This document shows positions 1 to 64,000 of a stretch of DNA of 64,000 nt, one piece after another (position 1 is the stretch's first letter; every line of letters begins with the position of its first letter). Location of the stretch: NCBI GenBank assembly GCA_035495615.1, contig DATJFP010000036.1, forward strand, positions 6,795-70,794. Direction: 5' to 3'. The notes beneath the pieces are model-generated. The model did no database searches. It saw only the letters and a program-made list of their open reading frames with translations, and was not told the origin of the DNA. This stretch comes from Verrucomicrobiia bacterium (GTDB taxonomy: Bacteria; Omnitrophota; Omnitrophia; Omnitrophales; Aquincolibacteriaceae). Made by a program: the position numbers and the translations under genes.

Positions 1-1105
1 AAAATCCGGCGACCGGAAGGTCCGGGAAGGCCGCGCGGATCAGGTTGACGTCCTGATCCGGAAAACCGTACAGGTTTTTGCCGCGGGAGGCGCAGTTGTA
101 ATACAAACCGAAGGCGGGCTTTCGGCCGTCAAGACGAGTCTTGAGGTCCCGGAGGGTGTTTTCCATATCGGCGCGGGCATAAGCGGCATCGCGGACGGCG
201 AAAGTCAGGAATTCGCCTTCTTCCACGGGCGCGGTGCAGGCGATGACGCCGCTTTTGGTGTTCACTTCCGTGATGTTGTGCACCACGTAATTGGATTTGC
301 TGAAATCGGTCTGGAAGCTGCGCATGGGAAGCCCGACCATCACGTCGTCATGGGCCTTTTGCGGGTCTTCCGACTCGATCTGCGAGACATGCTCGATGAA
401 AATGTCGTAAGCCGGGCGCCCCTCGAGTTCGTAAATCATGTGGCCCCGCGAGCGAGTGATGCGAAGCGGCTCGCCGAAGGGCAGGCAGGACTGCGTGAGC
501 GCGGTCTCGGTCCGGGCCGGTCCCGAAAAGGCAAAGCCGCCGAACGCGTCGTAAGAAACCTCGGTGCCGTGGAACTGATAGGTCTTTTCCTGTTTCCCGT
601 CTTCGGAAGCCGTGCCGCCGAGTACCGGGACATAGCCGCACGTGCTTTCCAGGCCTTCGAAGAAAATCGGGCTGTGAAAGCTGAAGTGATCGGCCGTCAT
701 GAAAAGCCCGGACGGGTCCGGGAATTCGTTCTTGATGCGCTCGCCCAGCCGCAGGCCCGCGCGCAGATTGCTTTCCTGAAGATGGCGGACCAGGAAGGAA
801 TCCCAGGCCAGGTCGTCGGAGGACAGCAGCAGGACGCTGACGCCCGGCCCGTTATCGAGTTCCGCCATTTCCGTGAGAATGCCGCTCGCGCTGGAGCCCG
901 TGATGTGCGCGGCGCCCGTGACCTTGCGGATTTTTTCGAGAAGGACTTCGAAGCTGCGGAGGTGATGGAGCGTGGCGAAAACAAGGGCCACGTCGGCTTT
1001 GGGCCTGCCGAGTCTCGCCATGGCCTGGCGGCCGCAGACTTCCGCGGCATTTTCCGCATTCCGGTCTTTGGAATAAGATGATGCGGCAAAGATCATGCGC
1101 ATCAT
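1..1105 (-). CDS. FIST-domain sensory protein (5' partial; gene continues beyond window start)
   Basis: Minus-strand translation from ATG (revcomp of cat at 1103-1105) reads MMRMIFAASSYSKDRNAENAAEVCG...ITGSSASGIL...GLYYNCASRGKNLYGFPDQDVNLIRAAFPDLPVAGF, consistent with FIST_N/FIST_C domain proteins. Not in the ORF track because it is open at the window edge. The +strand ORF 278..1081 is its antisense artefact. Confidence 0.6.
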   Translation of the reverse strand, partial: MMRMIFAASSYSKDRNAENAAEVCGRQAMARLGRPKADVALVFATLHHLRSFEVLLEKIRKVTGAAHITGSSASGILTEMAELDNGPGVSVLLLSSDDLAWDSFLVRHLQESNLRAGLRLGERIKNEFPDPSGLFMTADHFSFHSPIFFEGLESTCGYVPVLGGTASEDGKQEKTYQFHGTEVSYDAFGGFAFSGPARTETALTQSCLPFGEPLRITRSRGHMIYELEGRPAYDIFIEHVSQIESEDPQKAHDDVMVGLPMRSFQTDFSKSNYVVHNITEVNTKSGVIACTAPVEEGEFLTFAVRDAAYARADMENTLRDLKTRLDGRKPAFGLYYNCASRGKNLYGFPDQDVNLIRAAFPDLPVAGF

Positions 1106-1111
1106 TATATA

Positions 1112-2158
1112 ATGGCGCGCCGCAAACGCTCAGTAAAAATTTTGGAAAAAATGAAAAAGCAAAAAACGGATCAGCCCGCCGCGAACGAAAATGGTTTTTT
1201 GCCGCCACTTTTTTTGGAGCGGCTGGAAAAAATCATTCCGCCGGAACATCGGGAGCGCGTGATGAAATCTTTCGAGGCTTCGCGGCCCGCGGTGTTTCGC
1301 CTGCACGCGGCCGCGGGCCCGGCGCCGGAAGAAATTCCCGCGCTCCTGAAACAGGACGGCCTGATGGCCGAAGCCTTGCCGTGGTGCGAAACCGCGTTTG
1401 TCCTGAAAGAGGGAAGCGTGCGCGGGCTTCAGGAAACGGAGCTTTACCACAAGGGCCTTCTTTATATTCAGGGCGCGTCGAGCCTTCTGGTCCCGCTCGT
1501 CCTGGACGTCAGGCCCGGGCAGCACGTGCTCGACATGGCGGCCGCGCCCGGAAGCAAGACCACGCAGATCGCTCTGATGATGAAAGGCGAAGGGGAACTC
1601 ACCGCGAACGATGCGAGCCGGCCGAGGTTTTTCAAACTCAAAGCCGCGATCGACGCCCAGGGATTTCAAAACGTGCGCCTCATCATGAAAGACGGACAGT
1701 TTTTGTGGAAGCAATTCCCGGAATCGTTCGACCGCGTGCTGCTGGATGCGCCCTGCTCGGGCGAGGCGCGCTTCTGCGCGACTTCAAAGGAAAGCCTGGG
1801 ACAGTGGAAGCCCGGCAAGGTCAAAGCGCTTGCGGCGAAGCAGAAACTCCTGCTGCTGTCCGCGTTTTCGGCGCTCAAGCCGGGCGGTGTCCTGGTTTAT
1901 TCGACCTGCACGTTCGCGCCCGAGGAAAATGAGGAAGTGATCAGCTGGGGCCTGGGCAAATTCGGCCCGGCCGCGGCCGTGGAGGCCTTTGAGCCGCCCT
2001 TATTATATATGGAAGGCCTGGCCTCCTGGGGCAAGAGGGAGCTGGACCCCGCCGTCCGGAAGACCCGGCGCATCCTGCCGGACGGGCTCACCGAAGCCTT
2101 TTACATCGCCAAGATAAGGAAAACCGACTCATGGACCGCCGAAAGAAAAAAAACGTAA
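1112..2158 (+). CDS. rsmF: 16S rRNA (cytosine-C5) methyltransferase, RsmB/RsmF (NOP2/Sun) family
   Basis: SAM-MTase motifs DMAAAPGSKTTQIA, LDAPCSGEA and YSTCTF; N-terminal LFLERLEKIIP...FEA region typical of RsmF. Exact start (1112 or a downstream Met) uncertain. Confidence 0.8.
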   Translation: MARRKRSVKILEKMKKQKTDQPAANENGFLPPLFLERLEKIIPPEHRERVMKSFEASRPAVFRLHAAAGPAPEEIPALLKQDGLMAEALPWCETAFVLKEGSVRGLQETELYHKGLLYIQGASSLLVPLVLDVRPGQHVLDMAAAPGSKTTQIALMMKGEGELTANDASRPRFFKLKAAIDAQGFQNVRLIMKDGQFLWKQFPESFDRVLLDAPCSGEARFCATSKESLGQWKPGKVKALAAKQKLLLLSAFSALKPGGVLVYSTCTFAPEENEEVISWGLGKFGPAAAVEAFEPPLLYMEGLASWGKRELDPAVRKTRRILPDGLTEAFYIAKIRKTDSWTAERKKT

Positions 2159-2610
2159 CCGCCCGGAAAAAAATCCGCATTATCGACGTGGGCTGCGCCA
2201 TCATCAGGAAGAAGGACAAGCTGCTCATTGCCCAGCGGAATCCCGAGGACACGTACGGAAACTATTGGGAATTCCCCGGCGGCAAGATGGAAGATTGCGA
2301 GACGATCGAAGAATGCCTTGCGCGCGAAGTGAAGGAAGAGCTGGGCGTGCGGATCAAGGCGCGGAAGCATCTCTTCACGAAGTTTCATCCCTACGTGGAC
2401 CGGAAGCTGCGGCTTTATTTTTATCTGTGCGACTGGATCAGCGGGAAACCCGCGGCGCATGACTGCCAGGGCTTTGCTTTCGTGGAGCCCGAGGAATTAG
2501 TGAACTATAAATTTCCGCCGGCGGATGACACGATTATCCGGCACCTGATACGGAAAAGAGTTTTTTACTTTGGGAAGAAGTCGGCGCAAAAACGAAGGGG
2601 ACAGGCTTAA
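2131..2610 (+). CDS. NUDIX hydrolase (MutT-like)
   Basis: Canonical Nudix box GKMEDCETIEECLAREVKEELGV (GX5EX7REUXEEXGU). Overlaps upstream gene by 28 nt. Confidence 0.8.
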   Translation: MDRRKKKNVTARKKIRIIDVGCAIIRKKDKLLIAQRNPEDTYGNYWEFPGGKMEDCETIEECLAREVKEELGVRIKARKHLFTKFHPYVDRKLRLYFYLCDWISGKPAAHDCQGFAFVEPEELVNYKFPPADDTIIRHLIRKRVFYFGKKSAQKRRGQA

Positions 2611-2621
2611 AAGCCTGTCCT
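2596..2621. terminator. Stem-loop spanning the NUDIX stop codon (ggggacaggcTTAAAAgcctgtcctc), related to the REP-like family
   Basis: Perfect 8-bp inverted repeat ggacaggc/gcctgtcc with 6-nt loop containing the TAA stop; no U-tail. Sits between convergent genes. Confidence 0.35.
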
Positions 2622-2663
2622 CGTTCGCTGGCGCGCAAGCCGGGATCTGCAGAAAGAAAATGT

Positions 2664-2722
2664 GAGCATGGACGGGGACATGCCTTTAGGCGTGCCCCAT
2701 GGCTGAGAATGCAAGAGGCCTC
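2664..2722 (+). repeat. REP-like intergenic palindromic repeat, copy A (degenerate)
   Basis: gagCATGGACGGGGACAtgcCTTTAGgcgtgCCCCatggctGAGAATGCAagaGGCC matches the family consensus seen at 7833, 36904, 40552(-) and 55948. Confidence 0.6.
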
Positions 2723-2754
2723 TCGAGTGCATGCGGGCCTCCGCGTGCGGCGGT

Positions 2755-3465
2755 TTAGTCGTACTTTTCGTAGAAGATCTGTTCTTTGGCGAAGCCCATC
2801 TGCGTGCCCATCTCGACGACGGCGTTGATCATGTTCGTGAGGCCGCAAATGTAGATGTGCGTATCCGGATTCACCGGGATGTATTTCTTCAGCATATTCT
2901 GCACGTATTCGGTTTCGCCTTTCCAGGTTTTGGGGCGCGAGACCGTGAACACGTTGTGAAGGTTCGGATATTTCCTGGCGGCCTCTTCGAATTCTTCCTT
3001 ATAAAGCACGTCTTCTTCGTAGCGGTTGCCGAAGATGTTCCAGATCTGGATTTTTTCCCCGCCGTCCAGCAGGTCGTGAATCATGGAGCGGAAGGGGGCG
3101 ATGCCCGTGCCTGTGGAGATGTAAACGAGGGTCTTGGGAAGCGGCCGGCGCGCGGTGAAGCGGCCGAGCGGGCCCTGGATTTCCATTTTGTCGCCTTCCT
3201 TCAAGGTCCACAGCCATTCCGTGGCCTTGCCGCCCGGGACTTTTTTCCAGCAGAGGTCGAGCGAACCCTTCCAGCGCGGCGAAGAGGCGATGGAGTAGGG
3301 GCGCTTGATCACCTTCTCGGGAGTGGGAACCATGATGTTCAAGAACTGTCCGGCGTCGAAGTCGAAGACGGTACCCGGGTCAAACACCATGTGGAAATGG
3401 CGGGTGTCCTGAATTCCCATATCTTTAATAGATTCAATGGTAACGGTAAAGATTCCGGCTCGCAT
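2755..3465 (-). CDS. FAD/NAD(P)-binding oxidoreductase, ferredoxin-NADP+ reductase (FNR) family
   Basis: RPYSIASSP (RxYS FAD motif), GTGIAPFRSM (NAD(P)-binding GTGxAP), C-terminal YICG. 236 aa. Confidence 0.75.
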   Translation of the reverse strand: MRAGIFTVTIESIKDMGIQDTRHFHMVFDPGTVFDFDAGQFLNIMVPTPEKVIKRPYSIASSPRWKGSLDLCWKKVPGGKATEWLWTLKEGDKMEIQGPLGRFTARRPLPKTLVYISTGTGIAPFRSMIHDLLDGGEKIQIWNIFGNRYEEDVLYKEEFEEAARKYPNLHNVFTVSRPKTWKGETEYVQNMLKKYIPVNPDTHIYICGLTNMINAVVEMGTQMGFAKEQIFYEKYD

Positions 3466-3555
3466 AGGCGTTATAATATAAAGTAACCTTTTTAAAAAAG
3501 CTATGGGAAACTAGGAGGGCAGGACCGGCATGCCGGCGCCCTCAGGCCGGGCCAA

Positions 3556-5349
3556 GTGACCAAAGACCCCCAACATCCAAAGTCCCGCTTCCGCTTCTCG
3601 CTGCGGTATAAAGTCGCCCTTCCGGTGCTGATTTTCGTCACGCTGATGCTGTTCCTGCTCTTCCGCACGACGTTCCGTTTCGTGCGCGAGCTGGTTCTCG
3701 AGCGCACGGAAAGCCGCCTTCTTGCCATCGCCGAAGTCTTTACCGAGTCCCTGAAAGTCCCGCTCGTCCTCAGCAATCAGGAAGTGCTCGTCGCCACGCT
3801 TCAATGGATGGCCGAGCGTTCGGACGTGATCGAAGTGCGCGTCGAAGACACGCAGGGCGGCATCGTCGGCAGCACGAACCCGCAGCTGCTTACGCTTCCG
3901 GCGCCGCTGAAGCTGCCGAGTTTCAAAGGCGTGCAGCGGATTTCGCAGGACCGTTACGGAGTCGCGGTGCCGATCGACGTGGGAGGCAATCCTCTCGGGC
4001 GGCTTGTCATCGTTTTTTCCCAGCTCGGCCTCGAACAGGACCTGCGCCAGATTTTCGTCGATCGCATGCTTCTCGCGTTTTCCATGGGCGCGGTGCTGGC
4101 GCTCATGACCGCCTTGATCACCTGGGCGGCGGTGCGGCCTCTTTTCCGGCTCAAAAAAACCGTGCAGGAGATTCTGTCCGGCAATCTGGACGCGCGCGCG
4201 CAGATCACGACCTTCGACGAGATCGAGGACCTGGCCGGCGCCTTCAACGAGATGGTGTCGCGCCTCGCGCGAAGCCTGGACAATCTCCGGTCGCGCACGC
4301 AGGCGCTCGAAGACTCGGAGGAAAAGTACCGCCTCATCGTCGACAACGCAAGCGACATCATTTTCGCGCTCGAGCCGTCCGGCGATATCGTGTTCTTGAA
4401 CGAGGGGTTTTCCGGGTGCACGCGCGAAGAGATCCTGGACGGCGGGCTCAAGCTGTTCAAGGATCTGCACCAGAGCGATTCCCTGAAGGAGTTCGACCGC
4501 GCGCTCGCGCTCGTGCAGGACACGCGCGAATCCGTGATCAACGTGGCGACCACGCACATCCACCGCAGCGACCAGAGCGAGATTTTTTACCTGACCAGCT
4601 TTACGCCGCTCGTCGACCATGACGGCAAGGTGAAGTTGATCCAGGGCATGATGCGCGACGTGACCGAGCTGCGGCGCATCGAGCTGATGAAGGAATCCCT
4701 GATCCGCGACGTGGCGCACGAGCTGAAGACGCCGACCGCGAAGTTCGAGATGGCCGTGAACTGGTTCGAAAAGGAAATCAAACAGAACCCGGAGCTGGCC
4801 AAATACGCCTCCATCATCGAGATGCTCAAAAACAACACCGACCGGCTCATGCGCACGATCACGAGCATCATGGACCTGTCGAAACTCGAGTCCGGCGTGC
4901 TGCAGATCAACCGGGAAAAGCTCGACCTGAATCATGTGCTGCGGCAGGTGCTTCAGGACATGGAGCCGCTGTGCGTTCACAAAGGGCTGGTCCTGGAAAA
5001 TCACATCAGCACGGAACCGCTCATGATCGAGGGCGACCGCGACATGCTCTACCGCCTTTTCGTCAACCTCATCCAGAACGCCATCAAGTATACGCCCAAG
5101 GGAGCCATCAAGGTGTTCAGCTGCCGCAAGGGCCCGAACATCATGGCCGAAGTCCGGGACACCGGCATCGGCATCGAGGAAAAGGACCTCAAGACCATTT
5201 TTGACCGGTTCGTGCAAAAAACCGCGGCGTCGGTCGGCATCGGCGTAGGCCTTACCATCTCTAGAGATATCGCGATTCTGCATCACGCGAAAGTCTGGGC
5301 CGAAAGCGAGGGCCTTGGAAAAGGCTCGACTTTTAAAGTAAAATTCTAG
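3556..5349 (+). CDS. Sensor histidine kinase (TM, HAMP, PAS, HisKA, HATPase_c)
   Basis: N-terminal TM segment, HAMP-like region (EIEDLAGAFNEMVSRL), PAS region, H-box DVAHELKTPTAKF, and N/G1/G2 boxes (IQNAIKYT, VRDTGIGI, GVGLTIS). Confidence 0.85.
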   Translation: MTKDPQHPKSRFRFSLRYKVALPVLIFVTLMLFLLFRTTFRFVRELVLERTESRLLAIAEVFTESLKVPLVLSNQEVLVATLQWMAERSDVIEVRVEDTQGGIVGSTNPQLLTLPAPLKLPSFKGVQRISQDRYGVAVPIDVGGNPLGRLVIVFSQLGLEQDLRQIFVDRMLLAFSMGAVLALMTALITWAAVRPLFRLKKTVQEILSGNLDARAQITTFDEIEDLAGAFNEMVSRLARSLDNLRSRTQALEDSEEKYRLIVDNASDIIFALEPSGDIVFLNEGFSGCTREEILDGGLKLFKDLHQSDSLKEFDRALALVQDTRESVINVATTHIHRSDQSEIFYLTSFTPLVDHDGKVKLIQGMMRDVTELRRIELMKESLIRDVAHELKTPTAKFEMAVNWFEKEIKQNPELAKYASIIEMLKNNTDRLMRTITSIMDLSKLESGVLQINREKLDLNHVLRQVLQDMEPLCVHKGLVLENHISTEPLMIEGDRDMLYRLFVNLIQNAIKYTPKGAIKVFSCRKGPNIMAEVRDTGIGIEEKDLKTIFDRFVQKTAASVGIGVGLTISRDIAILHHAKVWAESEGLGKGSTFKVKF

Positions 5350-5368
5350 CAACACCTTTGGAGCCGCG

Positions 5369-5758
5369 ATGAGCACGAACGGGCAGCGCAAAATCATGAT
5401 TGTCGAGGACGACGAGGATCTCCACGTCCTCTACGGCCTTTACCTCCAGGGCCAGGACTACGAAATCCTGCGCGCCTACAACGGGCAGGAGGCCTTCGAT
5501 ATCCTGGAAAAAGAAAAGCCGCGGCTCATCATCCTGGACATGATCATGCCGGTCATGGACGGCGAAGAATTTTTCGTGAAGCTGCGTACGGAAAAGAAAA
5601 TCGCGGACATCCCGGTCATCATCGCGAGCGTCAACGACAAGATTTCCCCCAAGCTTCTGAACCTCGGCAACATCCACGCGATCCTCAAAAAACCGTTCAC
5701 GATCGAAACGCTTGTCCAGCACATCGAGCAGGCGTTGAGCAACGGCGCCAAGCGCTGA
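5369..5758 (+). CDS. Single-domain response regulator receiver (CheY-like)
   Basis: MIVEDDEDL...LIILDMIMPVMDG...IPVIIASVND...LKKPF, a REC domain with no output domain. Start is 19 nt after the kinase stop. Confidence 0.85.
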   Translation: MSTNGQRKIMIVEDDEDLHVLYGLYLQGQDYEILRAYNGQEAFDILEKEKPRLIILDMIMPVMDGEEFFVKLRTEKKIADIPVIIASVNDKISPKLLNLGNIHAILKKPFTIETLVQHIEQALSNGAKR

Positions 5759-5774
5759 TCTCTCCGGTCCTTCC

Positions 5775-6203
5775 ATGAAGCCTTACGAGCCTTTCGACCA
5801 TCCCGCGGACATCGGACTCATCATCCGCGGCAAAACCCAGGAAGAACTGTTCACACACGCGGCCCTGGGCTTTGCAGACCTGGTCACGGACGCGGCAGCG
5901 CTTGCGTCCGCCGTTCCTTCCGTGGAGCGCACGATCCGGCTCGAAGCCGAAGACATGCCCGAGCTTTTGTTCTCGTGGCTGCGCGAACTGGTCTATCTTT
6001 TTTCCGCGTCGTCAGTCGTCTTCACTCGTTTTAAATTCTCCGCGTTGACGTCCGGCCGCCTGGAGGCCGTGGCGCGCGGCACCCCTTTCGATCCTGCCCG
6101 GCACGTGTCCAAAATGGAAGTGAAAGCCGTGACCCGCCATCAATTTTTCCTATCCCGCACCCCGGCGGGGGGATGGGAAGCCCGCGTCATCTTTGACGTT
6201 TGA
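5775..6203 (+). CDS. Archease (RtcB activator/chaperone family)
   Basis: N-terminal MKPYEPFDHPADIGLIIRG matches the archease signature (FDHTADIG). About 140 aa, immediately upstream of rtcB. Confidence 0.75.
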   Translation: MKPYEPFDHPADIGLIIRGKTQEELFTHAALGFADLVTDAAALASAVPSVERTIRLEAEDMPELLFSWLRELVYLFSASSVVFTRFKFSALTSGRLEAVARGTPFDPARHVSKMEVKAVTRHQFFLSRTPAGGWEARVIFDV

Positions 6204-6285
6204 GCCGGCCGGCAAAACGCGGATTTTACACGCCCTTTACATAAAATAGAAAGGAGCCGCAAAGGCTTCCTGATAAAATAAGGGC

Positions 6286-7743
6286 ATGACGACGCTGACT
6301 TCGCCTTTACGGAAACTCGACGATTACCGCTGGGAAGTGCCCACGTCTTATAAGAAAGGCATGCGGGTTCCCGGCCTGATTTTCGCCAGCGAAAAAATGC
6401 TGCCCGCGCTGCAAATGGACCAGGCCGTCGAGCAGGTGGCGAACGTCGCGCATCTTCCCGGCATCGTGAAATATTCGCTGGCCATGCCCGACATCCACTG
6501 GGGCTACGGCTTTCCGATCGGCGGCGTGGCCGCGACCGACCCGCAGCAGGGCGGCGTGATTTCGCCGGGCGGGATCGGCTTCGACATCAACTGCGGCGTG
6601 CGGCTTGTGCGCACGAACCTGCGCGCAGAAGAAGTCCGGCCGCGCCTGAAAAGCCTGGTCGCGCTTCTTTTTAATAAGGTGCCATGCGGCGTCGGCGTTT
6701 CCGGCTCGATCGAGATCGGGAAAAAAGACGAGCGGCGCATGCTGACGCAGGGCGCGCGCTGGGCGGTTTCTGAAGGCTATGGCAGCGAAGAAGACCTGGA
6801 AGCCACGGAAAGCGGCGGCGCGCTGGAAGGCGCGAATCCGGACGTTGTGTCCGCCCGCGCTTACGAAAGAGGCCGCGGCCAGCTCGGCACGCTGGGCTCG
6901 GGAAATCATTTTCTCGAAGTGCAGGAAGTGGAAAAAATTTTCGACGAAGAAACCGCGCGCGCCTTCGGCGTGGAAGAAGGTCAGGTGCTCGTCATGATCC
7001 ATTCGGGCTCGCGCGGCTTCGGCTACCAGATCTGCGACGATTCGCTGGAAGGCATGCGGCGCGCGCTTACGAAATATCAGATCGCGGTGCCGGACATCCA
7101 GCTTTCCTGCGCGCCTGTGGATTCGCCGGAAGGGCGGGGGTATCTCGGCGCCATGCGCTGCGCAGCCAACTACGCGTGGGCCAACCGCCAATGCCTGATG
7201 GCGCTCGCGCGCGAATCTTTCGAAAAGTTTTTCGGCCGGAGCTGGCGCGATTTGGGCATGGAACTGATTTACGACGTGGCGCATAATATCGCCAAATTCG
7301 AGACGCACGAGGTCGACGGCAAAAAAATGAAACTGTGCGTGCACCGCAAGGGCGCGACGCGCGCATTCGCGCCGGGCGAAGAAGAACTTCCCGGGCCTTA
7401 CCGCGAAACCGGGCAGCCGGTCATTATCCCGGGCGACATGGGGCGCAATTCGTACCTGGCCGCGGGAACGCCGCGGGCCATGGAAGAAACGTTCGGCACG
7501 TCCTGCCATGGAGCGGGACGGGCCATGTCGCGGGGCGCGGCGTTGAAGGCTGCGCGCGGCCGCTCGATCGAGAAGGAATTGGAAGAGAAGGGCATCATCG
7601 TGATGGGCAAGGGCCATAAAGGCATTGCCGAAGAACAGCCGGCCGCGTATAAAGACGTCAACGACGTGGTCGAGGTGGTGCACGCGGCGGGGATTGTCCG
7701 CAAAGTGGCGCGCATGCGGCCCATGGGAGTGATCAAAGGATAG
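6286..7743 (+). CDS. rtcB: RNA 3'-phosphate/2',3'-cyclic-phosphate RNA ligase RtcB
   Basis: AMPDIHWGYGFPIGGV, GIGFDINCGVRL, HSGSRGFG, CHGAGR, HKG motifs characteristic of RtcB; 485 aa. Confidence 0.9.
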   Translation: MTTLTSPLRKLDDYRWEVPTSYKKGMRVPGLIFASEKMLPALQMDQAVEQVANVAHLPGIVKYSLAMPDIHWGYGFPIGGVAATDPQQGGVISPGGIGFDINCGVRLVRTNLRAEEVRPRLKSLVALLFNKVPCGVGVSGSIEIGKKDERRMLTQGARWAVSEGYGSEEDLEATESGGALEGANPDVVSARAYERGRGQLGTLGSGNHFLEVQEVEKIFDEETARAFGVEEGQVLVMIHSGSRGFGYQICDDSLEGMRRALTKYQIAVPDIQLSCAPVDSPEGRGYLGAMRCAANYAWANRQCLMALARESFEKFFGRSWRDLGMELIYDVAHNIAKFETHEVDGKKMKLCVHRKGATRAFAPGEEELPGPYRETGQPVIIPGDMGRNSYLAAGTPRAMEETFGTSCHGAGRAMSRGAALKAARGRSIEKELEEKGIIVMGKGHKGIAEEQPAAYKDVNDVVEVVHAAGIVRKVARMRPMGVIKG

Positions 7744-7832
7744 CAGCCGTCAGCATGGACGGGACGCCAAAACTTTATAGTTTCGGCAGGCTCTCGGAAG
7801 CGGGACGCTTCCGTATGCGCACCAGGATTTGT

Positions 7833-7888
7833 CAGCATGGGCGGGGACAGGCCTTTAGACCTGTCCCTCCAGGTCGAGAACGCAGGAC
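7833..7888 (+). repeat. REP-like intergenic palindromic repeat, copy B
   Basis: gtcagCATGGgCGGGGACAGGCCTTTAGACCTGTCCCtccAGGTCGAGAAcGCAggac. A partial copy of the 5' arm (cagcatggacgggac) lies at ~7750-7765, and a ggaagcgggacgcttcc hairpin at ~7797-7813. Confidence 0.65.
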
Positions 7889-7902
7889 TTCATTGATAGT
7901 AA

Positions 7903-8631
7903 GTGAGCCGTCGCGGCAAAAAAATCAAAAGCATGGGCATGGCTAAGGAAATTATTGTCATCATCGAAGACGAAAAAAACATCGTCGAGCTTTTGCAGTA
8001 CAACCTGGAAAAGGAAGGCTACCGCGTTTTCAGCGCGCTCCGGGGGGAGGAAGGCCTGGACCTGGCGCGCAAACATCTCCCGTCGGTCCTCATCCTGGAT
8101 CTGATGCTTCCCGGCATGGACGGGCTCGAAATCTGCAAGACGCTGCGCCAGAATCCGGAGACGTCTCGCATTCCCATCCTCATGCTGACCGCGCGGGGCG
8201 AGGAAGTGGACAAGGTCCTGGGCCTGGAGCTCGGGGCCGACGATTACGTGACCAAGCCTTTCAGCCCGCGCGAGCTGGTCGCCCGCATCAAGGCCGTGCT
8301 GCGGCGCTCGCAGCCCGCGCCCGACACGGCGCTCCTGCGCTGCGGCCCGTTGGAACTGAACGCCGAAACGCATCAGGTTACCCTGAAAGGAAAGATCCTG
8401 GATCTGACGTCCAAGGAATTCCATTTGTTGAAAGCGCTGATGGCGGCGCAGGGCCGCGTGCTCTCCCGCGCGTATCTCCTGGAGCACGTGTGGGAATTCG
8501 ACCGCGGCGCCAACATCGAAACGCGCACCGTGGACATGCACGTGGGACAGCTGCGAAAAAAACTGAAATCGGAGGCGCTCAAGATCGTGACCGTCAAAAA
8601 CGCCGGCTACAGGTTTGAACGTGAAGCCTAA
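7903..8631 (+). CDS. phoB: Phosphate regulon response regulator PhoB (OmpR family)
   Basis: REC domain ([12 protein letters not shown]...[12 protein letters not shown]...LMLTARGEE...VTKPF) plus winged-helix trans_reg_C ([13 protein letters not shown]...[13 protein letters not shown]...[14 protein letters not shown]). Followed by phoR and phoU. Start may be the GTG at 7903 or the ATGs at 7933/7939. Confidence 0.8.
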
Positions 8632-10060
8632 AAAGAAACCTTTTTTCCATCTGACGCTGGGCTGGCGGCTGGCCCTTCTTTCGTCTCTGGCCTTTCTCCT
8701 CGTCTTCCTGGCCGCGGGCTGGGCGGTGGAAAAAGCCGTACGCTCATCGGGATCGCCGGACGTTTTCAGGGGCGCGGTGGCTGCCGGGGCGCTGCTCGGA
8801 AGCGCCGTCATTTTTTTGATGGGGCTTGTCTGGGGCAAGCGCTTCAGCCGGCGGGTCAACGGGATTTCCCATGCCGCGTCGCGTTTCGCACAGGGCGACG
8901 TGACCGGAAAAATTTTCGTCGAGGGTGACGACGAGCTGCGCACGCTCGCGCATTCGGTCAACCAGATGGTCTCTTCTTTGAAAAGGCGCATGGCGGAAAA
9001 TGAGTCGGAACGCGCGAAGCTGACCGCGATCCTGGAGCACATGGGCGAAGGCGTGATCGCGGTCAACGAAGCCCGGCAGGTCCTGCTCGCAAATTCTTCG
9101 GCGGAAGAAATCTTCGACGTGCCGCGCGGCACGGGACCGGGCAAAAGCCTGCTGACCCTGACCAAAAAGCCGCGGCTCGACGAGATGATGGCCCACGCCA
9201 TCGAGCGGGGGGCGAGCGTTTCCGGTGAGATCGAGCTCGTCCGCGACGAATCCAAGACGCTGCAGGCCAGCGCTCTCGGCATCGGACGCAACGCCGAAAG
9301 CGTGTCCGGCATCCTTGTCCTTTCCGACATCACCCAGATCCGAAGGCTCGAGAACCTGCGGCGCGAATTCGTCGCAAACGTTTCCCACGAGCTGCGCACA
9401 CCGCTGACTTCCATCCGCGGTTTCGTCGAGACCCTGCTGGGCGGTGCGCTGCGCGACGCGGCGACCAGCGAGCGGTTCCTGCGCATGATGGAAGACGATT
9501 CGCGGCGGCTGGAAAGGCTGATCGACGACCTGCTGGAGCTTTCCCGGCTCGAGGCGCGCCAGGCGCCGCTGCAGCTCAAGGCCGTGGACCTCGCCCGTGA
9601 AGCCGGGCAGGTGATGGAAGGATTCGGCAAGCGCCTGAAAGAAAAAAATATCGCCGTCGAAAACCGGATGGCATCCAAAAAAATTCCTGCCGTAAACGCG
9701 GACCAGGACCGGGTGCGCCAGGTCCTGCTGAACCTCGTGGACAACGCCATTAAGTTCAACCGGGACGGCGGGCGCATCGCGCTCGACGCCGAAGCCCTGG
9801 ACGGCCGCGTGTGCGTCGTCGTGGAAGACACGGGCATCGGCATTCCGGAAGAGGCCGTGGCGCGGACGTTCGAGCGCTTTTTCCGCGTGGACAAGGCGCG
9901 CAGCCGGGACGCGGGCGGCACGGGGCTCGGTCTGGCCATCGTGAAGCACATCGTCGAAGCCCACGGCGGAGAAGTCGCATGCGAGAGCGTGCTGGGCCGC
10001 GGTTCCAAATTTTCGTTCACGCTGCCGGTCGAGGGGCCGGACCGAACCGGCAGCTTGTGA
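8615..10060 (+). CDS. phoR: Phosphate regulon sensor histidine kinase PhoR
   Basis: TM, HAMP, PAS, H-box [15 protein letters not shown], and N/G boxes ([26 protein letters not shown]). Overlaps phoB by 17 nt. Confidence 0.8.
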
Positions 10061-10137
10061 GTCGGGTCGAAATCTGTTAGTCTTCTCCGTGCATCCTGCG
10101 GGAAGATTCCCGGGCGGGAAAAAATGGCGAGGTCAAA

Positions 10138-10818
10138 GTGAAACGGCATTTCGAAGACGAACTCAAAACGCTCAAAGAAAAACTTTTTCGCATGGGGCTT
10201 CTCGTTGAAGAAGCCATCCGCAAGGCCACCGAAGCTCTCTTTGAACGCGATTCCAAAAAGGCTCTGGAAGTCATCAAGCACGACCAGGAGATCAACCTCC
10301 AGGAAATCGAGATCGACGAGGCCGGCCACGAATTTATCGCCCTTTACCAGCCCGCCGCCGCCGACCTGCGGCTCATCACCATGGTCCTCAAGATCAACAA
10401 TGACCTCGAGCGCATGGGGGACCAGGCGGTCAACATCGCCGAAAAAGCGCTCATCATCAACCAGGAACCGCCTCTCAGCAAGCCTTCGCGGGACCTGGTG
10501 AAGCTCACCGAAGCCGCGCTCAAGATCGTCCGCGACGCGCTGGACTCTTTCATGGAGACGGATCCGGCCAAGGCCAAGGAAATCCTCGAGCGCGACGACA
10601 TGATCGACGACCTGAACGACCAGCTCTACGACGAAGTCCAGAAGATCATGCAGGAAAACGTGGGCTGCGTGCGCGCGGGCGTCAGCCTCATCATGGTGTG
10701 CCACAACCTCGAGCGTGTCGGAGACCTGGCGACGAACATCGCCGAAGACGTCATTTACGTGAAGCGAGGCATCGACGTTCGCCACCACATTCGCGAAAGG
10801 CGCGCGGAAAACACCTGA
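10138..10818 (+). CDS. phoU: Phosphate transport system regulator PhoU
   Basis: Two PhoU repeats (DLRLITMVLKINNDLERMGDQAVNIAE and VSLIMVCHNLERVGDLATNIAEDVIY). GTG start at 10138. Confidence 0.85.
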   Translation: MKRHFEDELKTLKEKLFRMGLLVEEAIRKATEALFERDSKKALEVIKHDQEINLQEIEIDEAGHEFIALYQPAAADLRLITMVLKINNDLERMGDQAVNIAEKALIINQEPPLSKPSRDLVKLTEAALKIVRDALDSFMETDPAKAKEILERDDMIDDLNDQLYDEVQKIMQENVGCVRAGVSLIMVCHNLERVGDLATNIAEDVIYVKRGIDVRHHIRERRAENT

Positions 10819-10916
10819 GCCTCTTCCCGTCCCTTCTTCCCGGGCGTCCGTTTTTTTTCATCGCAACCCCACTCCTTCGAATGGTTTAAGCAGTCTAGAC
10901 AAATCTACTCGCCTGA

Positions 10917-12407
<1,491 letters not shown>

Positions 12408-12425
12408 TCTTCCGAAGAATTCTCC

Positions 12426-13352
12426 ATGAAAAAATTCTACAACTCCATCCAGGATGAAATCCAGGCGCTGAAACAGGAACGCCGCGCCGTGATCCTGGCC
12501 CACAATTACCAGATCGCCGAAATCCAGGACATCGCGGACTTCACCGGAGACTCGCTCCGGCTCGCGCAGGAAGCCAAGAAAACCGACGCGGAAGTGATCC
12601 TTTTCTGCGGCGTGCATTTCATGGCCGAAACCGCCAGCATCCTTTGCCCGGACAAGAAAGTGCTCGTCCCGGACCTGGAAGCCGGCTGCTCGCTGGCCGA
12701 CATGGTGCTGCCCGAAGACATCCGCAAATGGAAAGCCGGGCATCCGAACGGCGTCGTGGTCTGCTACATTAATACGTCCGCCGCGGTAAAGGCCGAATGC
12801 GATTACTGCTGCACGTCCGCGAACGCGGAAAAAGTCGTGCGCGCGATTCCCGCGGACAAGGAAGTCCTTTTCGTGCCCGATTATTTTCTCGGCACATTCG
12901 TCAAGCGCAAGACCGGCCGGCAGAACATGGAATTGTGGAAAGGTTATTGCCCGACGCATGTCATGATCCAGTCGGAAGCGATCGATAAGATCAAGCATGA
13001 CAATCCCGGCGCGGAATTTCTCATGCACCCGGAATGCGGCTGCATGACGAAATCCATGGAATACGCGGACAAGGTGCTTTCCACCGAAGGCATGGTGAAG
13101 TACGCGAACGAATCACCGTGCGGGAAATTCATCGTGGCGACCGAAACCGGCATCCTTCACCGCATGCGCAAAGACAATCCCGGCAAACAGTTTATCCCGG
13201 CGTCGTCGCACGCCGTTTGCAGCTACATGAAAATGAACACGCTCGAAAAAGTCGTGGCCAGCCTGGAAAATCTCCAGTACGAGGTGAAGGTGCCCGAAGA
13301 GCTCGCGCGCAAGGCCTACCGCTGCATCGAGCGCATGATGGAAATCGTATGA
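12426..13352 (+). CDS. nadA: Quinolinate synthase NadA
   Basis: ILAHNYQ, FCGVHFMAETA and HPECGC motifs; ~308 aa. Confidence 0.9.
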   Translation: MKKFYNSIQDEIQALKQERRAVILAHNYQIAEIQDIADFTGDSLRLAQEAKKTDAEVILFCGVHFMAETASILCPDKKVLVPDLEAGCSLADMVLPEDIRKWKAGHPNGVVVCYINTSAAVKAECDYCCTSANAEKVVRAIPADKEVLFVPDYFLGTFVKRKTGRQNMELWKGYCPTHVMIQSEAIDKIKHDNPGAEFLMHPECGCMTKSMEYADKVLSTEGMVKYANESPCGKFIVATETGILHRMRKDNPGKQFIPASSHAVCSYMKMNTLEKVVASLENLQYEVKVPEELARKAYRCIERMMEIV

Positions 13353-14443
13353 TCGAAAGAAAGAAAACGCGGCAGGTGAGCATCGGCGGCGTGACCGTCG
13401 GCGGCGACGCTCCCATTCGCATCCAGTCCATGTGCACGACGCACACGCGCGACGTGGAAGCGACAGTCGACCAGATCCACCAGCTGACGGAAGCCGGCTG
13501 CGAAATCGTCCGCGTGGCCTGTCCCACGGAAGAAGACGCGCGCGCGCTCGGCAAAATCCGCAGCCGCATCAAGATCCCGCTTGTCGCCGACATCCACTTC
13601 AATTACCGCTTCGCGCTGATCGCGCTCGACGAAGGCGTGGACAAATTGCGCCTGAACCCCGGCAACATCGGCAAGAAAGAACGTACGGTCGAGATCGTGC
13701 AGAAGGCGAAGGCCCGCAAAGTCCCGATCCGTATCGGCGTGAACGGCGGCTCGCTGGAAAAAGACCTGATGGAAAAATACGGGCCCACGCCCGAAGCGCT
13801 GGTCGAAAGCGCCAAGCGCCACGTCCAAATCCTCGAAGAACTCGATTTTCACGACATCATTCTCTCGCTCAAGGCTTCCGATGTTCCGACCATGGTCGCG
13901 ACGTATCGTCTCGCCAGCCAGACGTTCGATTATCCGCTGCATCTGGGCGTGACCGAGGCCGGCACGCTGCTGCGCGGCAGCGTTTACAGCGCCATCGGCA
14001 TCGGCATGCTGCTGCACGACGGCATCGGCGACACGATCCGCGTTTCGCTGACGGCCGAATCGGTCGAGGAGCTGAAAGTCGGCAAAATGATTTTGGAAGC
14101 GCTCAACATCCGCAAGGGCGTGCGCGTGATTTCCTGCCCGAGCTGCGGCCGCGCGGAAGTCGACGTGTTTAAGCTCGCGGCGCAGGTCGAAGACCGCGCC
14201 ATGAAATTGAACGATCCCATGACGATCTCGGTGCTTGGCTGCGTCGTGAATGGCCCGGGCGAAGCTCATGAATCCGATTTCGGCGTGACCGGCGGCAAAG
14301 ACAAGGGCATGATCTACATCGACGGCAAGCAGCATCGCGTGGTCGATGAAAATGCGCTGGTCGACGAACTTTTCAAGGAAATCGACGCCAAGAAGAACGC
14401 CCCTTCGAATACTGCAGACTCGACCGCCGCTCCCAAGGAATAA
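13349..14443 (+). CDS. ispG: 4-hydroxy-3-methylbut-2-en-1-yl diphosphate synthase IspG (GcpE)
   Basis: VSIGGVTVGGDAPIRIQSM, RVACP, LNPGNIG, and C-terminal Fe-S motif ISCPSCGR...LGCVVNGPGE. Start ATG at 13349 overlaps the nadA stop (ATGA). The track ORF from 13034 is an upstream in-frame extension. Confidence 0.9.
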   Translation: MIERKKTRQVSIGGVTVGGDAPIRIQSMCTTHTRDVEATVDQIHQLTEAGCEIVRVACPTEEDARALGKIRSRIKIPLVADIHFNYRFALIALDEGVDKLRLNPGNIGKKERTVEIVQKAKARKVPIRIGVNGGSLEKDLMEKYGPTPEALVESAKRHVQILEELDFHDIILSLKASDVPTMVATYRLASQTFDYPLHLGVTEAGTLLRGSVYSAIGIGMLLHDGIGDTIRVSLTAESVEELKVGKMILEALNIRKGVRVISCPSCGRAEVDVFKLAAQVEDRAMKLNDPMTISVLGCVVNGPGEAHESDFGVTGGKDKGMIYIDGKQHRVVDENALVDELFKEIDAKKNAPSNTADSTAAPKE

Positions 14444-14446
14444 TCC

Positions 14447-15535
<1,089 letters not shown>

Positions 15536-15611
15536 TTCCGGCCCCATTTGCTAAAATGGCGGACGCCGAGCATACTTACAACAGCAGTGAACCCGCAGTT
15601 CAACCCCTGTT

Positions 15612-16652
15612 TTGAACATGAGAGACCACAGCCGGTACCAGCGTCAGATGATTCTGAAAGAAATTGGACGCGAGGGCCAGCGCCTTTTGGATCAGTCCTG
15701 CGTCGCCGTCGTCGGGCTCGGAGCCCTGGGATCGGTTTCCGCCAACCTGCTCGCCCGCGCGGGCGTCGGGCATCTGGTCGTGATCGACCGCGATTTCCTC
15801 GAAATCAATAACCTGCAGCGCCAGGTCCTCTACGACGAAAAGGACCTTTCCCAAAACCTTCCGAAGGCCGTGATCGCGGCGCGGAAGCTGCGCGACATCA
15901 ATTCCGAAATCATGATCGAGGAAAAAGTCGCGGACGTGAACCCTCTTTCCATCCACGAAGTCCTGGACGGTGTCGACCTCATCGTGGACGGCACGGACAA
16001 TTTCGAGACTCGGTTCCTGCTGAACGACTACGCGATTTCCAAACAGATTCCCTGGATTTACGGAGGCGCGGTCAGGACCGAAGGCATGACGTACGTGGTC
16101 CTGCCGGATGATCCGCCGTGCCTGCGATGCCTTTTCGGCGAAGTGCCGCCGCACAAAGACATGCAGACCTGCGATCAGGTGGGCATCCTCGCGCCCGTCG
16201 CGCACATGGTCGCCTCGTTCCAGGCGACGGAGGCCATCAAGATCCTTGCGGGAAAACAGGCCGCGGTCGAGCGCAAACTCTGGAAAGTCGACGTCTGGCA
16301 CCGCCACTTCAAGACGATTTCCGTGTCGCACCTGAAAGCCAATCCGTGCACCGGCTGCCGCGGCGGCCATCTTCCTTACCTGGACGACGAGGCCCCGGCC
16401 ACGCGCGGCGTTACGCTCTGCGGCCGGAACGCGGTCCAGATTTACCAGACCGTGCAGCAAGAGCTGAATTTCAAGGCCCTCGCCAGCCGGCTGGAGCACC
16501 AGGCGGAAGTCACATTCAACGAATACCTGCTCAACATCCGCACTCCCGACCCGTACGAAATTACCGTTTTCAAGAACGGGCGGGCCATCATCAAAGGCAC
16601 CGAGGACATGGGCCGCGCCAAAAGCCTCTACGCCAAATACCTCGGCTGCTGA
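15612..16652 (+). CDS. ThiF/MoeB/HesA-family E1-like adenylyltransferase with C-terminal extension
   Basis: Nucleotide-binding GLGALGS, catalytic region, Zn-binding CxxC pairs (CLRC, CTGC); ~100-aa C-terminal extension of unknown function. Confidence 0.75.
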   Translation: MNMRDHSRYQRQMILKEIGREGQRLLDQSCVAVVGLGALGSVSANLLARAGVGHLVVIDRDFLEINNLQRQVLYDEKDLSQNLPKAVIAARKLRDINSEIMIEEKVADVNPLSIHEVLDGVDLIVDGTDNFETRFLLNDYAISKQIPWIYGGAVRTEGMTYVVLPDDPPCLRCLFGEVPPHKDMQTCDQVGILAPVAHMVASFQATEAIKILAGKQAAVERKLWKVDVWHRHFKTISVSHLKANPCTGCRGGHLPYLDDEAPATRGVTLCGRNAVQIYQTVQQELNFKALASRLEHQAEVTFNEYLLNIRTPDPYEITVFKNGRAIIKGTEDMGRAKSLYAKYLGC

Positions 16653-16758
16653 TCCCGGATTTTCGCGGTCCCAAGAACTTCGCTTCACCTTCCCATGCCT
16701 TTGTGCTAGTTTATTGCATCGGCCGGACGGCCTGACCACCATCAAAGAGGACGGACTC

Positions 16759-17232
16759 ATGGATAAAGTGATTTTGACGCGTGAAGGTTTCGACAAGCTG
16801 GTTGAAGAATTGACTTTTTTGAAGGGAAAGAAACGGATCGAAGTGGCCAATGCCCTTGAAGTGGCCCGCGCTCACGGCGACCTGCGCGAAAATTCCGAAT
16901 ACGACGCGGCCAAGGAAGCCAAGGCGCGCCTTGAAGAGCGCATTGCCGCGCTCGAAGACAAGCTTTCCCGCGCGAAAGTCGTGGACCCGCAGTCCATGCA
17001 GCACGACAAGGCCTTCCTCGGCGCCAAGCTCAAAGTGAAGAACCATCACAGCGGAGACACGTTTGTGTATATGCTGGTTTCTCAGGACGAAGCGGATTTC
17101 GCTGCCGGCAAGATTTCCGTGACTTCTCCCATCGGCAAGGGGCTTCTCGGAAAGGCCGTAAAAGAAACCGTCGAGATCAAAATCCCGGCGGGCACCATCA
17201 AGCTGGAAGTTATCGAAATCACTTACGGCTGA
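16759..17232 (+). CDS. greA: Transcription elongation factor GreA
   Basis: LTREGFDKLVEEL...GDLRENSEYDAAKE (GreA coiled-coil N-domain) and C-terminal FKBP-like domain (SPIGKGLLGK); RBS AAGAGGA upstream. Confidence 0.9.
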   Translation: MDKVILTREGFDKLVEELTFLKGKKRIEVANALEVARAHGDLRENSEYDAAKEAKARLEERIAALEDKLSRAKVVDPQSMQHDKAFLGAKLKVKNHHSGDTFVYMLVSQDEADFAAGKISVTSPIGKGLLGKAVKETVEIKIPAGTIKLEVIEITYG

Positions 17233-17234
17233 TC

Positions 17235-18038
17235 ATGTTTTACCTTCTGGCCCCGCTTTACTCACTGTTCAGCGTGGATTTTTACCGCCTTATTCTCCGC
17301 CGCCGCCTTTCCTCCGGTTTCATTCACCTGCTCGTCCTCAGCACTCTCAGTCTCATCATCGTCCTGGTCTTTTCCTTCACGCGGCTTTTGCCCGGCATCA
17401 ACCGCTTCGCCTCGTGGCTCGAGAACGAATTGCCGCCGATGACGTGGACGCCGGAAGGCCTGGTCATGAACGCCCGCAGCCCGCTGAACCTCGTGCATCC
17501 CGATTACGGGCTCCTGGCCACGCTCGACATGACCCAGAACGAGGTCGAGCCTGAAGCGCTGGGCGATGCGCCGGTTTTCGTGACCTCGAAAAAACTCTAT
17601 CTCAATTTTGGCGACAACGACATCCGTTCCTACGACCTGACGAGCCCTCCGGAGAAAGTCCCGCAGGACAAGCTGGTTCTTCAAATCGACGGGGAATTTA
17701 TCCGGTCCATGGCGCGTGCCGCCAAGCCTTTTATAATCGGCGCGGCGGGCGTCCTTGCAATCCCGTTTTTTTTCCTGCTCCGCCTGGCCGAGGCTTTTGC
17801 CGCGTCCGGCATCGGCATGCTGATCAACCGTCTGCGGAAGCTGCCGCTTTCGTACGCGCAGGTATTCACGTGCTCATGCTACGCGCTGACCCTGGCTTCG
17901 ATTCTCGAATTGCGCGGCCTGATTCTCCCGGTTTTTTCGGCGGTCCCTTTCGGCTTGCCCGGAACGCTGCTCGTGACGGGCGCTTACCTTTTCCTGGCGG
18001 TCAAGAAAACGGAAATGAAGATCCCCGAAAGCTTGTGA
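17235..18038 (+). CDS. Hypothetical integral membrane protein
   Basis: Several predicted TM helices (LLVLSTLSLIIVLVFSF, IIGAAGVLAIPFFFLL, LLVTGAYLFLAV); no motif recognised. Confidence 0.5.
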   Translation: MFYLLAPLYSLFSVDFYRLILRRRLSSGFIHLLVLSTLSLIIVLVFSFTRLLPGINRFASWLENELPPMTWTPEGLVMNARSPLNLVHPDYGLLATLDMTQNEVEPEALGDAPVFVTSKKLYLNFGDNDIRSYDLTSPPEKVPQDKLVLQIDGEFIRSMARAAKPFIIGAAGVLAIPFFFLLRLAEAFAASGIGMLINRLRKLPLSYAQVFTCSCYALTLASILELRGLILPVFSAVPFGLPGTLLVTGAYLFLAVKKTEMKIPESL

Positions 18039-18042
18039 CGAA

Positions 18043-18921
18043 TTATTCCTGCGTCGGGCAGGTGCTTTCGTCGCGCGCGCCCCAGTAGGAAAGCAGGCTG
18101 CCGCCGCCGAGAATGAGGATCATGCCCGTGAGCGAGGCGGGCGACAGGGTTTCTCCCCAAAAGAAGAGGCCGTAGAGAAAGGAAAGCAGCGGGGTCAGAT
18201 AAGAAAACGGGCTGACGAAAGACGCCGGGGCCCGGCGCAGGGCGCGCGTCATCCAAAGCTGCCCCCAGAAAGCGCCCGCGGCCACGCCCAGCAGGGCAAG
18301 CAGGTCTCCGGTTCCCGGCCATTGGAACGAACGGAAGAGAAATGGAAGCGAACCGAGCGTCGAGACCAGCGTGAAATAAAAAATGATGGTCAGCGATGAC
18401 TCACGGCCCTTCAGCGACGCGATCGTCACGTAAGCGATCGCCGAGAACACGGCTGACAGCACCCCCCAGAAAAAATTCATGTTCCATCCTCCGGCATCGC
18501 CGTGCAGCAGGAGATAAAGCCCGGCGAAACAGACGCACACGAGCACGGCCAGCATGGGGCGCACCTTTTCTTTCAGGAAGACGGCCGAAAAAAGGACGAC
18601 GAAAAGCGGCGCCGAATAATTGAGCAGGACTGCGGTGCCCAGCGGCATGCGGCCGATCGTGTAGAAGTGCAGCGACAGCGCGAGAAATCCTGTCACGCCG
18701 CGCATCACGAGCGCGGCTTTGTGGCGTCCCCAGACCGGAATGGCATTCATCTTCATCAGCGGTACGAGGACGAGCACGCTGAGAAAACTGCGCGTGAAGA
18801 CGATTTCCATGCTGGGGACGCGCGGGCTGGCCAGCTTGACGCAAAGGGCCATGACCGAAAAGGCAAACGCCGCACGGACCATGAGGAAGACGCTCGCAAG
18901 ATGATCTTTTGAGAATTTCAT
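18043..18921 (-). CDS. EamA/DMT-family transporter
   Basis: 10-TM profile with duplicated EamA-type repeats; 292 aa. Confidence 0.7.
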   Translation of the reverse strand: MKFSKDHLASVFLMVRAAFAFSVMALCVKLASPRVPSMEIVFTRSFLSVLVLVPLMKMNAIPVWGRHKAALVMRGVTGFLALSLHFYTIGRMPLGTAVLLNYSAPLFVVLFSAVFLKEKVRPMLAVLVCVCFAGLYLLLHGDAGGWNMNFFWGVLSAVFSAIAYVTIASLKGRESSLTIIFYFTLVSTLGSLPFLFRSFQWPGTGDLLALLGVAAGAFWGQLWMTRALRRAPASFVSPFSYLTPLLSFLYGLFFWGETLSPASLTGMILILGGGSLLSYWGARDESTCPTQE

Positions 18922-18962
18922 GGCAGCATGATAGCAGGGAACGGCAGGAGCCGGAAAAAATC

Positions 18963-19610
18963 ATGAAAGAAACCGCGGAGCAAAAAAAGAAAAGGGCAGC
19001 CCGTATCATGGTCCGGCTCGAAAATGCCTATCCTGATGCCGAGTGCGCCCTTGTTTTTTCCAATCCACTCGAGCTGATGGTGGCCACGATCCTGTCCGCT
19101 CAGTGTACGGACAAGCGCGTGAACATGGTCACGCCCGCGCTTTTCAAAAAATTTCCCGCCGCGAAAGATTACGCGGAAGCGCCGCTTCCGGAACTCGAAA
19201 GCCTGATCAAGAGCACGGGCTTTTACAAAAACAAAGCCAAGAACATCCAGGGCGCGGCGCGCGAAATCACGGTGCGCTTTGGCGGCGAGGTTCCCGCGAA
19301 GCTCGAAGACCTCGTCACGCTTCCAGGCGTCGGAAGGAAAACCGCGAACGTGGTTCTCGGCAATGCCTACGGCATTCCCGGTATCACCGTCGATACGCAC
19401 ATGATCCGCCTGAACAACCGCCTCGGCCTGACCCGGCAAAAAGACCCGGTTAAGATCGAGCAGGACCTCATGCCGCTTGTCCCGCAGAAGCATTGGACCC
19501 AGTATTCCCACCTCATCATCCACCACGGCCGCGCCCGCTGCTTTGCCCGCAAGCCCGATTGTCCGGGCTGCGAGCTCAAGGACCTCTGCCCTTCTGCCTT
19601 TAAAGTTTGA
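18963..19610 (+). CDS. nth: Endonuclease III (Nth)
   Basis: HhH-GPD motif LPGVGRKTANVVL, catalytic region, and C-terminal 4Fe-4S cluster loop CxxxxxxCxxCxxxxxC (CFARKPDCPGCELKDLC). Confidence 0.9.
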   Translation: MKETAEQKKKRAARIMVRLENAYPDAECALVFSNPLELMVATILSAQCTDKRVNMVTPALFKKFPAAKDYAEAPLPELESLIKSTGFYKNKAKNIQGAAREITVRFGGEVPAKLEDLVTLPGVGRKTANVVLGNAYGIPGITVDTHMIRLNNRLGLTRQKDPVKIEQDLMPLVPQKHWTQYSHLIIHHGRARCFARKPDCPGCELKDLCPSAFKV

Positions 19611-19789
19611 TCTAACTTTAAGCTAGCCCATAGCTTAAATGAAAGCTCCAACCCCGCTCCGGAAAACTATCAATTCATAACATCCTTAAAAAATAAAGAT
19701 CAATAGCTTGCAATGCCATTCTTATTTATGTAACTTTTAAAAAGAAGCCGTCTACTTCTGACGGCCCGACTCGAAAGGAAATCACAGTC

Positions 19790-20038
19790 ATGGACAATGA
19801 ACAAAGTTCTCCGATCGATCCGGCTTCCAAAGCGCCAGCGGAAATCATGACGCTGCAGGAGGTCGCGGATTATCTGGGGCTTCATTACCTGACCATCTAC
19901 CGTCTTATCCAGGAGCGCAAGATCCCGGCCGCTAAAATCGGAGGAAGCTGGCGTTTTCGGAAAGATGTTCTGGATGAATGGATCAAGAACGACATGCATC
20001 GCCGGTTTAAAAACAACCGGTCCAAGCGCGTCGCCTGA
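19790..20038 (+). CDS. Excisionase-family helix-turn-helix DNA-binding protein (HTH_17/MerR-like)
   Basis: MTLQEVADYLGLHYLTIYRLIQERKIPAAKIGGSWRFRKDVLDEW matches the excisionase/Xis-type HTH. Preceded by a 180-bp AT-rich spacer. Confidence 0.7.
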   Translation: MDNEQSSPIDPASKAPAEIMTLQEVADYLGLHYLTIYRLIQERKIPAAKIGGSWRFRKDVLDEWIKNDMHRRFKNNRSKRVA

Positions 20039-20067
20039 TCCCAACGGAAGACAGGTTAAGTCGCAAG

Positions 20068-22746
20068 ATGAAACGTAATTCCACTCTTATCTTAATGGTG
20101 GGTTTTCCCAAAGAGGAAGGCCTGAGGATGAAAAAGTGCCTGCCTCAGGAATTGTCTTTCCTTTCGCTGGCCGTGGACTGCATCCTTTCGAGCAAGCAGG
20201 CCCTGAAGCAGCTCGACCACACGCAGTACGACCTTTGCATTCTGGACGCCCGTAAAAAACCCGCCGCGGCGCGCAAACTTCTCCTCGATCTCTGCGGCAA
20301 ATGTTTCCGCATGCCCGTCATCTGCGTGACCGCGGGCTCGGCCCAGGGACAGGGCATGGCGCTCCTGCGCGCAGGCGCGAAAGATTATCTGTCCGGAAAG
20401 GAGTTCAGCCCGGGCGCGCTCGCGCGCAAAATCCAGGCCGTCTTGAAAATGGAACAGAAAAAGCGCCTTCAGAAAAGGACCGAGACCGACATTCAGAGGG
20501 CGCACCGCCGCAATGAGCAATTCCTCGCCTCGATCACGTCCATTCTCATCGGCATCCGCCGCGACGGCACGGTCACGTACTGGAACCAGGTCGCGGAAAA
20601 AACATTCGGGATTCCCGCGCACCAGATCGTGCACCGGCCTTTTTCGGAATGCACGATCGCATGGGATCTGCCGCTGCTCTTGAAAGGGATCAAGGAATGC
20701 ATGCAGACGAAAAAGTCGGTGAAGGTCGAGGACGTGAAATACCGGAAGCCGGACGGGGAAGTCGGCCTTTTGGGATTCACGCTGAATCCGCTCAGCGAGG
20801 CGTTCGGCAGCCAGAGCGAAGTCCTGGTGCTGGGCGCGGACATCACCGACCGCAGGGCCTACACGCGGGACCTCGAGGCCGCGAACCAGAGGATCGCGCA
20901 GGAAAAGGCAAAGGCCGAAGCGATTCTTGCCAGCATCGGCGAAGGGCTTGTCGTGACAGACAAGGAAGGAAGGATTGTGCTGGCCAACAAGCAGGCGATC
21001 GCGACCTTCCACTGGCATCCGGTGGACATCATCGGGCAGCCGCTCCTGGAACAGGTGCCGCTCTGCGACGAAAAAGGCCGGCTTATTCCCGCGGACAGGC
21101 GGCCGACCACCATCGCGCTCATGACCGGAAGGAGAAACGCGATCACTGCAAGTTACGGCGAGGGCGCCAACATGGTGGCCCTGCAGATCCTGGCGTCGCC
21201 CGTTCTCTTCGACGGCAAGGCCGCGGGCGTCATCGTGATCTTTCGCGACATCACCCGCGAAAAAGAAATCGACAAGACGAAAACGGAATTCATTTCCACG
21301 GTGTCGCACGAACTGCGCACGCCGCTCACGTCCATCCGCGAAGGCGTGGCGCAGGTCTCCGAAGAAATCCTGGGCCCGATCAACGCGGACCAGAAGGAAT
21401 TCCTCGGGATCGCGCTGGAAGAGGTGGACCGCCTGGCCGCGATCATCAATGACCTGCTGGACATTTCCAAGATCGAGGCCGGCAAAGTCATACTGAAAAA
21501 AGCCTGGGTGGACCTGAAGGAGCTGGTGGAGCAGACCGTGTTCGCGTACCAGAGCTTGATGAAGAACAAGAGCATCGATCTGGCTGTGGACCTCCCGGAA
21601 GAAATGGCAGATGTCTTCTGCGATTCCGACAAGGTCAAGCAGGTGCTCACGAACCTGCTCACCAACGCCTACAAATTCACGCCCGACAATGGGCGCATCA
21701 CGGTGCATGTCCAAAACCGCGCGAAAGAGATCCAGGTGAACGTGCGGGACACGGGCATCGGCATCAATGAAGAAAATCTCCCGAAACTTTTCAACAAATT
21801 CGTGCAGGTCGGACGCACGGCCGGGCCCGGCATCAAGGGCACGGGCCTGGGCCTTGCGATCTGCAAGAATCTCGTCGAGATGCACGACGGCCAGATCGGC
21901 GTCGAGTCCCAGCAGGGCGAGGGAAGCTGCTTTTATTTTACGCTGCCGCGACTGCAAAAAGATTCCGTGGCGCAGAAAAACATCGATCAGGGGCTGGAAG
22001 AGCTCGGGCAGCAGGCGCCGAACCTTTCCGTCATGGTGCTGAAGCTGACCGAGCACGCCCGTGCCGGTAAGGCCGACCCGCGGCGCGTGTATGAAATCTT
22101 GAAGCCGTTCTCCAAATGGATCCAGCGGCGCCTGTTGAACGGCATCGGCGACATCTTCCTGAACGGGTTCGACGAGAGCATGGTCGTGCTGCCGGGCATG
22201 AACAAGAAAAAGGCCGTGGAGCTCGGCGAGCGGCTCAAGGCCTCGCTTGAAGAATTCGTGAAGACGCATGCCGCGGGCCGCTCGTCCGACTTCGAGATCG
22301 CCTTCGGCATTTCGACTTATCCGGAAGACGCGGACACGAGCGAGAACCTGCTGTCGAAAGCGCGGCCCTCGGAATCTTCGCACATCTCCGCGCCCGAGCG
22401 CCGCGGCTCAATGCGCCTGCCGTGCCGCGTGGCGGTCACGATCCAGGACGACGCCGGGGAATGGGCCGAATCGGAAACCGTGAATCTGGGACAAGGCGGC
22501 TTCAAGCTGTACGCAGCCGTGCCTTACCGCATCGGTGCTGTCAAGCAGGTCGAGCTGAGGCTGCCTTTGAAAAACGGCACCGTAAGGTCGAAGGCCGTCG
22601 TTGTCTGGGTACAGCGGGACGGCAAGCCCGACCGCTATCTGGTCGGATTCCAATTCGTCGGAATTTCAGAGGCCATGAAATCCAAGATCAAGCATTTCAT
22701 CGAAGAAGGCCCCGCCGAAAACGGCGATTTCCGGAAAACGGCATGA
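20068..22746 (+). CDS. Hybrid sensor histidine kinase: degenerate REC, 2 PAS, HisKA, HATPase_c, degenerate GGDEF-like, PilZ
   Basis: Pseudo-receiver (DLCILDA...VICVTAG...AKDYL), PAS regions, H-box [17 protein letters not shown] boxes ([26 protein letters not shown]), GGDEF-like segment with NGFDESMVVLPG in place of GGDEF, and C-terminal PilZ motifs RRGSMRLPCR (RxxxR) ... NLGQGGF (D/NxSxGG). Confidence 0.75.
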   Translation: MKRNSTLILMVGFPKEEGLRMKKCLPQELSFLSLAVDCILSSKQALKQLDHTQYDLCILDARKKPAAARKLLLDLCGKCFRMPVICVTAGSAQGQGMALLRAGAKDYLSGKEFSPGALARKIQAVLKMEQKKRLQKRTETDIQRAHRRNEQFLASITSILIGIRRDGTVTYWNQVAEKTFGIPAHQIVHRPFSECTIAWDLPLLLKGIKECMQTKKSVKVEDVKYRKPDGEVGLLGFTLNPLSEAFGSQSEVLVLGADITDRRAYTRDLEAANQRIAQEKAKAEAILASIGEGLVVTDKEGRIVLANKQAIATFHWHPVDIIGQPLLEQVPLCDEKGRLIPADRRPTTIALMTGRRNAITASYGEGANMVALQILASPVLFDGKAAGVIVIFRDITREKEIDKTKTEFISTVSHELRTPLTSIREGVAQVSEEILGPINADQKEFLGIALEEVDRLAAIINDLLDISKIEAGKVILKKAWVDLKELVEQTVFAYQSLMKNKSIDLAVDLPEEMADVFCDSDKVKQVLTNLLTNAYKFTPDNGRITVHVQNRAKEIQVNVRDTGIGINEENLPKLFNKFVQVGRTAGPGIKGTGLGLAICKNLVEMHDGQIGVESQQGEGSCFYFTLPRLQKDSVAQKNIDQGLEELGQQAPNLSVMVLKLTEHARAGKADPRRVYEILKPFSKWIQRRLLNGIGDIFLNGFDESMVVLPGMNKKKAVELGERLKASLEEFVKTHAAGRSSDFEIAFGISTYPEDADTSENLLSKARPSESSHISAPERRGSMRLPCRVAVTIQDDAGEWAESETVNLGQGGFKLYAAVPYRIGAVKQVELRLPLKNGTVRSKAVVVWVQRDGKPDRYLVGFQFVGISEAMKSKIKHFIEEGPAENGDFRKTA

Positions 22747-22811
22747 ACCCCTCACCCTTCCCTCTCCCCAAAGGGGAGAGGATAAAGGAGAGGGGATAAA
22801 GTGAGGAGAAT

Positions 22812-23204
22812 ATGAATCTCAAAGGCAAAAAAATCCTGTTCGTGGACGACGAGCCCACGATCGTCAAGATCATGATGAACCGGCTTAAATCGCATTCGTT
22901 CGTCGTCGAGACCGCGCTGAATGGCAAGGAAGCGCTCGAGAAAGCGAAGACCTTCCAGCCGGACCTCATCCTGCTCGACGTGTCCATGCCCGGCATGGAC
23001 GGCTACGAAGTCTGCCAGCTTCTCAAAAAAGACCACGCCACCGCGCACGTGCCGGTCATCATGTTCACGGCCTCGCAGGCGGAAGATTTCTTGACCAAGG
23101 GCCTCCGCGCGGGCGCCGAGGACGTCATCAATAAGCCTTTTGTCGCCGACCTTCTGGAATCCATCAAAGGGGCGTTCAACGGAAAAAAAGAAGACGAGGT
23201 TTGA
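22812..23204 (+). CDS. Single-domain response regulator receiver (CheY-like)
   Basis: ILFVDDEPTIVKIM...LILLDVSMPGMDGYEV...VIMFTAS...INKPF. Confidence 0.85.
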   Translation: MNLKGKKILFVDDEPTIVKIMMNRLKSHSFVVETALNGKEALEKAKTFQPDLILLDVSMPGMDGYEVCQLLKKDHATAHVPVIMFTASQAEDFLTKGLRAGAEDVINKPFVADLLESIKGAFNGKKEDEV

Positions 23205-23208
23205 TCTC

Positions 23209-24051
23209 ATGGAAAATGCCGTGCCGGTGCTTTTGATCGAGGACGATCCGGGAGACGTCCGCCTGGTCCGGCAGCAGCTCGCCGCCTCCAAAGACACCCA
23301 TTTCGAAGTCGTGGAAAAAGGACTGCTCTCCGAAGGCCTCGAACGCCTGGCTCAGGGCGACATCCGCGTGGTGCTTCTCGACCTTTCGCTGCCGGACGGC
23401 CGGGGCCTCCAGGCCGTCACGCGCGTGCATGAGGCTTCGCCCGCCACTCCGATCATCGCTATGAACGTCGTGGAAAACGGGACGCTCGCGCTGCAGGCCG
23501 TGCAGGAAGGCGCGCAGGATTTCTTCGTCAAGGCTGCCGGGAGTTCCGCCAGCCTGCCGCTCGTGATCCGGCTGGCCATGGAACGCAAAAAAGTCGAGCG
23601 GGAGCTGGCGCGGCTTGCGTCGTTTGCCTGGAAAAATCCGAACGCGATTTTCGAAAGCAGCTTCCAGGGCAAAGTCCTTTACCTCAATCCCGCGGGCCGG
23701 CACGCGTTTCCGGAGCTTTTGGAAAAAAGCGACCATCCTTTTTTGAGCGGCCTGCCGGCCTTGATCGAGGCGCTGCAGAAAGACCGGAAAGACGTGGCCG
23801 TGCGCGAGCTCGAGCTCGGCGAATCCATTTACGAGCAGCACGTCTGGTATATCCCCGAGGCGCGCGTGATTCACAGCACGCTCGTCGACGTCACGGAAAG
23901 AAAGCGCGCGGTCGAGGCGCTGAAACGGCGCACGGTGGAAGTCGAGCGCATGAACCGCGTCATGATCGGGCGTGAAATCAAAATGAAGGAACTCAAGGAA
24001 CAGGTCAGGCGGCTCGAGTCCCAGGGACCGCAAGGCAAGGAAGCAGCCTAA
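23209..24051 (+). CDS. Response regulator with REC + PAS-like domain and C-terminal coiled coil; no recognisable output domain
   Basis: REC (VLLIEDDPGDVRL...VVLLDLSLPDGRG...IIAMN...FFVKA), then PAS-like (NAIFESSFQGKVLYLNPAG...DVTERKRAVEAL), then charged coiled coil. Start ATG at 23209; the in-frame ATG at 23140 would overlap the upstream gene. Confidence 0.7.
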   Translation: MENAVPVLLIEDDPGDVRLVRQQLAASKDTHFEVVEKGLLSEGLERLAQGDIRVVLLDLSLPDGRGLQAVTRVHEASPATPIIAMNVVENGTLALQAVQEGAQDFFVKAAGSSASLPLVIRLAMERKKVERELARLASFAWKNPNAIFESSFQGKVLYLNPAGRHAFPELLEKSDHPFLSGLPALIEALQKDRKDVAVRELELGESIYEQHVWYIPEARVIHSTLVDVTERKRAVEALKRRTVEVERMNRVMIGREIKMKELKEQVRRLESQGPQGKEAA

Positions 24052-24070
24052 CAACGCAGGAAACAGTGTC

Positions 24071-26506
24071 ATGAAGCTCGGAACAAAACTGGTGATGGCC
24101 TTTCTCGCGATGGCGGTGCTCGTTGGCTGCGTGGGTTTTTCCTCGTTCCTCGAGCTCAAACGCGTGCTCGAACCGCTCACGTTCGATATTCCCCAGGGCC
24201 TGCGCAAAATCGAAAGCACGTCGCACCTGGATGCTCTCGCCCAGAAGATCCGCCACTACGACCAGATCCTCACCGAATCCGCGCGGGATTATGTTTACAC
24301 CGGCGGCCGGCAGTACAAGTACCGCTACAAGGAATTCGAGCCGCGCCTTGATGCCGCGATCCGGGAAGCCATCGAGAAAGGCGATGAAGAAGACAAAAAA
24401 ATATTTTCGGCCATGCAGCAGGCCAAGCTTACATTCGTTAATCTCGAGTACCAGGCGCTCGCGTCCATGGATAAGGGCATGAAGCCGGAGGCCATGCAGA
24501 TCCTCGAGACCGCGGATTACTGGCGCTCGAAAGGCGAGTACCGGCGCGGCCTGGAAGATTACATCGAGCGGCGCGGCAAGCAGTACGGCGAGTCCCTGCA
24601 GCTGACCTCGAGCCAGGTCGACGGCGCGGTGATGAACACCCACCATCTGGTTGAAAATGCCATCCAGCGGCTTTGGGTCATCAGCACGCTGGCGCTCATT
24701 CTGGGTATCTGCCTCGGCCTGTATGTTTCGCGCAGCATTCTCGCGCCCATCCGCGCGCTGAAGCAGGGCGCGGAGGTCATCGGTAAGGGCGACCTGAACC
24801 ACTCGATCGAGATTCTTTCCCGCGATGAGATCGGGCATCTGGCCTCGGCCTTCAACGACATGACGCGCAAGCTCAAGGAATCGTATGCGGGCCTCGAAGA
24901 CAAGGTGCTCGAGAAGACGAGCGAGCTCGGGCACAAGGTGGAAGAGATCGAGGAACAGAACAAGATCCTCGAAATGTCCAAGGCCGCGATGCTGAACGTG
25001 CTGGAAGACCTGGAGCATGCCAAGTCCGAAGTGGACGAGGAGCGGGCGAAAGACGAAGCCATCCTGGCCAGCATCGGCGACGGCATGATCGCGACCGACC
25101 CGCAGGGAAAAATCATCAAGGCCAACAAACAGGCGGAGGTCATGCTGGGCGTGAAGGCCGCGGACATGCTCGGGAAAACCTTCAGCGTGGTCATGGCGCA
25201 CGAAGATGAGGACGGCAACGCGGTGCCGCCGGAGCAGAGCCCGATCCCGCTGTCGCTCGCGCGCGGTAAAAAAGTGCTGGCCATCGCCTATTTCGTGCGC
25301 AAGGACGGCACGCGGTTTCCCGCGGCCATCACGGTCTCTCCGATCGTGCGCGAAAACAAAATCATGGGTGCGATCGAGATCTTCCGCGACATTTCCAAAG
25401 AAAAGGAAATCGACCGGATGAAGACCGAATTCATCAGCCTGGCCTCTCATGAGCTGCGCACACCGCTCACCGTGATCCGCGAAGGCGTTTCGCTCGTCAT
25501 CGACGAAATCCTCGGGCCGACGACGGCGGAACAGAAGTCCTTTCTGTCCATGGCGCTCAAAGACATCGACCGTCTGGGACGCATCATCAACAACCTGCTC
25601 GACGTTTCCAAGATCGAGGCGGGAAAAATGGAGATGAAGCGCGTCCACGTGAACCTGTCCGACATCGCCGCCGGCGTGGCGGAGGCGTTCGCGCAGCACG
25701 CGAAATCCAAGAAGCTGGAACTCAAGACGCGGTTTCCCAAGAAGCCCGTTGAAATGTACGTGGATAAAGATAAAATCGTCCAGGTGTTCACCAACCTCGT
25801 CGGCAACGCCATGAAATTCACGGAACAAGGGTCGGTCGAGATCTCCATCGAAGACGGCGAAGACATGATCATCTGCTCGGTGCGCGATACGGGCCGGGGC
25901 ATTTCCGAGCAGGATATGGAAAGGGTGTTCCGGAAATTCCAGCAGTTCGGCGGAGCGGCCTCCAGCGGGGAAAAGGGCACGGGCCTCGGGCTGTCGATCG
26001 CCAAGGGAATCGTGGAAATGCACCACGGCAGGATCGGCGTGGAAAGCATTCCCGGCCAGGGAACGCGGTTCTTTTTCAGCCTGCCGAAAGACACCCCCCA
26101 GAAACTTTTCCAGGACCAGCTTACCCGGGAACTCCGCGCGGCCATGAACGAGAGAAGCGCGCTTTGCGTAGTTTCGTTCACGCTGAGAGACCTTCGCTTC
26201 GGCGAGTCCGCCGGCAGCGCCAGGGAAAAGACCGCGGGAGCGCTCCTTGAAGACGTGATCCGCGCCGTCACGCACAGCCAGGCCGACCAGGTGCTGCGGG
26301 AAGGCGAGAGCGTTTTTGCCGTCTTCTCCGGCGCGGATAAAAAAGAAATCGAAAAGATAGCTTCGAAAATCCGGACGGAGTTTGCATCCGCTCTGGAAAA
26401 CGCGGGCAAGAAAGGCGCGAAGGCCGGCCTGGATTTCCGCATCGCGAATTATCCCGAGGACGGGGCAACAGGCGAGGAGCTTTTGTCGCTTCTGTCCGCC
26501 GCATGA
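24071..26506 (+). CDS. Sensor histidine kinase with extracytoplasmic sensor domain, HAMP, PAS, HisKA, HATPase_c and C-terminal degenerate GGDEF-like domain
   Basis: Signal/TM segment (LVMAFLAMAVLVGCVGF), ~170-aa periplasmic region, second TM, HAMP (DEIGHLASAFNDMTRKL), coiled coil, PAS, H-box [17 protein letters not shown] boxes, then GGDEF-like fold with ESVFAVFSG in place of GGDEFVV and ...RIANYPEDGATGEELL. Confidence 0.8.
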   Translation: MKLGTKLVMAFLAMAVLVGCVGFSSFLELKRVLEPLTFDIPQGLRKIESTSHLDALAQKIRHYDQILTESARDYVYTGGRQYKYRYKEFEPRLDAAIREAIEKGDEEDKKIFSAMQQAKLTFVNLEYQALASMDKGMKPEAMQILETADYWRSKGEYRRGLEDYIERRGKQYGESLQLTSSQVDGAVMNTHHLVENAIQRLWVISTLALILGICLGLYVSRSILAPIRALKQGAEVIGKGDLNHSIEILSRDEIGHLASAFNDMTRKLKESYAGLEDKVLEKTSELGHKVEEIEEQNKILEMSKAAMLNVLEDLEHAKSEVDEERAKDEAILASIGDGMIATDPQGKIIKANKQAEVMLGVKAADMLGKTFSVVMAHEDEDGNAVPPEQSPIPLSLARGKKVLAIAYFVRKDGTRFPAAITVSPIVRENKIMGAIEIFRDISKEKEIDRMKTEFISLASHELRTPLTVIREGVSLVIDEILGPTTAEQKSFLSMALKDIDRLGRIINNLLDVSKIEAGKMEMKRVHVNLSDIAAGVAEAFAQHAKSKKLELKTRFPKKPVEMYVDKDKIVQVFTNLVGNAMKFTEQGSVEISIEDGEDMIICSVRDTGRGISEQDMERVFRKFQQFGGAASSGEKGTGLGLSIAKGIVEMHHGRIGVESIPGQGTRFFFSLPKDTPQKLFQDQLTRELRAAMNERSALCVVSFTLRDLRFGESAGSAREKTAGALLEDVIRAVTHSQADQVLREGESVFAVFSGADKKEIEKIASKIRTEFASALENAGKKGAKAGLDFRIANYPEDGATGEELLSLLSAA

Positions 26507-26519
26507 ACGGAGTCGAGAG

Positions 26520-26885
26520 ATGAAAAAAATCCTACTGACCGACGACGAACCGAACATCGTAAAAGTCGTGTCCGCGCGCCTCAAGGCGCACAATTACGAA
26601 GTGATTCCGGCCTACGACGGCGAGTCGGCCCTCGACGCGGTCTACCGCGAAAAGCCGGACCTCATCCTCCTGGACATCATGCTGCCCAAACTCGACGGCT
26701 ACAAAGTCTGCCAGAAGCTCAAATCCGATCCGAAGTGGAAAGAGGTCCCCATCATTCTCTTTTCGGCCAAGACCCAGGCCGCGGACAAGCAGACCGGGCG
26801 CGAATACGGGGCGGACGCCTATATCGCCAAGCCTTTCCAGCCGGAACAGCTCCTGGAAACCATCAAGTACCTTCTCAAGGAATAG
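26520..26885 (+). CDS. Single-domain response regulator receiver (CheY-like)
   Basis: ILLTDDEPNIVKVV...LILLDIMLPKLDGYKV...IILFSAK...IAKPF; ATG at 26520 with GGAG 10 nt upstream. Confidence 0.85.
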   Translation: MKKILLTDDEPNIVKVVSARLKAHNYEVIPAYDGESALDAVYREKPDLILLDIMLPKLDGYKVCQKLKSDPKWKEVPIILFSAKTQAADKQTGREYGADAYIAKPFQPEQLLETIKYLLKE

Positions 26886-26895
26886 TCCCGAAACA

Positions 26896-26923
26896 AACTG
26901 CCTCCCGCCTTGTTGGGAGGAAA
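26896..26923 (+). terminator. Possible stem-loop after the signalling cluster (ctgCCTCCCgccttgttGGGAGGaaaac)
   Basis: 6-bp GC stem with 8-nt loop, 10 nt after the stop; no U-tail, so intrinsic-terminator status is uncertain. Confidence 0.25.
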
Positions 26924-27036
26924 ACGAACGTGGACAAAGGGCATCCCCCTGAGTTATATTAATCCTTCCTTTTCCAGGAAGTTCCCCTGAAGGGACAAGG
27001 CAATAAATACCCCCTTAAACCTGAGTCGGAGACGTT

Positions 27037-27360
27037 ATGGGACGCGAAAAAACTTTTACCGAGGCCAATTTTGACACCGAAGTGCTGGGTTCCTCCCAGC
27101 CCGTGCTCGTGGATTTCTGGGCGGAATGGTGCGGTCCCTGCCGCATGCTGGGTCCGGTGATCGAGCGTATCGCCGAGGCGAACGAAGGCAAGCTCGTCGT
27201 GGGCAAGCTGAACGTGGACGAAAACAGCAGCGTCCCCCAGAAATATGGCATTCAGGGCATCCCGACCATGATCATCTTCAAGGGAGGGGAAGTCGCCTCC
27301 CAGCTCGTGGGCTTTCAGTCCCAGGAAAAAATCCAGAAAGCCATCGACTCCGTCATTTAA
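27037..27360 (+). CDS. trxA: Thioredoxin
   Basis: WAEWCGPC active site; 107 aa. Confidence 0.9.
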
Positions 27361-27446
27361 TCTTCCGGTTTCCCCGGGGCGGTCCCCTGAAAAAACGGAA
27401 CACACAGTGTCTTTGATTTTTTAATTCAAGCAAAGGAGAAGTTCCA

Positions 27447-28496
27447 ATGAAAATGACTGAAGGAAAATTAAAAGGGCTCGAAGCGCTTTCCAATGACCGG
27501 GGCGTAATTGCCGCCGCCGCCATGGACCAGCGCGGTTCCCTGCGCAAGAGCCTGGCCAAGGCCAAGGGCGTGGAAGACAAGCAGATCACCGACGCCATGA
27601 TGCAGGAATTCAAAACGCTCGTCACGAAGGTGCTGACGCCGCATGCCACTGCGATCCTGCTGGATCCCGAATTCGGCCTGCCCGCGGTGAAAGCCCGTTC
27701 GAAGAACGCCGGCGTGCTTCTCGCGTATGAAAACAGCGGCTACGACAACACGAAGCCCGGACGCCTTCCGGACCTTCTGGAAGTCGAGACCGTCCGTTCG
27801 CTGCAGGAAGCGGGCGCGGACGCGATCAAGATCCTTCTTTATTACACGCCTTTCGATCCGAAGCCGATCAACGACCATAAGCATGCGTGGACCGAGCGCA
27901 TCGGCGCCGAGTGCGCGGACCGCGACATCCCGTTCTTCTTCGAATTCGTGGGTTACGATCCCGCGGGCGGCGACGTGAACACGCTCGAATATGCGAAGCA
28001 GAAGCCGGAAATCGTGGCCAAGAGCATGGAAGAATTTTCCAAGGCAAAGTATCAGATCGACGTGCTGAAGGTCGAGATGCCTATTAATATGAAGTTCGTC
28101 GAAGGCACCAAGTCCTTCAAGGGACAGAAGGCCTACTCCAAGGCCGAAGCCGTCGCGTCTTTCAAAAAGACGGCGCAGGTCACCAAGAAGCCCTTCATTT
28201 ATTTGAGCGCGGGCGTGGATGACGATGAATTCCGCGAAAGCCTCGAGCTTGCGGCCGAATCCGGCGTGCGATACAACGGCGTGCTTTGCGGCCGTGCCAC
28301 CTGGAAGAACGGCATCCCGGTTTATGCGAAAGAAGGGGCCAAGGCTTTCGAAGCGTGGCTTCTCGATCAGGGCGTGAAGAACATCAAGGCCCTGAACGCG
28401 GTGCTCGACAAGTCCGCGACCGGCTGGTACGACGTGTACGGCGGGCGCGACAAGGTCCAGGCCGTGGGCAAGACGCTCGAAACGGCGCGCGCTTAA
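27447..28496 (+). CDS. Class I aldolase, LacD/tagatose-1,6-bisphosphate aldolase family
   Basis: LSNDRGVIAAAAMDQRGSL N-terminus and overall TIM-barrel LacD/YihT-family profile (ILLDPEFG, DAIKILLYYTP, catalytic Lys region KVEMP). Confidence 0.65.
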   Translation: MKMTEGKLKGLEALSNDRGVIAAAAMDQRGSLRKSLAKAKGVEDKQITDAMMQEFKTLVTKVLTPHATAILLDPEFGLPAVKARSKNAGVLLAYENSGYDNTKPGRLPDLLEVETVRSLQEAGADAIKILLYYTPFDPKPINDHKHAWTERIGAECADRDIPFFFEFVGYDPAGGDVNTLEYAKQKPEIVAKSMEEFSKAKYQIDVLKVEMPINMKFVEGTKSFKGQKAYSKAEAVASFKKTAQVTKKPFIYLSAGVDDDEFRESLELAAESGVRYNGVLCGRATWKNGIPVYAKEGAKAFEAWLLDQGVKNIKALNAVLDKSATGWYDVYGGRDKVQAVGKTLETARA

Positions 28497-28513
28497 GCCG
28501 TTTTTGCGACCGG

Positions 28514-29476
28514 ATGAAGTACCGGAAACTGGGCAAGACCCAGCTCGAGGTATCGGAAGTCGGCTTCGGCTCCTGGGCCATCGGCGGCCAGGGGTACGGC
28601 GCTACCGTGGACGACGAGTCGATGGCCGCGCTGGAAACGGCGTGGGAACATGGCGTCAACTTTTTCGACACGGCTGACACCTACGGTGACGGCCACAGCG
28701 AAAAGCTGATCGCGCGATTTTTGAAGTCCAAGCCCCGGGACAAGGTCATTGTGGCCAGCAAGGCCGGCTGGGATTTTTATCACGAGCCCGTCCGCAAGAA
28801 TTTCACCCCCGAGCATATCCGTTTCGCCTGTGAGCAGAGCCTGAAGCGCCTGGAAGTGGACGCGATTGACGTGCATCAGCTCCACAACCCCTGCCTGGAC
28901 GAAATCGCGAAAGGCGAGGCGGTCGGCGAGCTGGATAAGCTGCGCAAGGAAGGCAAGATCCGCTTCATCGGGATCTCGGTGCACCGCGAGGACGAGGCTT
29001 TGGCTGCTTTGAAAGACCCGCGCGTGGACACGGTGCAGCTGATCTTCAATTTGATCGATCAGCGCATGGCCGAAAACGTTTTTGACAAGGCCAAGGCCGC
29101 GAACGTCGGCATTATCGCGCGAGAGCCGCTGGCCTGCGGTTATCTGACCGGAAAGTACGGTCCGAGCCACGAGTTCGCCAAGGGCGACCACCGGCGGCGC
29201 TGGCACAAGGACAAGCTTGAGATCGACACGCAGAAGATCGAGAAGCTGAAAAGTATCCTGGCGACGCGGCGGCTGTCGCTTGTCCGCGCGGCGCTGGAAT
29301 TCGTGCTGGATTTCGACGCGGTTTCGACCGTGATCCCGGGCGCGAAGCGGCGCGAACAGGTCCTGGAAAACCTGCTGGCGTCGGAAGACCCGATGCTCCG
29401 GATCCAGGAATCGCACCAGCTTCGCGAGCTTTACAAGAAGGAAGAAATTTTTTCGAAAGGCCTCAATCCTTGCTAA
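28514..29476 (+). CDS. Aldo/keto reductase
   Basis: KLGKTQLEVSEVGFGSWAIGG, FDTADTYG, IRFIGIS; ~320 aa. Confidence 0.85.
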   Translation: MKYRKLGKTQLEVSEVGFGSWAIGGQGYGATVDDESMAALETAWEHGVNFFDTADTYGDGHSEKLIARFLKSKPRDKVIVASKAGWDFYHEPVRKNFTPEHIRFACEQSLKRLEVDAIDVHQLHNPCLDEIAKGEAVGELDKLRKEGKIRFIGISVHREDEALAALKDPRVDTVQLIFNLIDQRMAENVFDKAKAANVGIIAREPLACGYLTGKYGPSHEFAKGDHRRRWHKDKLEIDTQKIEKLKSILATRRLSLVRAALEFVLDFDAVSTVIPGAKRREQVLENLLASEDPMLRIQESHQLRELYKKEEIFSKGLNPC

Positions 29477-29488
29477 AGGACAAAAACG

Positions 29489-30637
29489 ATGAATTTTGAT
29501 TTCAGTTCCGAACAGCTCACGCGTTACAGCCGGCACTTCATCCTTCCCGAGATCGGGGAGCCCGGGCAGAAGAAACTGCTCGCGTCCAAAGTGCTGCTCA
29601 TCGGTTCCGGCGGCCTGGGTTCGCCGATCGGCCTTTACCTTGCCGCGGCCGGCGTGGGCACGCTGGGCCTTGTGGATTTCGACAAGGTCGACCTTTCCAA
29701 CCTTCAGCGCCAGATCATCCACACGAACGATTCCATCGGCACGCCGAAGATTGAATCCGCGGAAAAGCGCATCAAGGCCATGAACCCGGACACGAAAATC
29801 GTGAAGTATCCGGTGAAAATCACTTCCGAGAATGCGCTCGACATCATCAAGGACTACGACCTCGTCATCGACGGCACGGACAATTTCCCGACGCGTTATC
29901 TCACGAGCGATGCCTGCGTATTCCTTAATAAGCCGAACATCTACGGTTCCATTTTCCGTTTTGACGGGCTCGCCACGGTTTTTAAATCCGACGAAGGCCC
30001 GTGCTACCGCTGCCTGTATCCGGAACCGCCTCCTCCGGGCATGGTCCCGAGCTGCGCCGAAGGCGGCGTGCTGGGCATTCTTCCGGGCGTCATCGGACTC
30101 ATCCAGGCGACCGAAGCCGTGAAGCTCCTCGTCGGCATCGGACGCACGCTGGTCGGGCGCCTGCTCGTTTACGACGCGCTGCAGATGACCTTCCGCGAGC
30201 TCAAATTGAAAAAAGATCCCAACTGCCCCGTGTGCGGCAAGAACCCGACGATCACCCAGCTCATCGACTACGAACAGTTCTGCGGCCTGGGACGCGGCGG
30301 AGCGCAGGACTCGATCGACGAAATCAGCGTGGTCGAGCTCAAGGCCAAGATCGATGCCAAGGGCGATTTCCTGCTGATCGACGTGCGCGAACCTTTCGAG
30401 TATCAAATTGCGAGCATCCAGGGGGCGAAACTCATGCCGCTCGGAACGCTGCAGGACCACCTCCCGGAACTCGAAGCCTACAAGAACAAGGAAATCGTGG
30501 CGCATTGCCATCATGGCGGCCGCAGCCGCCGCGCGCTGCAGATGCTTCAATCCAGGGGCTTCAAGAAGCTGAAGAACGTCGCGGGCGGCATCGACCAGTG
30601 GTCGGAAAAAGTCGACCCGGCCGTCGCGCGTTACTAA
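29489..30637 (+). CDS. MoeB/MoeZ-type adenylyltransferase with C-terminal rhodanese domain (sulfur-carrier protein adenylyltransferase/sulfurtransferase)
   Basis: RYSRHFILPEIG, GSGGLGS, CxxC pairs (CYRC, CPVC), C-terminal rhodanese with active-site CHHGGRS. Confidence 0.85.
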   Translation: MNFDFSSEQLTRYSRHFILPEIGEPGQKKLLASKVLLIGSGGLGSPIGLYLAAAGVGTLGLVDFDKVDLSNLQRQIIHTNDSIGTPKIESAEKRIKAMNPDTKIVKYPVKITSENALDIIKDYDLVIDGTDNFPTRYLTSDACVFLNKPNIYGSIFRFDGLATVFKSDEGPCYRCLYPEPPPPGMVPSCAEGGVLGILPGVIGLIQATEAVKLLVGIGRTLVGRLLVYDALQMTFRELKLKKDPNCPVCGKNPTITQLIDYEQFCGLGRGGAQDSIDEISVVELKAKIDAKGDFLLIDVREPFEYQIASIQGAKLMPLGTLQDHLPELEAYKNKEIVAHCHHGGRSRRALQMLQSRGFKKLKNVAGGIDQWSEKVDPAVARY

Positions 30638-30663
30638 ACTTCTTCCCGTACCGGACAACTTTT

Positions 30664-31800
30664 ATGGCGTCATTCTGGAAGAAAATCCGCAAAGACTTCC
30701 CCAATGCGCGCCGCTCTGTCTACTTGGACCACGCCGCCGGCGGCCCGGTTCCCGCTCCCGTCGCTTCCCGCATCAAACAGCACCTCGAAGAAAACGCCCG
30801 CGAGGCGGACTTTGCCTGGCCTCGCTGGACGCGCCAACTGGATGAAGCGCGCGAAAAAGCGGCGCGTTTCATTAATGCAGACCCGGACGAAGTCGCCTTC
30901 ATCCAGAGCACGTCGCAGGGCATGAACTACATTGCCGACATGGCCGCGGGCGAAGGCAAAGTCCTCGCGAGCACGAGCGAATTCCCGTCGTCCACGCTGC
31001 CTTGGCTGTGGCGCAAGGCGCGCATGGTCTTCCAGACGCCAAAAGGCCCGGGCGTCATGCCGGCGGAAATCAAAAAGGTTCTTCCCGGCGTCAAAACAAT
31101 CCTTACGAGTTACGTTCAATACGCCACCGGTTTTCGGCAGGACCTCGAAGCGCTCGGCAAAATGAAGGGGAATCGCTTTCTCGCCGTGAACGCGACGCAG
31201 GGTTTCGGCGTGCTGCCCGTGGACGTCAAAAAATGGAACGCGGATTTTCTTTGCACGAACAGCTACAAGTGGCTGATGGCCGGCTACGGCGGCGGCCTCC
31301 TGTACGTGCGCCGGAAATGGCTGAAGAAATACAAGCCCGCTTCCCTCGGCTGGCGGAGCGTTGTCGACTCGGATAAAATGGACAACCGAAACACGCGGGC
31401 GCGGGCCGAGGCGGCGCGCTACGAGTTCGGGTGCTCGAGCTTTTCCACGATTTTCGCCGTGACCGCCGCGATCGATTATCTGTCCGGCATCGGCATGCGG
31501 AAAATCGAGGAACGGGTACTGGAATTGACCGATTTTGCCGTTGAACAGTTGCAAAGGAAGGGGTTCCGCATCCTTTCCTCGCTGGAAAGAAAGCACCGGT
31601 CCGGCATCGTGATCGTGGGCGTGGAAAATCCCGAACCGGTGTGGCGCCGGCTGCTGGGGAGCGGAATTTTTACGACCGTGCGCGGCGGCGGCCTCCGGCT
31701 TGCGCCGCATTTCTACAATTCCATGGAAGAAATCGAATTTTTCGTGAAAACCCTCGCCCAATGCCGGGACAAGCAAGGGGCGAAAAGAAAGGCCGTATGA
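30664..31800 (+). CDS. Aminotransferase class V (cysteine desulfurase-like) PLP enzyme
   Basis: YLDHAAGGPVP, PLP-lysine region TNSYKWLMAGYGGGLLYV, ~380 aa fold. The track ORF from 30001 is an upstream in-frame extension. Confidence 0.7.
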   Translation: MASFWKKIRKDFPNARRSVYLDHAAGGPVPAPVASRIKQHLEENAREADFAWPRWTRQLDEAREKAARFINADPDEVAFIQSTSQGMNYIADMAAGEGKVLASTSEFPSSTLPWLWRKARMVFQTPKGPGVMPAEIKKVLPGVKTILTSYVQYATGFRQDLEALGKMKGNRFLAVNATQGFGVLPVDVKKWNADFLCTNSYKWLMAGYGGGLLYVRRKWLKKYKPASLGWRSVVDSDKMDNRNTRARAEAARYEFGCSSFSTIFAVTAAIDYLSGIGMRKIEERVLELTDFAVEQLQRKGFRILSSLERKHRSGIVIVGVENPEPVWRRLLGSGIFTTVRGGGLRLAPHFYNSMEEIEFFVKTLAQCRDKQGAKRKAV

Positions 31801-33062
31801 AAAAAAAAGCAGCCGTCTCAAAGAGCAAGGCATTCAGCGCGTTCGAGTCCGTGAATTTCTACCTGGAAAAGGCCTTTGATTTCCTCGGCTACAACGCGCC
31901 CATGCGCACGCTGCTGAAAACCCCCTGGCGCGAGATCCAGGTGATCGTGCCGGTCCGGATGGACAACGGCGAACTGCGGATCTTCGAAGGCTACCGCGTG
32001 CAGCACAGTGCCGCGCGCGGCCCGTACAAGGGCGGCATCCGTTACCATCCCGAAACCGATCTCGACGACGTGCGCGCGCTGTCGTCGCTCATGAGCTGGA
32101 AGACGGCGCTCGTCAACATCCCGTTCGGCGGAGCCAAGGGCGGCGTGCGCTGCGCGCCGGAAAAACTCTCGCCCCGCGAGCTGCAGACGCTTACGCGATC
32201 CTACATTAATAATATCCAGAGCGTGATCGGGCCTTACCACGACATCCCGGCCCCGGATGTGGGCACGAATTCCCAGGTCATGGCGTGGATCATGGACGAA
32301 TACTCGATTACGCACGGCCACACGCCCGCGGTGGTGACGGGCAAGCCGCCTGCGCTCGGCGGCATGAAGGAAAGGGAAGAGGCGACGGGCCGCGGTGTCA
32401 GCCTGATCGCGGAAATGCTGTGCGAAGACCTGAAGCTCTCGCTCTCGCGCGCCACCTGCGCGGTCCAGGGTTTCGGCAATGTGGGTTCGCACGCGGCAAG
32501 GCTTCTTTGGGAAAAAGGCGTGAAGATCACCGCGGTGTCCGGCAAGGAAGGCGGGCTTCACAATCCCAAAGGACTCGATATCCCGGACCTTCTCAATCAC
32601 GCGGCCAAGGGCGGTCTCCTGACCGATTATCCCGAGGCCGACGTCATGACCAACGAAGAATTGCTCGCGGCTAAATGCGATATCCTGATTCCCGCGGCGC
32701 TCGGCAACGTCCTCGACAAGACCAACGCCAAAAAAGTACGCGCGCGCGTGATCCTGGAAGGCGCCAATGGCCCGACGAATCCGGACGCGGACGATATTTT
32801 CGCGGAGAAAGGCGTGGTCGTGATCCCGGACATCCTGGCCAATGCCGGCGGCGTCATCGTGTCGTATTTCGAGTGGGTTCAGAACATCCAGCAGTATTCG
32901 TGGGAAAAATATCACATCAACCTGGAGCTGAAAAAAATCCTGACCAAGGCCTACCAGGACATGAAACAGTTTTCGCGCAAACACAAGGTGTCCTACCGCA
33001 TCGCCTCGTTCATCCTGGGTGTCGGCCGCGTCGCCGAGGCGGAACGGCTGCGCGGAACATGA
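31797..33062 (+). CDS. gdhA: Glutamate dehydrogenase (Glu/Leu/Phe/Val dehydrogenase family)
   Basis: GPYKGGIRYHP, catalytic-lysine motif PFGGAKGG, dinucleotide fold GFGNVGSH; start overlaps the upstream stop. Confidence 0.9.
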   Translation: MKKKAAVSKSKAFSAFESVNFYLEKAFDFLGYNAPMRTLLKTPWREIQVIVPVRMDNGELRIFEGYRVQHSAARGPYKGGIRYHPETDLDDVRALSSLMSWKTALVNIPFGGAKGGVRCAPEKLSPRELQTLTRSYINNIQSVIGPYHDIPAPDVGTNSQVMAWIMDEYSITHGHTPAVVTGKPPALGGMKEREEATGRGVSLIAEMLCEDLKLSLSRATCAVQGFGNVGSHAARLLWEKGVKITAVSGKEGGLHNPKGLDIPDLLNHAAKGGLLTDYPEADVMTNEELLAAKCDILIPAALGNVLDKTNAKKVRARVILEGANGPTNPDADDIFAEKGVVVIPDILANAGGVIVSYFEWVQNIQQYSWEKYHINLELKKILTKAYQDMKQFSRKHKVSYRIASFILGVGRVAEAERLRGT

Positions 33063-34285
33063 CGCTTGCCCGACGCCGCTTTTTGTTTTTCTGCGCGCTC
33101 GCCGTTGCTTTTACGGTTTGCGTCGATAATCTCGTCGGCAAGGCGGTGGACCCTTATCTCGAAAGGCTGCTGGCCAATTTGTTCGGATGTCCCGTCCGGA
33201 TCGAGGCGCTGCAAATGAACATCATTACCGGACGCGTGCACGTGTCCGGCTTCGAAATCCGCAATCCTCCCGGATTTTCCGAAACGCCGCACCTGTGGGC
33301 CAAGTCGCTTGATTTTTCCCTGGATTTTCTCGGGCTTCTGCAGCACAAGGTTCTGATTTCGAAGGTCACGTTTCAGGATCTTTTCTTCCTGATCGAGCGC
33401 CAGCAATTTCCGGACGACAAGTGGAGCAATATCAGGAAGTGGGTGCATCACATCCGTGACCGCAATGACGATAAGCCCGAAGGGCCGGAAGAAAGTCCGT
33501 CCTGGATCGTGGACATCGCGAAGATCGAGTTCCATAACAGCACCTTCATTTTCGACGACAGGACGCGGGCGGACCACGAAAACAGGTACGTGTTCGACAG
33601 GCTGGACGGCAGCCTCGACGGATTTCATTGGCCCACGGATTCGCCGACCGATCTCCACCAGAAGGTTCACGTCAAGGGAATCATGGGCGCCGACGGCCCT
33701 TCTACTCTCGAGATCGACGGCGACGCGAATTTCGCGACCAAGCACGTGAGTTTTGATTTGACCGGTTATGCCAAGGGCGGCAAAATTAACGAATACCGCC
33801 GGTTTTGGAAAGAATATCCGATCCAGGTGCAGGACGGAAAATTCGATCTGGCCATCCGCATGATCTGCATGGACCGCCAGATCAAGACGCAGACCATGCT
33901 CCGGCTTTATGAATTGAGCGTGATGCCCGGCGGCAAGCCCGCCGAGCTCTTCCTCGGCGTGCCGTATACCGCCGCGCTGGCGTTTTTGCAAAGCCAAAAA
34001 GAGATCCACCTGAAGATCCCGGTGTCCGGAGACATCCGTGAGCCGGAGTTCGAATTTAACCGCGCCTTCGGCCGCGCGTTCCAGGAATCGTTGAGCCATA
34101 AGATGCAGTCCGGCATCCGCGCGCTCACGGTCGCCCCGGTCATCCTGGCGGAAAAGACGGGCAAGGCTGTCACCGAAACCGTCGTCGGCACGCAGGAGAA
34201 GCTGACCGGCGGTCTGGAAAAGATTACTTCGTTTGTCGTGAAAAAAGAAGCGGAACCGAAAGAAGGGGAATCGAATGGAACGTAA
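33059..34285 (+). CDS. Hypothetical exported protein
   Basis: N-terminal signal/anchor (RRRFLFFCALAVAFTVCV); no recognised domain. Start ATGA-overlaps the gdhA stop and the 3' end overlaps era by 11 nt. Confidence 0.5.
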   Translation: MTLARRRFLFFCALAVAFTVCVDNLVGKAVDPYLERLLANLFGCPVRIEALQMNIITGRVHVSGFEIRNPPGFSETPHLWAKSLDFSLDFLGLLQHKVLISKVTFQDLFFLIERQQFPDDKWSNIRKWVHHIRDRNDDKPEGPEESPSWIVDIAKIEFHNSTFIFDDRTRADHENRYVFDRLDGSLDGFHWPTDSPTDLHQKVHVKGIMGADGPSTLEIDGDANFATKHVSFDLTGYAKGGKINEYRRFWKEYPIQVQDGKFDLAIRMICMDRQIKTQTMLRLYELSVMPGGKPAELFLGVPYTAALAFLQSQKEIHLKIPVSGDIREPEFEFNRAFGRAFQESLSHKMQSGIRALTVAPVILAEKTGKAVTETVVGTQEKLTGGLEKITSFVVKKEAEPKEGESNGT

Positions 34286-35156
34286 ATGCGGCTTTGTTTC
34301 TATCATCGGAAAGCCGAACGTCGGCAAATCCACGCTGCTTAATTCTCTGGTCGGCGAGAAACTCGCGGGCGTTTCGCCCAAGCCGCAGACGACGCGCGGC
34401 GTCACGCGCGGCATCGTCTCGCGCAAGGAAGGCCAGATCGTGTACCTGGACACGCCCGGGTTCCACAAGCCCGCGGACAGGCTCGGGGAATGGATGCTGC
34501 ACGAAGTCGAACAGTCGCTCGAAGATTCCGACCTGATCTACTGGATGGTGCTGCCTCTGCGGCCCGAGGCGGCCGAATACCGCCTTGTGGAGCTTTTGAA
34601 AAAATCCGGGCTTCCGGTTTTTCTCCTCGTCAACCAGGTGGACAAGTTTCCCAAGCCGGATGTGCTTCCGGCGCTCGAGGCCTATTCCAAGCTGCATGAC
34701 TTCAAGGAGCTCATCCCGATCTCGGCCAAGCAGGGCACGCAGGTGGATCTGCTCGTGCAAAAAACGCTCGAGCATCTTCCGGAAGGCGAGCCGATGTTTC
34801 CCGAAGACCAGCTCTCGGACCAGAACGTGCGGTTCATCGTAGGGGAACTCATCCGCGAGAAAATTTATCTCATGACCGGCCAGGAAGTGCCCTACGACAC
34901 CGCGCTCATGATCGACGACTACAAGGAGCGCGAAGACGGGGTCGTGGAAGTCTATGCCACGTTCGTCGTGGAAAAAGAATCGCAGAAAGCGATCCTGATC
35001 GGCAAGCAGGGCACCAAGATGAAAGAGATCGGGCAGGCCGCGCGCCTGGACGTGGAAAATTTTCTGGGGAAAAGGGTTTTCCTGAAATTGTGGGTCAAGA
35101 CCATGGAGCATTGGAAGCGGGACGCTTCCTCGCTCCGCCAGCTGGGGTACCAATAA
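34275..35156 (+). CDS. era: GTPase Era
   Basis: G1 GKPNVGKST, G3 DTPG, G4 NQVD, C-terminal KH domain (ILIGKQGTKMKEIG). Confidence 0.9.
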   Translation: MERKCGFVSIIGKPNVGKSTLLNSLVGEKLAGVSPKPQTTRGVTRGIVSRKEGQIVYLDTPGFHKPADRLGEWMLHEVEQSLEDSDLIYWMVLPLRPEAAEYRLVELLKKSGLPVFLLVNQVDKFPKPDVLPALEAYSKLHDFKELIPISAKQGTQVDLLVQKTLEHLPEGEPMFPEDQLSDQNVRFIVGELIREKIYLMTGQEVPYDTALMIDDYKEREDGVVEVYATFVVEKESQKAILIGKQGTKMKEIGQAARLDVENFLGKRVFLKLWVKTMEHWKRDASSLRQLGYQ

Positions 35157-36110
35157 ATGAAGATCCTTGTTTTCGGCGCCGGATCCATCGGCATGACGTT
35201 CGGCGGTTTTCTTTCGCCGCGCCATGACGTGACGCTGCTCGGCCGCAAACCTCACATGGAAGCGGTGCGGCGGCGGGGCCTGCGCGTGGGCGGCATCTGG
35301 GGACGGCACGTTTTCCGCCGGCTGAAAACCGCGACGGATCCGCGTGCGCTGGGCCGCGATTATGACCTGATCCTTCTTACCGTCAAATCCTACGACACGG
35401 AAAAGGCCGCGCGCCGGCTCCGAAATCTTCTCGGGCCCAACACCGCCGTTGTGTCGCTTCAGAACGGCGTGGGAAACCTGGAAATCCTGCGGCGCCATCT
35501 GCCTGCGGACCGCGTCCTTGGGGCGCGCGTTATTTTCGGCGTCGTGATGAAGGGGCCGGCCGATCTTGAGGTGACGGTGATTGCCAAACCTACGGCCGTG
35601 GGCGAAGCCTCATTGAAAAAAATAACGCCGCGCGCGAAAAAAATCGCAGCCATGTTCGACCGCGCGGGCCTTCCGAGCGTGCCGGCCGCGGACATCCAGA
35701 GCGTGCTGTGGGCGAAGCTCGTCTACAACTGCGCGCTGAACCCGCTTGCGTCGCTTCTCGGATCAAATTATGGTTTTCTTGGCGACCACGGACTGACGCG
35801 CTCGCTCATGGACGAGATCATTGCCGAAGTTTACCGCGTGGCGCGCGCCGGAAGGGTTGTCATGAATCCTCCGAATGAGGCCGCGTACCGGAAATTATTT
35901 TACGGAAAGCTCGTGCCCAGCACCTACCATCACCACCCTTCCATGCTTCAGGACCTGCGGAACGGCAAGCGCACGGAGATCGAAGCCCTGAGCGGCGCGG
36001 TCGTGCGCATGGCCCGCAAAACCGGCAAGGCCGCGCCCGTCAATGAGTACCTCTGGAAGGCGATCCGCGAAAAGCAGGCGGGCATCAAAGAAAGGCCGCA
36101 TGGCGTTTAA
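35157..36110 (+). CDS. panE: 2-dehydropantoate 2-reductase (ApbA/PanE family)
   Basis: MKILVFGAGSIG Rossmann N-terminus and ApbA_C-like C-terminal region. Confidence 0.7.
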   Translation: MKILVFGAGSIGMTFGGFLSPRHDVTLLGRKPHMEAVRRRGLRVGGIWGRHVFRRLKTATDPRALGRDYDLILLTVKSYDTEKAARRLRNLLGPNTAVVSLQNGVGNLEILRRHLPADRVLGARVIFGVVMKGPADLEVTVIAKPTAVGEASLKKITPRAKKIAAMFDRAGLPSVPAADIQSVLWAKLVYNCALNPLASLLGSNYGFLGDHGLTRSLMDEIIAEVYRVARAGRVVMNPPNEAAYRKLFYGKLVPSTYHHHPSMLQDLRNGKRTEIEALSGAVVRMARKTGKAAPVNEYLWKAIREKQAGIKERPHGV

Positions 36111-36894
36111 CCTGCTCATGTGCCCGCCCGATTATTTCGAGGTGGCTTACGAAATCAATCCGTGGATGAGCATCGAGCGCCGCGTCCACCAGGAAGCCGC
36201 GCAAAAGCAGTGGCAGGATTATTACAATCTCCTGACCGGCACGCTGAAGGTGAAGGTGGAGCTGCTGGAGCCCGTGCGCGGGCTGCCGGACCTTGTCTTC
36301 ACCGCGAACGGCGGCATCGTGCACAAACGGCTTTTTGTGCGCAGCAATTTCCGGCACAAGGAAAGAAAAGGCGAGGAGCCGTATTTCGAGAAGTGGTTCA
36401 AGAAAAAGGGCTACAAAGTGAAGACGATCGGCCGTCCGCTGTGTTTCGAAGGCGAAGGCGATGCGCTCATGATGGGCAAGGATTTGTACACGGGGTTTCA
36501 TTTCCGTTCGGATGTCGAAGCGCATGACGCCGTGTCCGGCCATCTGAACCTGACCTACTTTGCGCTCGAGCTTTGCGACGAACGCTTTTATCATCTGGAT
36601 ACGTGCTTCGCGCCGCTCAACGAAAAGTCCGCGCTGGTTTATTTCCCGGCCTTCGAGCCGTACGCGCAGCTCGTCCTTTGGGAAAATGTTTCGGACCCGA
36701 TCCAGGTTCCGGAAAACGAGGCCGTGCGCTTTGCGTGCAATGCCGTGGTGCTCGGCACCGACGTCGTGATGCCGGACGGATGCCCGCAGACGACGGCCGA
36801 GCTTGAAAAGCGGGGCTTTCGCGTGTATCCTCTCGACTTTTCCGAATTCATGAAAGCCGGCGGCGCGGCCAAGTGCCTCGTCTTGAAAATCTAA
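36100..36894 (+). CDS. Amidinotransferase-superfamily enzyme (dimethylarginine dimethylaminohydrolase/arginine-deiminase-like)
   Basis: ~265 aa with C-terminal catalytic Cys context GGAAKCLVL and fold-typical FHLDTCF; overlaps panE by 11 nt. Confidence 0.55.
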   Translation: MAFNLLMCPPDYFEVAYEINPWMSIERRVHQEAAQKQWQDYYNLLTGTLKVKVELLEPVRGLPDLVFTANGGIVHKRLFVRSNFRHKERKGEEPYFEKWFKKKGYKVKTIGRPLCFEGEGDALMMGKDLYTGFHFRSDVEAHDAVSGHLNLTYFALELCDERFYHLDTCFAPLNEKSALVYFPAFEPYAQLVLWENVSDPIQVPENEAVRFACNAVVLGTDVVMPDGCPQTTAELEKRGFRVYPLDFSEFMKAGGAAKCLVLKI

Positions 36895-36903
36895 ATTCCT
36901 CGA

Positions 36904-36958
36904 AATGGACGGGGACAGGTCTTTAGACCTGTCCCCACAGGTTCGAATGCACAAGGCC
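36904..36958 (+). repeat. REP-like intergenic palindromic repeat, copy C (best-conserved)
   Basis: aATGGACGGGGACAGGTCTTTAGACCTGTCCCCACAGGTTCGAATGCACAAGGCC: perfect 11-bp stem ggggacaggtc/gacctgtcccc with a TTTA loop. Confidence 0.7.
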
Positions 36959-36990
36959 GGTGGGATGCGCGCCGGCCTTAAAGGCAAGGT

Positions 36991-37983
36991 ATGGAACTCA
37001 ACAAAAAAGCCGTGGCGCTTCTTTCGGGAGGGCTCGATTCCATGCTGGCCATCTGCCTGATGCGCGAGCAGGGGATCGAAGTGCATGCCCTGAACATCCA
37101 GACCATGTTCGGCTGCTGCAAGGACGACGCGCGTCAGGCCGCGCATGATCTCGGCGTCGACTTCGCGGTGCTGAAGGTGGGCGACGATTACCTGAACCTC
37201 GTCCGCAGCCCGAAATACGGGCATGGCCGCGGCATCAACCCGTGCGTGGATTGCCGCATTTACATGTTCGACCTGGCCAAAAAATACATGGCGCAGACAG
37301 GCGCATCGTTTCTCGTGACCGGCGAAGTCCTGAACCAGCGCCCCATGTCCCAGAAGATGAGCGATTTCGTCACGATCGAAGCGGACTCGGGGCTCGAAGG
37401 GCTGATCGTGCGGCCGCTTTCAGCCAAGCGCCTGCCGGTCACGCGGCCGGAAAAGGAAGGCATGCTCGATCGCGCGAAGATGCTTGGGCTTCAGGGCCGT
37501 TCACGCGTGCGGCTTATCGCGATCGCCAAGCGCTACGGCATCATGAATCCGCCGGCGCCTTCGTCGGGCTGTTCGCTCGTGGCGCCGGAATTTGCGCAAA
37601 AAGTACGCGACATCTTCGAGCATGCCGACGATTACCAGCGCTGGGAATTCGAGATCCTGAAAATGGGGAGGCATTTTCGTTTGTCGCCGCGCTCGCGCGT
37701 GATCCTGGGGCGCAACGAAGAGCAAAACCAGTATTTTGAATACCTGCATCCCGAAGGCACGGTGCTCATGACGCCGCAGAATTTCGAAGGACCGGCCGCG
37801 CTCGTCGTGGGGCCCGAAGCCCGTGAAAATTTGAAAGAGGCGGCCGCGCTCATCCTGCGTTTTTCCCGCAAGCCTTTCCCGGAAGAGGCGCGGGTGCAGG
37901 CCGAATGCGGCGCAGCCCTCGAAACCGTTTCTGTTACCGAACCCACAAGTGATGAACAATTCGAAAAGGTAAGGATCGTATGA
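36991..37983 (+). CDS. PP-loop superfamily ATP pyrophosphatase, ThiI-like (predicted tRNA/sulfur transfer enzyme lacking a THUMP domain)
   Basis: PP-loop SGGLDS; ThiI-like blocks FLVTGEVLNQRPMSQ and IVRPL; conserved Cys in NPCVDC. Confidence 0.55.
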   Translation: MELNKKAVALLSGGLDSMLAICLMREQGIEVHALNIQTMFGCCKDDARQAAHDLGVDFAVLKVGDDYLNLVRSPKYGHGRGINPCVDCRIYMFDLAKKYMAQTGASFLVTGEVLNQRPMSQKMSDFVTIEADSGLEGLIVRPLSAKRLPVTRPEKEGMLDRAKMLGLQGRSRVRLIAIAKRYGIMNPPAPSSGCSLVAPEFAQKVRDIFEHADDYQRWEFEILKMGRHFRLSPRSRVILGRNEEQNQYFEYLHPEGTVLMTPQNFEGPAALVVGPEARENLKEAAALILRFSRKPFPEEARVQAECGAALETVSVTEPTSDEQFEKVRIV

Positions 37984-38597
37984 AATCAAAACCCGAAATC
38001 AAAACCGTGATCTTCGACCTCGGCAACGTGCTGCTCAACTTCGACGCCCGGCGCTCCGCGCTGCGCTTTTCCAAGGAATGCAAGGTCTCCGTGACCCGGG
38101 CCTGGACCCATTTCTTCACTTCCAAGACCGAAAAGGCGTACACGCGCGGCGAAATTACCTGCCGCCAGTTTTACGAGCACGCGCGCGAGGTCCTCAAAAT
38201 GCCTGTCGATTTCAAGACGTTCAAGCATTACTGGAACGACATCTTCTGGGAAAACGAAGGCATGGACGATCTTCTGGCCGACCTGTCGAAGCGGTATCCG
38301 CTTTATCTGATCTCGAACACGAACAAAATGCATTTCGATCACATCAAAAAGAATTTTAAAATTCTCCGCCACTTCAAAAAGACCTACCCTTCCCACGAGG
38401 TCGGCGCGCGCAAGCCGGATGTCATCATTTACGAGCGCGTCCTGGCCAAGATCGGCTACAAGCCGGAAGAGACCGTGTTCGTGGACGATAAGCGCGAATT
38501 CATCAAGGGCGCGAAAGAGGCGGGCATGAACGGCATCATCTTCCGCAGCAAGAAGCAGCTCATCCGCGACCTGAAAAAGCTCGGCGTCAAAATTTAA
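37980..38597 (+). CDS. HAD-superfamily hydrolase (subfamily IA-like)
   Basis: Motif I VIFDLGNVL, motif II LISNT, C-terminal FVDDK. Confidence 0.75.
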   Translation: MKSKPEIKTVIFDLGNVLLNFDARRSALRFSKECKVSVTRAWTHFFTSKTEKAYTRGEITCRQFYEHAREVLKMPVDFKTFKHYWNDIFWENEGMDDLLADLSKRYPLYLISNTNKMHFDHIKKNFKILRHFKKTYPSHEVGARKPDVIIYERVLAKIGYKPEETVFVDDKREFIKGAKEAGMNGIIFRSKKQLIRDLKKLGVKI

Positions 38598-38676
38598 TCG
38601 GTCCGGATTCCGGGCTTCCTTTCTTTTTTTCGCGTTTTAAAAATCAGCGCGGCGTCCGTCCGCCTACAATGGATGG

Positions 38677-39411
38677 ATGACCGCATTTGTTTCCTCCTGC
38701 GCGGGCCGCCTGATCCTGGCCATGGTTCCCGGGCAGTTCATCCTTCCCGAACAGGCGCCGGAGGTCCGAGTCATCCTCGAAAAAATTTGCCGGCGCGCCG
38801 GGATTCCGGTTCCGGGTCTTTACGTGATCGCAAGCGCCGGCGGATATGCGTTCACCGTACGCGGCCCGCGCGGCCATGTGATCGCGCTCTCGCAGGGGCT
38901 TTTCGAAATCCTCAACCGCGAAGAATTTGAAGGGCTCCTTGCCCATGAAGCCGCTCACATTGTCCGGGGCGACGTGTCCCGGTCGGCGATTGCCGCGGCC
39001 GGGCTGGCGTTACTTTCCAGGATGGCCGCAATCGTGCGCTGGACCGTGGCCGCCTCAGGCGAGGGAGGAAACCCGGACCGCCATCCTTTAGTCCTCCTGG
39101 CCGAGGCCCTGCTCTTTCCGTTCCGCGCGCTGGTGCGTCATGCGCTGGTTCCCCGGAACCGCGAAGAAAGGGCGGATGAGGCGTCTCTTGCCTGGTCCGG
39201 CCATCCGCTTTATCTCGCGGGCGCGCTCAAAAAAATGGAAGCGCGGAACCGGCGGTTTCCGAATCCGGCACTGCGGGAAGACCTGGCGCATTTGCCGCCT
39301 CTGGACCCTTGCCCCGGCGGCGGATTTTTCCGGCTGAAAGGGACGCATCCCCGCCTGGAAGCGCGCCTCGCCCGTCTTGAAAAAGCGGGCCGTTATAAAG
39401 ACGCCGTCTGA
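38677..39411 (+). CDS. M48-family zinc metalloprotease-like protein
   Basis: HEAAH (HExxH) zinc-binding motif in HtpX-like context (LLAHEAAHIVRGD). Confidence 0.55.
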   Translation: MTAFVSSCAGRLILAMVPGQFILPEQAPEVRVILEKICRRAGIPVPGLYVIASAGGYAFTVRGPRGHVIALSQGLFEILNREEFEGLLAHEAAHIVRGDVSRSAIAAAGLALLSRMAAIVRWTVAASGEGGNPDRHPLVLLAEALLFPFRALVRHALVPRNREERADEASLAWSGHPLYLAGALKKMEARNRRFPNPALREDLAHLPPLDPCPGGGFFRLKGTHPRLEARLARLEKAGRYKDAV

Positions 39412-39515
39412 TTTTTCCCTTAACTTATCGAAGGTATTGACGTTAAAAGGGGGAGCCATTAAACTAACCGGGAATTCAGCACCGAACTTATCTTTTTTGG
39501 ACGAAAGGAGCCGTT

Positions 39516-39830
39516 ATGGCGTATGTAATCATCGAAAAATGTTTGGGCGAACGTTATGCTTCCTGCGTGGCCGTGTGTCCGGTTGACTGCATTTATCCCG
39601 GCGATTATAACGGCGAAGAATTCATGGTGATCGATCCCGCTATCTGCATTACCTGCGGCGCCTGCCTTCCCGAATGTCCGATCGGGGCCATCGTGGAATC
39701 TGAGGATTACAGCCCCGAATGGGCCAAGATCAATGCCGAGCTCTCTCCGGCCTATAAAGAACACCCCAAAGTGCCGGAACGTGCGAAAGACGATCCTCCC
39801 CGCAAACCGGGCAACAAGCTGGTCAATTAA
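39516..39830 (+). CDS. 4Fe-4S ferredoxin
   Basis: Two cluster motifs (CxxxxxxCxxxCP-like CLGERYASCVAVCP and CITCGACLPECP). Confidence 0.8.
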   Translation: MAYVIIEKCLGERYASCVAVCPVDCIYPGDYNGEEFMVIDPAICITCGACLPECPIGAIVESEDYSPEWAKINAELSPAYKEHPKVPERAKDDPPRKPGNKLVN

Positions 39831-39883
39831 TTTCGTCCGAGAGGCCGGAGGCCGGTTCAAGCCATGAGATCAAGCGGGGCCCT

Positions 39884-40516
39884 ATGCCAAACGCCAATCT
39901 TTTAGACTCCGGATCGCAGGACCCTCTCGAAAAACTCCTCCGCCAGTACATCGAAGAATTCATCACGCATAACCGCGCCGCGCGCGTGGTCTCCCAGGGC
40001 CTCAAGTGCATCGGCATCGGCTTCCGTCCCATCGTGGACCACATCACGTTCCGCACGCTGAACGTCGACGGCCGGGCCAGGGAATTTTTGCCTTTCGGCT
40101 ACGAGTACGATGCCAAGCTCGGCGTGATCGAGTACGACACCTGGTGGGCGAAGGTCTACCGCAAGGCGGGGTACCCCGCGATTTTCATCGACCAGGCGTA
40201 TGATTTGCCGCGCGGAAAAGGGTCCCTGATTCCCGAATGGGTGAAGACTTTCGGCGACAAAGGCCTGCATCACGTGGCGATTCTCGTCGACGACATCGAA
40301 TCCGCGGTTTTTTATCTCGAGAAGCAGAACGTGCCTTTTGCCGGCAGCATCGTGGGCGACCGGGGCGCGGACCTCCGCCAGATTTTTTCCGAACCCGAAC
40401 AGCGCGAGGGCAAGCCGTATACGGTCCTCGAGCTCACCGAGCGCCACCGCGGCTACGCGGGCTTTCTTCCTCCCCAGGCCGAGGGCCTGATGCAGTCCAC
40501 GCGAGGAAAAAAATAG
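39884..40516 (+). CDS. Hypothetical protein, possible VOC (glyoxalase/dioxygenase-like) fold
   Basis: Weak resemblance only (HHVAILVDDIESAVFYL-type βαβββ segment); no firm motif. Confidence 0.35.
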   Translation: MPNANLLDSGSQDPLEKLLRQYIEEFITHNRAARVVSQGLKCIGIGFRPIVDHITFRTLNVDGRAREFLPFGYEYDAKLGVIEYDTWWAKVYRKAGYPAIFIDQAYDLPRGKGSLIPEWVKTFGDKGLHHVAILVDDIESAVFYLEKQNVPFAGSIVGDRGADLRQIFSEPEQREGKPYTVLELTERHRGYAGFLPPQAEGLMQSTRGKK

Positions 40517-40551
40517 CCCGTGTGCCTGCAAACGCTTCCATGCCTTCAATA

Positions 40552-40612
40552 GGCCTCCTGCATTCTGGGCCTAGGGGGACAGATCTAAAGACCTGTCCCC
40601 GTCCATGCTGAC
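40552..40612 (-). repeat. REP-like intergenic palindromic repeat, copy D (inverted orientation)
   Basis: Reverse complement reads gtcagCATGGACGGGGACAGGTCTTTAGAtCTGTCCCCctAGGcccAGAATGCAggaGGCC. Confidence 0.7.
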
Positions 40613-40662
40613 ATAATCCCCGCTCCCCATGCCCCTTGCCCGTTTATGGTTGTTCCGCTATC

Positions 40663-41691
40663 ATGAGGCCCATGATTATCGGTCTTACGGGTAAAAACGG
40701 GGCAGGCAAGGGCGAGGTGGCCAAATTCCTCCAGGAACGGGGCTATGCTTATTATTCCCTTTCCGACATGCTGCGCGAAGAAGCCGCCCGGGAAGGCAAA
40801 GAAGTCACCCGGGACATCCTCGTGGAACTGGGCAACCGGCTGCGGGAAGAGAGGGGGCCCGGCGTACTGGCCGAAAAGGTCATCATGAAGCTGGATCCCG
40901 AAAAACATTATGTCATTGATTCGGTCCGGCATCCTTCCGAAGTCCAGGTCCTGCGGCGCCGGGCGGATTTTATCCTGGCCAGCGTTCGCGCGCCGGAAAA
41001 ACTCCGCTTTGAACGCCTGCGCCAGCGCAAACGCGAAAGCGACCCCCTGACTTACGAACAGTTTCTCGAGCTCGAGCAGAAAGAATCCGCCAGCCAGAAC
41101 ACAAGCCATCAGCAGCTCGACCGCACGATCTCCATGGCCGACGTGGTCGTGGACAACACGGGCCCGCTGAAGGCGCTGCATGAACGCGTGCGCGAAATCC
41201 TTCTGGAATTTTCCAAAAAAGAAATGCGGCCGAACTGGGACGATTACTTCATGGGCATCGCAAAAGTCGTGGCGCTCCGCTCTAATTGCATCAAGCGCAA
41301 GGTCGCGGCCGTCATCGCCAAAGACAAGCGCATCATTTCCACGGGTTACAATGGCACGCCGCGCGGCGTGAAAAACTGTTCCGAGGGCGGATGCCCGCGC
41401 TGCAACACGATCGGGACGTCCGGCCAGGCGCTGGAAGAATGCTACTGTTCGCACGCGGAAGAAAACGCGATCGTGCAGTCGGCCTACCACGGCGTGAACA
41501 TCAAGGGCTCGGTGCTCTACACGACGTTTTCCCCGTGCCTGATGTGCACGAAAATGATCATCAACGCCGGCATCCACGAGGTCGTCTACAACGTGAGTTA
41601 TCCGATGAGCGATACGTCGCTGGCGCTTTTGCAGCAGGCGGGCGTCGGCGTGAAGCAGCTTGCCGTCAATTCCGCTTCGGGAGCGTTTTGA
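40663..41691 (+). CDS. Fusion protein: P-loop nucleotide/nucleoside kinase domain + dCMP (cytidine/deoxycytidylate) deaminase domain
   Basis: N-terminal Walker A GLTGKNGAGKGEV with a kinase-like lid; C-terminal zinc-dependent deaminase motifs HAEENAI ... SPCLMCTKMI (H-A-E / P-C-x-x-C). An alternative in-frame start at 40636 is possible. Confidence 0.7.
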   Translation: MRPMIIGLTGKNGAGKGEVAKFLQERGYAYYSLSDMLREEAAREGKEVTRDILVELGNRLREERGPGVLAEKVIMKLDPEKHYVIDSVRHPSEVQVLRRRADFILASVRAPEKLRFERLRQRKRESDPLTYEQFLELEQKESASQNTSHQQLDRTISMADVVVDNTGPLKALHERVREILLEFSKKEMRPNWDDYFMGIAKVVALRSNCIKRKVAAVIAKDKRIISTGYNGTPRGVKNCSEGGCPRCNTIGTSGQALEECYCSHAEENAIVQSAYHGVNIKGSVLYTTFSPCLMCTKMIINAGIHEVVYNVSYPMSDTSLALLQQAGVGVKQLAVNSASGAF

Positions 41692-41692
41692 T

Positions 41693-42895
41693 ATGATCAA
41701 GGACGAAGCGGCCAAAAGTGCGGGCATCATCCGCAAGAGCTTCGGGCTCAAGAAAGACATCCTGCCCCAGCTCAAAGCCACCTACGACAGCCCGCTGATC
41801 GACCGCATCAAGACGCAGAATTTCCGGCTGGAAGCCGGCCGGCTCACGATCTGCCTGGCCCAGGAGTTCGGCTTCTGCTACGGCGTGGACCGCGCCATCG
41901 ACTACGCTTACGAGACCAAGGCGAAATTTCCGGACCGCCGCATTTTCCTCACCAACGAAATCATCCACAATCCGCGCGTGAACGCGAAGCTGCAGGAGCT
42001 CGGCATCCAGTTTCTGGCCCAGGACCCCGCGGACGGCGTGACAATCAACGACCTCACGCCGCAGGACGTGGTGCTGATCCCGGCCTTCGGCAATCCCATG
42101 ATCGAGCTCGAGCATCTCCAGAAAAGGGGATGCGTGCTCGTCGACACGACCTGCGGGTCGGTGATGAGCGTTTGGAAGCGCGTGGAATCCTACAGCCGCG
42201 ACGGCTTCACGGCCGTCATCCACGGCAAATACGACCACGAAGAGACACTGGCGACAAGTTCGCGCGCCAAAAAATACGTGATCGTGCGCGACAAGGAACA
42301 GGCGCAGAAGGTCTGCGATTTCATCCGCGGGAAGTTCGGCCGCGAAGAATTCATGCGCGAATTCGAGCGCGCGCTTTCGCCGGGCTTTGATCCCGCGGCG
42401 GACCTGCAGCACATCGGCTGCGCGAACCAGACCACGATGCTCTCCAGCGAATCGCTCGAGATCGCGAACATGCTCCAGCAGTCCATGACCGAAGTCTGCG
42501 GCGTGGAAGAGACCTGCCGCCGCTTCCGCCACTTCGACACAATCTGTTCCGCGACGCAGGACCGCCAGGACGCGGTGCTCCGGCTCGTGCGCGAAGACGT
42601 GGATCTCATGGTCGTCGTCGGCGGCTACAATTCGAGCAACACCGGGCATCTCGTCGAGATCTCGCTCGGCTTTTGCCCGGCGTATCACATCAAAGACGCC
42701 GAATGCATCCTTTCCGCGGACCTCCTCCAGCACAAGAAGGTGATGAGCAAAGACATCATTGAAACGCGCAACTGGCTGCCGGAAGGCCCGGTGAAGCTCG
42801 GCATCACGGCCGGCGCTTCTACGCCGAACAAAGTCATCGAAGAAGTAATGGAGCGTATCCTGCAGGTGGCGAACGTTTCGCCCGAAGGAGCATGA
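41693..42895 (+). CDS. ispH: 4-hydroxy-3-methylbut-2-enyl diphosphate reductase IspH (LytB)
   Basis: LAQEFGFCYGVDRAI, VDTTCG, ICSATQDRQ, VVGGYNSSNT blocks; ~400 aa long form. Confidence 0.85.
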   Translation: MIKDEAAKSAGIIRKSFGLKKDILPQLKATYDSPLIDRIKTQNFRLEAGRLTICLAQEFGFCYGVDRAIDYAYETKAKFPDRRIFLTNEIIHNPRVNAKLQELGIQFLAQDPADGVTINDLTPQDVVLIPAFGNPMIELEHLQKRGCVLVDTTCGSVMSVWKRVESYSRDGFTAVIHGKYDHEETLATSSRAKKYVIVRDKEQAQKVCDFIRGKFGREEFMREFERALSPGFDPAADLQHIGCANQTTMLSSESLEIANMLQQSMTEVCGVEETCRRFRHFDTICSATQDRQDAVLRLVREDVDLMVVVGGYNSSNTGHLVEISLGFCPAYHIKDAECILSADLLQHKKVMSKDIIETRNWLPEGPVKLGITAGASTPNKVIEEVMERILQVANVSPEGA

Positions 42896-43152
42896 TGGCC
42901 AAATCCGTCACGGTGTACACGACCCAATTCTGTCCGTATTGCTCGCGCGCGAAAAGCGTGCTCAAGCAAAAGAGCATCGCCTTCAAAGAAGTCGACCTCA
43001 CGAACGATCCCGAACAAAGAGAGAAGATCTCAAGCCAGACCGGATGGACGACGGTGCCCATGATTTTCATCGGTGAGGAATTCATCGGCGGCTGCGACGA
43101 CCTCGTGGCGCTGGACCGCCAGGGCAAGCTCGAAGAGAAAGTCCGGGGCTAA
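42892..43152 (+). CDS. Glutaredoxin
   Basis: CPYC active site, TVP motif, GGCDD; 86 aa. Confidence 0.85.
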   Translation: MMAKSVTVYTTQFCPYCSRAKSVLKQKSIAFKEVDLTNDPEQREKISSQTGWTTVPMIFIGEEFIGGCDDLVALDRQGKLEEKVRG

Positions 43153-43289
43153 CCTATCCCATGAAATTTCAAGGATTTAGAACGCCGCCCCTGCGCGCCT
43201 TTAGTCTAGAATTGTCTTGATCTCAGGAGGGGGCGTTGCTATTATAAGGCCCCTATTTTTTAAGTAAACGTCTTACAAATGGACCACTT

Positions 43290-43517
43290 ATGCTGAAGCC
43301 TTTCGCCACAAAACTTGACGAGGCCGTCCTCAAAAAACTGGACGAACTTGCCCAGAAGACACGGATCCCCAAATCGCGCCTCTGCCATCAGGCCATCGAG
43401 CTTCTTGTCGACCATTACGATCAGCGGGAAAAGAAGTTAGCGCTGGCCGAGCGGATTTACCAGGAAGATGCCAGCTTGGTCGCTTCAGGCAGCTCCGCGT
43501 CTGAAAAGACTTTCTGA
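43290..43517 (+). CDS. Small hypothetical protein, possible ribbon-helix-helix (CopG-like) DNA-binding protein
   Basis: 75 aa; N-terminal β-strand/helix pattern (KLDEAVLKKLDELAQKTRIPKSRL); preceded by an AT-rich spacer. Confidence 0.35.
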   Translation: MLKPFATKLDEAVLKKLDELAQKTRIPKSRLCHQAIELLVDHYDQREKKLALAERIYQEDASLVASGSSASEKTF

Positions 43518-43589
43518 GTTTAACCCATCCGGCAGGAAGGTTAACCAGGTCGGGCAGCAGGCCGGGTGTCATCAACGGAGGGCCGTTCT

Positions 43590-44027
43590 ATGACACTGAA
43601 AGATATTTTGGGCGTCAAAGGGAATGCTGTTTGGACCGTGAGCAAAAGCCAGACCGTACGCGAGGCCGTGGAGCTTCTGGTCGGCCGTAACATCGGGGCG
43701 CTGGTCGTGCTCGACGGCAACGCAAGAGTCGCGGGGATTATTTCCGAAAGGGATATCCTTCGCGGCGGCCATGAAAACGGCGAGGGTTTTCAGGACCTTC
43801 CCGTGAGCCGCCTGATGACACGCAAGGTGATCGTGGGACGGCCGGAAGACGACATTCAGACCATCATGAATGTCATGACGCACAGCCGGATACGGCACGT
43901 GCCGGTGATGAAAGACGGAGCGCTGCAGGGCATTGTTTCGATCGGCGACATCGTGAAGTCGCTCTTGCAGGATTCGGAAGACCAGATCCAGACGTTGAAA
44001 GAATTTATTTACGGACCCGTAATGTAA
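43590..44027 (+). CDS. CBS-domain pair protein
   Basis: Two CBS motifs ([20 protein letters not shown] and [20 protein letters not shown]); GGAGGG RBS upstream. Confidence 0.8.
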
Positions 44028-44146
44028 CAGGGGACCTGCCGCGCAAAGACCCCGCTTTGACAAAGCACGGAAGCCCGCATCAATCGGTTGACACGATTCG
44101 TAAAATACCCCAGAATGTGCGGAAAAATTTGGCCTCCTTACAACCC

Positions 44147-47100
44147 ATGATGACGAAAAGACCCCCAAAACAAGGGCTTTACGACCCTCAGTTCGAACAC
44201 GACGCCTGCGGCGTTGGATTTGTCGTCAACGTCAAAGGACGCAAATCCCACGAAATCGTCCGCCAGGCGCTCACCGTTCTTTTGAATCTGCGCCACCGCG
44301 GCGCCTGCGGCTGCGAAACCAACACCGGCGACGGCGCCGGCATTCTGCTTCAGATTCCGCATACCTTTTTGAGAGAGGCCTGTATCGGCATCGGGATACG
44401 CCTTCCGTCGGCCGGGGAATACGGCGTGGGCATGGTGTTTCTGCCGCCCGATCCCAAACAGCGCAAGGCCTGCGAAAAAGTGGTCGAGGACATTATTAAG
44501 GAAGAAGGGCAGACGCTGCTCGGCTGGCGCACGGTTCCGACCGACAACAGCACCCTCGGCCCCACGGCCAAAGCCAGTGAACCGTTCGTCCGCCAGCTTT
44601 TCATCGGACGTAATGCGAAGCTGCAGGACGACATGGCCTTCGAGCGCAAACTCTACGTGATCCGCAAGCGCGCCGAGAACATGCTCCGCTACGGCGGCGT
44701 GAAGGGCGGCGAATACTTCTACGTTTCCAGCCTTTCCTATAAAACGATGGCCTACAAAGGCATGCTCATGTCCGAGCAGGTGGACGCCTTTTATCCCGAG
44801 CTCGAGCATCCGGCCATGGAAAGCGCGCTTGCCCTCGTGCATTCGCGCTTCAGCACGAACACGTTTCCGAGCTGGGACCGCGCGCACCCCTACCGCTACG
44901 TCGCGCACAACGGCGAGATCAACACGCTGCGCGGCAACGTCAACTGGATGCACGCGCGCCAGGCCCAGTGCGCTTCCGACCTTTTCAAAGACGACATGAA
45001 GAAAATCCTTCCCGTGATCCAGCCCGACGGCAGCGACTCGGCCATGTTCGACAACTGCCTCGAATTTCTGGTGCTCGGCGGCCGCTCGCTTCCGCATGCG
45101 ATGATGATGATGATTCCCGAACCCTGGTCGGGCCACGAGACCATGAGCGATGCGAAAAAGGCCTTCTATGAATATCATGCCTCCATGATGGAGCCCTGGG
45201 ACGGCCCGGCCTCCGTCGCTTTTACCGACGGCACGCGCATCGGCGCCACGCTCGACCGAAACGGCCTGCGTCCTTCGCGTTACTACGTGACCAAAGACGA
45301 CCTCGTGGTCATGGCCTCCGAAGTCGGTGTGCTCGACATCGACGCCGAACGCATCGTCCAGAAGGGCAGGCTCCAGCCCGGCCGCATGTTCCTGATCGAC
45401 ACCGAGCAGGGCCGTATCATCGCGGATGAGGAAATCAAAAATAAAATCGCGACCGAGCAGCCGTACCGCGTTTGGCTGAACGACAATCTCGTGAGCCTCG
45501 ACCACCTCCCGGACGCGCCGGCCATGCACGAGCCGGATCACAAGACCGTACTCATCCGCCAGCAGGCGTTCGGTTTCACGTTCGAAGACCTGCGCTTCAT
45601 CATTTCGCCCATGGGGCGCGACGGCGTCGAGCCCGTCGGTTCGATGGGAACAGACACGCCGCTCGCTGTGCTGTCCAACAAGCCGCAGCTTCTTTACAGC
45701 TACTTCAAGCAGCTGTTCGCGCAGGTGACCAACCCGCCGATCGACTGCATCCGCGAGGAAATTGTGACATCCACAGGCCAGACGCTTGGTCCCGAGCGCA
45801 ATCTCCTCATGCCGGAGCCGAAGAGCTGCCGCCAGATCAAATTGAACAGCCCGATCCTGACAAATGAGGAATTCGAGAAGCTGCGCCAGATCAACCACCG
45901 CGACTTCAGATCGGTGACGCTGCCGATTCTTTACAATCCGGACAAGGGCGGAAAGGCACTGGAAGCCGCGCTTGCAAAAATGTTCCAGCTCGCGGACCGG
46001 GCCATCAAGAACAACGTGAACATCCTCGTGCTGAGCGACCGGGGCATCGACCATAAAAAAGCGCCGATTCCCGCGCTTCTGGCCGTCGCCGGATTGCATC
46101 ATCATCTGATCCGCCAGGGCACCCGCACGAAAGTCGGTCTTCTTCTCGAGTCGGGCGAGCCGCGCGAAGTGCATCATTTCGCCCTGTTGATCGGTTATGG
46201 TGTGGGCGCCGTGAACCCGTATCTTGCTTTCGAAACGCTCGATGACCTCATCCGCCAGGGCATCCTCGTGGGCCGCACGCACAAAGATGCCGTGAAAAAT
46301 TACGCCAAGGCGCTGGCCAAGGGCGTGGTGAAGACCATGTCGAAGATGGGCATCTCGACCATCGCCAGCTACTGCGGCGCGCAGATCTTCGAGGCGGTCG
46401 GCCTTAATAAGGAAGTCGTGGACAAGTATTTTACCTGGACCGCGTCCCGCATCGAAGGCGCCGGGATCGAGGAAATCAACGAAGAAGTGCGCCGCCGCCA
46501 CCGCCACGCGTTCCCGGAACGCCAGGTGAACGGCCAGACGCTCGACGCGGGCGGCCAATACCAGTGGCGCAAGGACGGTGAATATCATCTCTTCAATCCC
46601 GAGACCGTGCACAAGCTCCAGAAGTCCGTGCGCACGAAAGACTACAAGGTCTTCAAGGAATACACCAAGTCCGTGGACGAACAGTCCCGGCATTACTGCA
46701 CGCTGCGAGGCCTTCTTGAATTCAATCTGGATGGCTTGAAGCCGGTGCCGCTCGAAGAGGTCGAGCCCGTGGAAACCATCGTGAAGCGTTTCAAGACCGG
46801 CGCCATGTCCTACGGTTCCATCAGCAAGGAAGCGCATGAAAGCCTCGCCATTGCCATGAACCGCATCGGCGGCAGAAGCAACACAGGTGAAGGCGGCGAA
46901 GATCCGGCGCGTTACACGCTGGACCCGAACGGCGATTCGCGCAACAGCGCAATCAAACAGGTGGCTTCAGGCCGTTTCGGCGTGACGAGCGAGTACCTCG
47001 TGCAGGCGAAAGAATTGCAGATCAAAATGGCGCAGGGCGCCAAGCCGGGCGAAGGCGGGCAGCTTCCGGGCACGAAAGTGTATCCGTGGATCGCGAAAGT

Positions 47101-48745
47101 GCGTCTTTCCACGCCGGGCGTGGGCCTTATTTCGCCGCCGCCGCACCACGACATCTATTCCATCGAAGACCTCGCGGAGCTCATCCATGACCTCAAAAAC
47201 TCGAACCACTACGCGCGCATCAGCGTGAAGCTCGTCGCTGAAGTCGGCGTAGGTACGATCGCCGCGGGTGTCGCCAAGGCGCACGCGGACGTTGTCCTCA
47301 TCAGCGGCTACGACGGCGGCACGGGCGCTTCGCCGCTTTCCAGCATCAAGCACGCGGGCATTCCGTGGGAGCTGGGGCTTGCCGAAACGCATCAGACGCT
47401 CGTCCTGAACAATCTCCGCGACCGCATCGCGGTCGAAACCGACGGCCAGCTGAAGACCGGACGCGACGTGGCCATTGCCGCGCTGCTCGGAGCCGAGGAA
47501 TTCGGCTTTGCGACGTCGCCGCTCGTCGCGCTCGGCTGCATCATGATGCGCGTCTGCCATCTGAACACGTGTCCGGTCGGCGTGGCCACCCAGGACCCGG
47601 AGCTGCGCAAGAAATTCACGGGAGATCCGGCGCACGTCGTCAATTTCATGTTTTTCATCGCGCAGGAACTGCGTGAGATCATGGCCCAGCTCGGCTTCCG
47701 CACGCTGAACGAAATGATCGGCCGCGCGGACAGGCTGAACCCGAAAAAAGCCGTGGATCATTGGAAGGCCAAGGGGCTGGATTTCTCGAAGATCCTTTAT
47801 CAGCCCAAGGTGCCGGATTCGGTGGGCCGCTACTGCAAGGTGAAGCAGGACCATGGCCTGGAAAACGCGCTGGACAACCGCGTGCTGCTCGATCTCTGCG
47901 AGCCCGCGCTTTCGCGGAAGGAACCCGTCAAGGCGACGCTCCCGATTCGTAACACGAACCGCGTGGTCGGCACGATCCTCGGCAGCGAAGTCACGCGCCG
48001 CCACGGGCCGCAGGGGCTTCCGGACAATACCATCCATCTTCATTTCACCGGCTCGGCCGGACAGAGTTTCGGGGCTTTCATGCCGCGCGGCATGACGCTG
48101 GAACTCGAAGGCGACGCCAACGACTACGTGGGCAAGGGCCTTTCGGGCGGCCGCATCATCGTGTATCCGCCGCAGAAGGCGACCTTCGTGGCCGAAGAAA
48201 ACATCATCATCGGAAACGTGGCGTTTTATGGCGCCACGACGGGCGAAGCTTACATCCGCGGCATGGCGGGCGAGCGCTTCTGCGTGCGTAATAGCGGCGT
48301 CCATGCGGTCGTCGAATCTGTGGGCGATCACGGCTGCGAATACATGACCGGCGGTAAGGTCGTGGTGCTCGGCGCCACGGGCCGCAATTTCGCGGCCGGC
48401 ATGTCGGGCGGCGTCGCGTACGTGCTGGACGCCGCGGGCACGTTTCCCCAGAACTGCAACAAGCAGATGGTGGAACTGGAATCCCTGAACGATCCGAACG
48501 AAATCGAAGAGCTGCGCGCCATCATCCGCCGCCACGCGGATTACACGAAAAGCAAGCGCGCCGAGCAGATCCTCAACCTGTGGGAAGAAATGGTCCCGAA
48601 GTTCGTGAAGGTTCTCCCCAAAGATTACAAGAGAGTCCTGCAGGCTCTCGAACGCGTCAAAGGCGCCGGTCTCAGCGGCGACGAGGCCATCATGGCGGCG
48701 TTCGAAGAAAATGCGCGCGACCTTTCTCGCATTGGTGGCAATTAG
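44147..48745 (+). CDS. gltB: Glutamate synthase large subunit GltB
   Basis: N-terminal amidotransferase Cys ([11 protein letters not shown]), FMN and Fe-S central domains, C-terminal GXGXG domain; ~1530 aa. Confidence 0.95.
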
Positions 48746-48748
48746 ACC

Positions 48749-50248
48749 ATGGGAAAGCCTACAGGTTTCATCGAAATTCCCCGCCAGCTTCCGCATGACC
48801 GCGATCCGAAGGACCGCATCAAGGATTGGGGCGAATTTCACGAGCACATGGCGGTTCCCAAACTCCAGGAGCAGGGCGCCCGCTGCATGGACTGCGGCAT
48901 TCCCTTTTGCCACACGGGCACGCTGCTTTCCGGCATGGCGTCCGGATGCCCGGTCAACAACCTGATTCCTGAGTGGAACGATCTCGTCTACCGCGGCCTG
49001 TGGCGTGAAGCGCTCGACCGCCTGCACAAGACCAACAATTTTCCCGAATTTACCGGCCGCGTCTGTCCCGCGCCCTGCGAAGGCTCCTGCGTCGTGGGCA
49101 TCAGCCAGCCGCCGGTCACGATCAAGAACATCGAATGCTCCATCATCGACAAAGGCTTTGAAGAAGGCTGGGTGGTTGCCGAGCCTCCGGCCAAGCGCAC
49201 GGGCAAGAAGGTCGCCGTGGTGGGTTCCGGACCCGCGGGCCTCGCGGCCGCGGCGCAGCTCAACAAGGCCGGGCATCTGGTCACGGTCTTCGAGCGCGCG
49301 GACCGCATCGGCGGGCTGCTCATGTACGGGATTCCGAACATGAAGCTCGACAAAAAATACGTGCAGCGCCGCGTGGACCTCATGACGGCTGAAGGCGTGC
49401 AGTTCGTCACCAACACCGAAGTCGGCAAAAATTATCCCTCGGAAAAGCTCCTGAAGGATTTCGATGCCGTGGTGCTCGCCGGCGGCGCGACCAAGCCGCG
49501 CGACCTTCCGATCGAAGGCCGTAACCTGAAGGGCATCCATTTCGCGATGGAGTTCCTGCACCGCAACACGAAGAGCCTGCTCGACAAGAAGCAGAGCGCT
49601 GATTTTATTTCCGCCGAAGGCAAAGACGTCATTGTGATCGGCGGCGGCGACACGGGCACGGACTGCGTCGGCACCTCGATGCGCCACAAATGCAAAAGCC
49701 TCGTGCAGCTGGAAATCCTTCCCAAGCCGCCGATGGAACGCGCGTCGAACAATCCGTGGCCGGAATGGCCGAAGGTCTACAAGCTCGATTACGGTCAGGA
49801 AGAAGCCAAGGCCGTCTACGGCGACGACCCGCGCCAGTACCTCGTGACCGCCAGGCGTTTCATCCCGGACGAAAAGGGGAACGTGAAGCAGCTGGAAATC
49901 GTGAAGGTCGAATGGGCCAAGGACGACAAAGGCCGTTTTATTCCAAAAGAAATCCCGGGCTCGGAAAAACTCCTGCCGGCAAGTCTTGTGCTGCTTGCAA
50001 TGGGGTTTTTAGGACCGGAAGATACGGTGCTCGCGGACCTGAAGGTCGAACGTGACGAGCGTTCGAACGCGAAGGCCGAGCATGGCAAGTTTGCTACGAA
50101 CATCAAGGGCGTTTTCGCGGCGGGCGATATGCGCCGCGGCCAAAGCCTCATCGTGTGGGCCATCAACGAAGGACGCGGCGCCGCGCGCTCGGTCGACGAA
50201 TACCTGATGGGCTACTCCGACCTTCCCGCCAGCTCCCCGGCGAACTAA
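48749..50248 (+). CDS. gltD: Glutamate synthase small subunit GltD (NADPH-dependent)
   Basis: Fe-S Cys clusters ([18 protein letters not shown]), FAD/NAD folds [14 protein letters not shown] and [10 protein letters not shown]. Confidence 0.9.
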
Positions 50249-50275
50249 CCTACCCGCTTACCGGCATCGCTTCCG

Positions 50276-51493
50276 TCAAGAATCCGCTTTCATAGGAGCC
50301 ATGCGCGTACTCCAAAGCAGGAAAAAAAATCCTACCGCCGCAGGAAACACCAGCACCCACATGGCTTTTTGCATTCCGATCGCGTCTGAGGCCAGGCTGT
50401 AGAGCAGGCTCGCGATCACCGAGACTTTCGTCGTAAGTCCGTAAAGCCCGAAATATTCCCCGATTTTCTGCGAAGGCACCATATCGACGAGCGCCTTGCG
50501 GCCCGCCGCCCAGACGCCGGACACGGCGAAGGCGCCGCAGGTGTAGATAAGGACTGAGAAAATCCGGAGCGGAATCGGCTGCGTCATCATGATCAGCATG
50601 AACGCGAGCGCGACCGTGGAAGCCAGAAAAGTTTTCATGGCGCCCAGCTTGTCGGTCAGAAAGCCCGAGATCACGCCCCCGAAAAAAGCGCAGACGTTCA
50701 GGATCATCATGACCGACACCATTTTTCCCTGCCCCAGATGGAAGACTTCCCGAAGATACACGGAAACCCACGAGATCGTGCTGTTGACCGCGTCCACGAC
50801 GAAGAAATTGCCCGCGAGAAAAAGCAGGACTTTGGGATTTGCCGGCAGGCCGCGAACGGTGCGGGCCAGCTGCTTCCAGGGGTCCCAAAAATTCCGGAGC
50901 GTCACGGGCTGAGGATTTTCCACGGTCCTTTCGGGCAGGAAAAGAAAAAGCGGCAGGCTCGAGAGGGAAAAAAGCACCGCGGCAAGGAGGAACACGCTGG
51001 GCCTTCCGAGAGTATGGTCGGCCCAGTTCATGAACGGCAGGGTGGAGACCACGCCGAAATAACCCAGGCCCACGCCGAGCCCGGAAGCGAATCCCTGTTT
51101 TTCCTCGGGCGCCGCGACCGGCAGCAGCGCATTGTAAAAAACGAGCGAGACGTGGAAGAAAATGCAGGCGCAGGCGTAGTAAAGCATCAGCCAGCCCACG
51201 GGACGCGTGAAAAAAAGCAACGCGCAGAAAACCACACAGAGAAAAGTCGACCGCATGAGATAGGCCTTGGTCTTGCCGGTCTGGTCGCTTTGGGCCCCGG
51301 CGAGCGGCGTGAGAAGGCCGGCGAAGATCATGGAAGCCGTGGTCGCCATGCCGAGCGAGCGGTTCGTGCCGGTCAGCGACGTAAGGTAAAGCGGGAAGTA
51401 AAAAGTGATGACCGTGGCGGAAAAGATGGTGTTGGCAAAATCGTAAAAAGCCCAGCTCCAGAGCCGGGTGCGGGGTCCAGGAAACGTTCCCAT
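50276..51493 (-). CDS. MFS transporter
   Basis: 12-TM hydrophobic profile; the overlapping alternative-frame ORF 50250..51509 (-) is not protein-like. Confidence 0.7.
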   Translation of the reverse strand: MGTFPGPRTRLWSWAFYDFANTIFSATVITFYFPLYLTSLTGTNRSLGMATTASMIFAGLLTPLAGAQSDQTGKTKAYLMRSTFLCVVFCALLFFTRPVGWLMLYYACACIFFHVSLVFYNALLPVAAPEEKQGFASGLGVGLGYFGVVSTLPFMNWADHTLGRPSVFLLAAVLFSLSSLPLFLFLPERTVENPQPVTLRNFWDPWKQLARTVRGLPANPKVLLFLAGNFFVVDAVNSTISWVSVYLREVFHLGQGKMVSVMMILNVCAFFGGVISGFLTDKLGAMKTFLASTVALAFMLIMMTQPIPLRIFSVLIYTCGAFAVSGVWAAGRKALVDMVPSQKIGEYFGLYGLTTKVSVIASLLYSLASDAIGMQKAMWVLVFPAAVGFFFLLWSTRMAPMKADS

Positions 51494-51673
51494 GAAGATT
51501 TTCTATCATGGATTTCGCCGAAACGCAATACCGTAAAGTATGGAATGGGCGTTGGTTCTGTCTTCTTAACTACCTTTTAGGAAGAGGGCGTCAGCGGATT
51601 GTGTGATTTGTAAGAAAGGTGCGGAGACGGGTAACCTTTAATTGGGGAATTTCGTATTTGAGAGGATAAAGTT

Positions 51674-52093
51674 ATGGAACCGAGACGGGCATCACCTGTC
51701 ACGTCGGAATCTGGATTTACGCTGATCGAGCTGATGATCACGATGGCTGTCGTGCTCGTGGCTCTCGTCGGCTACGTGGCCGCGAACATCGCCGTGCAGC
51801 AGGCTTCCAATGCCGCCTTCCAGAACACCGTCGCCTTGCAGGACGCAAACCGCGTCATCGAGCAGATGCGCAACACGTCCGTCGGCGGCACATTCCCCGG
51901 AAACGTGACCGCGGTTTATCCCAACAACGGGGCCGTGGCCGGCTTCAATAATTTGACGAACGAAGCGATCACCGTGTCTTACTCGGACGCCACCGCGAAT
52001 CCGCTGACCGTAACCGTGTCGGTGAGCTGGCTCGAAAACGGGCGGAGGAACGTGAACACGGCGCTTAGGACTTTGATCACGCAGAGGAGTTAG
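51674..52093 (+). CDS. Prepilin-type N-terminal cleavage/methylation domain protein (pseudopilin/minor pilin)
   Basis: GFTLIELMITMAVVLVAL class-III signal peptide motif. Confidence 0.75.
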   Translation: MEPRRASPVTSESGFTLIELMITMAVVLVALVGYVAANIAVQQASNAAFQNTVALQDANRVIEQMRNTSVGGTFPGNVTAVYPNNGAVAGFNNLTNEAITVSYSDATANPLTVTVSVSWLENGRRNVNTALRTLITQRS

Positions 52094-52094
52094 C

Positions 52095-52646
52095 ATGAAC
52101 CTGAAAATGGGACGCGACAACCGCGGCTTTACGCTGGTCGAAATGATGATTACGGTCGGCATTTCGAGCATGCTTGCTTACTCCATCTTCGCGGTGATGC
52201 GCGCGGGCCAGGAACAGTCCAATTCGTCCCAGCTCCAGATGACGATTTACGATTCGGCAAGAGAAGGGCTTTATAAGATGACCCAGGAGCTCAGGCTCAG
52301 CGCTCCAGACCGCGTGACTATTACCAATGGGGGAGCGGGCATTCAGTTCCGCGTTCCGGACCCGGACAACCCGACAAACGCGGACTTTTCAATCAATTGG
52401 AACGGATCGACGCTCGTGACGTATTCGGTCGGAGGCACCGGCGGGACGCAAATCCTGCGTACGACTTCCACAGGCCAGAATACGGTCATCGCCAACGACG
52501 TCGTCGGAATCAATTTTGCGGGAAACGGGGCTCAGCCGACCCTCGTCACCGTGACCATGAGCGTGCAGAGGACGATGAACAACAACCGTGTCATCCCGGC
52601 TAATCCGCTTCAGGTGACCGGTCAGGCGGAAATACGCAATGCCTGA
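52095..52646 (+). CDS. Prepilin-type N-terminal cleavage/methylation domain protein (pseudopilin/minor pilin)
   Basis: GFTLVEMMITVGISSMLAY motif; 2 nt after the upstream stop. Confidence 0.75.
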   Translation: MNLKMGRDNRGFTLVEMMITVGISSMLAYSIFAVMRAGQEQSNSSQLQMTIYDSAREGLYKMTQELRLSAPDRVTITNGGAGIQFRVPDPDNPTNADFSINWNGSTLVTYSVGGTGGTQILRTTSTGQNTVIANDVVGINFAGNGAQPTLVTVTMSVQRTMNNNRVIPANPLQVTGQAEIRNA

Positions 52647-52658
52647 AAAGAGGCATTT

Positions 52659-53918
52659 ATGAAAAAACTATTTCATGCCGTGTCTAAAATGTATGCAAGG
52701 ATCAAAGACGCCGCGCACCGGGCGGAGAAAGGCTTTATCCTGACCACGGTGTACGGCCTTCTCGCGGTCATGGCGATTTTCTCGCTGGCGCTTTTTTCGA
52801 GGAACATCAACTTTCTAAGCGCCACCGAGCGCAACCAGAACAAAGTCGTGGCCTTCAACATGGCCGAGTCGGCCGTGGACCTTGCGCTGACCCAGCTCGG
52901 GCAGGACCCGGCCTACGCCGGAACCGGTTATATTTCCATGTCCGCGGGAGCGATGCAGGGCGGCTATGACGTGACCGTGACGACGCCCGGCGCGCATCCG
53001 GACATCCGCCTGATTCAGGCTACGGGATACGCGCCTGATAATTCCGCCGCTTCGCGGGCTCAGGAGAACCGTGGGATCTCCGTTTACGCGCAGATCACTC
53101 AGCAGAGCTATTTCGATTTTGCGGTCTTTTCCAAAGAGGGCATGCACATCAACGGCGGCCCCACGATCGACAGCTACGATTCGAGCCTCGGCGCGTATGG
53201 CGGCGGCAATGCCGGCCAAAACGGCGATATTGGCACGGACAGCACCGGCTCGAGCACGGTCGGCGTCGAGAACACCATCAACATCGACGGCAACGCCGTG
53301 ATCAAAGGCGACGTGATGGTGGGCCCGGGTGCCAATCCGGATAACGTCATCGACCTCGGCCACAACGTGACGCTCACCGGCACCAAAGGCTCGGAGGATT
53401 ACAAACGGGATTATGAACCCATCACGAGCAACGCCACGAATCTCGGAGCGCTGAGCCTGAGTGGAAGCACCACGCAGTATTTGGGGCCGGGCACGTATCA
53501 CTATTCGAGTCTCAGCATTTCCGGTCAGGCCAAACTCATTCCGACCGGGCCTGTCGTGATTTATGTCGACGGCGCTGTCAGCATCGGCGGTAATGGCGTG
53601 GCCACTTCGAGCAACCTGCCGCCCAACTTTCTGCTGTACGCAGCCTCGACCAGCGTTGCCATTTCCGGTAACGGGAATTTCTACGGCGGGGTTTACGCGC
53701 CCAACGCGGACGTGAGCGTGAGCGGGAACGGGCAGATCTTCGGCGGCCTCGTCGGCAAAACGTATCATCAGACGGGCAACGCCAACATTCATTACGACGA
53801 AGCGTTGAAGAACACGGGCGGAAGCGCGAACGGCCCTATTACCGTCAAGTCCTGGCAGGAAAAGAACACGACGGCGTGGCAGACCACGTCTTCGGGCAGC
53901 CCGGACGGCGGAGGATAA
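52659..53918 (+). CDS. PilX-like (type IV pilus minor component) protein with repetitive Gly/Asn/Thr-rich C-terminal region
   Basis: N-terminal hydrophobic helix + SATERNQNKVVAFNMAESAVDLALTQL resembling the PilX_N domain; C-terminal repeats NGNxxIxG and FYGGVYAPNADVSVSGNG. Confidence 0.55.
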   Translation: MKKLFHAVSKMYARIKDAAHRAEKGFILTTVYGLLAVMAIFSLALFSRNINFLSATERNQNKVVAFNMAESAVDLALTQLGQDPAYAGTGYISMSAGAMQGGYDVTVTTPGAHPDIRLIQATGYAPDNSAASRAQENRGISVYAQITQQSYFDFAVFSKEGMHINGGPTIDSYDSSLGAYGGGNAGQNGDIGTDSTGSSTVGVENTINIDGNAVIKGDVMVGPGANPDNVIDLGHNVTLTGTKGSEDYKRDYEPITSNATNLGALSLSGSTTQYLGPGTYHYSSLSISGQAKLIPTGPVVIYVDGAVSIGGNGVATSSNLPPNFLLYAASTSVAISGNGNFYGGVYAPNADVSVSGNGQIFGGLVGKTYHQTGNANIHYDEALKNTGGSANGPITVKSWQEKNTTAWQTTSSGSPDGGG

Positions 53919-53963
53919 ACCGCGACCTGCTACACTTTATAGAAACACGTACTTGGAGCTCCG

Positions 53964-55151
53964 ATGATCAAAAGTTTGAAAGATGAGCGCGGTTTTATCC
54001 TGATCATGGCCTATGGGCTGATCTCGGCGCTGGCCATTTTCTCGCTGGCCCTTTTTTCCCGCAACACCAGCTTTCTGAATTCCACCGAGCGCAATCAAAA
54101 CAAAGTCGTCGCCTTCAACATGGCGGAAGCGGGCGTGGATATGGCCATTACCCAGCTGGCCACGGACACGACTTATGAAGGCGCCGCGTATAGTTCCATG
54201 ACGAGCGGCCCGATGCAGGGCGGCTATGACGTCACGGTCACGACTCCGGACAATGCGCCCAATACCCGGCTCATCGTGGCGCGGGGTTACGCGCCGGACA
54301 ATGTTTCCACCTCGCGTGCCTACGAGACGCGCAATATCACGGTTTATGCGGAGATCGGCACCCAAAACATGTTCGACTTCGCGGTCTTTGCCGACCAGAG
54401 CCTGCAGCTCACCGGCAACGCCACGGTCGACAGCTACAATTCCACGGTCGGCGCCTACGGCGGCGCCAACAAAGCCTCGAATGGCGACGTCGGCACCAAC
54501 AGCACCGGTTCCAGCACCGTGACTCTCAACGGCAATGCCACCATCAAAGGGGACGCCCAGGTCGGGCCGAACGGAAATCCCGCGAGCGTGATCAGCCTCA
54601 CGGGAAACGCGGCCATTACCGGCGTCAAATCCGCGGCCCCGGCTTTGAAAGATTTCCCGACTCAGTCAAGCAACAGCGCTTCGCTCGGAGCCCTGACCCT
54701 GAGCGGGAACACGACGCGCGTCATCGGGGCCGGCACCTACCGTTTTTCTTCCATCAGCATCACGGGCAATGCGACGCTTCAGGCCACCGGACCGGTGGAC
54801 ATTTACGTGGACGGCCCGGTCAAGATCGCGGGCAACGGCATTTCCACCCAGGCCAATACGCCTCCGAATTTTTTGCTTTTCGTGACGACTGCCGATGATG
54901 TCCAGCTTTCGGGCAACGGTAATTTTTACGGCGGGATTTATGCGCCTCTTTCCCATGTAAAAAACACGGGGAACGGCGAGCTCTATGGCGCCGTTGTTTC
55001 CGATACCTACCAACAGACCGGCAACGGCAACGTGCATTACGACGAAGCCATGCGCGACGCCGGCGGCGTCGGCAGTAACGGCGTCAGCCTGGTTTCCTGG
55101 CGCGAAGAAAACACCGCGGCCTGGCAGACCACCTCAAGCTCCGGCAGCTGA
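53964..55151 (+). CDS. PilX-like protein, tandem paralogue of 52659..53918
   Basis: Collinear similarity with the upstream gene (RGFIL.., STERNQNKVVAFNMAE, QGGYDVTVTTP, GYAPDN, FYGGIYAP, GNGNVHYDEA, AWQTTSS). Confidence 0.55.
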   Translation: MIKSLKDERGFILIMAYGLISALAIFSLALFSRNTSFLNSTERNQNKVVAFNMAEAGVDMAITQLATDTTYEGAAYSSMTSGPMQGGYDVTVTTPDNAPNTRLIVARGYAPDNVSTSRAYETRNITVYAEIGTQNMFDFAVFADQSLQLTGNATVDSYNSTVGAYGGANKASNGDVGTNSTGSSTVTLNGNATIKGDAQVGPNGNPASVISLTGNAAITGVKSAAPALKDFPTQSSNSASLGALTLSGNTTRVIGAGTYRFSSISITGNATLQATGPVDIYVDGPVKIAGNGISTQANTPPNFLLFVTTADDVQLSGNGNFYGGIYAPLSHVKNTGNGELYGAVVSDTYQQTGNGNVHYDEAMRDAGGVGSNGVSLVSWREENTAAWQTTSSSGS

Positions 55152-55206
55152 TCTCCTCTTCCTGTTCCCTTGACCCGCCCTTCAGAAGCCGATATCATTC
55201 TTTCTT

Positions 55207-55950
55207 ATGCAATTGCGCGGGAAAACGGTGCTTATCACGGGCGGGGCTTTGAGGATCGGGCGGGCCATTGCCCTCGATCTGGCCCGGCAGGGCGCGGTGA
55301 TTGTCCTTCACTACAACCGTTCCGCCCAGCACGCGCGCGCGCTCCAAAAAGAAATCCGTTCGCTCGGAGGCGAGGCTGTTCTGGCCCAGGCGGATTTTGC
55401 GCGTGCTCCTTCGGCCGCGGCCGTTTCGAAGTTCGTGAAGCAGCTGGCTCGCAAGGCCGGACGGATCGACGTCCTGGTTAATAATGCCTCGATTTTTTAT
55501 CCTACGCGCCTGGACCGCGTGCGGCAAAAGGACTGGGACGATTTCATGAACGTGAACCTGGCCGCGCCTTTTTTCCTGGCGCGCGAGCTGGGGCTCGCCA
55601 TGAAAAAAAGGAAATCCGGGAAAATCATCAATCTCGTGGATTGGACGGCTTTTCATCCGCATCCGGATTATCTGCCGTACGCGATTTCCAAAGCGGGGCT
55701 GCAGGCCGCAACCGTGGGCCTCGCGCGCGCGCTGGCTCCGGAAGTGCAGGTCAACAGCATCGCACCCGGCCCAATCCTGCCGTCGCGCGGCATGACCGCG
55801 GCCCAGAAAAAGGCCGTGACGCAGCGGACGCTCGCCAAACGTTTCGGCGCGCCCGCGGACATTGCCGCGGCCGTCCGGTTTCTGGTCGAAGGCACGGATT
55901 ACGTCACTGGCGCCTGCATTCCCGTTGATGGAGGGAGCCTCATCGCCTGA
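55207..55950 (+). CDS. Short-chain dehydrogenase/reductase (SDR), pteridine-reductase-like
   Basis: TGGALRIGRAIA cofactor-binding, NNAS, catalytic YxxxK (YAISK); adjacent to the QueD/PTPS gene. Confidence 0.75.
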   Translation: MQLRGKTVLITGGALRIGRAIALDLARQGAVIVLHYNRSAQHARALQKEIRSLGGEAVLAQADFARAPSAAAVSKFVKQLARKAGRIDVLVNNASIFYPTRLDRVRQKDWDDFMNVNLAAPFFLARELGLAMKKRKSGKIINLVDWTAFHPHPDYLPYAISKAGLQAATVGLARALAPEVQVNSIAPGPILPSRGMTAAQKKAVTQRTLAKRFGAPADIAAAVRFLVEGTDYVTGACIPVDGGSLIA

Positions 55951-55990
55951 CACGCGGGCATGGACGGGGACAGTCCCCACGGGTGTGAAT
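55948..55990 (+). repeat. REP-like repeat, copy E (internally deleted)
   Basis: gCATGGACGGGGACAG-TCCCCACgGGTgtGAATGCAtAcGGCC: loop and one stem arm missing relative to copy C. Confidence 0.55.
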
Positions 55991-56051
55991 GCATACGGCC
56001 CATTGCGAGCATGGGAACGTTTGCAAGCATGATTAAATTAGGAGCAATTAA

Positions 56052-56456
56052 ATGTTCACAGTCGGAAGGGAAATCCATTTCAGCTACGGCCACCGCCTGA
56101 TCAACTATCAAGGCAAGTGCGCGCGCCTGCACGGGCACACGGGGCGCGTCGTGATCGAAATCGCGAGCCCTCAGCTCGATGCCAAAGGCATGGTCACGGA
56201 TTTTTTCGAGATCAAAACGAAAATCGGCGCCTGGATCGACGGCCACCTCGACCACCGCATGATCCTGAGCGACAAGGACCCTCTCGTGGAAACGCTCCGC
56301 CAAAAAGGGGAAGAGATCGTCGTCATGCCGGAAAATCCCACGGCCGAAGCGCTGGCCCGCTGGATTTACAAGGAAGCCCGGAAGTTAAATCTCCCCGTTT
56401 CCCGCGTCACGCTTTGGGAAACCGAAAATTCATTCGCCGTTTACCAGGAGCCGTAG
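56052..56456 (+). CDS. queD: 6-carboxy-5,6,7,8-tetrahydropterin synthase / 6-pyruvoyl-tetrahydropterin synthase family (QueD/PTPS)
   Basis: FSYGHRL...CARLHGHTGRV zinc/catalytic motif (CxxxHGH), 134 aa. Confidence 0.8.
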   Translation: MFTVGREIHFSYGHRLINYQGKCARLHGHTGRVVIEIASPQLDAKGMVTDFFEIKTKIGAWIDGHLDHRMILSDKDPLVETLRQKGEEIVVMPENPTAEALARWIYKEARKLNLPVSRVTLWETENSFAVYQEP

Positions 56457-56489
56457 GCTCCTTCAGTTTTCTCACCGGGGAATTGAGCC

Positions 56490-59400
56490 ATGTCAAAGAA
56501 GATCCTGCTCGTGGGCCCCGCGAGCTCGGGAAAAACCCATTTACTCCTTGAGGAGTTCGAAAAGGCGCTGGTCGAATCCCGCGACCCGCTCGCCAGCGAC
56601 CTTTTTTTCATCCTGCCTTCGGCCGAGCACACCGAACGCGTGATTTCGCTCCTGCTCCAAAAGGATATTCCCGGCTTTTTCCACCGCCGCGTCACCACAT
56701 TCTCCCGGCTTTTGTCCGGGCTTTTCGAGGGCGGCGACGAAACCACAGCGACCTCCGTCACGCGCTACCTCATCCTCAAAGAAATTTTCGAGAAAGAAAA
56801 AGGCGGCGTCTTCGAAGAGGTGAAATCCAGCCCCGGATTCCTGAACCTCATGATGTCTTTCATTTCCGAGCTGAAAGAATCGGTGATCCCGCCGGCCGCG
56901 TTCCGCCGGAAGATCGACGCCCTCAAAAAATTCGAGCCTGACCTCGGGCCGAAATACGAAGCGCTGGCTTCGCTCTACGAGGCTTACCAGGCCGGGCTCG
57001 CGGCGCGCGGCCTGCGTGACCCGCATGATTCGCTCGCGGTTTATCTCGAGCGAAAAGCCGCCGGTCAGATCCGCCGGCCGCGCCTGCGCAAGGTCTGGCT
57101 GGACGGGTTTTTCGATTTCTCGGAATTGCAGGCCGCCTTCCTGAACGAGCTCTCGGAAATGGCGGACGAGATCACGGTGACGCTCACGCTCGATCCGGCG
57201 CAGGAACGCTGGGACCTTTTCGAAGGCGTGCGGGGCACGGAGGAAACGCTTTTGAAAATGGGTTTTGAGCGCGTGGAGATGAAGGCCCCGGCTCTCGCGC
57301 GGCTTTCCGGCGCGCTCGGTTACGCGGAAAAAAATCTTTTCTCCCTGGCCAAGCCCGCCGCGAAAATGAAACCGTCGAAAGAGATCACGGTGTACGAGGC
57401 CGTCGGCATCGAAGGCGAAGTGGAGATGATTGCGCGCACAATCCAGCACATGCAGAAGCAGGGCGGCTTCCGCTTCAGCGATTTTGCCATCCTCATGCGC
57501 CACATTGGCGAATACGAAGGCGTGATCCGGTCGGTTTTCTCCCGCTACGGCATCCCGGTGGAAATCCACGAACGCGAAAGGACGAAATTTTCGCCGCTCG
57601 TGCAGGTGATCGCGCGGCTTGTGCGGATCTTCAGCGATGGATGGAAGGCCGCGGACCTTCTGGAATTCCTGAAGTCGGCCTATGTGCTTCGCCTGGGCGA
57701 AGAAGAAAAAAAATATGAGTGGGCGGGCCAGCTCGAGCACGCGGCGCTTGCCGCGGGCGCGTTCCGGGGCCGTGAGGCCTGGCTGGCGCCCTGGGGCCTC
57801 GCGGACTTTGACGCGGACAAGCAAAAAAAATTGAAGGCGCTGGCGGATACCGAGGATGCGCTGCGGAATGCCCGCAGCTACGCGGAACTGCGGCGCGCGC
57901 TTGTCTGCGCGGTTGAAAAAACATTCGGAATTTTCCAGTCCTCAGACCGCGCCGAAGAGCATGTGCGCCGTGACGCGGCAAGCTATGCCCGGTTTCTTTC
58001 CCTGCTGGAGGAAATCGAAGGTTCCCTGCGCCTGCCGGAAGGGGAAGCCGTCGTGCCATTCGAGGCCTTTGCCGAACGCTTTTTTCGCCTCGTGGACTTG
58101 GATCTTTATTCGCTTCACGACCGCGATCGCAACCGCGTCCAGGTTTACAACATCTCGCTCGCGCGGCAGAAGGAATACCAGGTGGTCTTCATCGCGGGAC
58201 TTTTGGAAAAGAAATTTCCGCGGCAGATCCGCGAAGATCCCGTGCTCTCGGATTGGGAAAGGCGACTGTTCAACGGCCTTGAAGGCGAGGGCCGGCTGAA
58301 AGAGCGGCTGCAAAGCCAGGCCATGGAAAAGTATTTGTTCTACGTGGCCATGACGCGCGCGCGTTACCGGCTTTTTCTCACATATCCGAAGCTGGATCTC
58401 GAAGGCAAGGAAGCCATGCCTTCCTATTATGTGCGCGAGGTGCATTCGCTTTTCGAGGAAGACCTGCGCGTTTACAAGCAAAGCCTTTCACGGCCGTATC
58501 CCGCGCTCCAGGACGCGGTCAACACGCGCGAACTGGAAATGGCGGTGCTCGGCGACCTCTGGGTGCCGGCCCGCGACGCGTCCGAGCATGAGCCGCTGCT
58601 TTTGTACCTGACCAACGAATTTTTACGCGATGACAGGGCTGCCGGCCGCATCAAAAAGGCGCTTTACGAGGTGAAGAATGAACTCACCGAAGAGGCTATC
58701 CGTTCGTTGGACGCCTTCCGCGCCTTCCGGACCAGCGCCTCGCGCCTCGAAGAATACGCGAAGTGTTCCTTTAAATATTATGCGCATCAGGTGCTGAAGC
58801 TGAACGATCCCGAGGAAAACGAACGCGCGGCCGTGAGAGGAAAAATCCTGCATTACGTGCTCGAGCATTCGGTAAAAGAATGGGCCGCGAATCCGCGCCA
58901 GCCGCGGGAGCAGAAAAAGAAACACGCCCTGAAAATGCTGCAGCAGGCACTGCGCGAGCATCCGTACATCTTCGAAAAAAAATACCAGTTCGAGCTGGAA
59001 TACGCCGCGCTCGGGGAAATCCTCGAGCTCTTCATCGACGAAGAATTGGAACGGCTCGAGGCCTCGCCGCTCGTGCCGCGTTATTTCGAGCACGGGTTCG
59101 GGGACCAGGAAAAAGGACCGCTGCCGCCGCTGGAAATCCAGGCCGGGGACAAAACCATTCTTGTGCGCGGCCAGATCGACCGCGTCGACGTGAATGAGGA
59201 CAGGAAAGCCGCGGCGGTCATCGATTACAAAACCGCGGCCGCGTTTTCACGCGCGGCGCTGGATCTGGGCACGTCTTTGCAGCTTCCTTTATATGCCCTG
59301 GTGCTCGAGCGGCTCATGGGGCTGCGTCTGGCCGGGGCCGAACTGTACTCGCTTAAAAAGCGGGAGAAGAGCGGTTTTTATCTCGAAGAATTCCGTGAGC

Positions 59401-59717
59401 TTTTTCCGGAGCTTGGCTCGAAGCGCCCGTTCGTCATGTCGCGCGAGGCCTATGAAAAGTTTCTGGAAAAAACCCAGGACTTCATCCGTCGGCTTTCCGC
59501 GGACATGGACGCCATGAAGATCGCGGTGAAGCCCCGGGAATGCGCGGACTATTGCCCCTATCCGTCGGTCTGCCGTATTCAAAAATGGAAACTGCCTCTG
59601 ATTCTTGAAGAGATTAAAAAAGAAACCGCGCCCGCGGAAGCCGTGAAGACCGGAACTGCCGCCGTGCCGAAAGAAAAAAATGCCGAAAGCCAAAGACCCA
59701 AAACCAAAAACCGCTAA
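56490..59717 (+). CDS. addB: AddB-like helicase/nuclease subunit (PD-(D/E)XK nuclease with Fe-S cluster)
   Basis: N-terminal Walker A GPASSGKTHLL, C-terminal nuclease motif VIDYKT and Cys cluster CADYCPYPSVC; 1075 aa. Immediately precedes the AddA-like gene. Confidence 0.7.
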   Translation: MSKKILLVGPASSGKTHLLLEEFEKALVESRDPLASDLFFILPSAEHTERVISLLLQKDIPGFFHRRVTTFSRLLSGLFEGGDETTATSVTRYLILKEIFEKEKGGVFEEVKSSPGFLNLMMSFISELKESVIPPAAFRRKIDALKKFEPDLGPKYEALASLYEAYQAGLAARGLRDPHDSLAVYLERKAAGQIRRPRLRKVWLDGFFDFSELQAAFLNELSEMADEITVTLTLDPAQERWDLFEGVRGTEETLLKMGFERVEMKAPALARLSGALGYAEKNLFSLAKPAAKMKPSKEITVYEAVGIEGEVEMIARTIQHMQKQGGFRFSDFAILMRHIGEYEGVIRSVFSRYGIPVEIHERERTKFSPLVQVIARLVRIFSDGWKAADLLEFLKSAYVLRLGEEEKKYEWAGQLEHAALAAGAFRGREAWLAPWGLADFDADKQKKLKALADTEDALRNARSYAELRRALVCAVEKTFGIFQSSDRAEEHVRRDAASYARFLSLLEEIEGSLRLPEGEAVVPFEAFAERFFRLVDLDLYSLHDRDRNRVQVYNISLARQKEYQVVFIAGLLEKKFPRQIREDPVLSDWERRLFNGLEGEGRLKERLQSQAMEKYLFYVAMTRARYRLFLTYPKLDLEGKEAMPSYYVREVHSLFEEDLRVYKQSLSRPYPALQDAVNTRELEMAVLGDLWVPARDASEHEPLLLYLTNEFLRDDRAAGRIKKALYEVKNELTEEAIRSLDAFRAFRTSASRLEEYAKCSFKYYAHQVLKLNDPEENERAAVRGKILHYVLEHSVKEWAANPRQPREQKKKHALKMLQQALREHPYIFEKKYQFELEYAALGEILELFIDEELERLEASPLVPRYFEHGFGDQEKGPLPPLEIQAGDKTILVRGQIDRVDVNEDRKAAAVIDYKTAAAFSRAALDLGTSLQLPLYALVLERLMGLRLAGAELYSLKKREKSGFYLEEFRELFPELGSKRPFVMSREAYEKFLEKTQDFIRRLSADMDAMKIAVKPRECADYCPYPSVCRIQKWKLPLILEEIKKETAPAEAVKTGTAAVPKEKNAESQRPKTKNR

Positions 59718-62700
59718 GCCGTCTGAAATCAAGCTGACGCCCGCGCAGGAAGCCGCGGCCACGACGCTCGGGACGAACATCCTTGTGGCCGCGGGCGCGG
59801 GCACCGGAAAAACGCGCGTGCTCGTGGAGCGCTTCCTTCATTATGTGCTCTCCGGCCAGGCGCGCGTCACGGAGATTCTGGCGCTGACTTTCACGGACAA
59901 AGCGGCCAATGAAATGAAGTCCCGCATCCTGAAAAGGCTGGAAGATATGGGCCTCGAGTCCGAGCGCCGGGAACTGGAGTCCGCGTACATTTCAACTTTT
60001 CACACGTTTGCCGCGCGCGTGCTGCGCGAACATCCTTTGGAAGCGGGCGTGGACCCGGATTTCCGCGTCACGGAAGAAGAGGAGGCCGCGTTTCTCCGCG
60101 AGCAGGCGCTCGAAGAGCTGCTGGAGGCAGGCTGCGAAAAAGGCACCGGCCTTTTCGAGCTGGTGCGCGTCTACGGCGAAGACACGGTCCGTGAAGCCGC
60201 GGTGAGGATGGTGAGCGCGGCGCATCATGAAGGCCGCGGCCTGGAAGAATTTTTGCGCCTGGCAAAGCCTTTGCCCGCGAAGGCTCCGTCGCCGGCGGAA
60301 AATTTCAAGCGGCTCGGCGAGGATACTTTGGCCGCGGAGTTCGGCCGCTTCGAGGCCTCGGAATGGGATTGGGCCACGGTCGAGCGTTTCAAGGAGTGGC
60401 AGAAGACTTTTTCGCGCAAGCGCGACAAGAAGGACTCGACCGACTGGCAGGATGCAAAAAGGGCGGCCGGCGATTTCCTCGCGCTGCGCCTGGATACGTT
60501 CGCGCGGCCATGGAAAGAAAGCCTGGAGGCTTTTGCCCTGGCTTTCGAAGAGGCTTACGAAAAAGCGAAAAAGGAAAAAGGGCTGCTGGATTTCGACGAT
60601 CTCGGCATGAAGACGGCACGTCTTTTCAAGAAGCCGGGCCGGGCGCACGCCAAGCTGCTGGAAGACTACCGCAAAAAATTCCGCGCGATCCTGGTGGACG
60701 AATTCCAGGACACGGATTACCTGCAGCTCGAGCTGATCGAGCTGCTCGCGGGCAAGGACAACCTGTTCCTTGTCGGCGACTACAAACAGTCCGTCTACGG
60801 CTTCCGAGGCGCAGAGCCGCATCTTTTCCTGGAAAAGGCCAAGGCCTTTGAGAATGGGGCAGGGGTGTGCATCCCGCTGCTGGAAAATTTCCGCACCGCG
60901 GGCCCGGTGCTCGATTACCTGAATCATTTTTTCAGCCGTCTATGGGCCGAAGGCGGCGGCGTGACGTTCGACCCGTTGATTTGCAAGGCCGCCTCCAAGC
61001 CCGCCGCGGGCACCGAGATCCTTCTCGTGAAGCCCGGGGAAACCGAAGAGCCCGCCGATGTCCTGCGCATGAGAGAGGCGGACCGCATCGCGGACAAAAT
61101 TCTCGACTTCCATGAGCAGGGCGTTCCGTTCAAGGACATGGCCGTGCTTTCCCAGGCCATGACCAAAAGCGGGATTTACGAGCAGGCCTTGAAGTCGCGC
61201 GGTATTCCGTATTACGTGCTCTCGGGCGGCGGCTTTTACCATCAGCCGGAGATCCGCGACATGATGAGCTTTCTGGCTTTCCTGGAAAATCCGCTTTCGG
61301 ACATTCCGCTCGCCGCTGTTTTGCGATCTCCGATGTTCCAGGTTTCGGACAACGCGCTTTTTTGGCTGTCGCATCATGCCAAGGCCGCGGATGCTGCGCT
61401 GCCGCTCTATCAAGGCGTCACGCGCTTCCGTGAGATCCCGGAAATTTCCGAAGAGGAGAAAAGCAAAATTGCGTTTTTCCAAAGCCTGGCCGCGGAGCTT
61501 CTGGCATTGAAAGACCGGCTCACGCTCACCGAGCTTCTGGACGCCATTTTGTCGCGCACCTCCTACGAGTTGACGGTGCTGTCCGATCCGCACGGCGCGC
61601 GGCGCTACGCCAACCTCAAAAAAATGATCAACCTGGCGCGTGAATTCGAAACCGTGGAGCCCTTGTCGCCGGGCGCGTTCCTGCGCCTCTTGAAACGGCT
61701 GCAGGGCCAGGAGGCGCGCGAATCGGAAGCGCAGATTGAATCCGAAGACACGGGCGAAGGCGTGCGTCTCATGACCGTGCACAAGGCCAAGGGCCTGGAA
61801 TTTCCCGTGGTCTTCGCGGCGGACCTGGGCCGCGAAAAAAGATCGCCGGAATCCAACCGCATCCTTGTGCTGTCACGCGCGGCGTACAGCCTGCAGGTGC
61901 GCAACGAGAAGACGCTGGACTTCGAGAAGCCCTGGTCCTGGCGTGAAATGTATGACGCGCGCAAGCGGCGAGAAAAAGAAGAATCGAAGCGGCTTTTTTA
62001 TGTGGCGGCCACGCGGGCGAAACAAAAGCTGGTGCTGAGCGGCGCTTACAAACCGCCCAAGGAAGGCGACGAGGACAAGAGTTTCGACGAGATGGCGACC
62101 TGGATGGCGTGGGTCATGGCGTGCCCCTGGGAAGAGGCGCGCGTCCTGGAAGAGGACGGCACGCGGCGCGGCACGGTCCGGGCCATCGCGGAAAAAAGGG
62201 ACCTCACGCAGCTTTTTCCGGAATTCGAACCTGTGGATCCGGCGGCGCTTGTTCCCGCGGCGCAGCTGACAAAGATCAAGACAGAAGCATCGGAGATTCT
62301 GGCGCGGCTCGCGCCCGCGGACATTCCTCCTCCGCGCGCGCTGAATCTGCCGGTGTCGGCTTATGCCGCGTATCAGAAAGCGCCGCTGCATTACTGGCGC
62401 ATGTACGAAATCGGGACGCGCGACGAAGCTCCCGAAGAGAAAATGGATGTGATTGAGCCCGAAGACGAACCGGTGAATGCCGCAGATTTCGGAACGGCCA
62501 TGCACGCGGTCCTGGAGCGTGTGGATTTCAGGAATCCGGAAACCGCGTCTTTGCAAAGGAGCCTGGATTTTTATTTTTCCGGCGCCGGCCAGAAAGAAAA
62601 AGACGAAGCACGTGCCATTCTCGGACGCTTCCTGAAAAGCCCGCTGGCCGCGCGCCTCCGGCAGGCGAAAAACATCCACCGCGAATTGCCGTTCATTTTG

Positions 62701-63066
62701 AACGAGCGCCACGGCATGATCCACGGCGTGATCGATCTGCTTTTCCAGGACGCGCGGGGCGACTGGCATGTGCTGGATTACAAGACCGCGGTTGGAGACG
62801 AGGAAAAAGTGCAGGCCTCGGGTTACCTGATCCAGATCCAGCTTTATGCCCACGCGGTGAGGCGCATCCTCGGGGTTTATCCCGCCTCAGGCACGCTCTA
62901 CTTCCTGAAAAATAATTGGGAATACCGGCTGGACTGGAAACCCGGAGACCTCGACGACGCGGGCGAACTCATCCGCCGCATGCAGGACGAGATCGTGGAA
63001 TTCAGCGGCAAAGGGCCGGAAACCAGGGTAAAACCCGCCAAATTTTCGGGTGACAGCCCTGTCTAA
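59680..63066 (+). CDS. addA: AddA-like ATP-dependent helicase/nuclease (UvrD/Rep helicase + C-terminal PD-(D/E)XK nuclease)
   Basis: Helicase motif I AGAGTGKT, LTFT, DEFQDT, VGDYKQSVYGFRGA, C-terminal nuclease GVIDLLFQD...LDYKT; overlaps addB by 38 nt (start uncertain). Confidence 0.8.
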   Translation: MPKAKDPKPKTAKPSEIKLTPAQEAAATTLGTNILVAAGAGTGKTRVLVERFLHYVLSGQARVTEILALTFTDKAANEMKSRILKRLEDMGLESERRELESAYISTFHTFAARVLREHPLEAGVDPDFRVTEEEEAAFLREQALEELLEAGCEKGTGLFELVRVYGEDTVREAAVRMVSAAHHEGRGLEEFLRLAKPLPAKAPSPAENFKRLGEDTLAAEFGRFEASEWDWATVERFKEWQKTFSRKRDKKDSTDWQDAKRAAGDFLALRLDTFARPWKESLEAFALAFEEAYEKAKKEKGLLDFDDLGMKTARLFKKPGRAHAKLLEDYRKKFRAILVDEFQDTDYLQLELIELLAGKDNLFLVGDYKQSVYGFRGAEPHLFLEKAKAFENGAGVCIPLLENFRTAGPVLDYLNHFFSRLWAEGGGVTFDPLICKAASKPAAGTEILLVKPGETEEPADVLRMREADRIADKILDFHEQGVPFKDMAVLSQAMTKSGIYEQALKSRGIPYYVLSGGGFYHQPEIRDMMSFLAFLENPLSDIPLAAVLRSPMFQVSDNALFWLSHHAKAADAALPLYQGVTRFREIPEISEEEKSKIAFFQSLAAELLALKDRLTLTELLDAILSRTSYELTVLSDPHGARRYANLKKMINLAREFETVEPLSPGAFLRLLKRLQGQEARESEAQIESEDTGEGVRLMTVHKAKGLEFPVVFAADLGREKRSPESNRILVLSRAAYSLQVRNEKTLDFEKPWSWREMYDARKRREKEESKRLFYVAATRAKQKLVLSGAYKPPKEGDEDKSFDEMATWMAWVMACPWEEARVLEEDGTRRGTVRAIAEKRDLTQLFPEFEPVDPAALVPAAQLTKIKTEASEILARLAPADIPPPRALNLPVSAYAAYQKAPLHYWRMYEIGTRDEAPEEKMDVIEPEDEPVNAADFGTAMHAVLERVDFRNPETASLQRSLDFYFSGAGQKEKDEARAILGRFLKSPLAARLRQAKNIHRELPFILNERHGMIHGVIDLLFQDARGDWHVLDYKTAVGDEEKVQASGYLIQIQLYAHAVRRILGVYPASGTLYFLKNNWEYRLDWKPGDLDDAGELIRRMQDEIVEFSGKGPETRVKPAKFSGDSPV

Positions 63067-63076
63067 TTATGATAAA

Positions 63077-63090
63077 AAATGCTAGCATTT
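63077..63090. promoter_or_regulatory. Perfect 14-bp palindrome AAATGCTAGCATTT upstream of a CheY-like gene (candidate operator)
   Basis: Seen directly; AT-rich 60-bp spacer, 36 nt upstream of the ATG at 63126. Confidence 0.3.
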
Positions 63091-63125
63091 AATTGGATCG
63101 CCTTTTTGTTCTTAATTGAGGGAAT

Positions 63126-63488
63126 ATGAAAAGCAAAAAAATCCTCGTGGTAGATGATGAAGACGACGTGCGGCTCTTTCTCCAGGACTTCCTGAGTGAG
63201 CGGGACCTGGAAGTGGCTGCCGCCGGCAGCGGGGAAGAGGCCATCGAGCAGATCGAACGGAGCAAGCCGGACATCGTGCTTCTGGACCTCATGATGCCGG
63301 GCATGGACGGGCTTCAGTGCCTGGAGCAGATCAAGAAAAAGCACGCGGACATCAACATCATCATGATCACCGCGCTCAACGACGAAGCCCGGGTGGCCAA
63401 AGCCAAAAAGCTCGGCGCCCACAACTACATCCTCAAGCCTTTCAGCCTGGGTTATCTCGAAACCGAATTGATGAAATTGATCGGCTGA
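63126..63488 (+). CDS. Single-domain response regulator receiver (CheY-like)
   Basis: ILVVDDEDDVRLFL...IVLLDLMMPGMDGLQC...IIMITAL...ILKPF. Confidence 0.85.
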   Translation: MKSKKILVVDDEDDVRLFLQDFLSERDLEVAAAGSGEEAIEQIERSKPDIVLLDLMMPGMDGLQCLEQIKKKHADINIIMITALNDEARVAKAKKLGAHNYILKPFSLGYLETELMKLIG

Positions 63489-63511
63489 TCCCCGGCCTTT
63501 CCGCCCGCCGA

Positions 63512-64000
63512 ATGACTCCTGTGAAACAACTCATTGCCTACGATCTCGACGGGACGCTTGTGGACACGCGTAAAGACATCGTCCTCAGCGTCAATCACAT
63601 GCTGGAATCCATGGGCGCGCCGTCCATGGCCGACCGGGACGTCGAGCGCTGCGTGGGCTTCGGGCTGCGCGAGCTGGTGCGCCGCACCTTGAAGACCGAC
63701 GATTCCAAGGCCCTCGAAAGAGGCGCGAAAATTTTTCGCGCCCATTACGAGGAACACATGATGGACCACACGCGCCTGTATCCGGGCGCGAAAGACGTCC
63801 TCGAATTTTTCAAAGGCCGCAGGCAGGCTGTCCTCACGAACAAGCCCAATCCTTTTTCCGAAAACATGCTGGCGCAGCTTGGGACCGCGTCTTATTTTTG
63901 CGCGGTTCTGACAGGCGATCCGGGAAAGCCCAAGAAGCCCGATCCCACGGCCTTTCTGGAACTGCTCGACAGGGAAAGGGTTCCGCCGTCCGCGGCGCTT
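63512..64000 (+). CDS. HAD-superfamily phosphatase (phosphoglycolate phosphatase-like), 3' partial
   Basis: Motif I IAYDLDGTLVDT, motif II VLTNKP; open to the window end, so absent from the ORF track. Confidence 0.7.
   Translation, partial: MTPVKQLIAYDLDGTLVDTRKDIVLSVNHMLESMGAPSMADRDVERCVGFGLRELVRRTLKTDDSKALERGAKIFRAHYEEHMMDHTRLYPGAKDVLEFFKGRRQAVLTNKPNPFSENMLAQLGTASYFCAVLTGDPGKPKKPDPTAFLELLDRERVPPSAAL

Follow-up and report, generated by a model that had tools for sequence, protein, structure and literature searches.

To our knowledge, the control of bacterial RtcB-archease modules, and the stress that they answer, are largely unknown beyond the RtcR-controlled rtcBA of Proteobacteria. The locus described here lies in a 64-kb stretch of DNA from a Candidatus Omnitrophota bacterium (the window), in which a sensor kinase and a receiver-only regulator directly precede the genes for archease and RtcB. 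This arrangement raises the question of whether the two-component pair controls RNA ligation through phosphorylation, as a preliminary description of the sequence had proposed.

The four-gene cluster and its products

The genes encoding a membrane sensor histidine kinase (3556..5349), a receiver-only response regulator (5369..5758), an archease (RtcB activator; 5775..6203) and an archaeal-type RtcB 3'-phosphate/5'-hydroxyl RNA ligase (6286..7743) are collinear on the plus strand, with open reading frames exactly where the preliminary description had placed them. They are separated by gaps of 19, 16 and 82 nt, respectively, and sequence comparison finds the catalytic residues intact in all four proteins.

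The kinase presents HAMP, PAS, HisKA and HATPase_c domains (Pfam) and two transmembrane hydrophobic segments (residues ~19-38 and ~165-187), and it keeps the H-box (AHELKTP) and the N and G boxes. Its best NCBIfam matches (WalK, PnpS and PhoR) all fall far under their cutoffs, and as judged from these profiles it is an unassigned paralogue of the WalK/PnpS/PhoR class. The receiver belongs to a tightly conserved Omnitrophota family, matches Pfam Response_reg only (4e-19) and preserves the DD pocket, the phospho-acceptor Asp (LDM), the Ser (IIAS) and the Lys (KKPF). Its nearest solved relatives are the Spo0A receiver, RR468, CheY, Spo0F and DivK; it cannot be assigned to a named subfamily, because the best NCBIfam match, a DivK-like family, scores 77 bits against a cutoff of 160. 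Encoded by adjoining genes (the junction ranges from -4 to 105 nt in relatives) and equipped with the expected residues, kinase and receiver are a predicted cognate two-component pair with putative phosphotransfer. The pair resembles HK853-RR468 (Thermotoga), DivJ/PleC-DivK and the Spo0F relay in combining a HisKA-type kinase with a receiver of ~124 aa, encoded 1-40 nt further on, that has all phospho-acceptor residues, but differs from them in that the window receiver has no assigned partner or output. Since it has no output domain, this receiver cannot control transcription directly.

The archease matches PF01951 over its full length (2e-37, 129 bits, profile positions 1-136 of 136) and aligns with the P. 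horikoshii archease (4n2p), keeping the tip carboxylates (the ADIG Asp and a C-terminal Asp). RtcB likewise covers its whole profile (PF01139; 4e-177, 590 bits, positions 1-426 of 426), and phmmer searches of the PDB return Pyrococcus-type entries such as 7lfq and 1uc2 (E = 5e-179 to 7e-179), with an end-to-end alignment to the P. horikoshii enzyme (E = 7e-179). The motifs DINCG (active-site Cys), GSGNHF, HSGSRG, HRKGAT and CHGAGR (guanylylated His) are all retained and the metal-binding His residues are identical to those of 7lfq/1uc2-type RtcB; the protein is a predicted GTP/Mn-dependent 3'-P/5'-OH ligase with an intact active site. It represents the longer archaeal type rather than the E. 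coli type (NCBIfam PRK09588, 173 versus a cutoff of 407). Together, archease and RtcB would constitute a self-sufficient RNA 3'-P/5'-OH ligase module of the standard kind.

The archease gene lies directly upstream of rtcB on the same strand, as in known archease-RtcB operons. This pairing had been portrayed as better known from archaea and eukaryotes, which is wrong: diverse bacteria have been shown to possess archease-RtcB operons (PMC3973293), and 52 of the 80 metagenomic RtcB loci compared have archease directly before RtcB. An argument for novelty from the pairing therefore fails, the pairing itself being already textbook. The window shares with the described operons (Desai et al. 2014, PMC3973293; Desai et al. 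2015, PMC4604427) the gene order, full-length proteins and intact catalytic and metal-binding residues. It departs from them in that the pair is distal in a longer cluster, with the kinase and receiver-only regulator genes first and PhoB/PhoR/PhoU genes after, a context found neither in the 80 other RtcB loci nor in the literature searched.

A scan of the window revealed no plus-strand terminator between the four genes. The operon-like arrangement that the gaps had suggested is real, and from it we infer co-transcription. Divergent from the kinase gene lies the gene for an FNR-type FAD/NAD(P)H oxidoreductase (2755..3465, minus strand; Pfam FAD_binding_6 and NAD_binding_1), a conserved backbone neighbour found in the same place in most orthologous loci. 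The divergent intergenic region (3466..3555, plus strand), with TATAAT at 3472-3477, is the putative promoter region of the kinase operon; a consensus promoter scan did not call a promoter there. Most of the 11 loci compared, including one without the FNR gene (L024), have a conserved CGTTATA(A/T)-type element ahead of the kinase gene. At the other end, ~100 nt past the RtcB stop, a terminator-like hairpin (GGACAGG-N8-CCTGTCC; 7845..7866, plus strand), predicted to fold as a stable 9-bp stem, would close the transcription unit. The element has three copies in the window versus none expected, each just past a gene 3' end; because it has no U-tract, its role as a terminator is putative.

The reported absence of rtcR and rtcA was borne out over the regions searched. 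Six-frame scans of the 64-kb window detected no credible GAFTGA/ESELFG/GESGTGK-type motif of an RtcR-like activator, and no sigma54 promoter (TGGCAC-N5-TTGCW) occurs anywhere in it; the profile search of the genes identified between 1112 and 14443 assigned all of them to families other than RtcA. The sole loose RtcR-motif match, GSFSGA, lies antisense within the kinase gene and was rejected. In the RtcR-RtcBA system of Proteobacteria, RtcR is a sigma54 activator whose CARF domain senses damaged tRNA (PMC7790460). The window resembles this system in having an RtcB ligase gene with adjoining candidate regulatory genes, but it has no RtcR, sigma54 promoter or RtcA, and its RtcB is of the archaeal type and comes with archease. 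The lack of any RtcR or sigma54 signal favors direct control by the pair, in which the kinase would phosphorylate the receiver and the receiver would bind archease or RtcB or gate their expression, so that two-component control replaces RtcR. Receiver-only regulators work through protein-protein contacts, which is in keeping with such a role.

Conservation and loss of the archease-RtcB module

The four-gene order occurs in 8 of 21 species-level orthologous loci, and it is present in the two nearest relatives of the window (L167 and L168) and in all three RtcB orthologues chosen blind in RtcB-centred look-ups within the clade. In these look-ups the junctions span -4 to 53 nt and the cluster continues into PhoB-PhoR-porin-PstSCA. 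Cluster junctions in relatives often overlap (-4 nt), and the archease/RtcB gap, 82 nt in the window, ranges from -4 to 73 nt. The linkage is hence kept among related genomes, where the preliminary description had left it to be sought. Furthermore, carriers are spread over the whole kinase and receiver tree, deepest branch included, the RtcB tree is congruent, and the kinase co-diverges with archease (Mantel r=0.44, 5/5000) and with RtcB (r=0.30, 185/5000). The order of the four genes seems to be ancestral in one Omnitrophota clade, where nearly every RtcB orthologue examined sits behind the kinase/receiver pair, and the linkage is real and previously undescribed. An ancestral, tightly packed order in which RtcB so regularly follows the pair speaks for direct control, a conserved tight operon being a classical sign of a functional link, and a role of the receiver on archease or RtcB is therefore possible.

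The pattern of loss argues against it. The backbone in relatives reads NUDIX, FNR (minus strand), kinase, receiver, archease-RtcB, PhoB-PhoR, PhoU and ThiC-NadA-GcpE, with PhoB-PhoR variably present and archease-RtcB an optional module: 13 of the 21 loci are without it and have kinase and receiver intact. Clean deletions that keep the pair have occurred in about six lineages; at the sister loci L017 and L018, whose receivers are 92% identical, the deletion leaves the phoU upstream region intact. No alignment column in either kinase or receiver separates carriers from non-carriers, and the pair persists, unlike what is expected of a dedicated regulator, where its presumed target has been lost. 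A close RtcB match was not found on the known non-carrier contigs, a weak negative that covers those contigs. Outside the clade, none of the 80 metagenomic RtcB loci presents a kinase or receiver upstream of RtcB. One further locus (L087) has archease-RtcB adjoining pstSCAB-phoU without the pair, and the literature searched yielded no link of RtcB or archease to response regulators. Dedicated phosphorylation-based control of RNA ligation, as first proposed, is not supported by these data, and the missing output domain of the receiver, the constancy of the neighbouring phosphate genes and a plausible promoter of rtcB's own (both described below) count further against it. We consider direct control by the pair improbable.

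Since archease-RtcB has been lost in many relatives with kinase and receiver unchanged, the pair is probably a transcriptional neighbour of the module and not its dedicated switch. The explanation that we favor, with slightly more confidence than doubt, is that archease-RtcB is a self-sufficient ligase, vertically inherited behind the kinase/receiver pair, that its coupling to the pair is transcriptional and that the main role of the pair lies elsewhere. One Omnitrophota clade would have inherited the module as the distal part of an operon headed by kinase and receiver, and archease-RtcB would be co-expressed by read-through from the kinase promoter.

Phosphate genes and a putative Pho box upstream of rtcB

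Downstream of rtcB, on the plus strand, lie genes for a PhoB-like response regulator of the OmpR family (7903..8631, probable start ATG 7933; Pfam Response_reg and Trans_reg_C), a PnpS/PhoR-type phosphate-sensing histidine kinase (8615..10060; Pfam) and the phosphate-signalling protein PhoU (10138..10818; Pfam PhoU). The best NCBIfam match of the first is PhoB, at 258 bits versus a cutoff of 296; the kinase, whose N-terminus is shorter than in relatives, passes the PnpS equivalog cutoff (412.7 versus 400), and PhoU passes that of phoU_full. These surroundings had not been mentioned in the preliminary description. Phosphate genes (PhoB/PhoR/PhoU, with pst genes in relatives) are the most constant downstream neighbours of the kinase/receiver pair, and RtcB-phoB junctions measure 0-37 nt in several species. 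In the favored explanation, the four-gene operon sits inside a phosphate-signalling neighbourhood, and the primary role of kinase and receiver most likely lies in the phosphotransfer network of the adjoining phosphate system.

The locus has in common with the PhoR-PhoB/PhoP-PhoU-Pst regulon (PMC2275107, PMC4832192) the genes for a PhoB-like regulator, for a PnpS/PhoR-type kinase and for PhoU, to which relatives add pstSCAB, as well as direct repeats of the 11-bp periodicity that OmpR/PhoB-family regulators bind. In the window, such a repeat, a putative PhoB/OmpR-family site, lies in the archease-RtcB spacer (TTTACACGCCCTTTAC; 6225..6240, plus strand). It has the form TTTAC-N6-TTTAC, of which it is the only exact match in the 64 kb, and relatives have the same motif, as a tandem array of up to four units, ahead of phoU, phoB and pstS. 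With a matrix built solely from those sites in relatives, the repeat scores 22.5 bits and is the top match in the window, a score reached by 0 of 200 dinucleotide shuffles. As the window's best match to the relatives' phosphate-gene motif, it suggests that rtcB in the window may be driven by a PhoB-type promoter of its own, located within the 82-nt gap. Consistent with this, a putative extended -10-like element (TGaTAAAAT; 6271..6279, plus strand) lies 33 nt past the repeat, and its last base precedes the A of the RtcB start codon ATG by 7 nt, from which a leaderless rtcB transcript is predicted. The repeats at L017 and L018 are likewise followed after 33 nt by TAATAT/TAAGAT, which lies 8-9 nt ahead of the start of phoU. 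The preliminary description had held that an independent promoter in this gap, combined with a linkage not conserved in relatives, would speak against its proposal; the former is plausibly present, while the linkage is conserved.

The repeat differs in sequence from the E. coli Pho box (CTGTCAT). It is missing from the regions preceding phoB and phoU in the window and from the archease-RtcB gap of L168, which spans only 32 nt, and it was not found ahead of the kinase gene at any locus; before rtcB it is seen only in the window and not in relatives. The window contains no pst genes and hence no internal control for reading the repeat as a Pho box, and RtcB and archease are not known as Pho-regulon members, with no such link in the literature searched. 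A stronger version of the phosphate connection would make archease-RtcB an output of phosphate limitation, flanked on one side by a PhoR-like kinase/receiver pair and on the other by PhoB-PhoR-PhoU(-Pst), co-transcribed with them and further driven by a PhoB-type leaderless rtcB promoter, so that starvation induces repair. We regard this version as rather unlikely. If it were true, phosphate starvation would induce the repair of RNA breaks, and the regulation of bacterial RtcB would here follow a logic unrelated to that of RtcR.

Conversely, adjacency to the phosphate genes may itself be historical, as unrelated housekeeping genes (NUDIX, FNR, ThiC, NadA, GcpE, Nuo) likewise keep a fixed order in the backbone. 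Archease-RtcB would then be unrelated to two-component systems or phosphate, and the TTTAC repeat fortuitous or a relic, a reading that accommodates both the repeated loss of the module without visible consequence for its neighbours and the restriction of the motif before rtcB to the window. However, -4 stop/start overlaps from the receiver side to archease/RtcB, together with the short RtcB-phoB junctions, indicate operon membership; the rank of the repeat in the shuffling analysis and its -10-like spacing, common to the L017/L018 phoU promoters, speak against a fortuitous repeat, and in L087 archease-RtcB again adjoins pst-phoU in another arrangement. We therefore treat purely historical synteny as a possible but not a probable explanation. 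Under the favored explanation of a vertically inherited, transcriptionally coupled ligase, the window would probably add to read-through a separate PhoB-type promoter in the spacer before rtcB.

The locus is of limited practical value, since its hosts have not been cultured and we infer all regulatory steps. It nonetheless provides a concrete hypothesis that can be tested, a link of RNA repair to two-component and phosphate signalling, and the clade offers a natural comparative system, in which sister species have the locus with and without the ligase pair (L017/L018; the window versus L007-L009).

Genes and neighbourhood of the locus

The four genes lie on the + strand in the layout given by the preliminary description, whose coordinates and gaps of 19, 16 and 82 nt all match the ORF and Pfam results: a sensor histidine kinase (3556-5349; GTG start; Pfam HAMP-PAS-HisKA-HATPase_c), a receiver-only response regulator (5369-5758; Pfam Response_reg only), archease (5775-6203; Pfam Archease, full-length) and RtcB (6286-7743; Pfam RtcB, full-length). 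The kinase carries two hydrophobic segments either side of an extracytoplasmic stretch of ~125 aa, an H-box reading AHELKTP and both N and G boxes, while the receiver keeps 5/5 canonical residues. RtcB aligns end to end with P. horikoshii RtcB, with each active-site motif intact, and the tip carboxylates of archease are kept. The identity of all four proteins is unambiguous from sequence. In one related locus, L022 (2488-5502), the RtcB orthologue is a single 1004-aa ORF whose residues 118-621 match Pfam Intein_splicing; this intein sits close to the active-site Cys motif, the position that an intein also takes in P. horikoshii RtcB.

All receiver orthologues (55-88% identity) trace to MAGs or metagenomes of Candidatus Omnitrophota, and the matches ranked after them are under 40% identical, so that the family is sharply delimited; one source labels the window's own receiver protein Verrucomicrobiae. 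The backbone of the locus reads (RsmB/F-type m5C methyltransferase) - NUDIX - FNR-type oxidoreductase (opposite strand) - kinase - receiver in its 5' part, and [archease - RtcB] - [PhoB-like regulator - PnpS/PhoR-like kinase] - PhoU - ThiC - NadA - GcpE in its 3' part, and in relatives the cluster runs on to a porin and pstS/C/A(/B). Directly 3' of RtcB stand a second two-component system and PhoU, which were overlooked at first reading. The regulator (7903-8631) has PhoB as its top NCBIfam match, slightly under the cutoff, the second kinase (8615-10060) passes the PnpS equivalog cutoff and PhoU (10138-10818) passes its own. This second kinase measures 481 aa, against ~615 aa in the related loci L001 and L170, and is without the N-terminal Cache-like extracytoplasmic sensor part present in both.

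Archease-RtcB operons are established across diverse bacteria and archaea, where archease speeds RtcB and widens its NTP use (PMC3973293, PMC4604427). The pairing at this locus is ordinary, and the idea that it is novel outside archaea and eukaryotes was wrong, as bacterial operons were already documented (PMC3973293). The absence of rtcA and rtcR is borne out: no sigma54 promoter or RtcR-like motif was found in the window, nor any RtcA among the genes identified between 1112 and 14443, and the locus is not an Rtc system. Full-text searches returned no relevant paper that connects response regulators, Omnitrophota or the Pho regulon with RtcB or archease, so the kinase-receiver-archease-RtcB-(PhoBR) arrangement seen across the clade appears to be undescribed. 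The locus is a known module in a new genomic and regulatory context.

A NOL1/NOP2/Sun-type m5C RNA methyltransferase is encoded at 1112-2158, 3.6 kb upstream of archease, with NCBIfam matches to tRNA C49 methyltransferase and RsmF, both far under their cutoffs. The link first made for archease was with a tRNA m5C methyltransferase, and the archease-rtcB operon at times includes a gene of this kind (PMC3973293).

Linkage, inheritance and loss of archease-RtcB

The linkage was compared across 21 species-level orthologous loci (L007-L027) from GTDB genomes, found via the receiver. Archease(-RtcB) lies downstream of the receiver in 8/21 of these loci (hereafter carriers), immediately after it in seven and after a 2.75-kb insert in L026, and is absent from the locus in the other 13 (non-carriers), where the kinase and receiver are kept. 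The receiver is directly followed by PhoB/PhoR, PhoU or ThiC in 11/13 non-carriers, the remaining two (L023, L025) being uninformative. The L026 insert (5422-8171) encodes an HATPase_c_2 (anti-sigma/RsbW-like) protein and, on the opposite strand, a 216-aa ORF of unassigned family. The window's nearest relatives with archease-RtcB are L167 (kinase 92% identical) and L168/L169 (78%), and the nearest without it are L001, L007-L009 and L170 (71-73%).

A converse check started from three Omnitrophota RtcB orthologues (72-74% identical) picked solely because their contigs lay outside the receiver matches, and the kinase/receiver pair was found upstream in 3/3, the genes being -4 to 53 nt apart at their junctions; the matches listed suggest at least six more co-located RtcB/receiver pairs. 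The linkage is conserved among relatives at the eight carrier loci, in L167/L168 and beside all three RtcB orthologues; archease-RtcB is missing from the locus at 13/21. Among the best 120 RtcB matches listed, none placed RtcB elsewhere in a non-carrier genome. Outside the clade, archease was upstream of RtcB in 52 of 80 loci (57-70% identity) and a kinase or receiver in none (0/80).

One of these 80 loci, L087, probably belongs to a more distant member of the Omnitrophota and reads FNR-like - archease - RtcB - MEDS - pstSCAB - phoU, with the kinase/receiver pair absent. Its FNR-like NAD-binding oxidoreductase gene (5576-6493) lies 4 nt upstream of archease-RtcB; the FNR-type gene of the window (2755-3465, - strand) is divergent and adjoins the kinase operon. 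The flavoprotein PYROXD1 shields human RTCB from oxidative inactivation (PMC12263435), but it belongs to a different family from these FNR-type genes and the parallel is hypothetical.

Carriers are spread all over the neighbour-joining (NJ) tree of kinase plus receiver, its deepest branch included, and the RtcB tree shows the same groupings. Furthermore, pairwise divergence from locus to locus tracks that of the kinase for both archease (Mantel r = 0.44, 5/5000) and RtcB (r = 0.30, 185/5000). Taken together, these data are most simply explained by a four-gene order ancestral to the clade. The alternative that archease-RtcB entered a conserved block recently was rejected in view of the tree-wide carriers and the congruent RtcB and kinase trees. 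On an NJ topology without support values, we estimate about six independent deletions. L018 and L017 are sister loci, one with and the other without archease-RtcB; the segment that L017 lacks begins at the receiver stop codon and ends shortly before a conserved phoU upstream region.

Role of the kinase/receiver pair

A dedicated regulator is expected to be lost, or to drift, once its target is lost. Yet every non-carrier still has both the kinase and the receiver, no column in either alignment separates carriers from non-carriers, and mean kinase and receiver identities are equal within and between the two groups; the receivers of L017 and L018 are 92% identical. The nearest solved relatives of the receiver (the Spo0A receiver, RR468, CheY, Spo0F and DivK) are generic single-domain or receiver modules, and a receiver without an output domain cannot itself control transcription. 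We conclude from this that the pair serves a role of its own. The preliminary description had read the tight linkage as phosphorylation-based control of RNA ligation or repair. The linkage is indeed real, ancient and operon-like; the evidence speaks against a dedicated phospho-switch on RNA ligation by this pair, which is unchanged in non-carriers and missing upstream of RtcB at all 80 loci outside the clade.

The most constant genes downstream of the pair are phosphate genes rather than archease-RtcB. Since the kinase is a paralogue of the WalK/PnpS/PhoR class (NCBIfam) and in most non-carriers phoB or phoU comes right after the receiver, the pair would most plausibly belong to the phosphotransfer network around the neighbouring PhoR-like system, with archease-RtcB as a putatively co-transcribed passenger. 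The evidence thus points to co-expression inside a phosphate-signalling cluster, not to a dedicated switch operated by the pair. In an uncultured phylum, the locus serves as a natural experiment for a still hypothetical mechanism and yields a regulatory hypothesis that can be tested.

Transcription signals and a candidate Pho box

Consensus scans found neither a coding-strand terminator between the four genes nor a canonical sigma70 promoter within the 82-nt archease-RtcB gap; no Rfam families or tRNAs were found in the window. A hairpin, GGACAGG-N8-CCTGTCC, lies ~100 nt 3' of the RtcB stop. Its copies in the window (2599-2620, 7845-7866 and 36913-36934; 3 observed vs 0 expected in 100 shuffles) each lie just 3' of a gene end; they have no U-tract and resemble a terminator or REP-like element specific to this genome. 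From the gene spacing, the absent terminators and this hairpin we infer that the four genes are co-transcribed.

The 82-nt gap holds the sole exact TTTAC-N6-TTTAC of the window, TTTACACGCCCTTTAC (6225-6240, + strand). This repeat occurs exactly seven times in ~437 kb of Omnitrophota loci, and all seven sites are intergenic and on the coding strand, with a start codon 61-100 nt on: phoU in L017, L018 and L021, phoB and a gene of unassigned family after phoR in L014, pstS in L087, and the window rtcB. A further site, not in the training set, precedes phoU in L013, and at several sites a third or fourth TTTAC unit follows exactly 11 bp further. A weight matrix from which the window site had been left out gave 6225 the highest score of any position on either strand of the window (22.5 bits), a score reached by 0/200 dinucleotide shuffles (maximum 21.2). 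PhoB/PhoP-type regulators bind direct repeats with 11-bp periodicity (PMC2275107, PMC4832192), and the two to four TTTAC units spaced every 11 bp upstream of phoU, phoB and pstS (L013, L014, L017, L018, L021 and L087) are a candidate Omnitrophota Pho box.

Exactly 33 nt beyond the repeat, the window, L017 and L018 all have a TAAnAT hexamer, placed 6-9 nt ahead of the start codon. The window copy, TGaTAAAAT, resembles an extended -10 element, its last base 7 nt before the A of the rtcB ATG, which predicts a leaderless rtcB mRNA; the -10-like hexamers of L017 and L018, just 8-9 nt before the start codon, suggest the same for the mRNAs behind their repeats. An independent promoter in this gap, which the preliminary description had named as counting against its reading, is plausible from the repeat and its extended -10-like element, though not from a canonical sigma70 call.

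Judged by these motifs, a separate promoter for the window rtcB, controlled by the PhoB-like regulator whose gene lies just downstream, is plausible; if real, this would amount to two-component control of rtcB by the PhoB-like system, at the level of transcription. The chances that the repeat at 6225-6240 is functional are roughly even. It is absent upstream of the window's own phoB and phoU and before rtcB in other carriers and L168; no Pho-box-like site of >=13 bits precedes phoB or phoU in the window's own subclade; and no pst genes were found in the window to serve as an internal control. The operator-like repeat recalls the Pho regulon, of which rtcB is not demonstrably a member.

At none of the loci examined did a Pho-box-like site (>=13 bits) precede the kinase gene. 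A CGTTATA(T/A)A element at 3470-3480, directly beside the FNR start codon, recurs at homologous kinase-upstream positions in seven related loci (L001, L007, L009, L010, L012, L024 and L027), often with GATTATAG ~16 nt after it. It is kept in L024 although the FNR gene is missing there, and may be a promoter or operator of the kinase operon. The long receiver-archease spacers of the carriers L010 and L011 hold no predicted coding-strand terminator. That of L010 (10373-10523; 151 nt) is dense in long perfect palindromes, such as AATGGCACGGCGCGCCGTGCCATT, and may be a small repeat element.

Follow-up and report, generated by a model that had tools for sequence, protein, structure and literature searches.

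The window analyzed here, a stretch of DNA 64 kb in length, contains an 892-codon open reading frame (HK1) that runs in a single uninterrupted frame and encodes, in order, a receiver-like domain, two PAS domains, a HisKA domain, a HATPase_c domain, a degenerate GGDEF domain and a PilZ domain (table 1). The source assembly is a metagenome-assembled genome of an uncultured bacterium of the Omnitrophota type. Pfam searches, structure models and orthologue alignment all agree with the anatomy claimed in a sequence-only reading of the gene (receiver-like domain, two PAS domains, intact kinase core, dead GGDEF and C-terminal PilZ), and the motif strings quoted there were located in the frame: ERRGSMR at nt 22396–22416, NLGQGG at nt 22483–22500 and GFDES at nt 22165–22179. 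The NCBI gene model of HK1 (P0001, 872 amino acids) begins at Met21 and so lacks beta1, the first strand of the receiver-like domain; both the alignment of orthologues and the full-length model favor Met1, at position 20068, as the start.

Table 1. Features of the HK1 locus, with nucleotide positions counted within the 64-kb window.
Feature	Position	Strand	Description and evidence
HTH_17 small DNA-binding protein	19790..20038	+	82 aa; 29 bp upstream of HK1; Pfam HTH_17 63.6 bits
HK1, whole protein	20068..22746	+	892 aa; no membrane segment seen in full-length model
HK1 receiver-like domain	20083..20427	+	residues 6-120; full-length model pLDDT ~87; Pfam; orthologue alignment
HK1 PAS-A	20542..20841	+	residues 159-258; PAS_4 38.5 bits on isolated segment; PAS fold in model
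HK1 PAS-B	20917..21264	+	residues 284-399; Pfam PAS_4 78 bits, PAS 72 bits; model
HK1 HisKA/DHp	21280..21483	+	residues 405-472; Pfam HisKA 63.3 bits
HK1 catalytic ATP-binding domain	21502..21951	+	residues 479-628; intact N, G1, F and G2 boxes
HK1 degenerate GGDEF	21958..22362	+	residues 631-765; family profile vs PDB, Foldseek, motif table
HK1 linker with first c-di-GMP motif	22363..22416	+	E777-R778-R779-G-S-M-R783; RxxxR = R779..R783, nt 22402-22416
HK1 PilZ domain	22396..22707	+	residues 777-880; beta-barrel and C-terminal helix
HK1 C-terminal tail DFRKTA-COOH	22726..22743	+	follows variable disordered spacer; disordered in model
REC1, canonical single-domain response regulator	22812..23204	+	130 aa; Response_reg 106 bits; DD, D, T and K-P all present
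REC-X, receiver, PAS-like segment, coiled coil	23209..24051	+	280 aa; Response_reg 57.6 bits
HK2, 4HB/HAMP/PAS/HisKA/HATPase_c kinase	24071..26506	+	811 aa; Pfam; N-terminal hydrophobic segment
REC3, canonical single-domain response regulator	26520..26885	+	121 aa; Response_reg 97 bits; syntenic

HK1 is part of a conserved operon that consists of the HTH_17 gene, HK1, three genes for receiver proteins and a second kinase gene (HK2). The operon structure is defined by gene spacing and synteny; a scan of the region from 19.5 to 27.5 kb returned two promoter-like sequences (2.1 expected) and 17 terminator-like sequences (12.4 expected), no better than shuffled sequence. The HTH_17 gene is located directly upstream of the kinase in nine out of nine related genomes, and its product is 52–85% identical among related loci and better conserved than the kinase itself. 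REC1 is syntenic in most related loci. The Met codon at 23209 and not the TTG codon at 23140 is the true start of REC-X, as the orthologues are 279 amino acids long and the tblastn match begins at 23227. HK2 is syntenic in eight of the nine related genomes (it is missing in L010) and carries at its C-terminus a degenerate GGDEF-like domain of its own (E = 4.3e-7 against the profile of active GGDEF domains) and no PilZ domain. A gene for an MshEN-type pilus or secretion ATPase lies 3' of the cluster in four of the nine genomes. No gene for an active GGDEF or EAL domain was found in the window or in the ten fetched loci, and the window contains no stand-alone PilZ gene.

The N-terminal domain of HK1 forms a complete (beta-alpha)5 fold in the full-length model and departs from a receiver in two of its hallmarks. 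Asp60 (nt 20245–20247) ends strand beta3 (residues 56–60), and its position is occupied by Glu in two orthologues. Strand beta1 reads MVGFPKEE and lacks the canonical acidic pair of the Mg2+ site, and the beta5 Lys is found one residue late (YLSGKEF compared with HLMK in the orthologues). The Pfam Response_reg profile scores 26.1 bits on residues 35–122, below the cut-off of 30.2, and exactly 30.2 bits when the N-terminus is scanned alone. Calling this domain a pseudo-receiver, as the sequence-only reading did, is reasonable but unproven. REC-X is 25% identical to this region (tblastn).

The kinase core is intact. The phospho-acceptor His414 (nt 21307–21309) lies within the motif SHELRTPLT, is invariant in 17 aligned sequences and is placed in a DHp domain with modelled helices at residues 396–431 and 440–470. 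The HATPase_c profile scores 106.5 bits on residues 519–628, and the N (NLLTNAYKF), G1 (DTGIGI), F (FNKFVQ) and G2 (GTGLGLAI) boxes are all invariant in the family, including residues N529, N533, D561, G563, G565, G591, G593 and G595 in the orthologue alignment. HK1 is a soluble class-I sensor histidine kinase that is predicted from these motifs to be catalytically competent, and adjacency suggests that it is paired with the three downstream candidate receivers.

The GGDEF domain that follows the kinase core retains the whole fold. For the single protein, Pfam detects only a partial GGDEF domain (residues 701–765, 24.4 bits at a cut-off of 23.8). The family profile, searched against the PDB, matches the GGDEF domain of TpbB with an E-value of 2.6e-9 and covers chain residues 14–147 of 161, and Foldseek matches the modelled domain to the GGDEF domains of a Thermotoga maritima protein and GcbC (4urq, 5euh). 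The GG(D/E)EF signature is replaced by GFDES in HK1 and is lost in all kinase-fused relatives (GSDEC, GANEC, DVGEC and others); its fourth residue (Glu703 in HK1) is invariant. The metal-binding DxD is lost as well (beta1 reads VLKL in place of LDIDxF), and the motif comparison found no equivalents of the base-binding N and D residues of alpha1 and alpha2. The RxxD I-site is absent from HK1, where the sequence LNGIGD-IFLN-GFDES has no Arg at position five upstream of the signature, and is not conserved elsewhere in the kinase-fused family. The domain is thus catalytically dead, with the catalytic and I-site residues all lost, and without an I-site it is not a receptor of the SgmT type.

A C-terminal PilZ domain is supported at the level of both sequence and structure. 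The Pfam PilZ profile (PF07238) matches residues 777–879 with 54.3 bits (E = 1.8e-14, cut-off 22.5) over profile positions 1–101 of 102. AlphaFold models place six strands between residues 783 and 864 and a helix at residues 868–880 (pLDDT ~85), forming a six-stranded barrel with a C-terminal helix, and a separate model of the C-terminal module (pLDDT 80.8) shows the GGDEF-like domain followed by the PilZ barrel. Foldseek aligns the barrel with the PilZ domains of MotI, Alg44, YcgR, BcsA and MrkH at a probability of 1.00 and a target TM-score of up to 0.79; the matched structures include c-di-GMP-bound Alg44, YcgR and MotI. A phmmer search with residues 770–892 against the PDB sequences gave no match; MotI was reached with the family profile alone. 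The models, which are of monomers, carry no information on interdomain contacts.

Of the two c-di-GMP motifs expected by the sequence-only reading (RxxxR and DxSxxG), the first is fully preserved and the second only in part. ERRxxxR is invariant in the 17 aligned sequences, matches QRRQYVR of c-di-GMP-bound MotI in register when the family profile is compared with the PDB, and lies in a flexible linker (pLDDT <50 at residues 769–781 in both models). The second motif reads N806-L-G808-Q-G-G811, in which D/N, the hydrophobic residue and the final Gly are kept and Ser is replaced by Gly. The refined form of this motif is [D/N]hSxxG, with Asn accepted at the first position (Galperin and Chou, 10.1101/814665). 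At least 90% of the aligned orthologues retain the Ser, and Gly is found in HK1 and in a 74%-identical relative (P0121) and arose independently in P0133 and P0179. Among 225 sampled PilZ domains Gly is the commonest natural variant at this position (21 domains, 9%), and RxxxR is kept in the alignment in about 15 of these 21. Because the Ser is a Gly in HK1, the claim that the protein senses c-di-GMP can be retained only in a weaker form: RxxxR is kept, and binding by the Gly808 variant is probable, not assured. Overall, the PilZ match reaches significance and orthologues keep the R, D/N and G positions, the opposite of the outcome that had been named as contrary to a PilZ assignment. Beyond the barrel, the tail follows the pattern [DE]x[FYN]RK[TSI]A in the closer orthologues and is missing from distant ones that keep the PilZ domain.

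The same domain order was identified in 14 full-length orthologues (39–50% identity). The architecture of HK1 is not a product of chance, because these orthologues share it and the C-terminal module is modelled confidently. An exhaustive profile search among 1.84 billion representative proteins identified about 20 clusters (at 50% identity) in which a kinase is followed by the degenerate GGDEF-PilZ module, mostly in metagenome-assembled genomes of Omnitrophota. Indexed searches evidently missed this family; those with the C-terminal 256 amino acids of HK1 or with the module alignment returned only the fragment P0121. A search of species-representative genomes with a five-sequence alignment of the module found related loci in only two genomes. 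RxxxR is invariant across the family and the N-terminal sensors vary among the clusters; the C-terminal module recurs with varied sensors, so that module and kinase core move together as one unit. Two syntenic orthologues lack it in whole (P0016, neither GGDEF nor PilZ) or in part (P0011, no PilZ), which indicates that the module is an accessory and not a core part of the pathway. A correlation of the module with the downstream pilus ATPase was considered and rejected, since the ATPase occurs at loci with PilZ (L006–L008) and without it (L009). A 255-amino-acid stand-alone match to the degenerate GGDEF-PilZ module (P0125) came from a contig of 1 kb; it is possibly fragmentary and was not counted as evidence of gene fission. 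Outside the kinase family, the module is most closely related to GGDEF-PilZ proteins in which the DxD, RxxD and GG(D/E)EF motifs are intact.

The premise that PilZ domains normally stand alone or are fused to BcsA, YcgR or glycosyltransferases is too narrow. The GGDEF-PilZ architecture was listed by Amikam and Galperin (2006), as cited in 10.1101/814665, and chemoreceptors with a C-terminal PilZ domain include Tlp1 of Azospirillum and Cbp1 of Azorhizobium (PMC6454048). Tlp1 and Cbp1 share with HK1 a C-terminal PilZ domain on a dimeric signaling protein, and in them it provides the second, intracellular input that is proposed for HK1, but they are MCPs that act on CheA via CheW, whereas in HK1 the PilZ domain sits on the kinase itself with a GGDEF-fold domain in between. 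A PilZ domain fused to a histidine kinase is on none of the published lists of PilZ architectures that were consulted. The kinase-degenerate GGDEF-PilZ arrangement is rare, conserved and undescribed.

The GGDEF-PilZ cyclases most closely related to the module (P0159, P0161, P0165, and P0166) have the same two-domain order with RxxxR in the linker between the domains. Their GGDEF-profile scores are 150–167 bits and their DxD, RxxD and GG(D/E)EF motifs are kept, and they are for this reason probably active, product-sensing enzymes, whereas the kinase-fused family has lost all three motifs. The dead GGDEF domain of HK1 looks like the relic of such an active cassette. An RxxxR motif between two domains underlies the clamp that the ligand induces in the xPilZ-PilZ proteins YcgR, MotI/DgrA and PlzD, which share the position of the motif with HK1; in MotI the barrel and both motifs align with HK1 in register. 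In HK1 it is a GGDEF-fold domain and not a PilZ-like barrel that precedes the linker, and the whole unit is carried on an enzyme.

HK1 is a cis-fused variant of the known control of kinases by c-di-GMP (SgmT, HapZ-SagS, CckA, ShkA). SgmT of Myxococcus xanthus, the best-studied kinase with a dead GGDEF domain, is a hybrid histidine kinase whose C-terminal degenerate GGDEF is a c-di-GMP receptor, and c-di-GMP changed its localization but not its autophosphorylation in vitro (PMC3509222). Like HK1 it is soluble, with an N-terminal small-molecule sensor, a receiver in the same polypeptide and a dead C-terminal GGDEF, and in both, as proposed for HK1, c-di-GMP would be a second input on a two-component kinase. 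SgmT differs in having a GAF domain (PAS-PAS in HK1), a receiver after the kinase core (before it in HK1) and an intact RxxD I-site (RHPD) that senses c-di-GMP, whereas HK1 lacks the I-site and carries a separate PilZ domain after the GGDEF. HapZ of Pseudomonas aeruginosa is described, in summary form in two reports, as a stand-alone PilZ protein that binds c-di-GMP, docks on the receiver of SagS and gates phosphotransfer (bioRxiv 10.1101/2020.02.11.943704; PMC10519070). In this pair, as proposed for HK1, a PilZ protein couples c-di-GMP to kinase signaling and the kinase polypeptide contains a receiver, but HapZ has one domain and acts in trans as a protein of its own, whereas the PilZ of HK1 follows a dead GGDEF in the same chain, in cis to the kinase. 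Docking of the PilZ domain on the N-terminal receiver of HK1 itself was considered and rejected, and a HapZ-like contact is not specifically supported, because the receiver and the PilZ domain do not track in the family. CckA and ShkA of Caulobacter are histidine kinases under c-di-GMP control (PMC5026420 and PMC6969517, both cited in PMC7288161). Both are examples of the direct allosteric control of the kinase/phosphatase state that is proposed for HK1, and ShkA shares a degenerate receiver domain with it; c-di-GMP is bound at the ATP-binding domain of CckA and at the pseudo-receiver of ShkA, whereas HK1 has a dedicated PilZ module.

From the domain identities, the kinase motifs, the losses in the GGDEF domain, the conservation of RxxxR, the family and the synteny we infer a function for HK1 as a kinase in which c-di-GMP, once bound by PilZ, shifts the output toward the adjacent receivers, with the GGDEF as a relic spacer, a reading to which we give slightly better than even chances. 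The PAS-PAS region would be the primary signal input and the PilZ domain a second, nucleotide input at the C-terminus. The ligand would be bound by the RxxxR arginines of the flexible linker together with the barrel's N-L-G-x-x-G turn; ERRxxxR sits in a disordered interdomain linker, as it does in solved two-domain PilZ receptors. Binding may order the linker and clamp the barrel on the preceding dead GGDEF, as in YcgR, MotI and PlzD. Since the kinase is dimeric and its ATP-binding domain leads directly into the dead GGDEF, this rearrangement could shift the balance between kinase, phosphatase and phosphotransfer activities toward REC1, REC3 and REC-X. The GGDEF domain would be left over from an active GGDEF-PilZ cyclase cassette and act as a structural spacer, not as a sensor. 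The clamp, the change it would cause in kinase output and the pairing with these receivers are all proposed. Against this reading count the Gly at position 808 in HK1 and its closest relative, the unchanged autophosphorylation of SgmT in vitro, the orthologues that do without the module, and the lack of active cyclase or phosphodiesterase genes in the 64-kb window and the fetched loci.

In the sub-lineage of HK1 the PilZ domain might have lost or weakened its binding of c-di-GMP and serve instead for ligand-independent docking that holds the kinase to a receiver, a pilus/secretion ATPase or another partner, much as the eponymous PilZ of type IV pili binds the PilB ATPase and FimX. The changes of Ser to Gly and Asp to Asn in the second motif are fixed in HK1 and P0121, the barrel half of the family profile matches non-binding PilZ proteins of Xanthomonas and Pseudomonas (4f48, 3dsg, 3cnr; E = 0.004–0.03), and ATPase genes follow the cluster in four of nine genomes. 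However, RxxxR is strictly kept together with the preceding Glu-Arg, whereas the non-binding PilZ proteins lack it; Asn is accepted at the first position of the second motif, natural PilZ domains often combine Gly with an intact RxxxR, and the 64-kb window itself contains no T2SSE or T2SSF gene. We regard ligand-independent docking as unlikely.

Alternatively, the PilZ domain may bind c-di-GMP with a spatial outcome, sequestration or recruitment of the kinase, and not a catalytic one. The relocalization of SgmT with unchanged autophosphorylation in vitro (PMC3509222) offers a precedent and implies that binding need not regulate catalysis, and the conserved tail peptide after the disordered spacer could be a docking motif. 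Against this, the PilZ domain lies at a distance of two domains from the ATP-binding domain in a dimeric enzyme, where a rigid-body change would likely be felt, and the tail is missing in distant family members that retain PilZ; we regard a purely spatial outcome as quite unlikely. It is the reading closest to the scaffold of the sequence-only reading. No result supports a scaffolding role, and the dead GGDEF has no I-site.

That the degenerate GGDEF is itself the nucleotide sensor, for c-di-GMP at an I-site or GTP at the remnant active site (as in SgmT, PopA, and PelD), is very improbable: the fold is fully kept, Glu703 is invariant and some distant members have an RRxxD-like string nearby, but its spacing is off by one, HK1 and its close orthologues have no I-site Arg (LNGIGD), and DxD and the base-contacting residues are all lost. 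An artefactual fusion, by mis-assembly or a frameshift joining two genes in a metagenome-assembled genome, is effectively refuted because independent orthologues (39–50% identity, identical synteny) from NCBI, JGI, ENA and Logan assemblies carry the same fusion, in HK1 as one uninterrupted frame.

A wider reading of the clamp proposal, which we think rather unlikely, takes the family as a cis-fused counterpart of HapZ-SagS in which the relic GGDEF is re-used as a clamp partner of PilZ (a new "xPilZ") and c-di-GMP gates phosphotransfer from the PAS kinase to CheY-like receivers that control the MshEN-type ATPase in Omnitrophota. If true, this would be a two-tier c-di-GMP circuit, acting at kinase and ATPase, in a phylum that is uncultivated and may depend on hosts.

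A few idiosyncratic cases of cross-talk between c-di-GMP and two-component systems are known, with c-di-GMP acting at the I-site in SgmT, at the ATP-binding domain in CckA and at the pseudo-receiver in ShkA, or through the adaptor HapZ in trans. Through the arrangement in HK1 the second messenger probably has a direct effect on a two-component pathway, and a kinase with a portable, dedicated PilZ receptor in cis would be the simplest form of such cross-talk. Such a kinase would be experimentally convenient, being a single soluble polypeptide for which natural Ser/Gly variants and module-less orthologues are built-in controls. The family also bears a clear record of its evolution: a kinase takes up an active GGDEF-PilZ cassette, whose cyclase then degenerates into a structural domain. 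To our knowledge there are no earlier studies of second-messenger signaling in Omnitrophota, and the HK1 family provides a first handle on it.

HK1 is encoded by a single unbroken ORF, exactly where the sequence-only reading had placed it (see table), and its architecture of a histidine kinase followed by a degenerate GGDEF domain and a C-terminal PilZ domain is real, conserved and undescribed. Pfam matches comprise two PAS domains, HisKA (405-472), HATPase_c (519-628), a partial GGDEF match (701-765, 24.4 bits, cut-off 23.8) and PilZ (777-879, 54.3 bits, E = 1.8e-14, cut-off 22.5). The receiver is below threshold in the whole protein (26.1 vs 30.2 bits) and scores exactly 30.2 bits when the N-terminus is scanned on its own; PAS-A on its own scores 38.5 bits. 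The probable start is the upstream ATG at 20068, favoured both by the alignment of orthologues and by the structure model. In P0001, the publicly annotated gene model (872 aa), translation begins at Met21, so that beta1 of the receiver-like domain is lost. Two long antisense ORFs overlapping the operon DNA showed nothing to mark them as genes; they resemble the shadow frames that are usual in DNA of ~59% GC.

Positions of genes, ORFs and gene parts in the window, and of ATPase regions at related loci in other genomes
Feature	Location	Position	Strand	Remark
HTH_17	window	19790-20038	+	82 aa
HK1	window	20068-22746	+	892 aa
HK1 start region (ATG to Met21)	window	20068-20130	+	strand beta1
HK1 C-terminal tail	window	22726-22743	+	residues 887-892
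REC1	window	22812-23204	+	
TTG-start ORF	window	23140-24051		303 aa, overlaps REC1
REC-X	window	23209-24051	+	280 aa (most likely start)
HK2	window	24071-26506	+	
HK2 C-terminus	window	26100-26506	+	active-GGDEF profile match
REC3	window	26520-26885	+	
Antisense ORF	window	20092-22383	-	
Antisense ORF	window	24005-26593	-	
Receiver-domain region	window	5387-5728		tblastn
Receiver-domain region	window	7939-8301		tblastn
Receiver-domain region	window	63135-63482		tblastn
Large ORF	window	44057-48745		1562 aa
Large ORF	window	56490-59717		
Large ORF	window	59680-63066		
MshEN-T2SSE ATPase	L006	11851-14694		after cluster
MshEN-T2SSE ATPase	L007	13923-14676		after cluster
MshEN-T2SSE ATPase	L008	11588-14322		after cluster
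MshEN-T2SSE ATPase	L009	6817-8346		after cluster

An AlphaFold model of residues 630-892 (18 aligned sequences as input, mean pLDDT 80.8) consists of a beta-alpha-beta-beta-alpha-beta-alpha domain, a disordered linker and a beta-barrel that ends in a helix. In Foldseek searches of the PDB the first domain groups with the GGDEF domains 4urq and 5euh, and the barrel with c-di-GMP-bound PilZ domains (MotI 5vx6, Alg44 4rt0/4xrn, YcgR 5y6g, BcsA and MrkH; probability 1.00 for all), with a target TM-score of 0.74-0.79 for Alg44 4rt0/4xrn. Together with the Pfam score, these fold matches establish the PilZ domain recognized earlier, and the motif strings quoted in the sequence-only reading lie at the expected positions. 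A PilZ-only profile is in register with MotI (ERRxxxR with QRRQYVR, VDISEGG with YNISAGG). The profile of the C-terminal module (degenerate GGDEF and PilZ) covers the TpbB GGDEF domain nearly end to end (E = 2.6e-9, chain residues 14-147 of 161); the HK1 GGDEF is therefore a complete fold and no fragment. In the full-length model (pLDDT 78.7) the receiver is a complete (beta-alpha)5 fold (residues 6-120, Asp60 ending beta3), followed by two PAS folds, a DHp hairpin and the ATP-binding domain; the RxxxR segment (769-781) is disordered in this model too.

The kinase core is intact, with His414 and all four boxes (N, G1, F, G2) invariant in 17 sequences. The receiver retains Asp60 but is without the acidic pair of beta1 and carries a displaced beta5 Lys; calling it a pseudo-receiver is reasonable in view of the two changes, though unproven. 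The GGDEF domain carries VLKL for the DxD metal site, GFDES for GG(D/E)EF and LNGIGD without the I-site Arg, and is dead by metal site, signature and I-site, as had been proposed; these three losses are common to all kinase-fused relatives. The PilZ domain has an invariant ERRxxxR motif. Its second motif, for which the definition is [D/N]hSxxG (10.1101/814665), reads N-L-G-Q-G-G, with Gly808 at the Ser position. At least 90% of the aligned orthologues carry Ser at this position, and Gly is found in HK1 and its closest relative, a 74%-identical fragment (P0121). Among 225 PilZ domains from the best 150 representatives of an exhaustive search, 194 carry Ser and 21 Gly; of the Gly variants whose alignment spans the first motif, most have RxxxR, and P0133 and P0179 acquired Gly independently. 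The frequency of Gly and its independent origins mark it as a tolerated natural variant.

An indexed search recovered 14 full-length orthologues with the HK1 domain order (39-50% identity), labelled mostly Candidatus Omnitrophota; the NCBI label on the HK1 protein is "Verrucomicrobiae bacterium". When 1.84 billion cluster representatives were searched exhaustively with a profile of the C-terminal module, only 22 clusters matched at E <= 1e-30. Fifteen matches to the module as a single unit (five weaker than 1e-30) were scanned with Pfam, and 13 contain HisKA/HATPase_c followed by a degenerate GGDEF region, too diverged for the Pfam GGDEF model in four, and PilZ. Their N-termini vary (none, PAS, REC, or REC-PAS-PAS). 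The remaining two are a partial record ending before PilZ (P0124) and a short stand-alone protein (P0125). Named family members belong to the Omnitrophota, together with one "Spirochaetales bacterium" MAG. Other long PilZ proteins in the match list are Hsp70, REC, TonB_C and PAS-GGDEF-EAL fusions, with no kinases among them. The earlier premise that PilZ is normally stand-alone or fused to BcsA, YcgR or glycosyltransferases was too narrow, and chemoreceptors with a C-terminal PilZ are already known (PMC6454048). A kinase-PilZ fusion was neither described in the PilZ surveys consulted nor found by literature text search; family members in databases are already annotated "PilZ domain-containing protein". 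The parts of HK1 are known throughout and so is the regulatory logic: c-di-GMP controls SgmT via the I-site on a dead GGDEF (PMC3509222), SagS via the trans-acting PilZ adaptor HapZ, CckA at the ATP-binding domain, and ShkA at the pseudo-receiver.

On balance, HK1 may well be a PAS-sensing kinase in which c-di-GMP acts on the linker and PilZ domain. The primary signal would pass from PAS-PAS to the competent kinase, and c-di-GMP would bind the linker arginines and barrel turn of the Gly808 variant, ordering the linker and clamping PilZ onto the preceding relic GGDEF, as in two-domain PilZ receptors. Because the relic GGDEF is attached straight to the ATP-binding domain, in an enzyme that is a dimer, the clamp might change the output to the neighbouring CheY-like receivers, the candidate partners. 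The claim that HK1 senses c-di-GMP is plausible, with a genuine PilZ domain and an invariant first motif, but the Ser to Gly exchange makes the second motif non-canonical, and PilZ might instead be a ligand-independent docking domain, which we consider unlikely. Somewhat less probable is a c-di-GMP-dependent sequestration that leaves catalysis unaffected, for which SgmT is a precedent, its autophosphorylation being unaltered by c-di-GMP in vitro (PMC3509222). Sensing by the dead GGDEF, as at the SgmT I-site, is improbable for a domain lacking the I-site Arg. An assembly artefact can practically be dismissed, the fusion recurring in the orthologues. The suggestion that HK1 also scaffolds found no support in any result.

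The gene order GcpE, radical-SAM, ThiF, GreA, DUF1189, EamA (opposite strand), Nth, HTH_17, HK1, REC, optional REC-X, HK2, REC is kept family-wide. Gaps of 4-65 bp from HTH_17 to REC3 in the window would fit a single operon, over which scans for consensus promoters and terminators were uninformative. The HTH_17 protein shows 52-85% identity across genomes, above either kinase, and its gene persists at locus L010 despite loss of the other cluster genes. A MshEN-T2SSE ATPase directly follows the cluster in four of nine genomes, with T2SSF next in two of these; neither gene occurs in the window. A second HTH_17 gene lies just upstream of the ATPase in L007. MshEN domains are themselves receptors for c-di-GMP, and the first Arg of the published MshEN motif seems to be replaced in the N-termini of the four ATPases. 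No active GGDEF, EAL or second PilZ was found in the window or the related loci examined.

HK1 ends in DFRKTA-COOH, a tail conserved as [DE]x[FYN]RK[TSI]A-COOH in closer orthologues behind a variable, disordered acidic/Gly/Ser spacer, and absent from more distant family members. The tail may serve for docking or as a tag recognized by a protease, and it loosely resembles the basic C-terminal signal by which ClpX recognizes MuA. The true start of REC-X is most likely the ATG at 23209 (orthologues, 279 aa). The REC-X receiver shares 25% identity with the N-terminal REC region of HK1, which suggests that the two are paralogous; the C-terminal ~170 aa of REC-X have no Pfam match and by eye form a PAS-like segment and a coiled coil. 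Three receiver regions elsewhere make the window rich in two-component genes, and further large ORFs are present.

HK2 is a HAMP-PAS kinase that ends in its own degenerate GGDEF tail. Its C-terminus matches an active-GGDEF profile (E = 4e-7), with no Pfam GGDEF in HK2 itself, and its orthologues carry the PF00990 flag. Kinases with a dead GGDEF tail seem to be common in the phylum, with PilZ added on HK1 only. The next tier of matches to the HK1 module consists of ~400-aa GGDEF-PilZ proteins (GGDEF 150-167 bits) with intact DxD, RxxD and GG(D/E)EF, and the simplest history would be fusion of an active GGDEF-PilZ cyclase cassette to the C-terminal end of a kinase, with later decay of the cyclase. 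The full module is missing from two syntenic orthologues (P0016 stops after the ATP-binding domain, P0011 has no PilZ), which makes the module an accessory input outside the core of the pathway.
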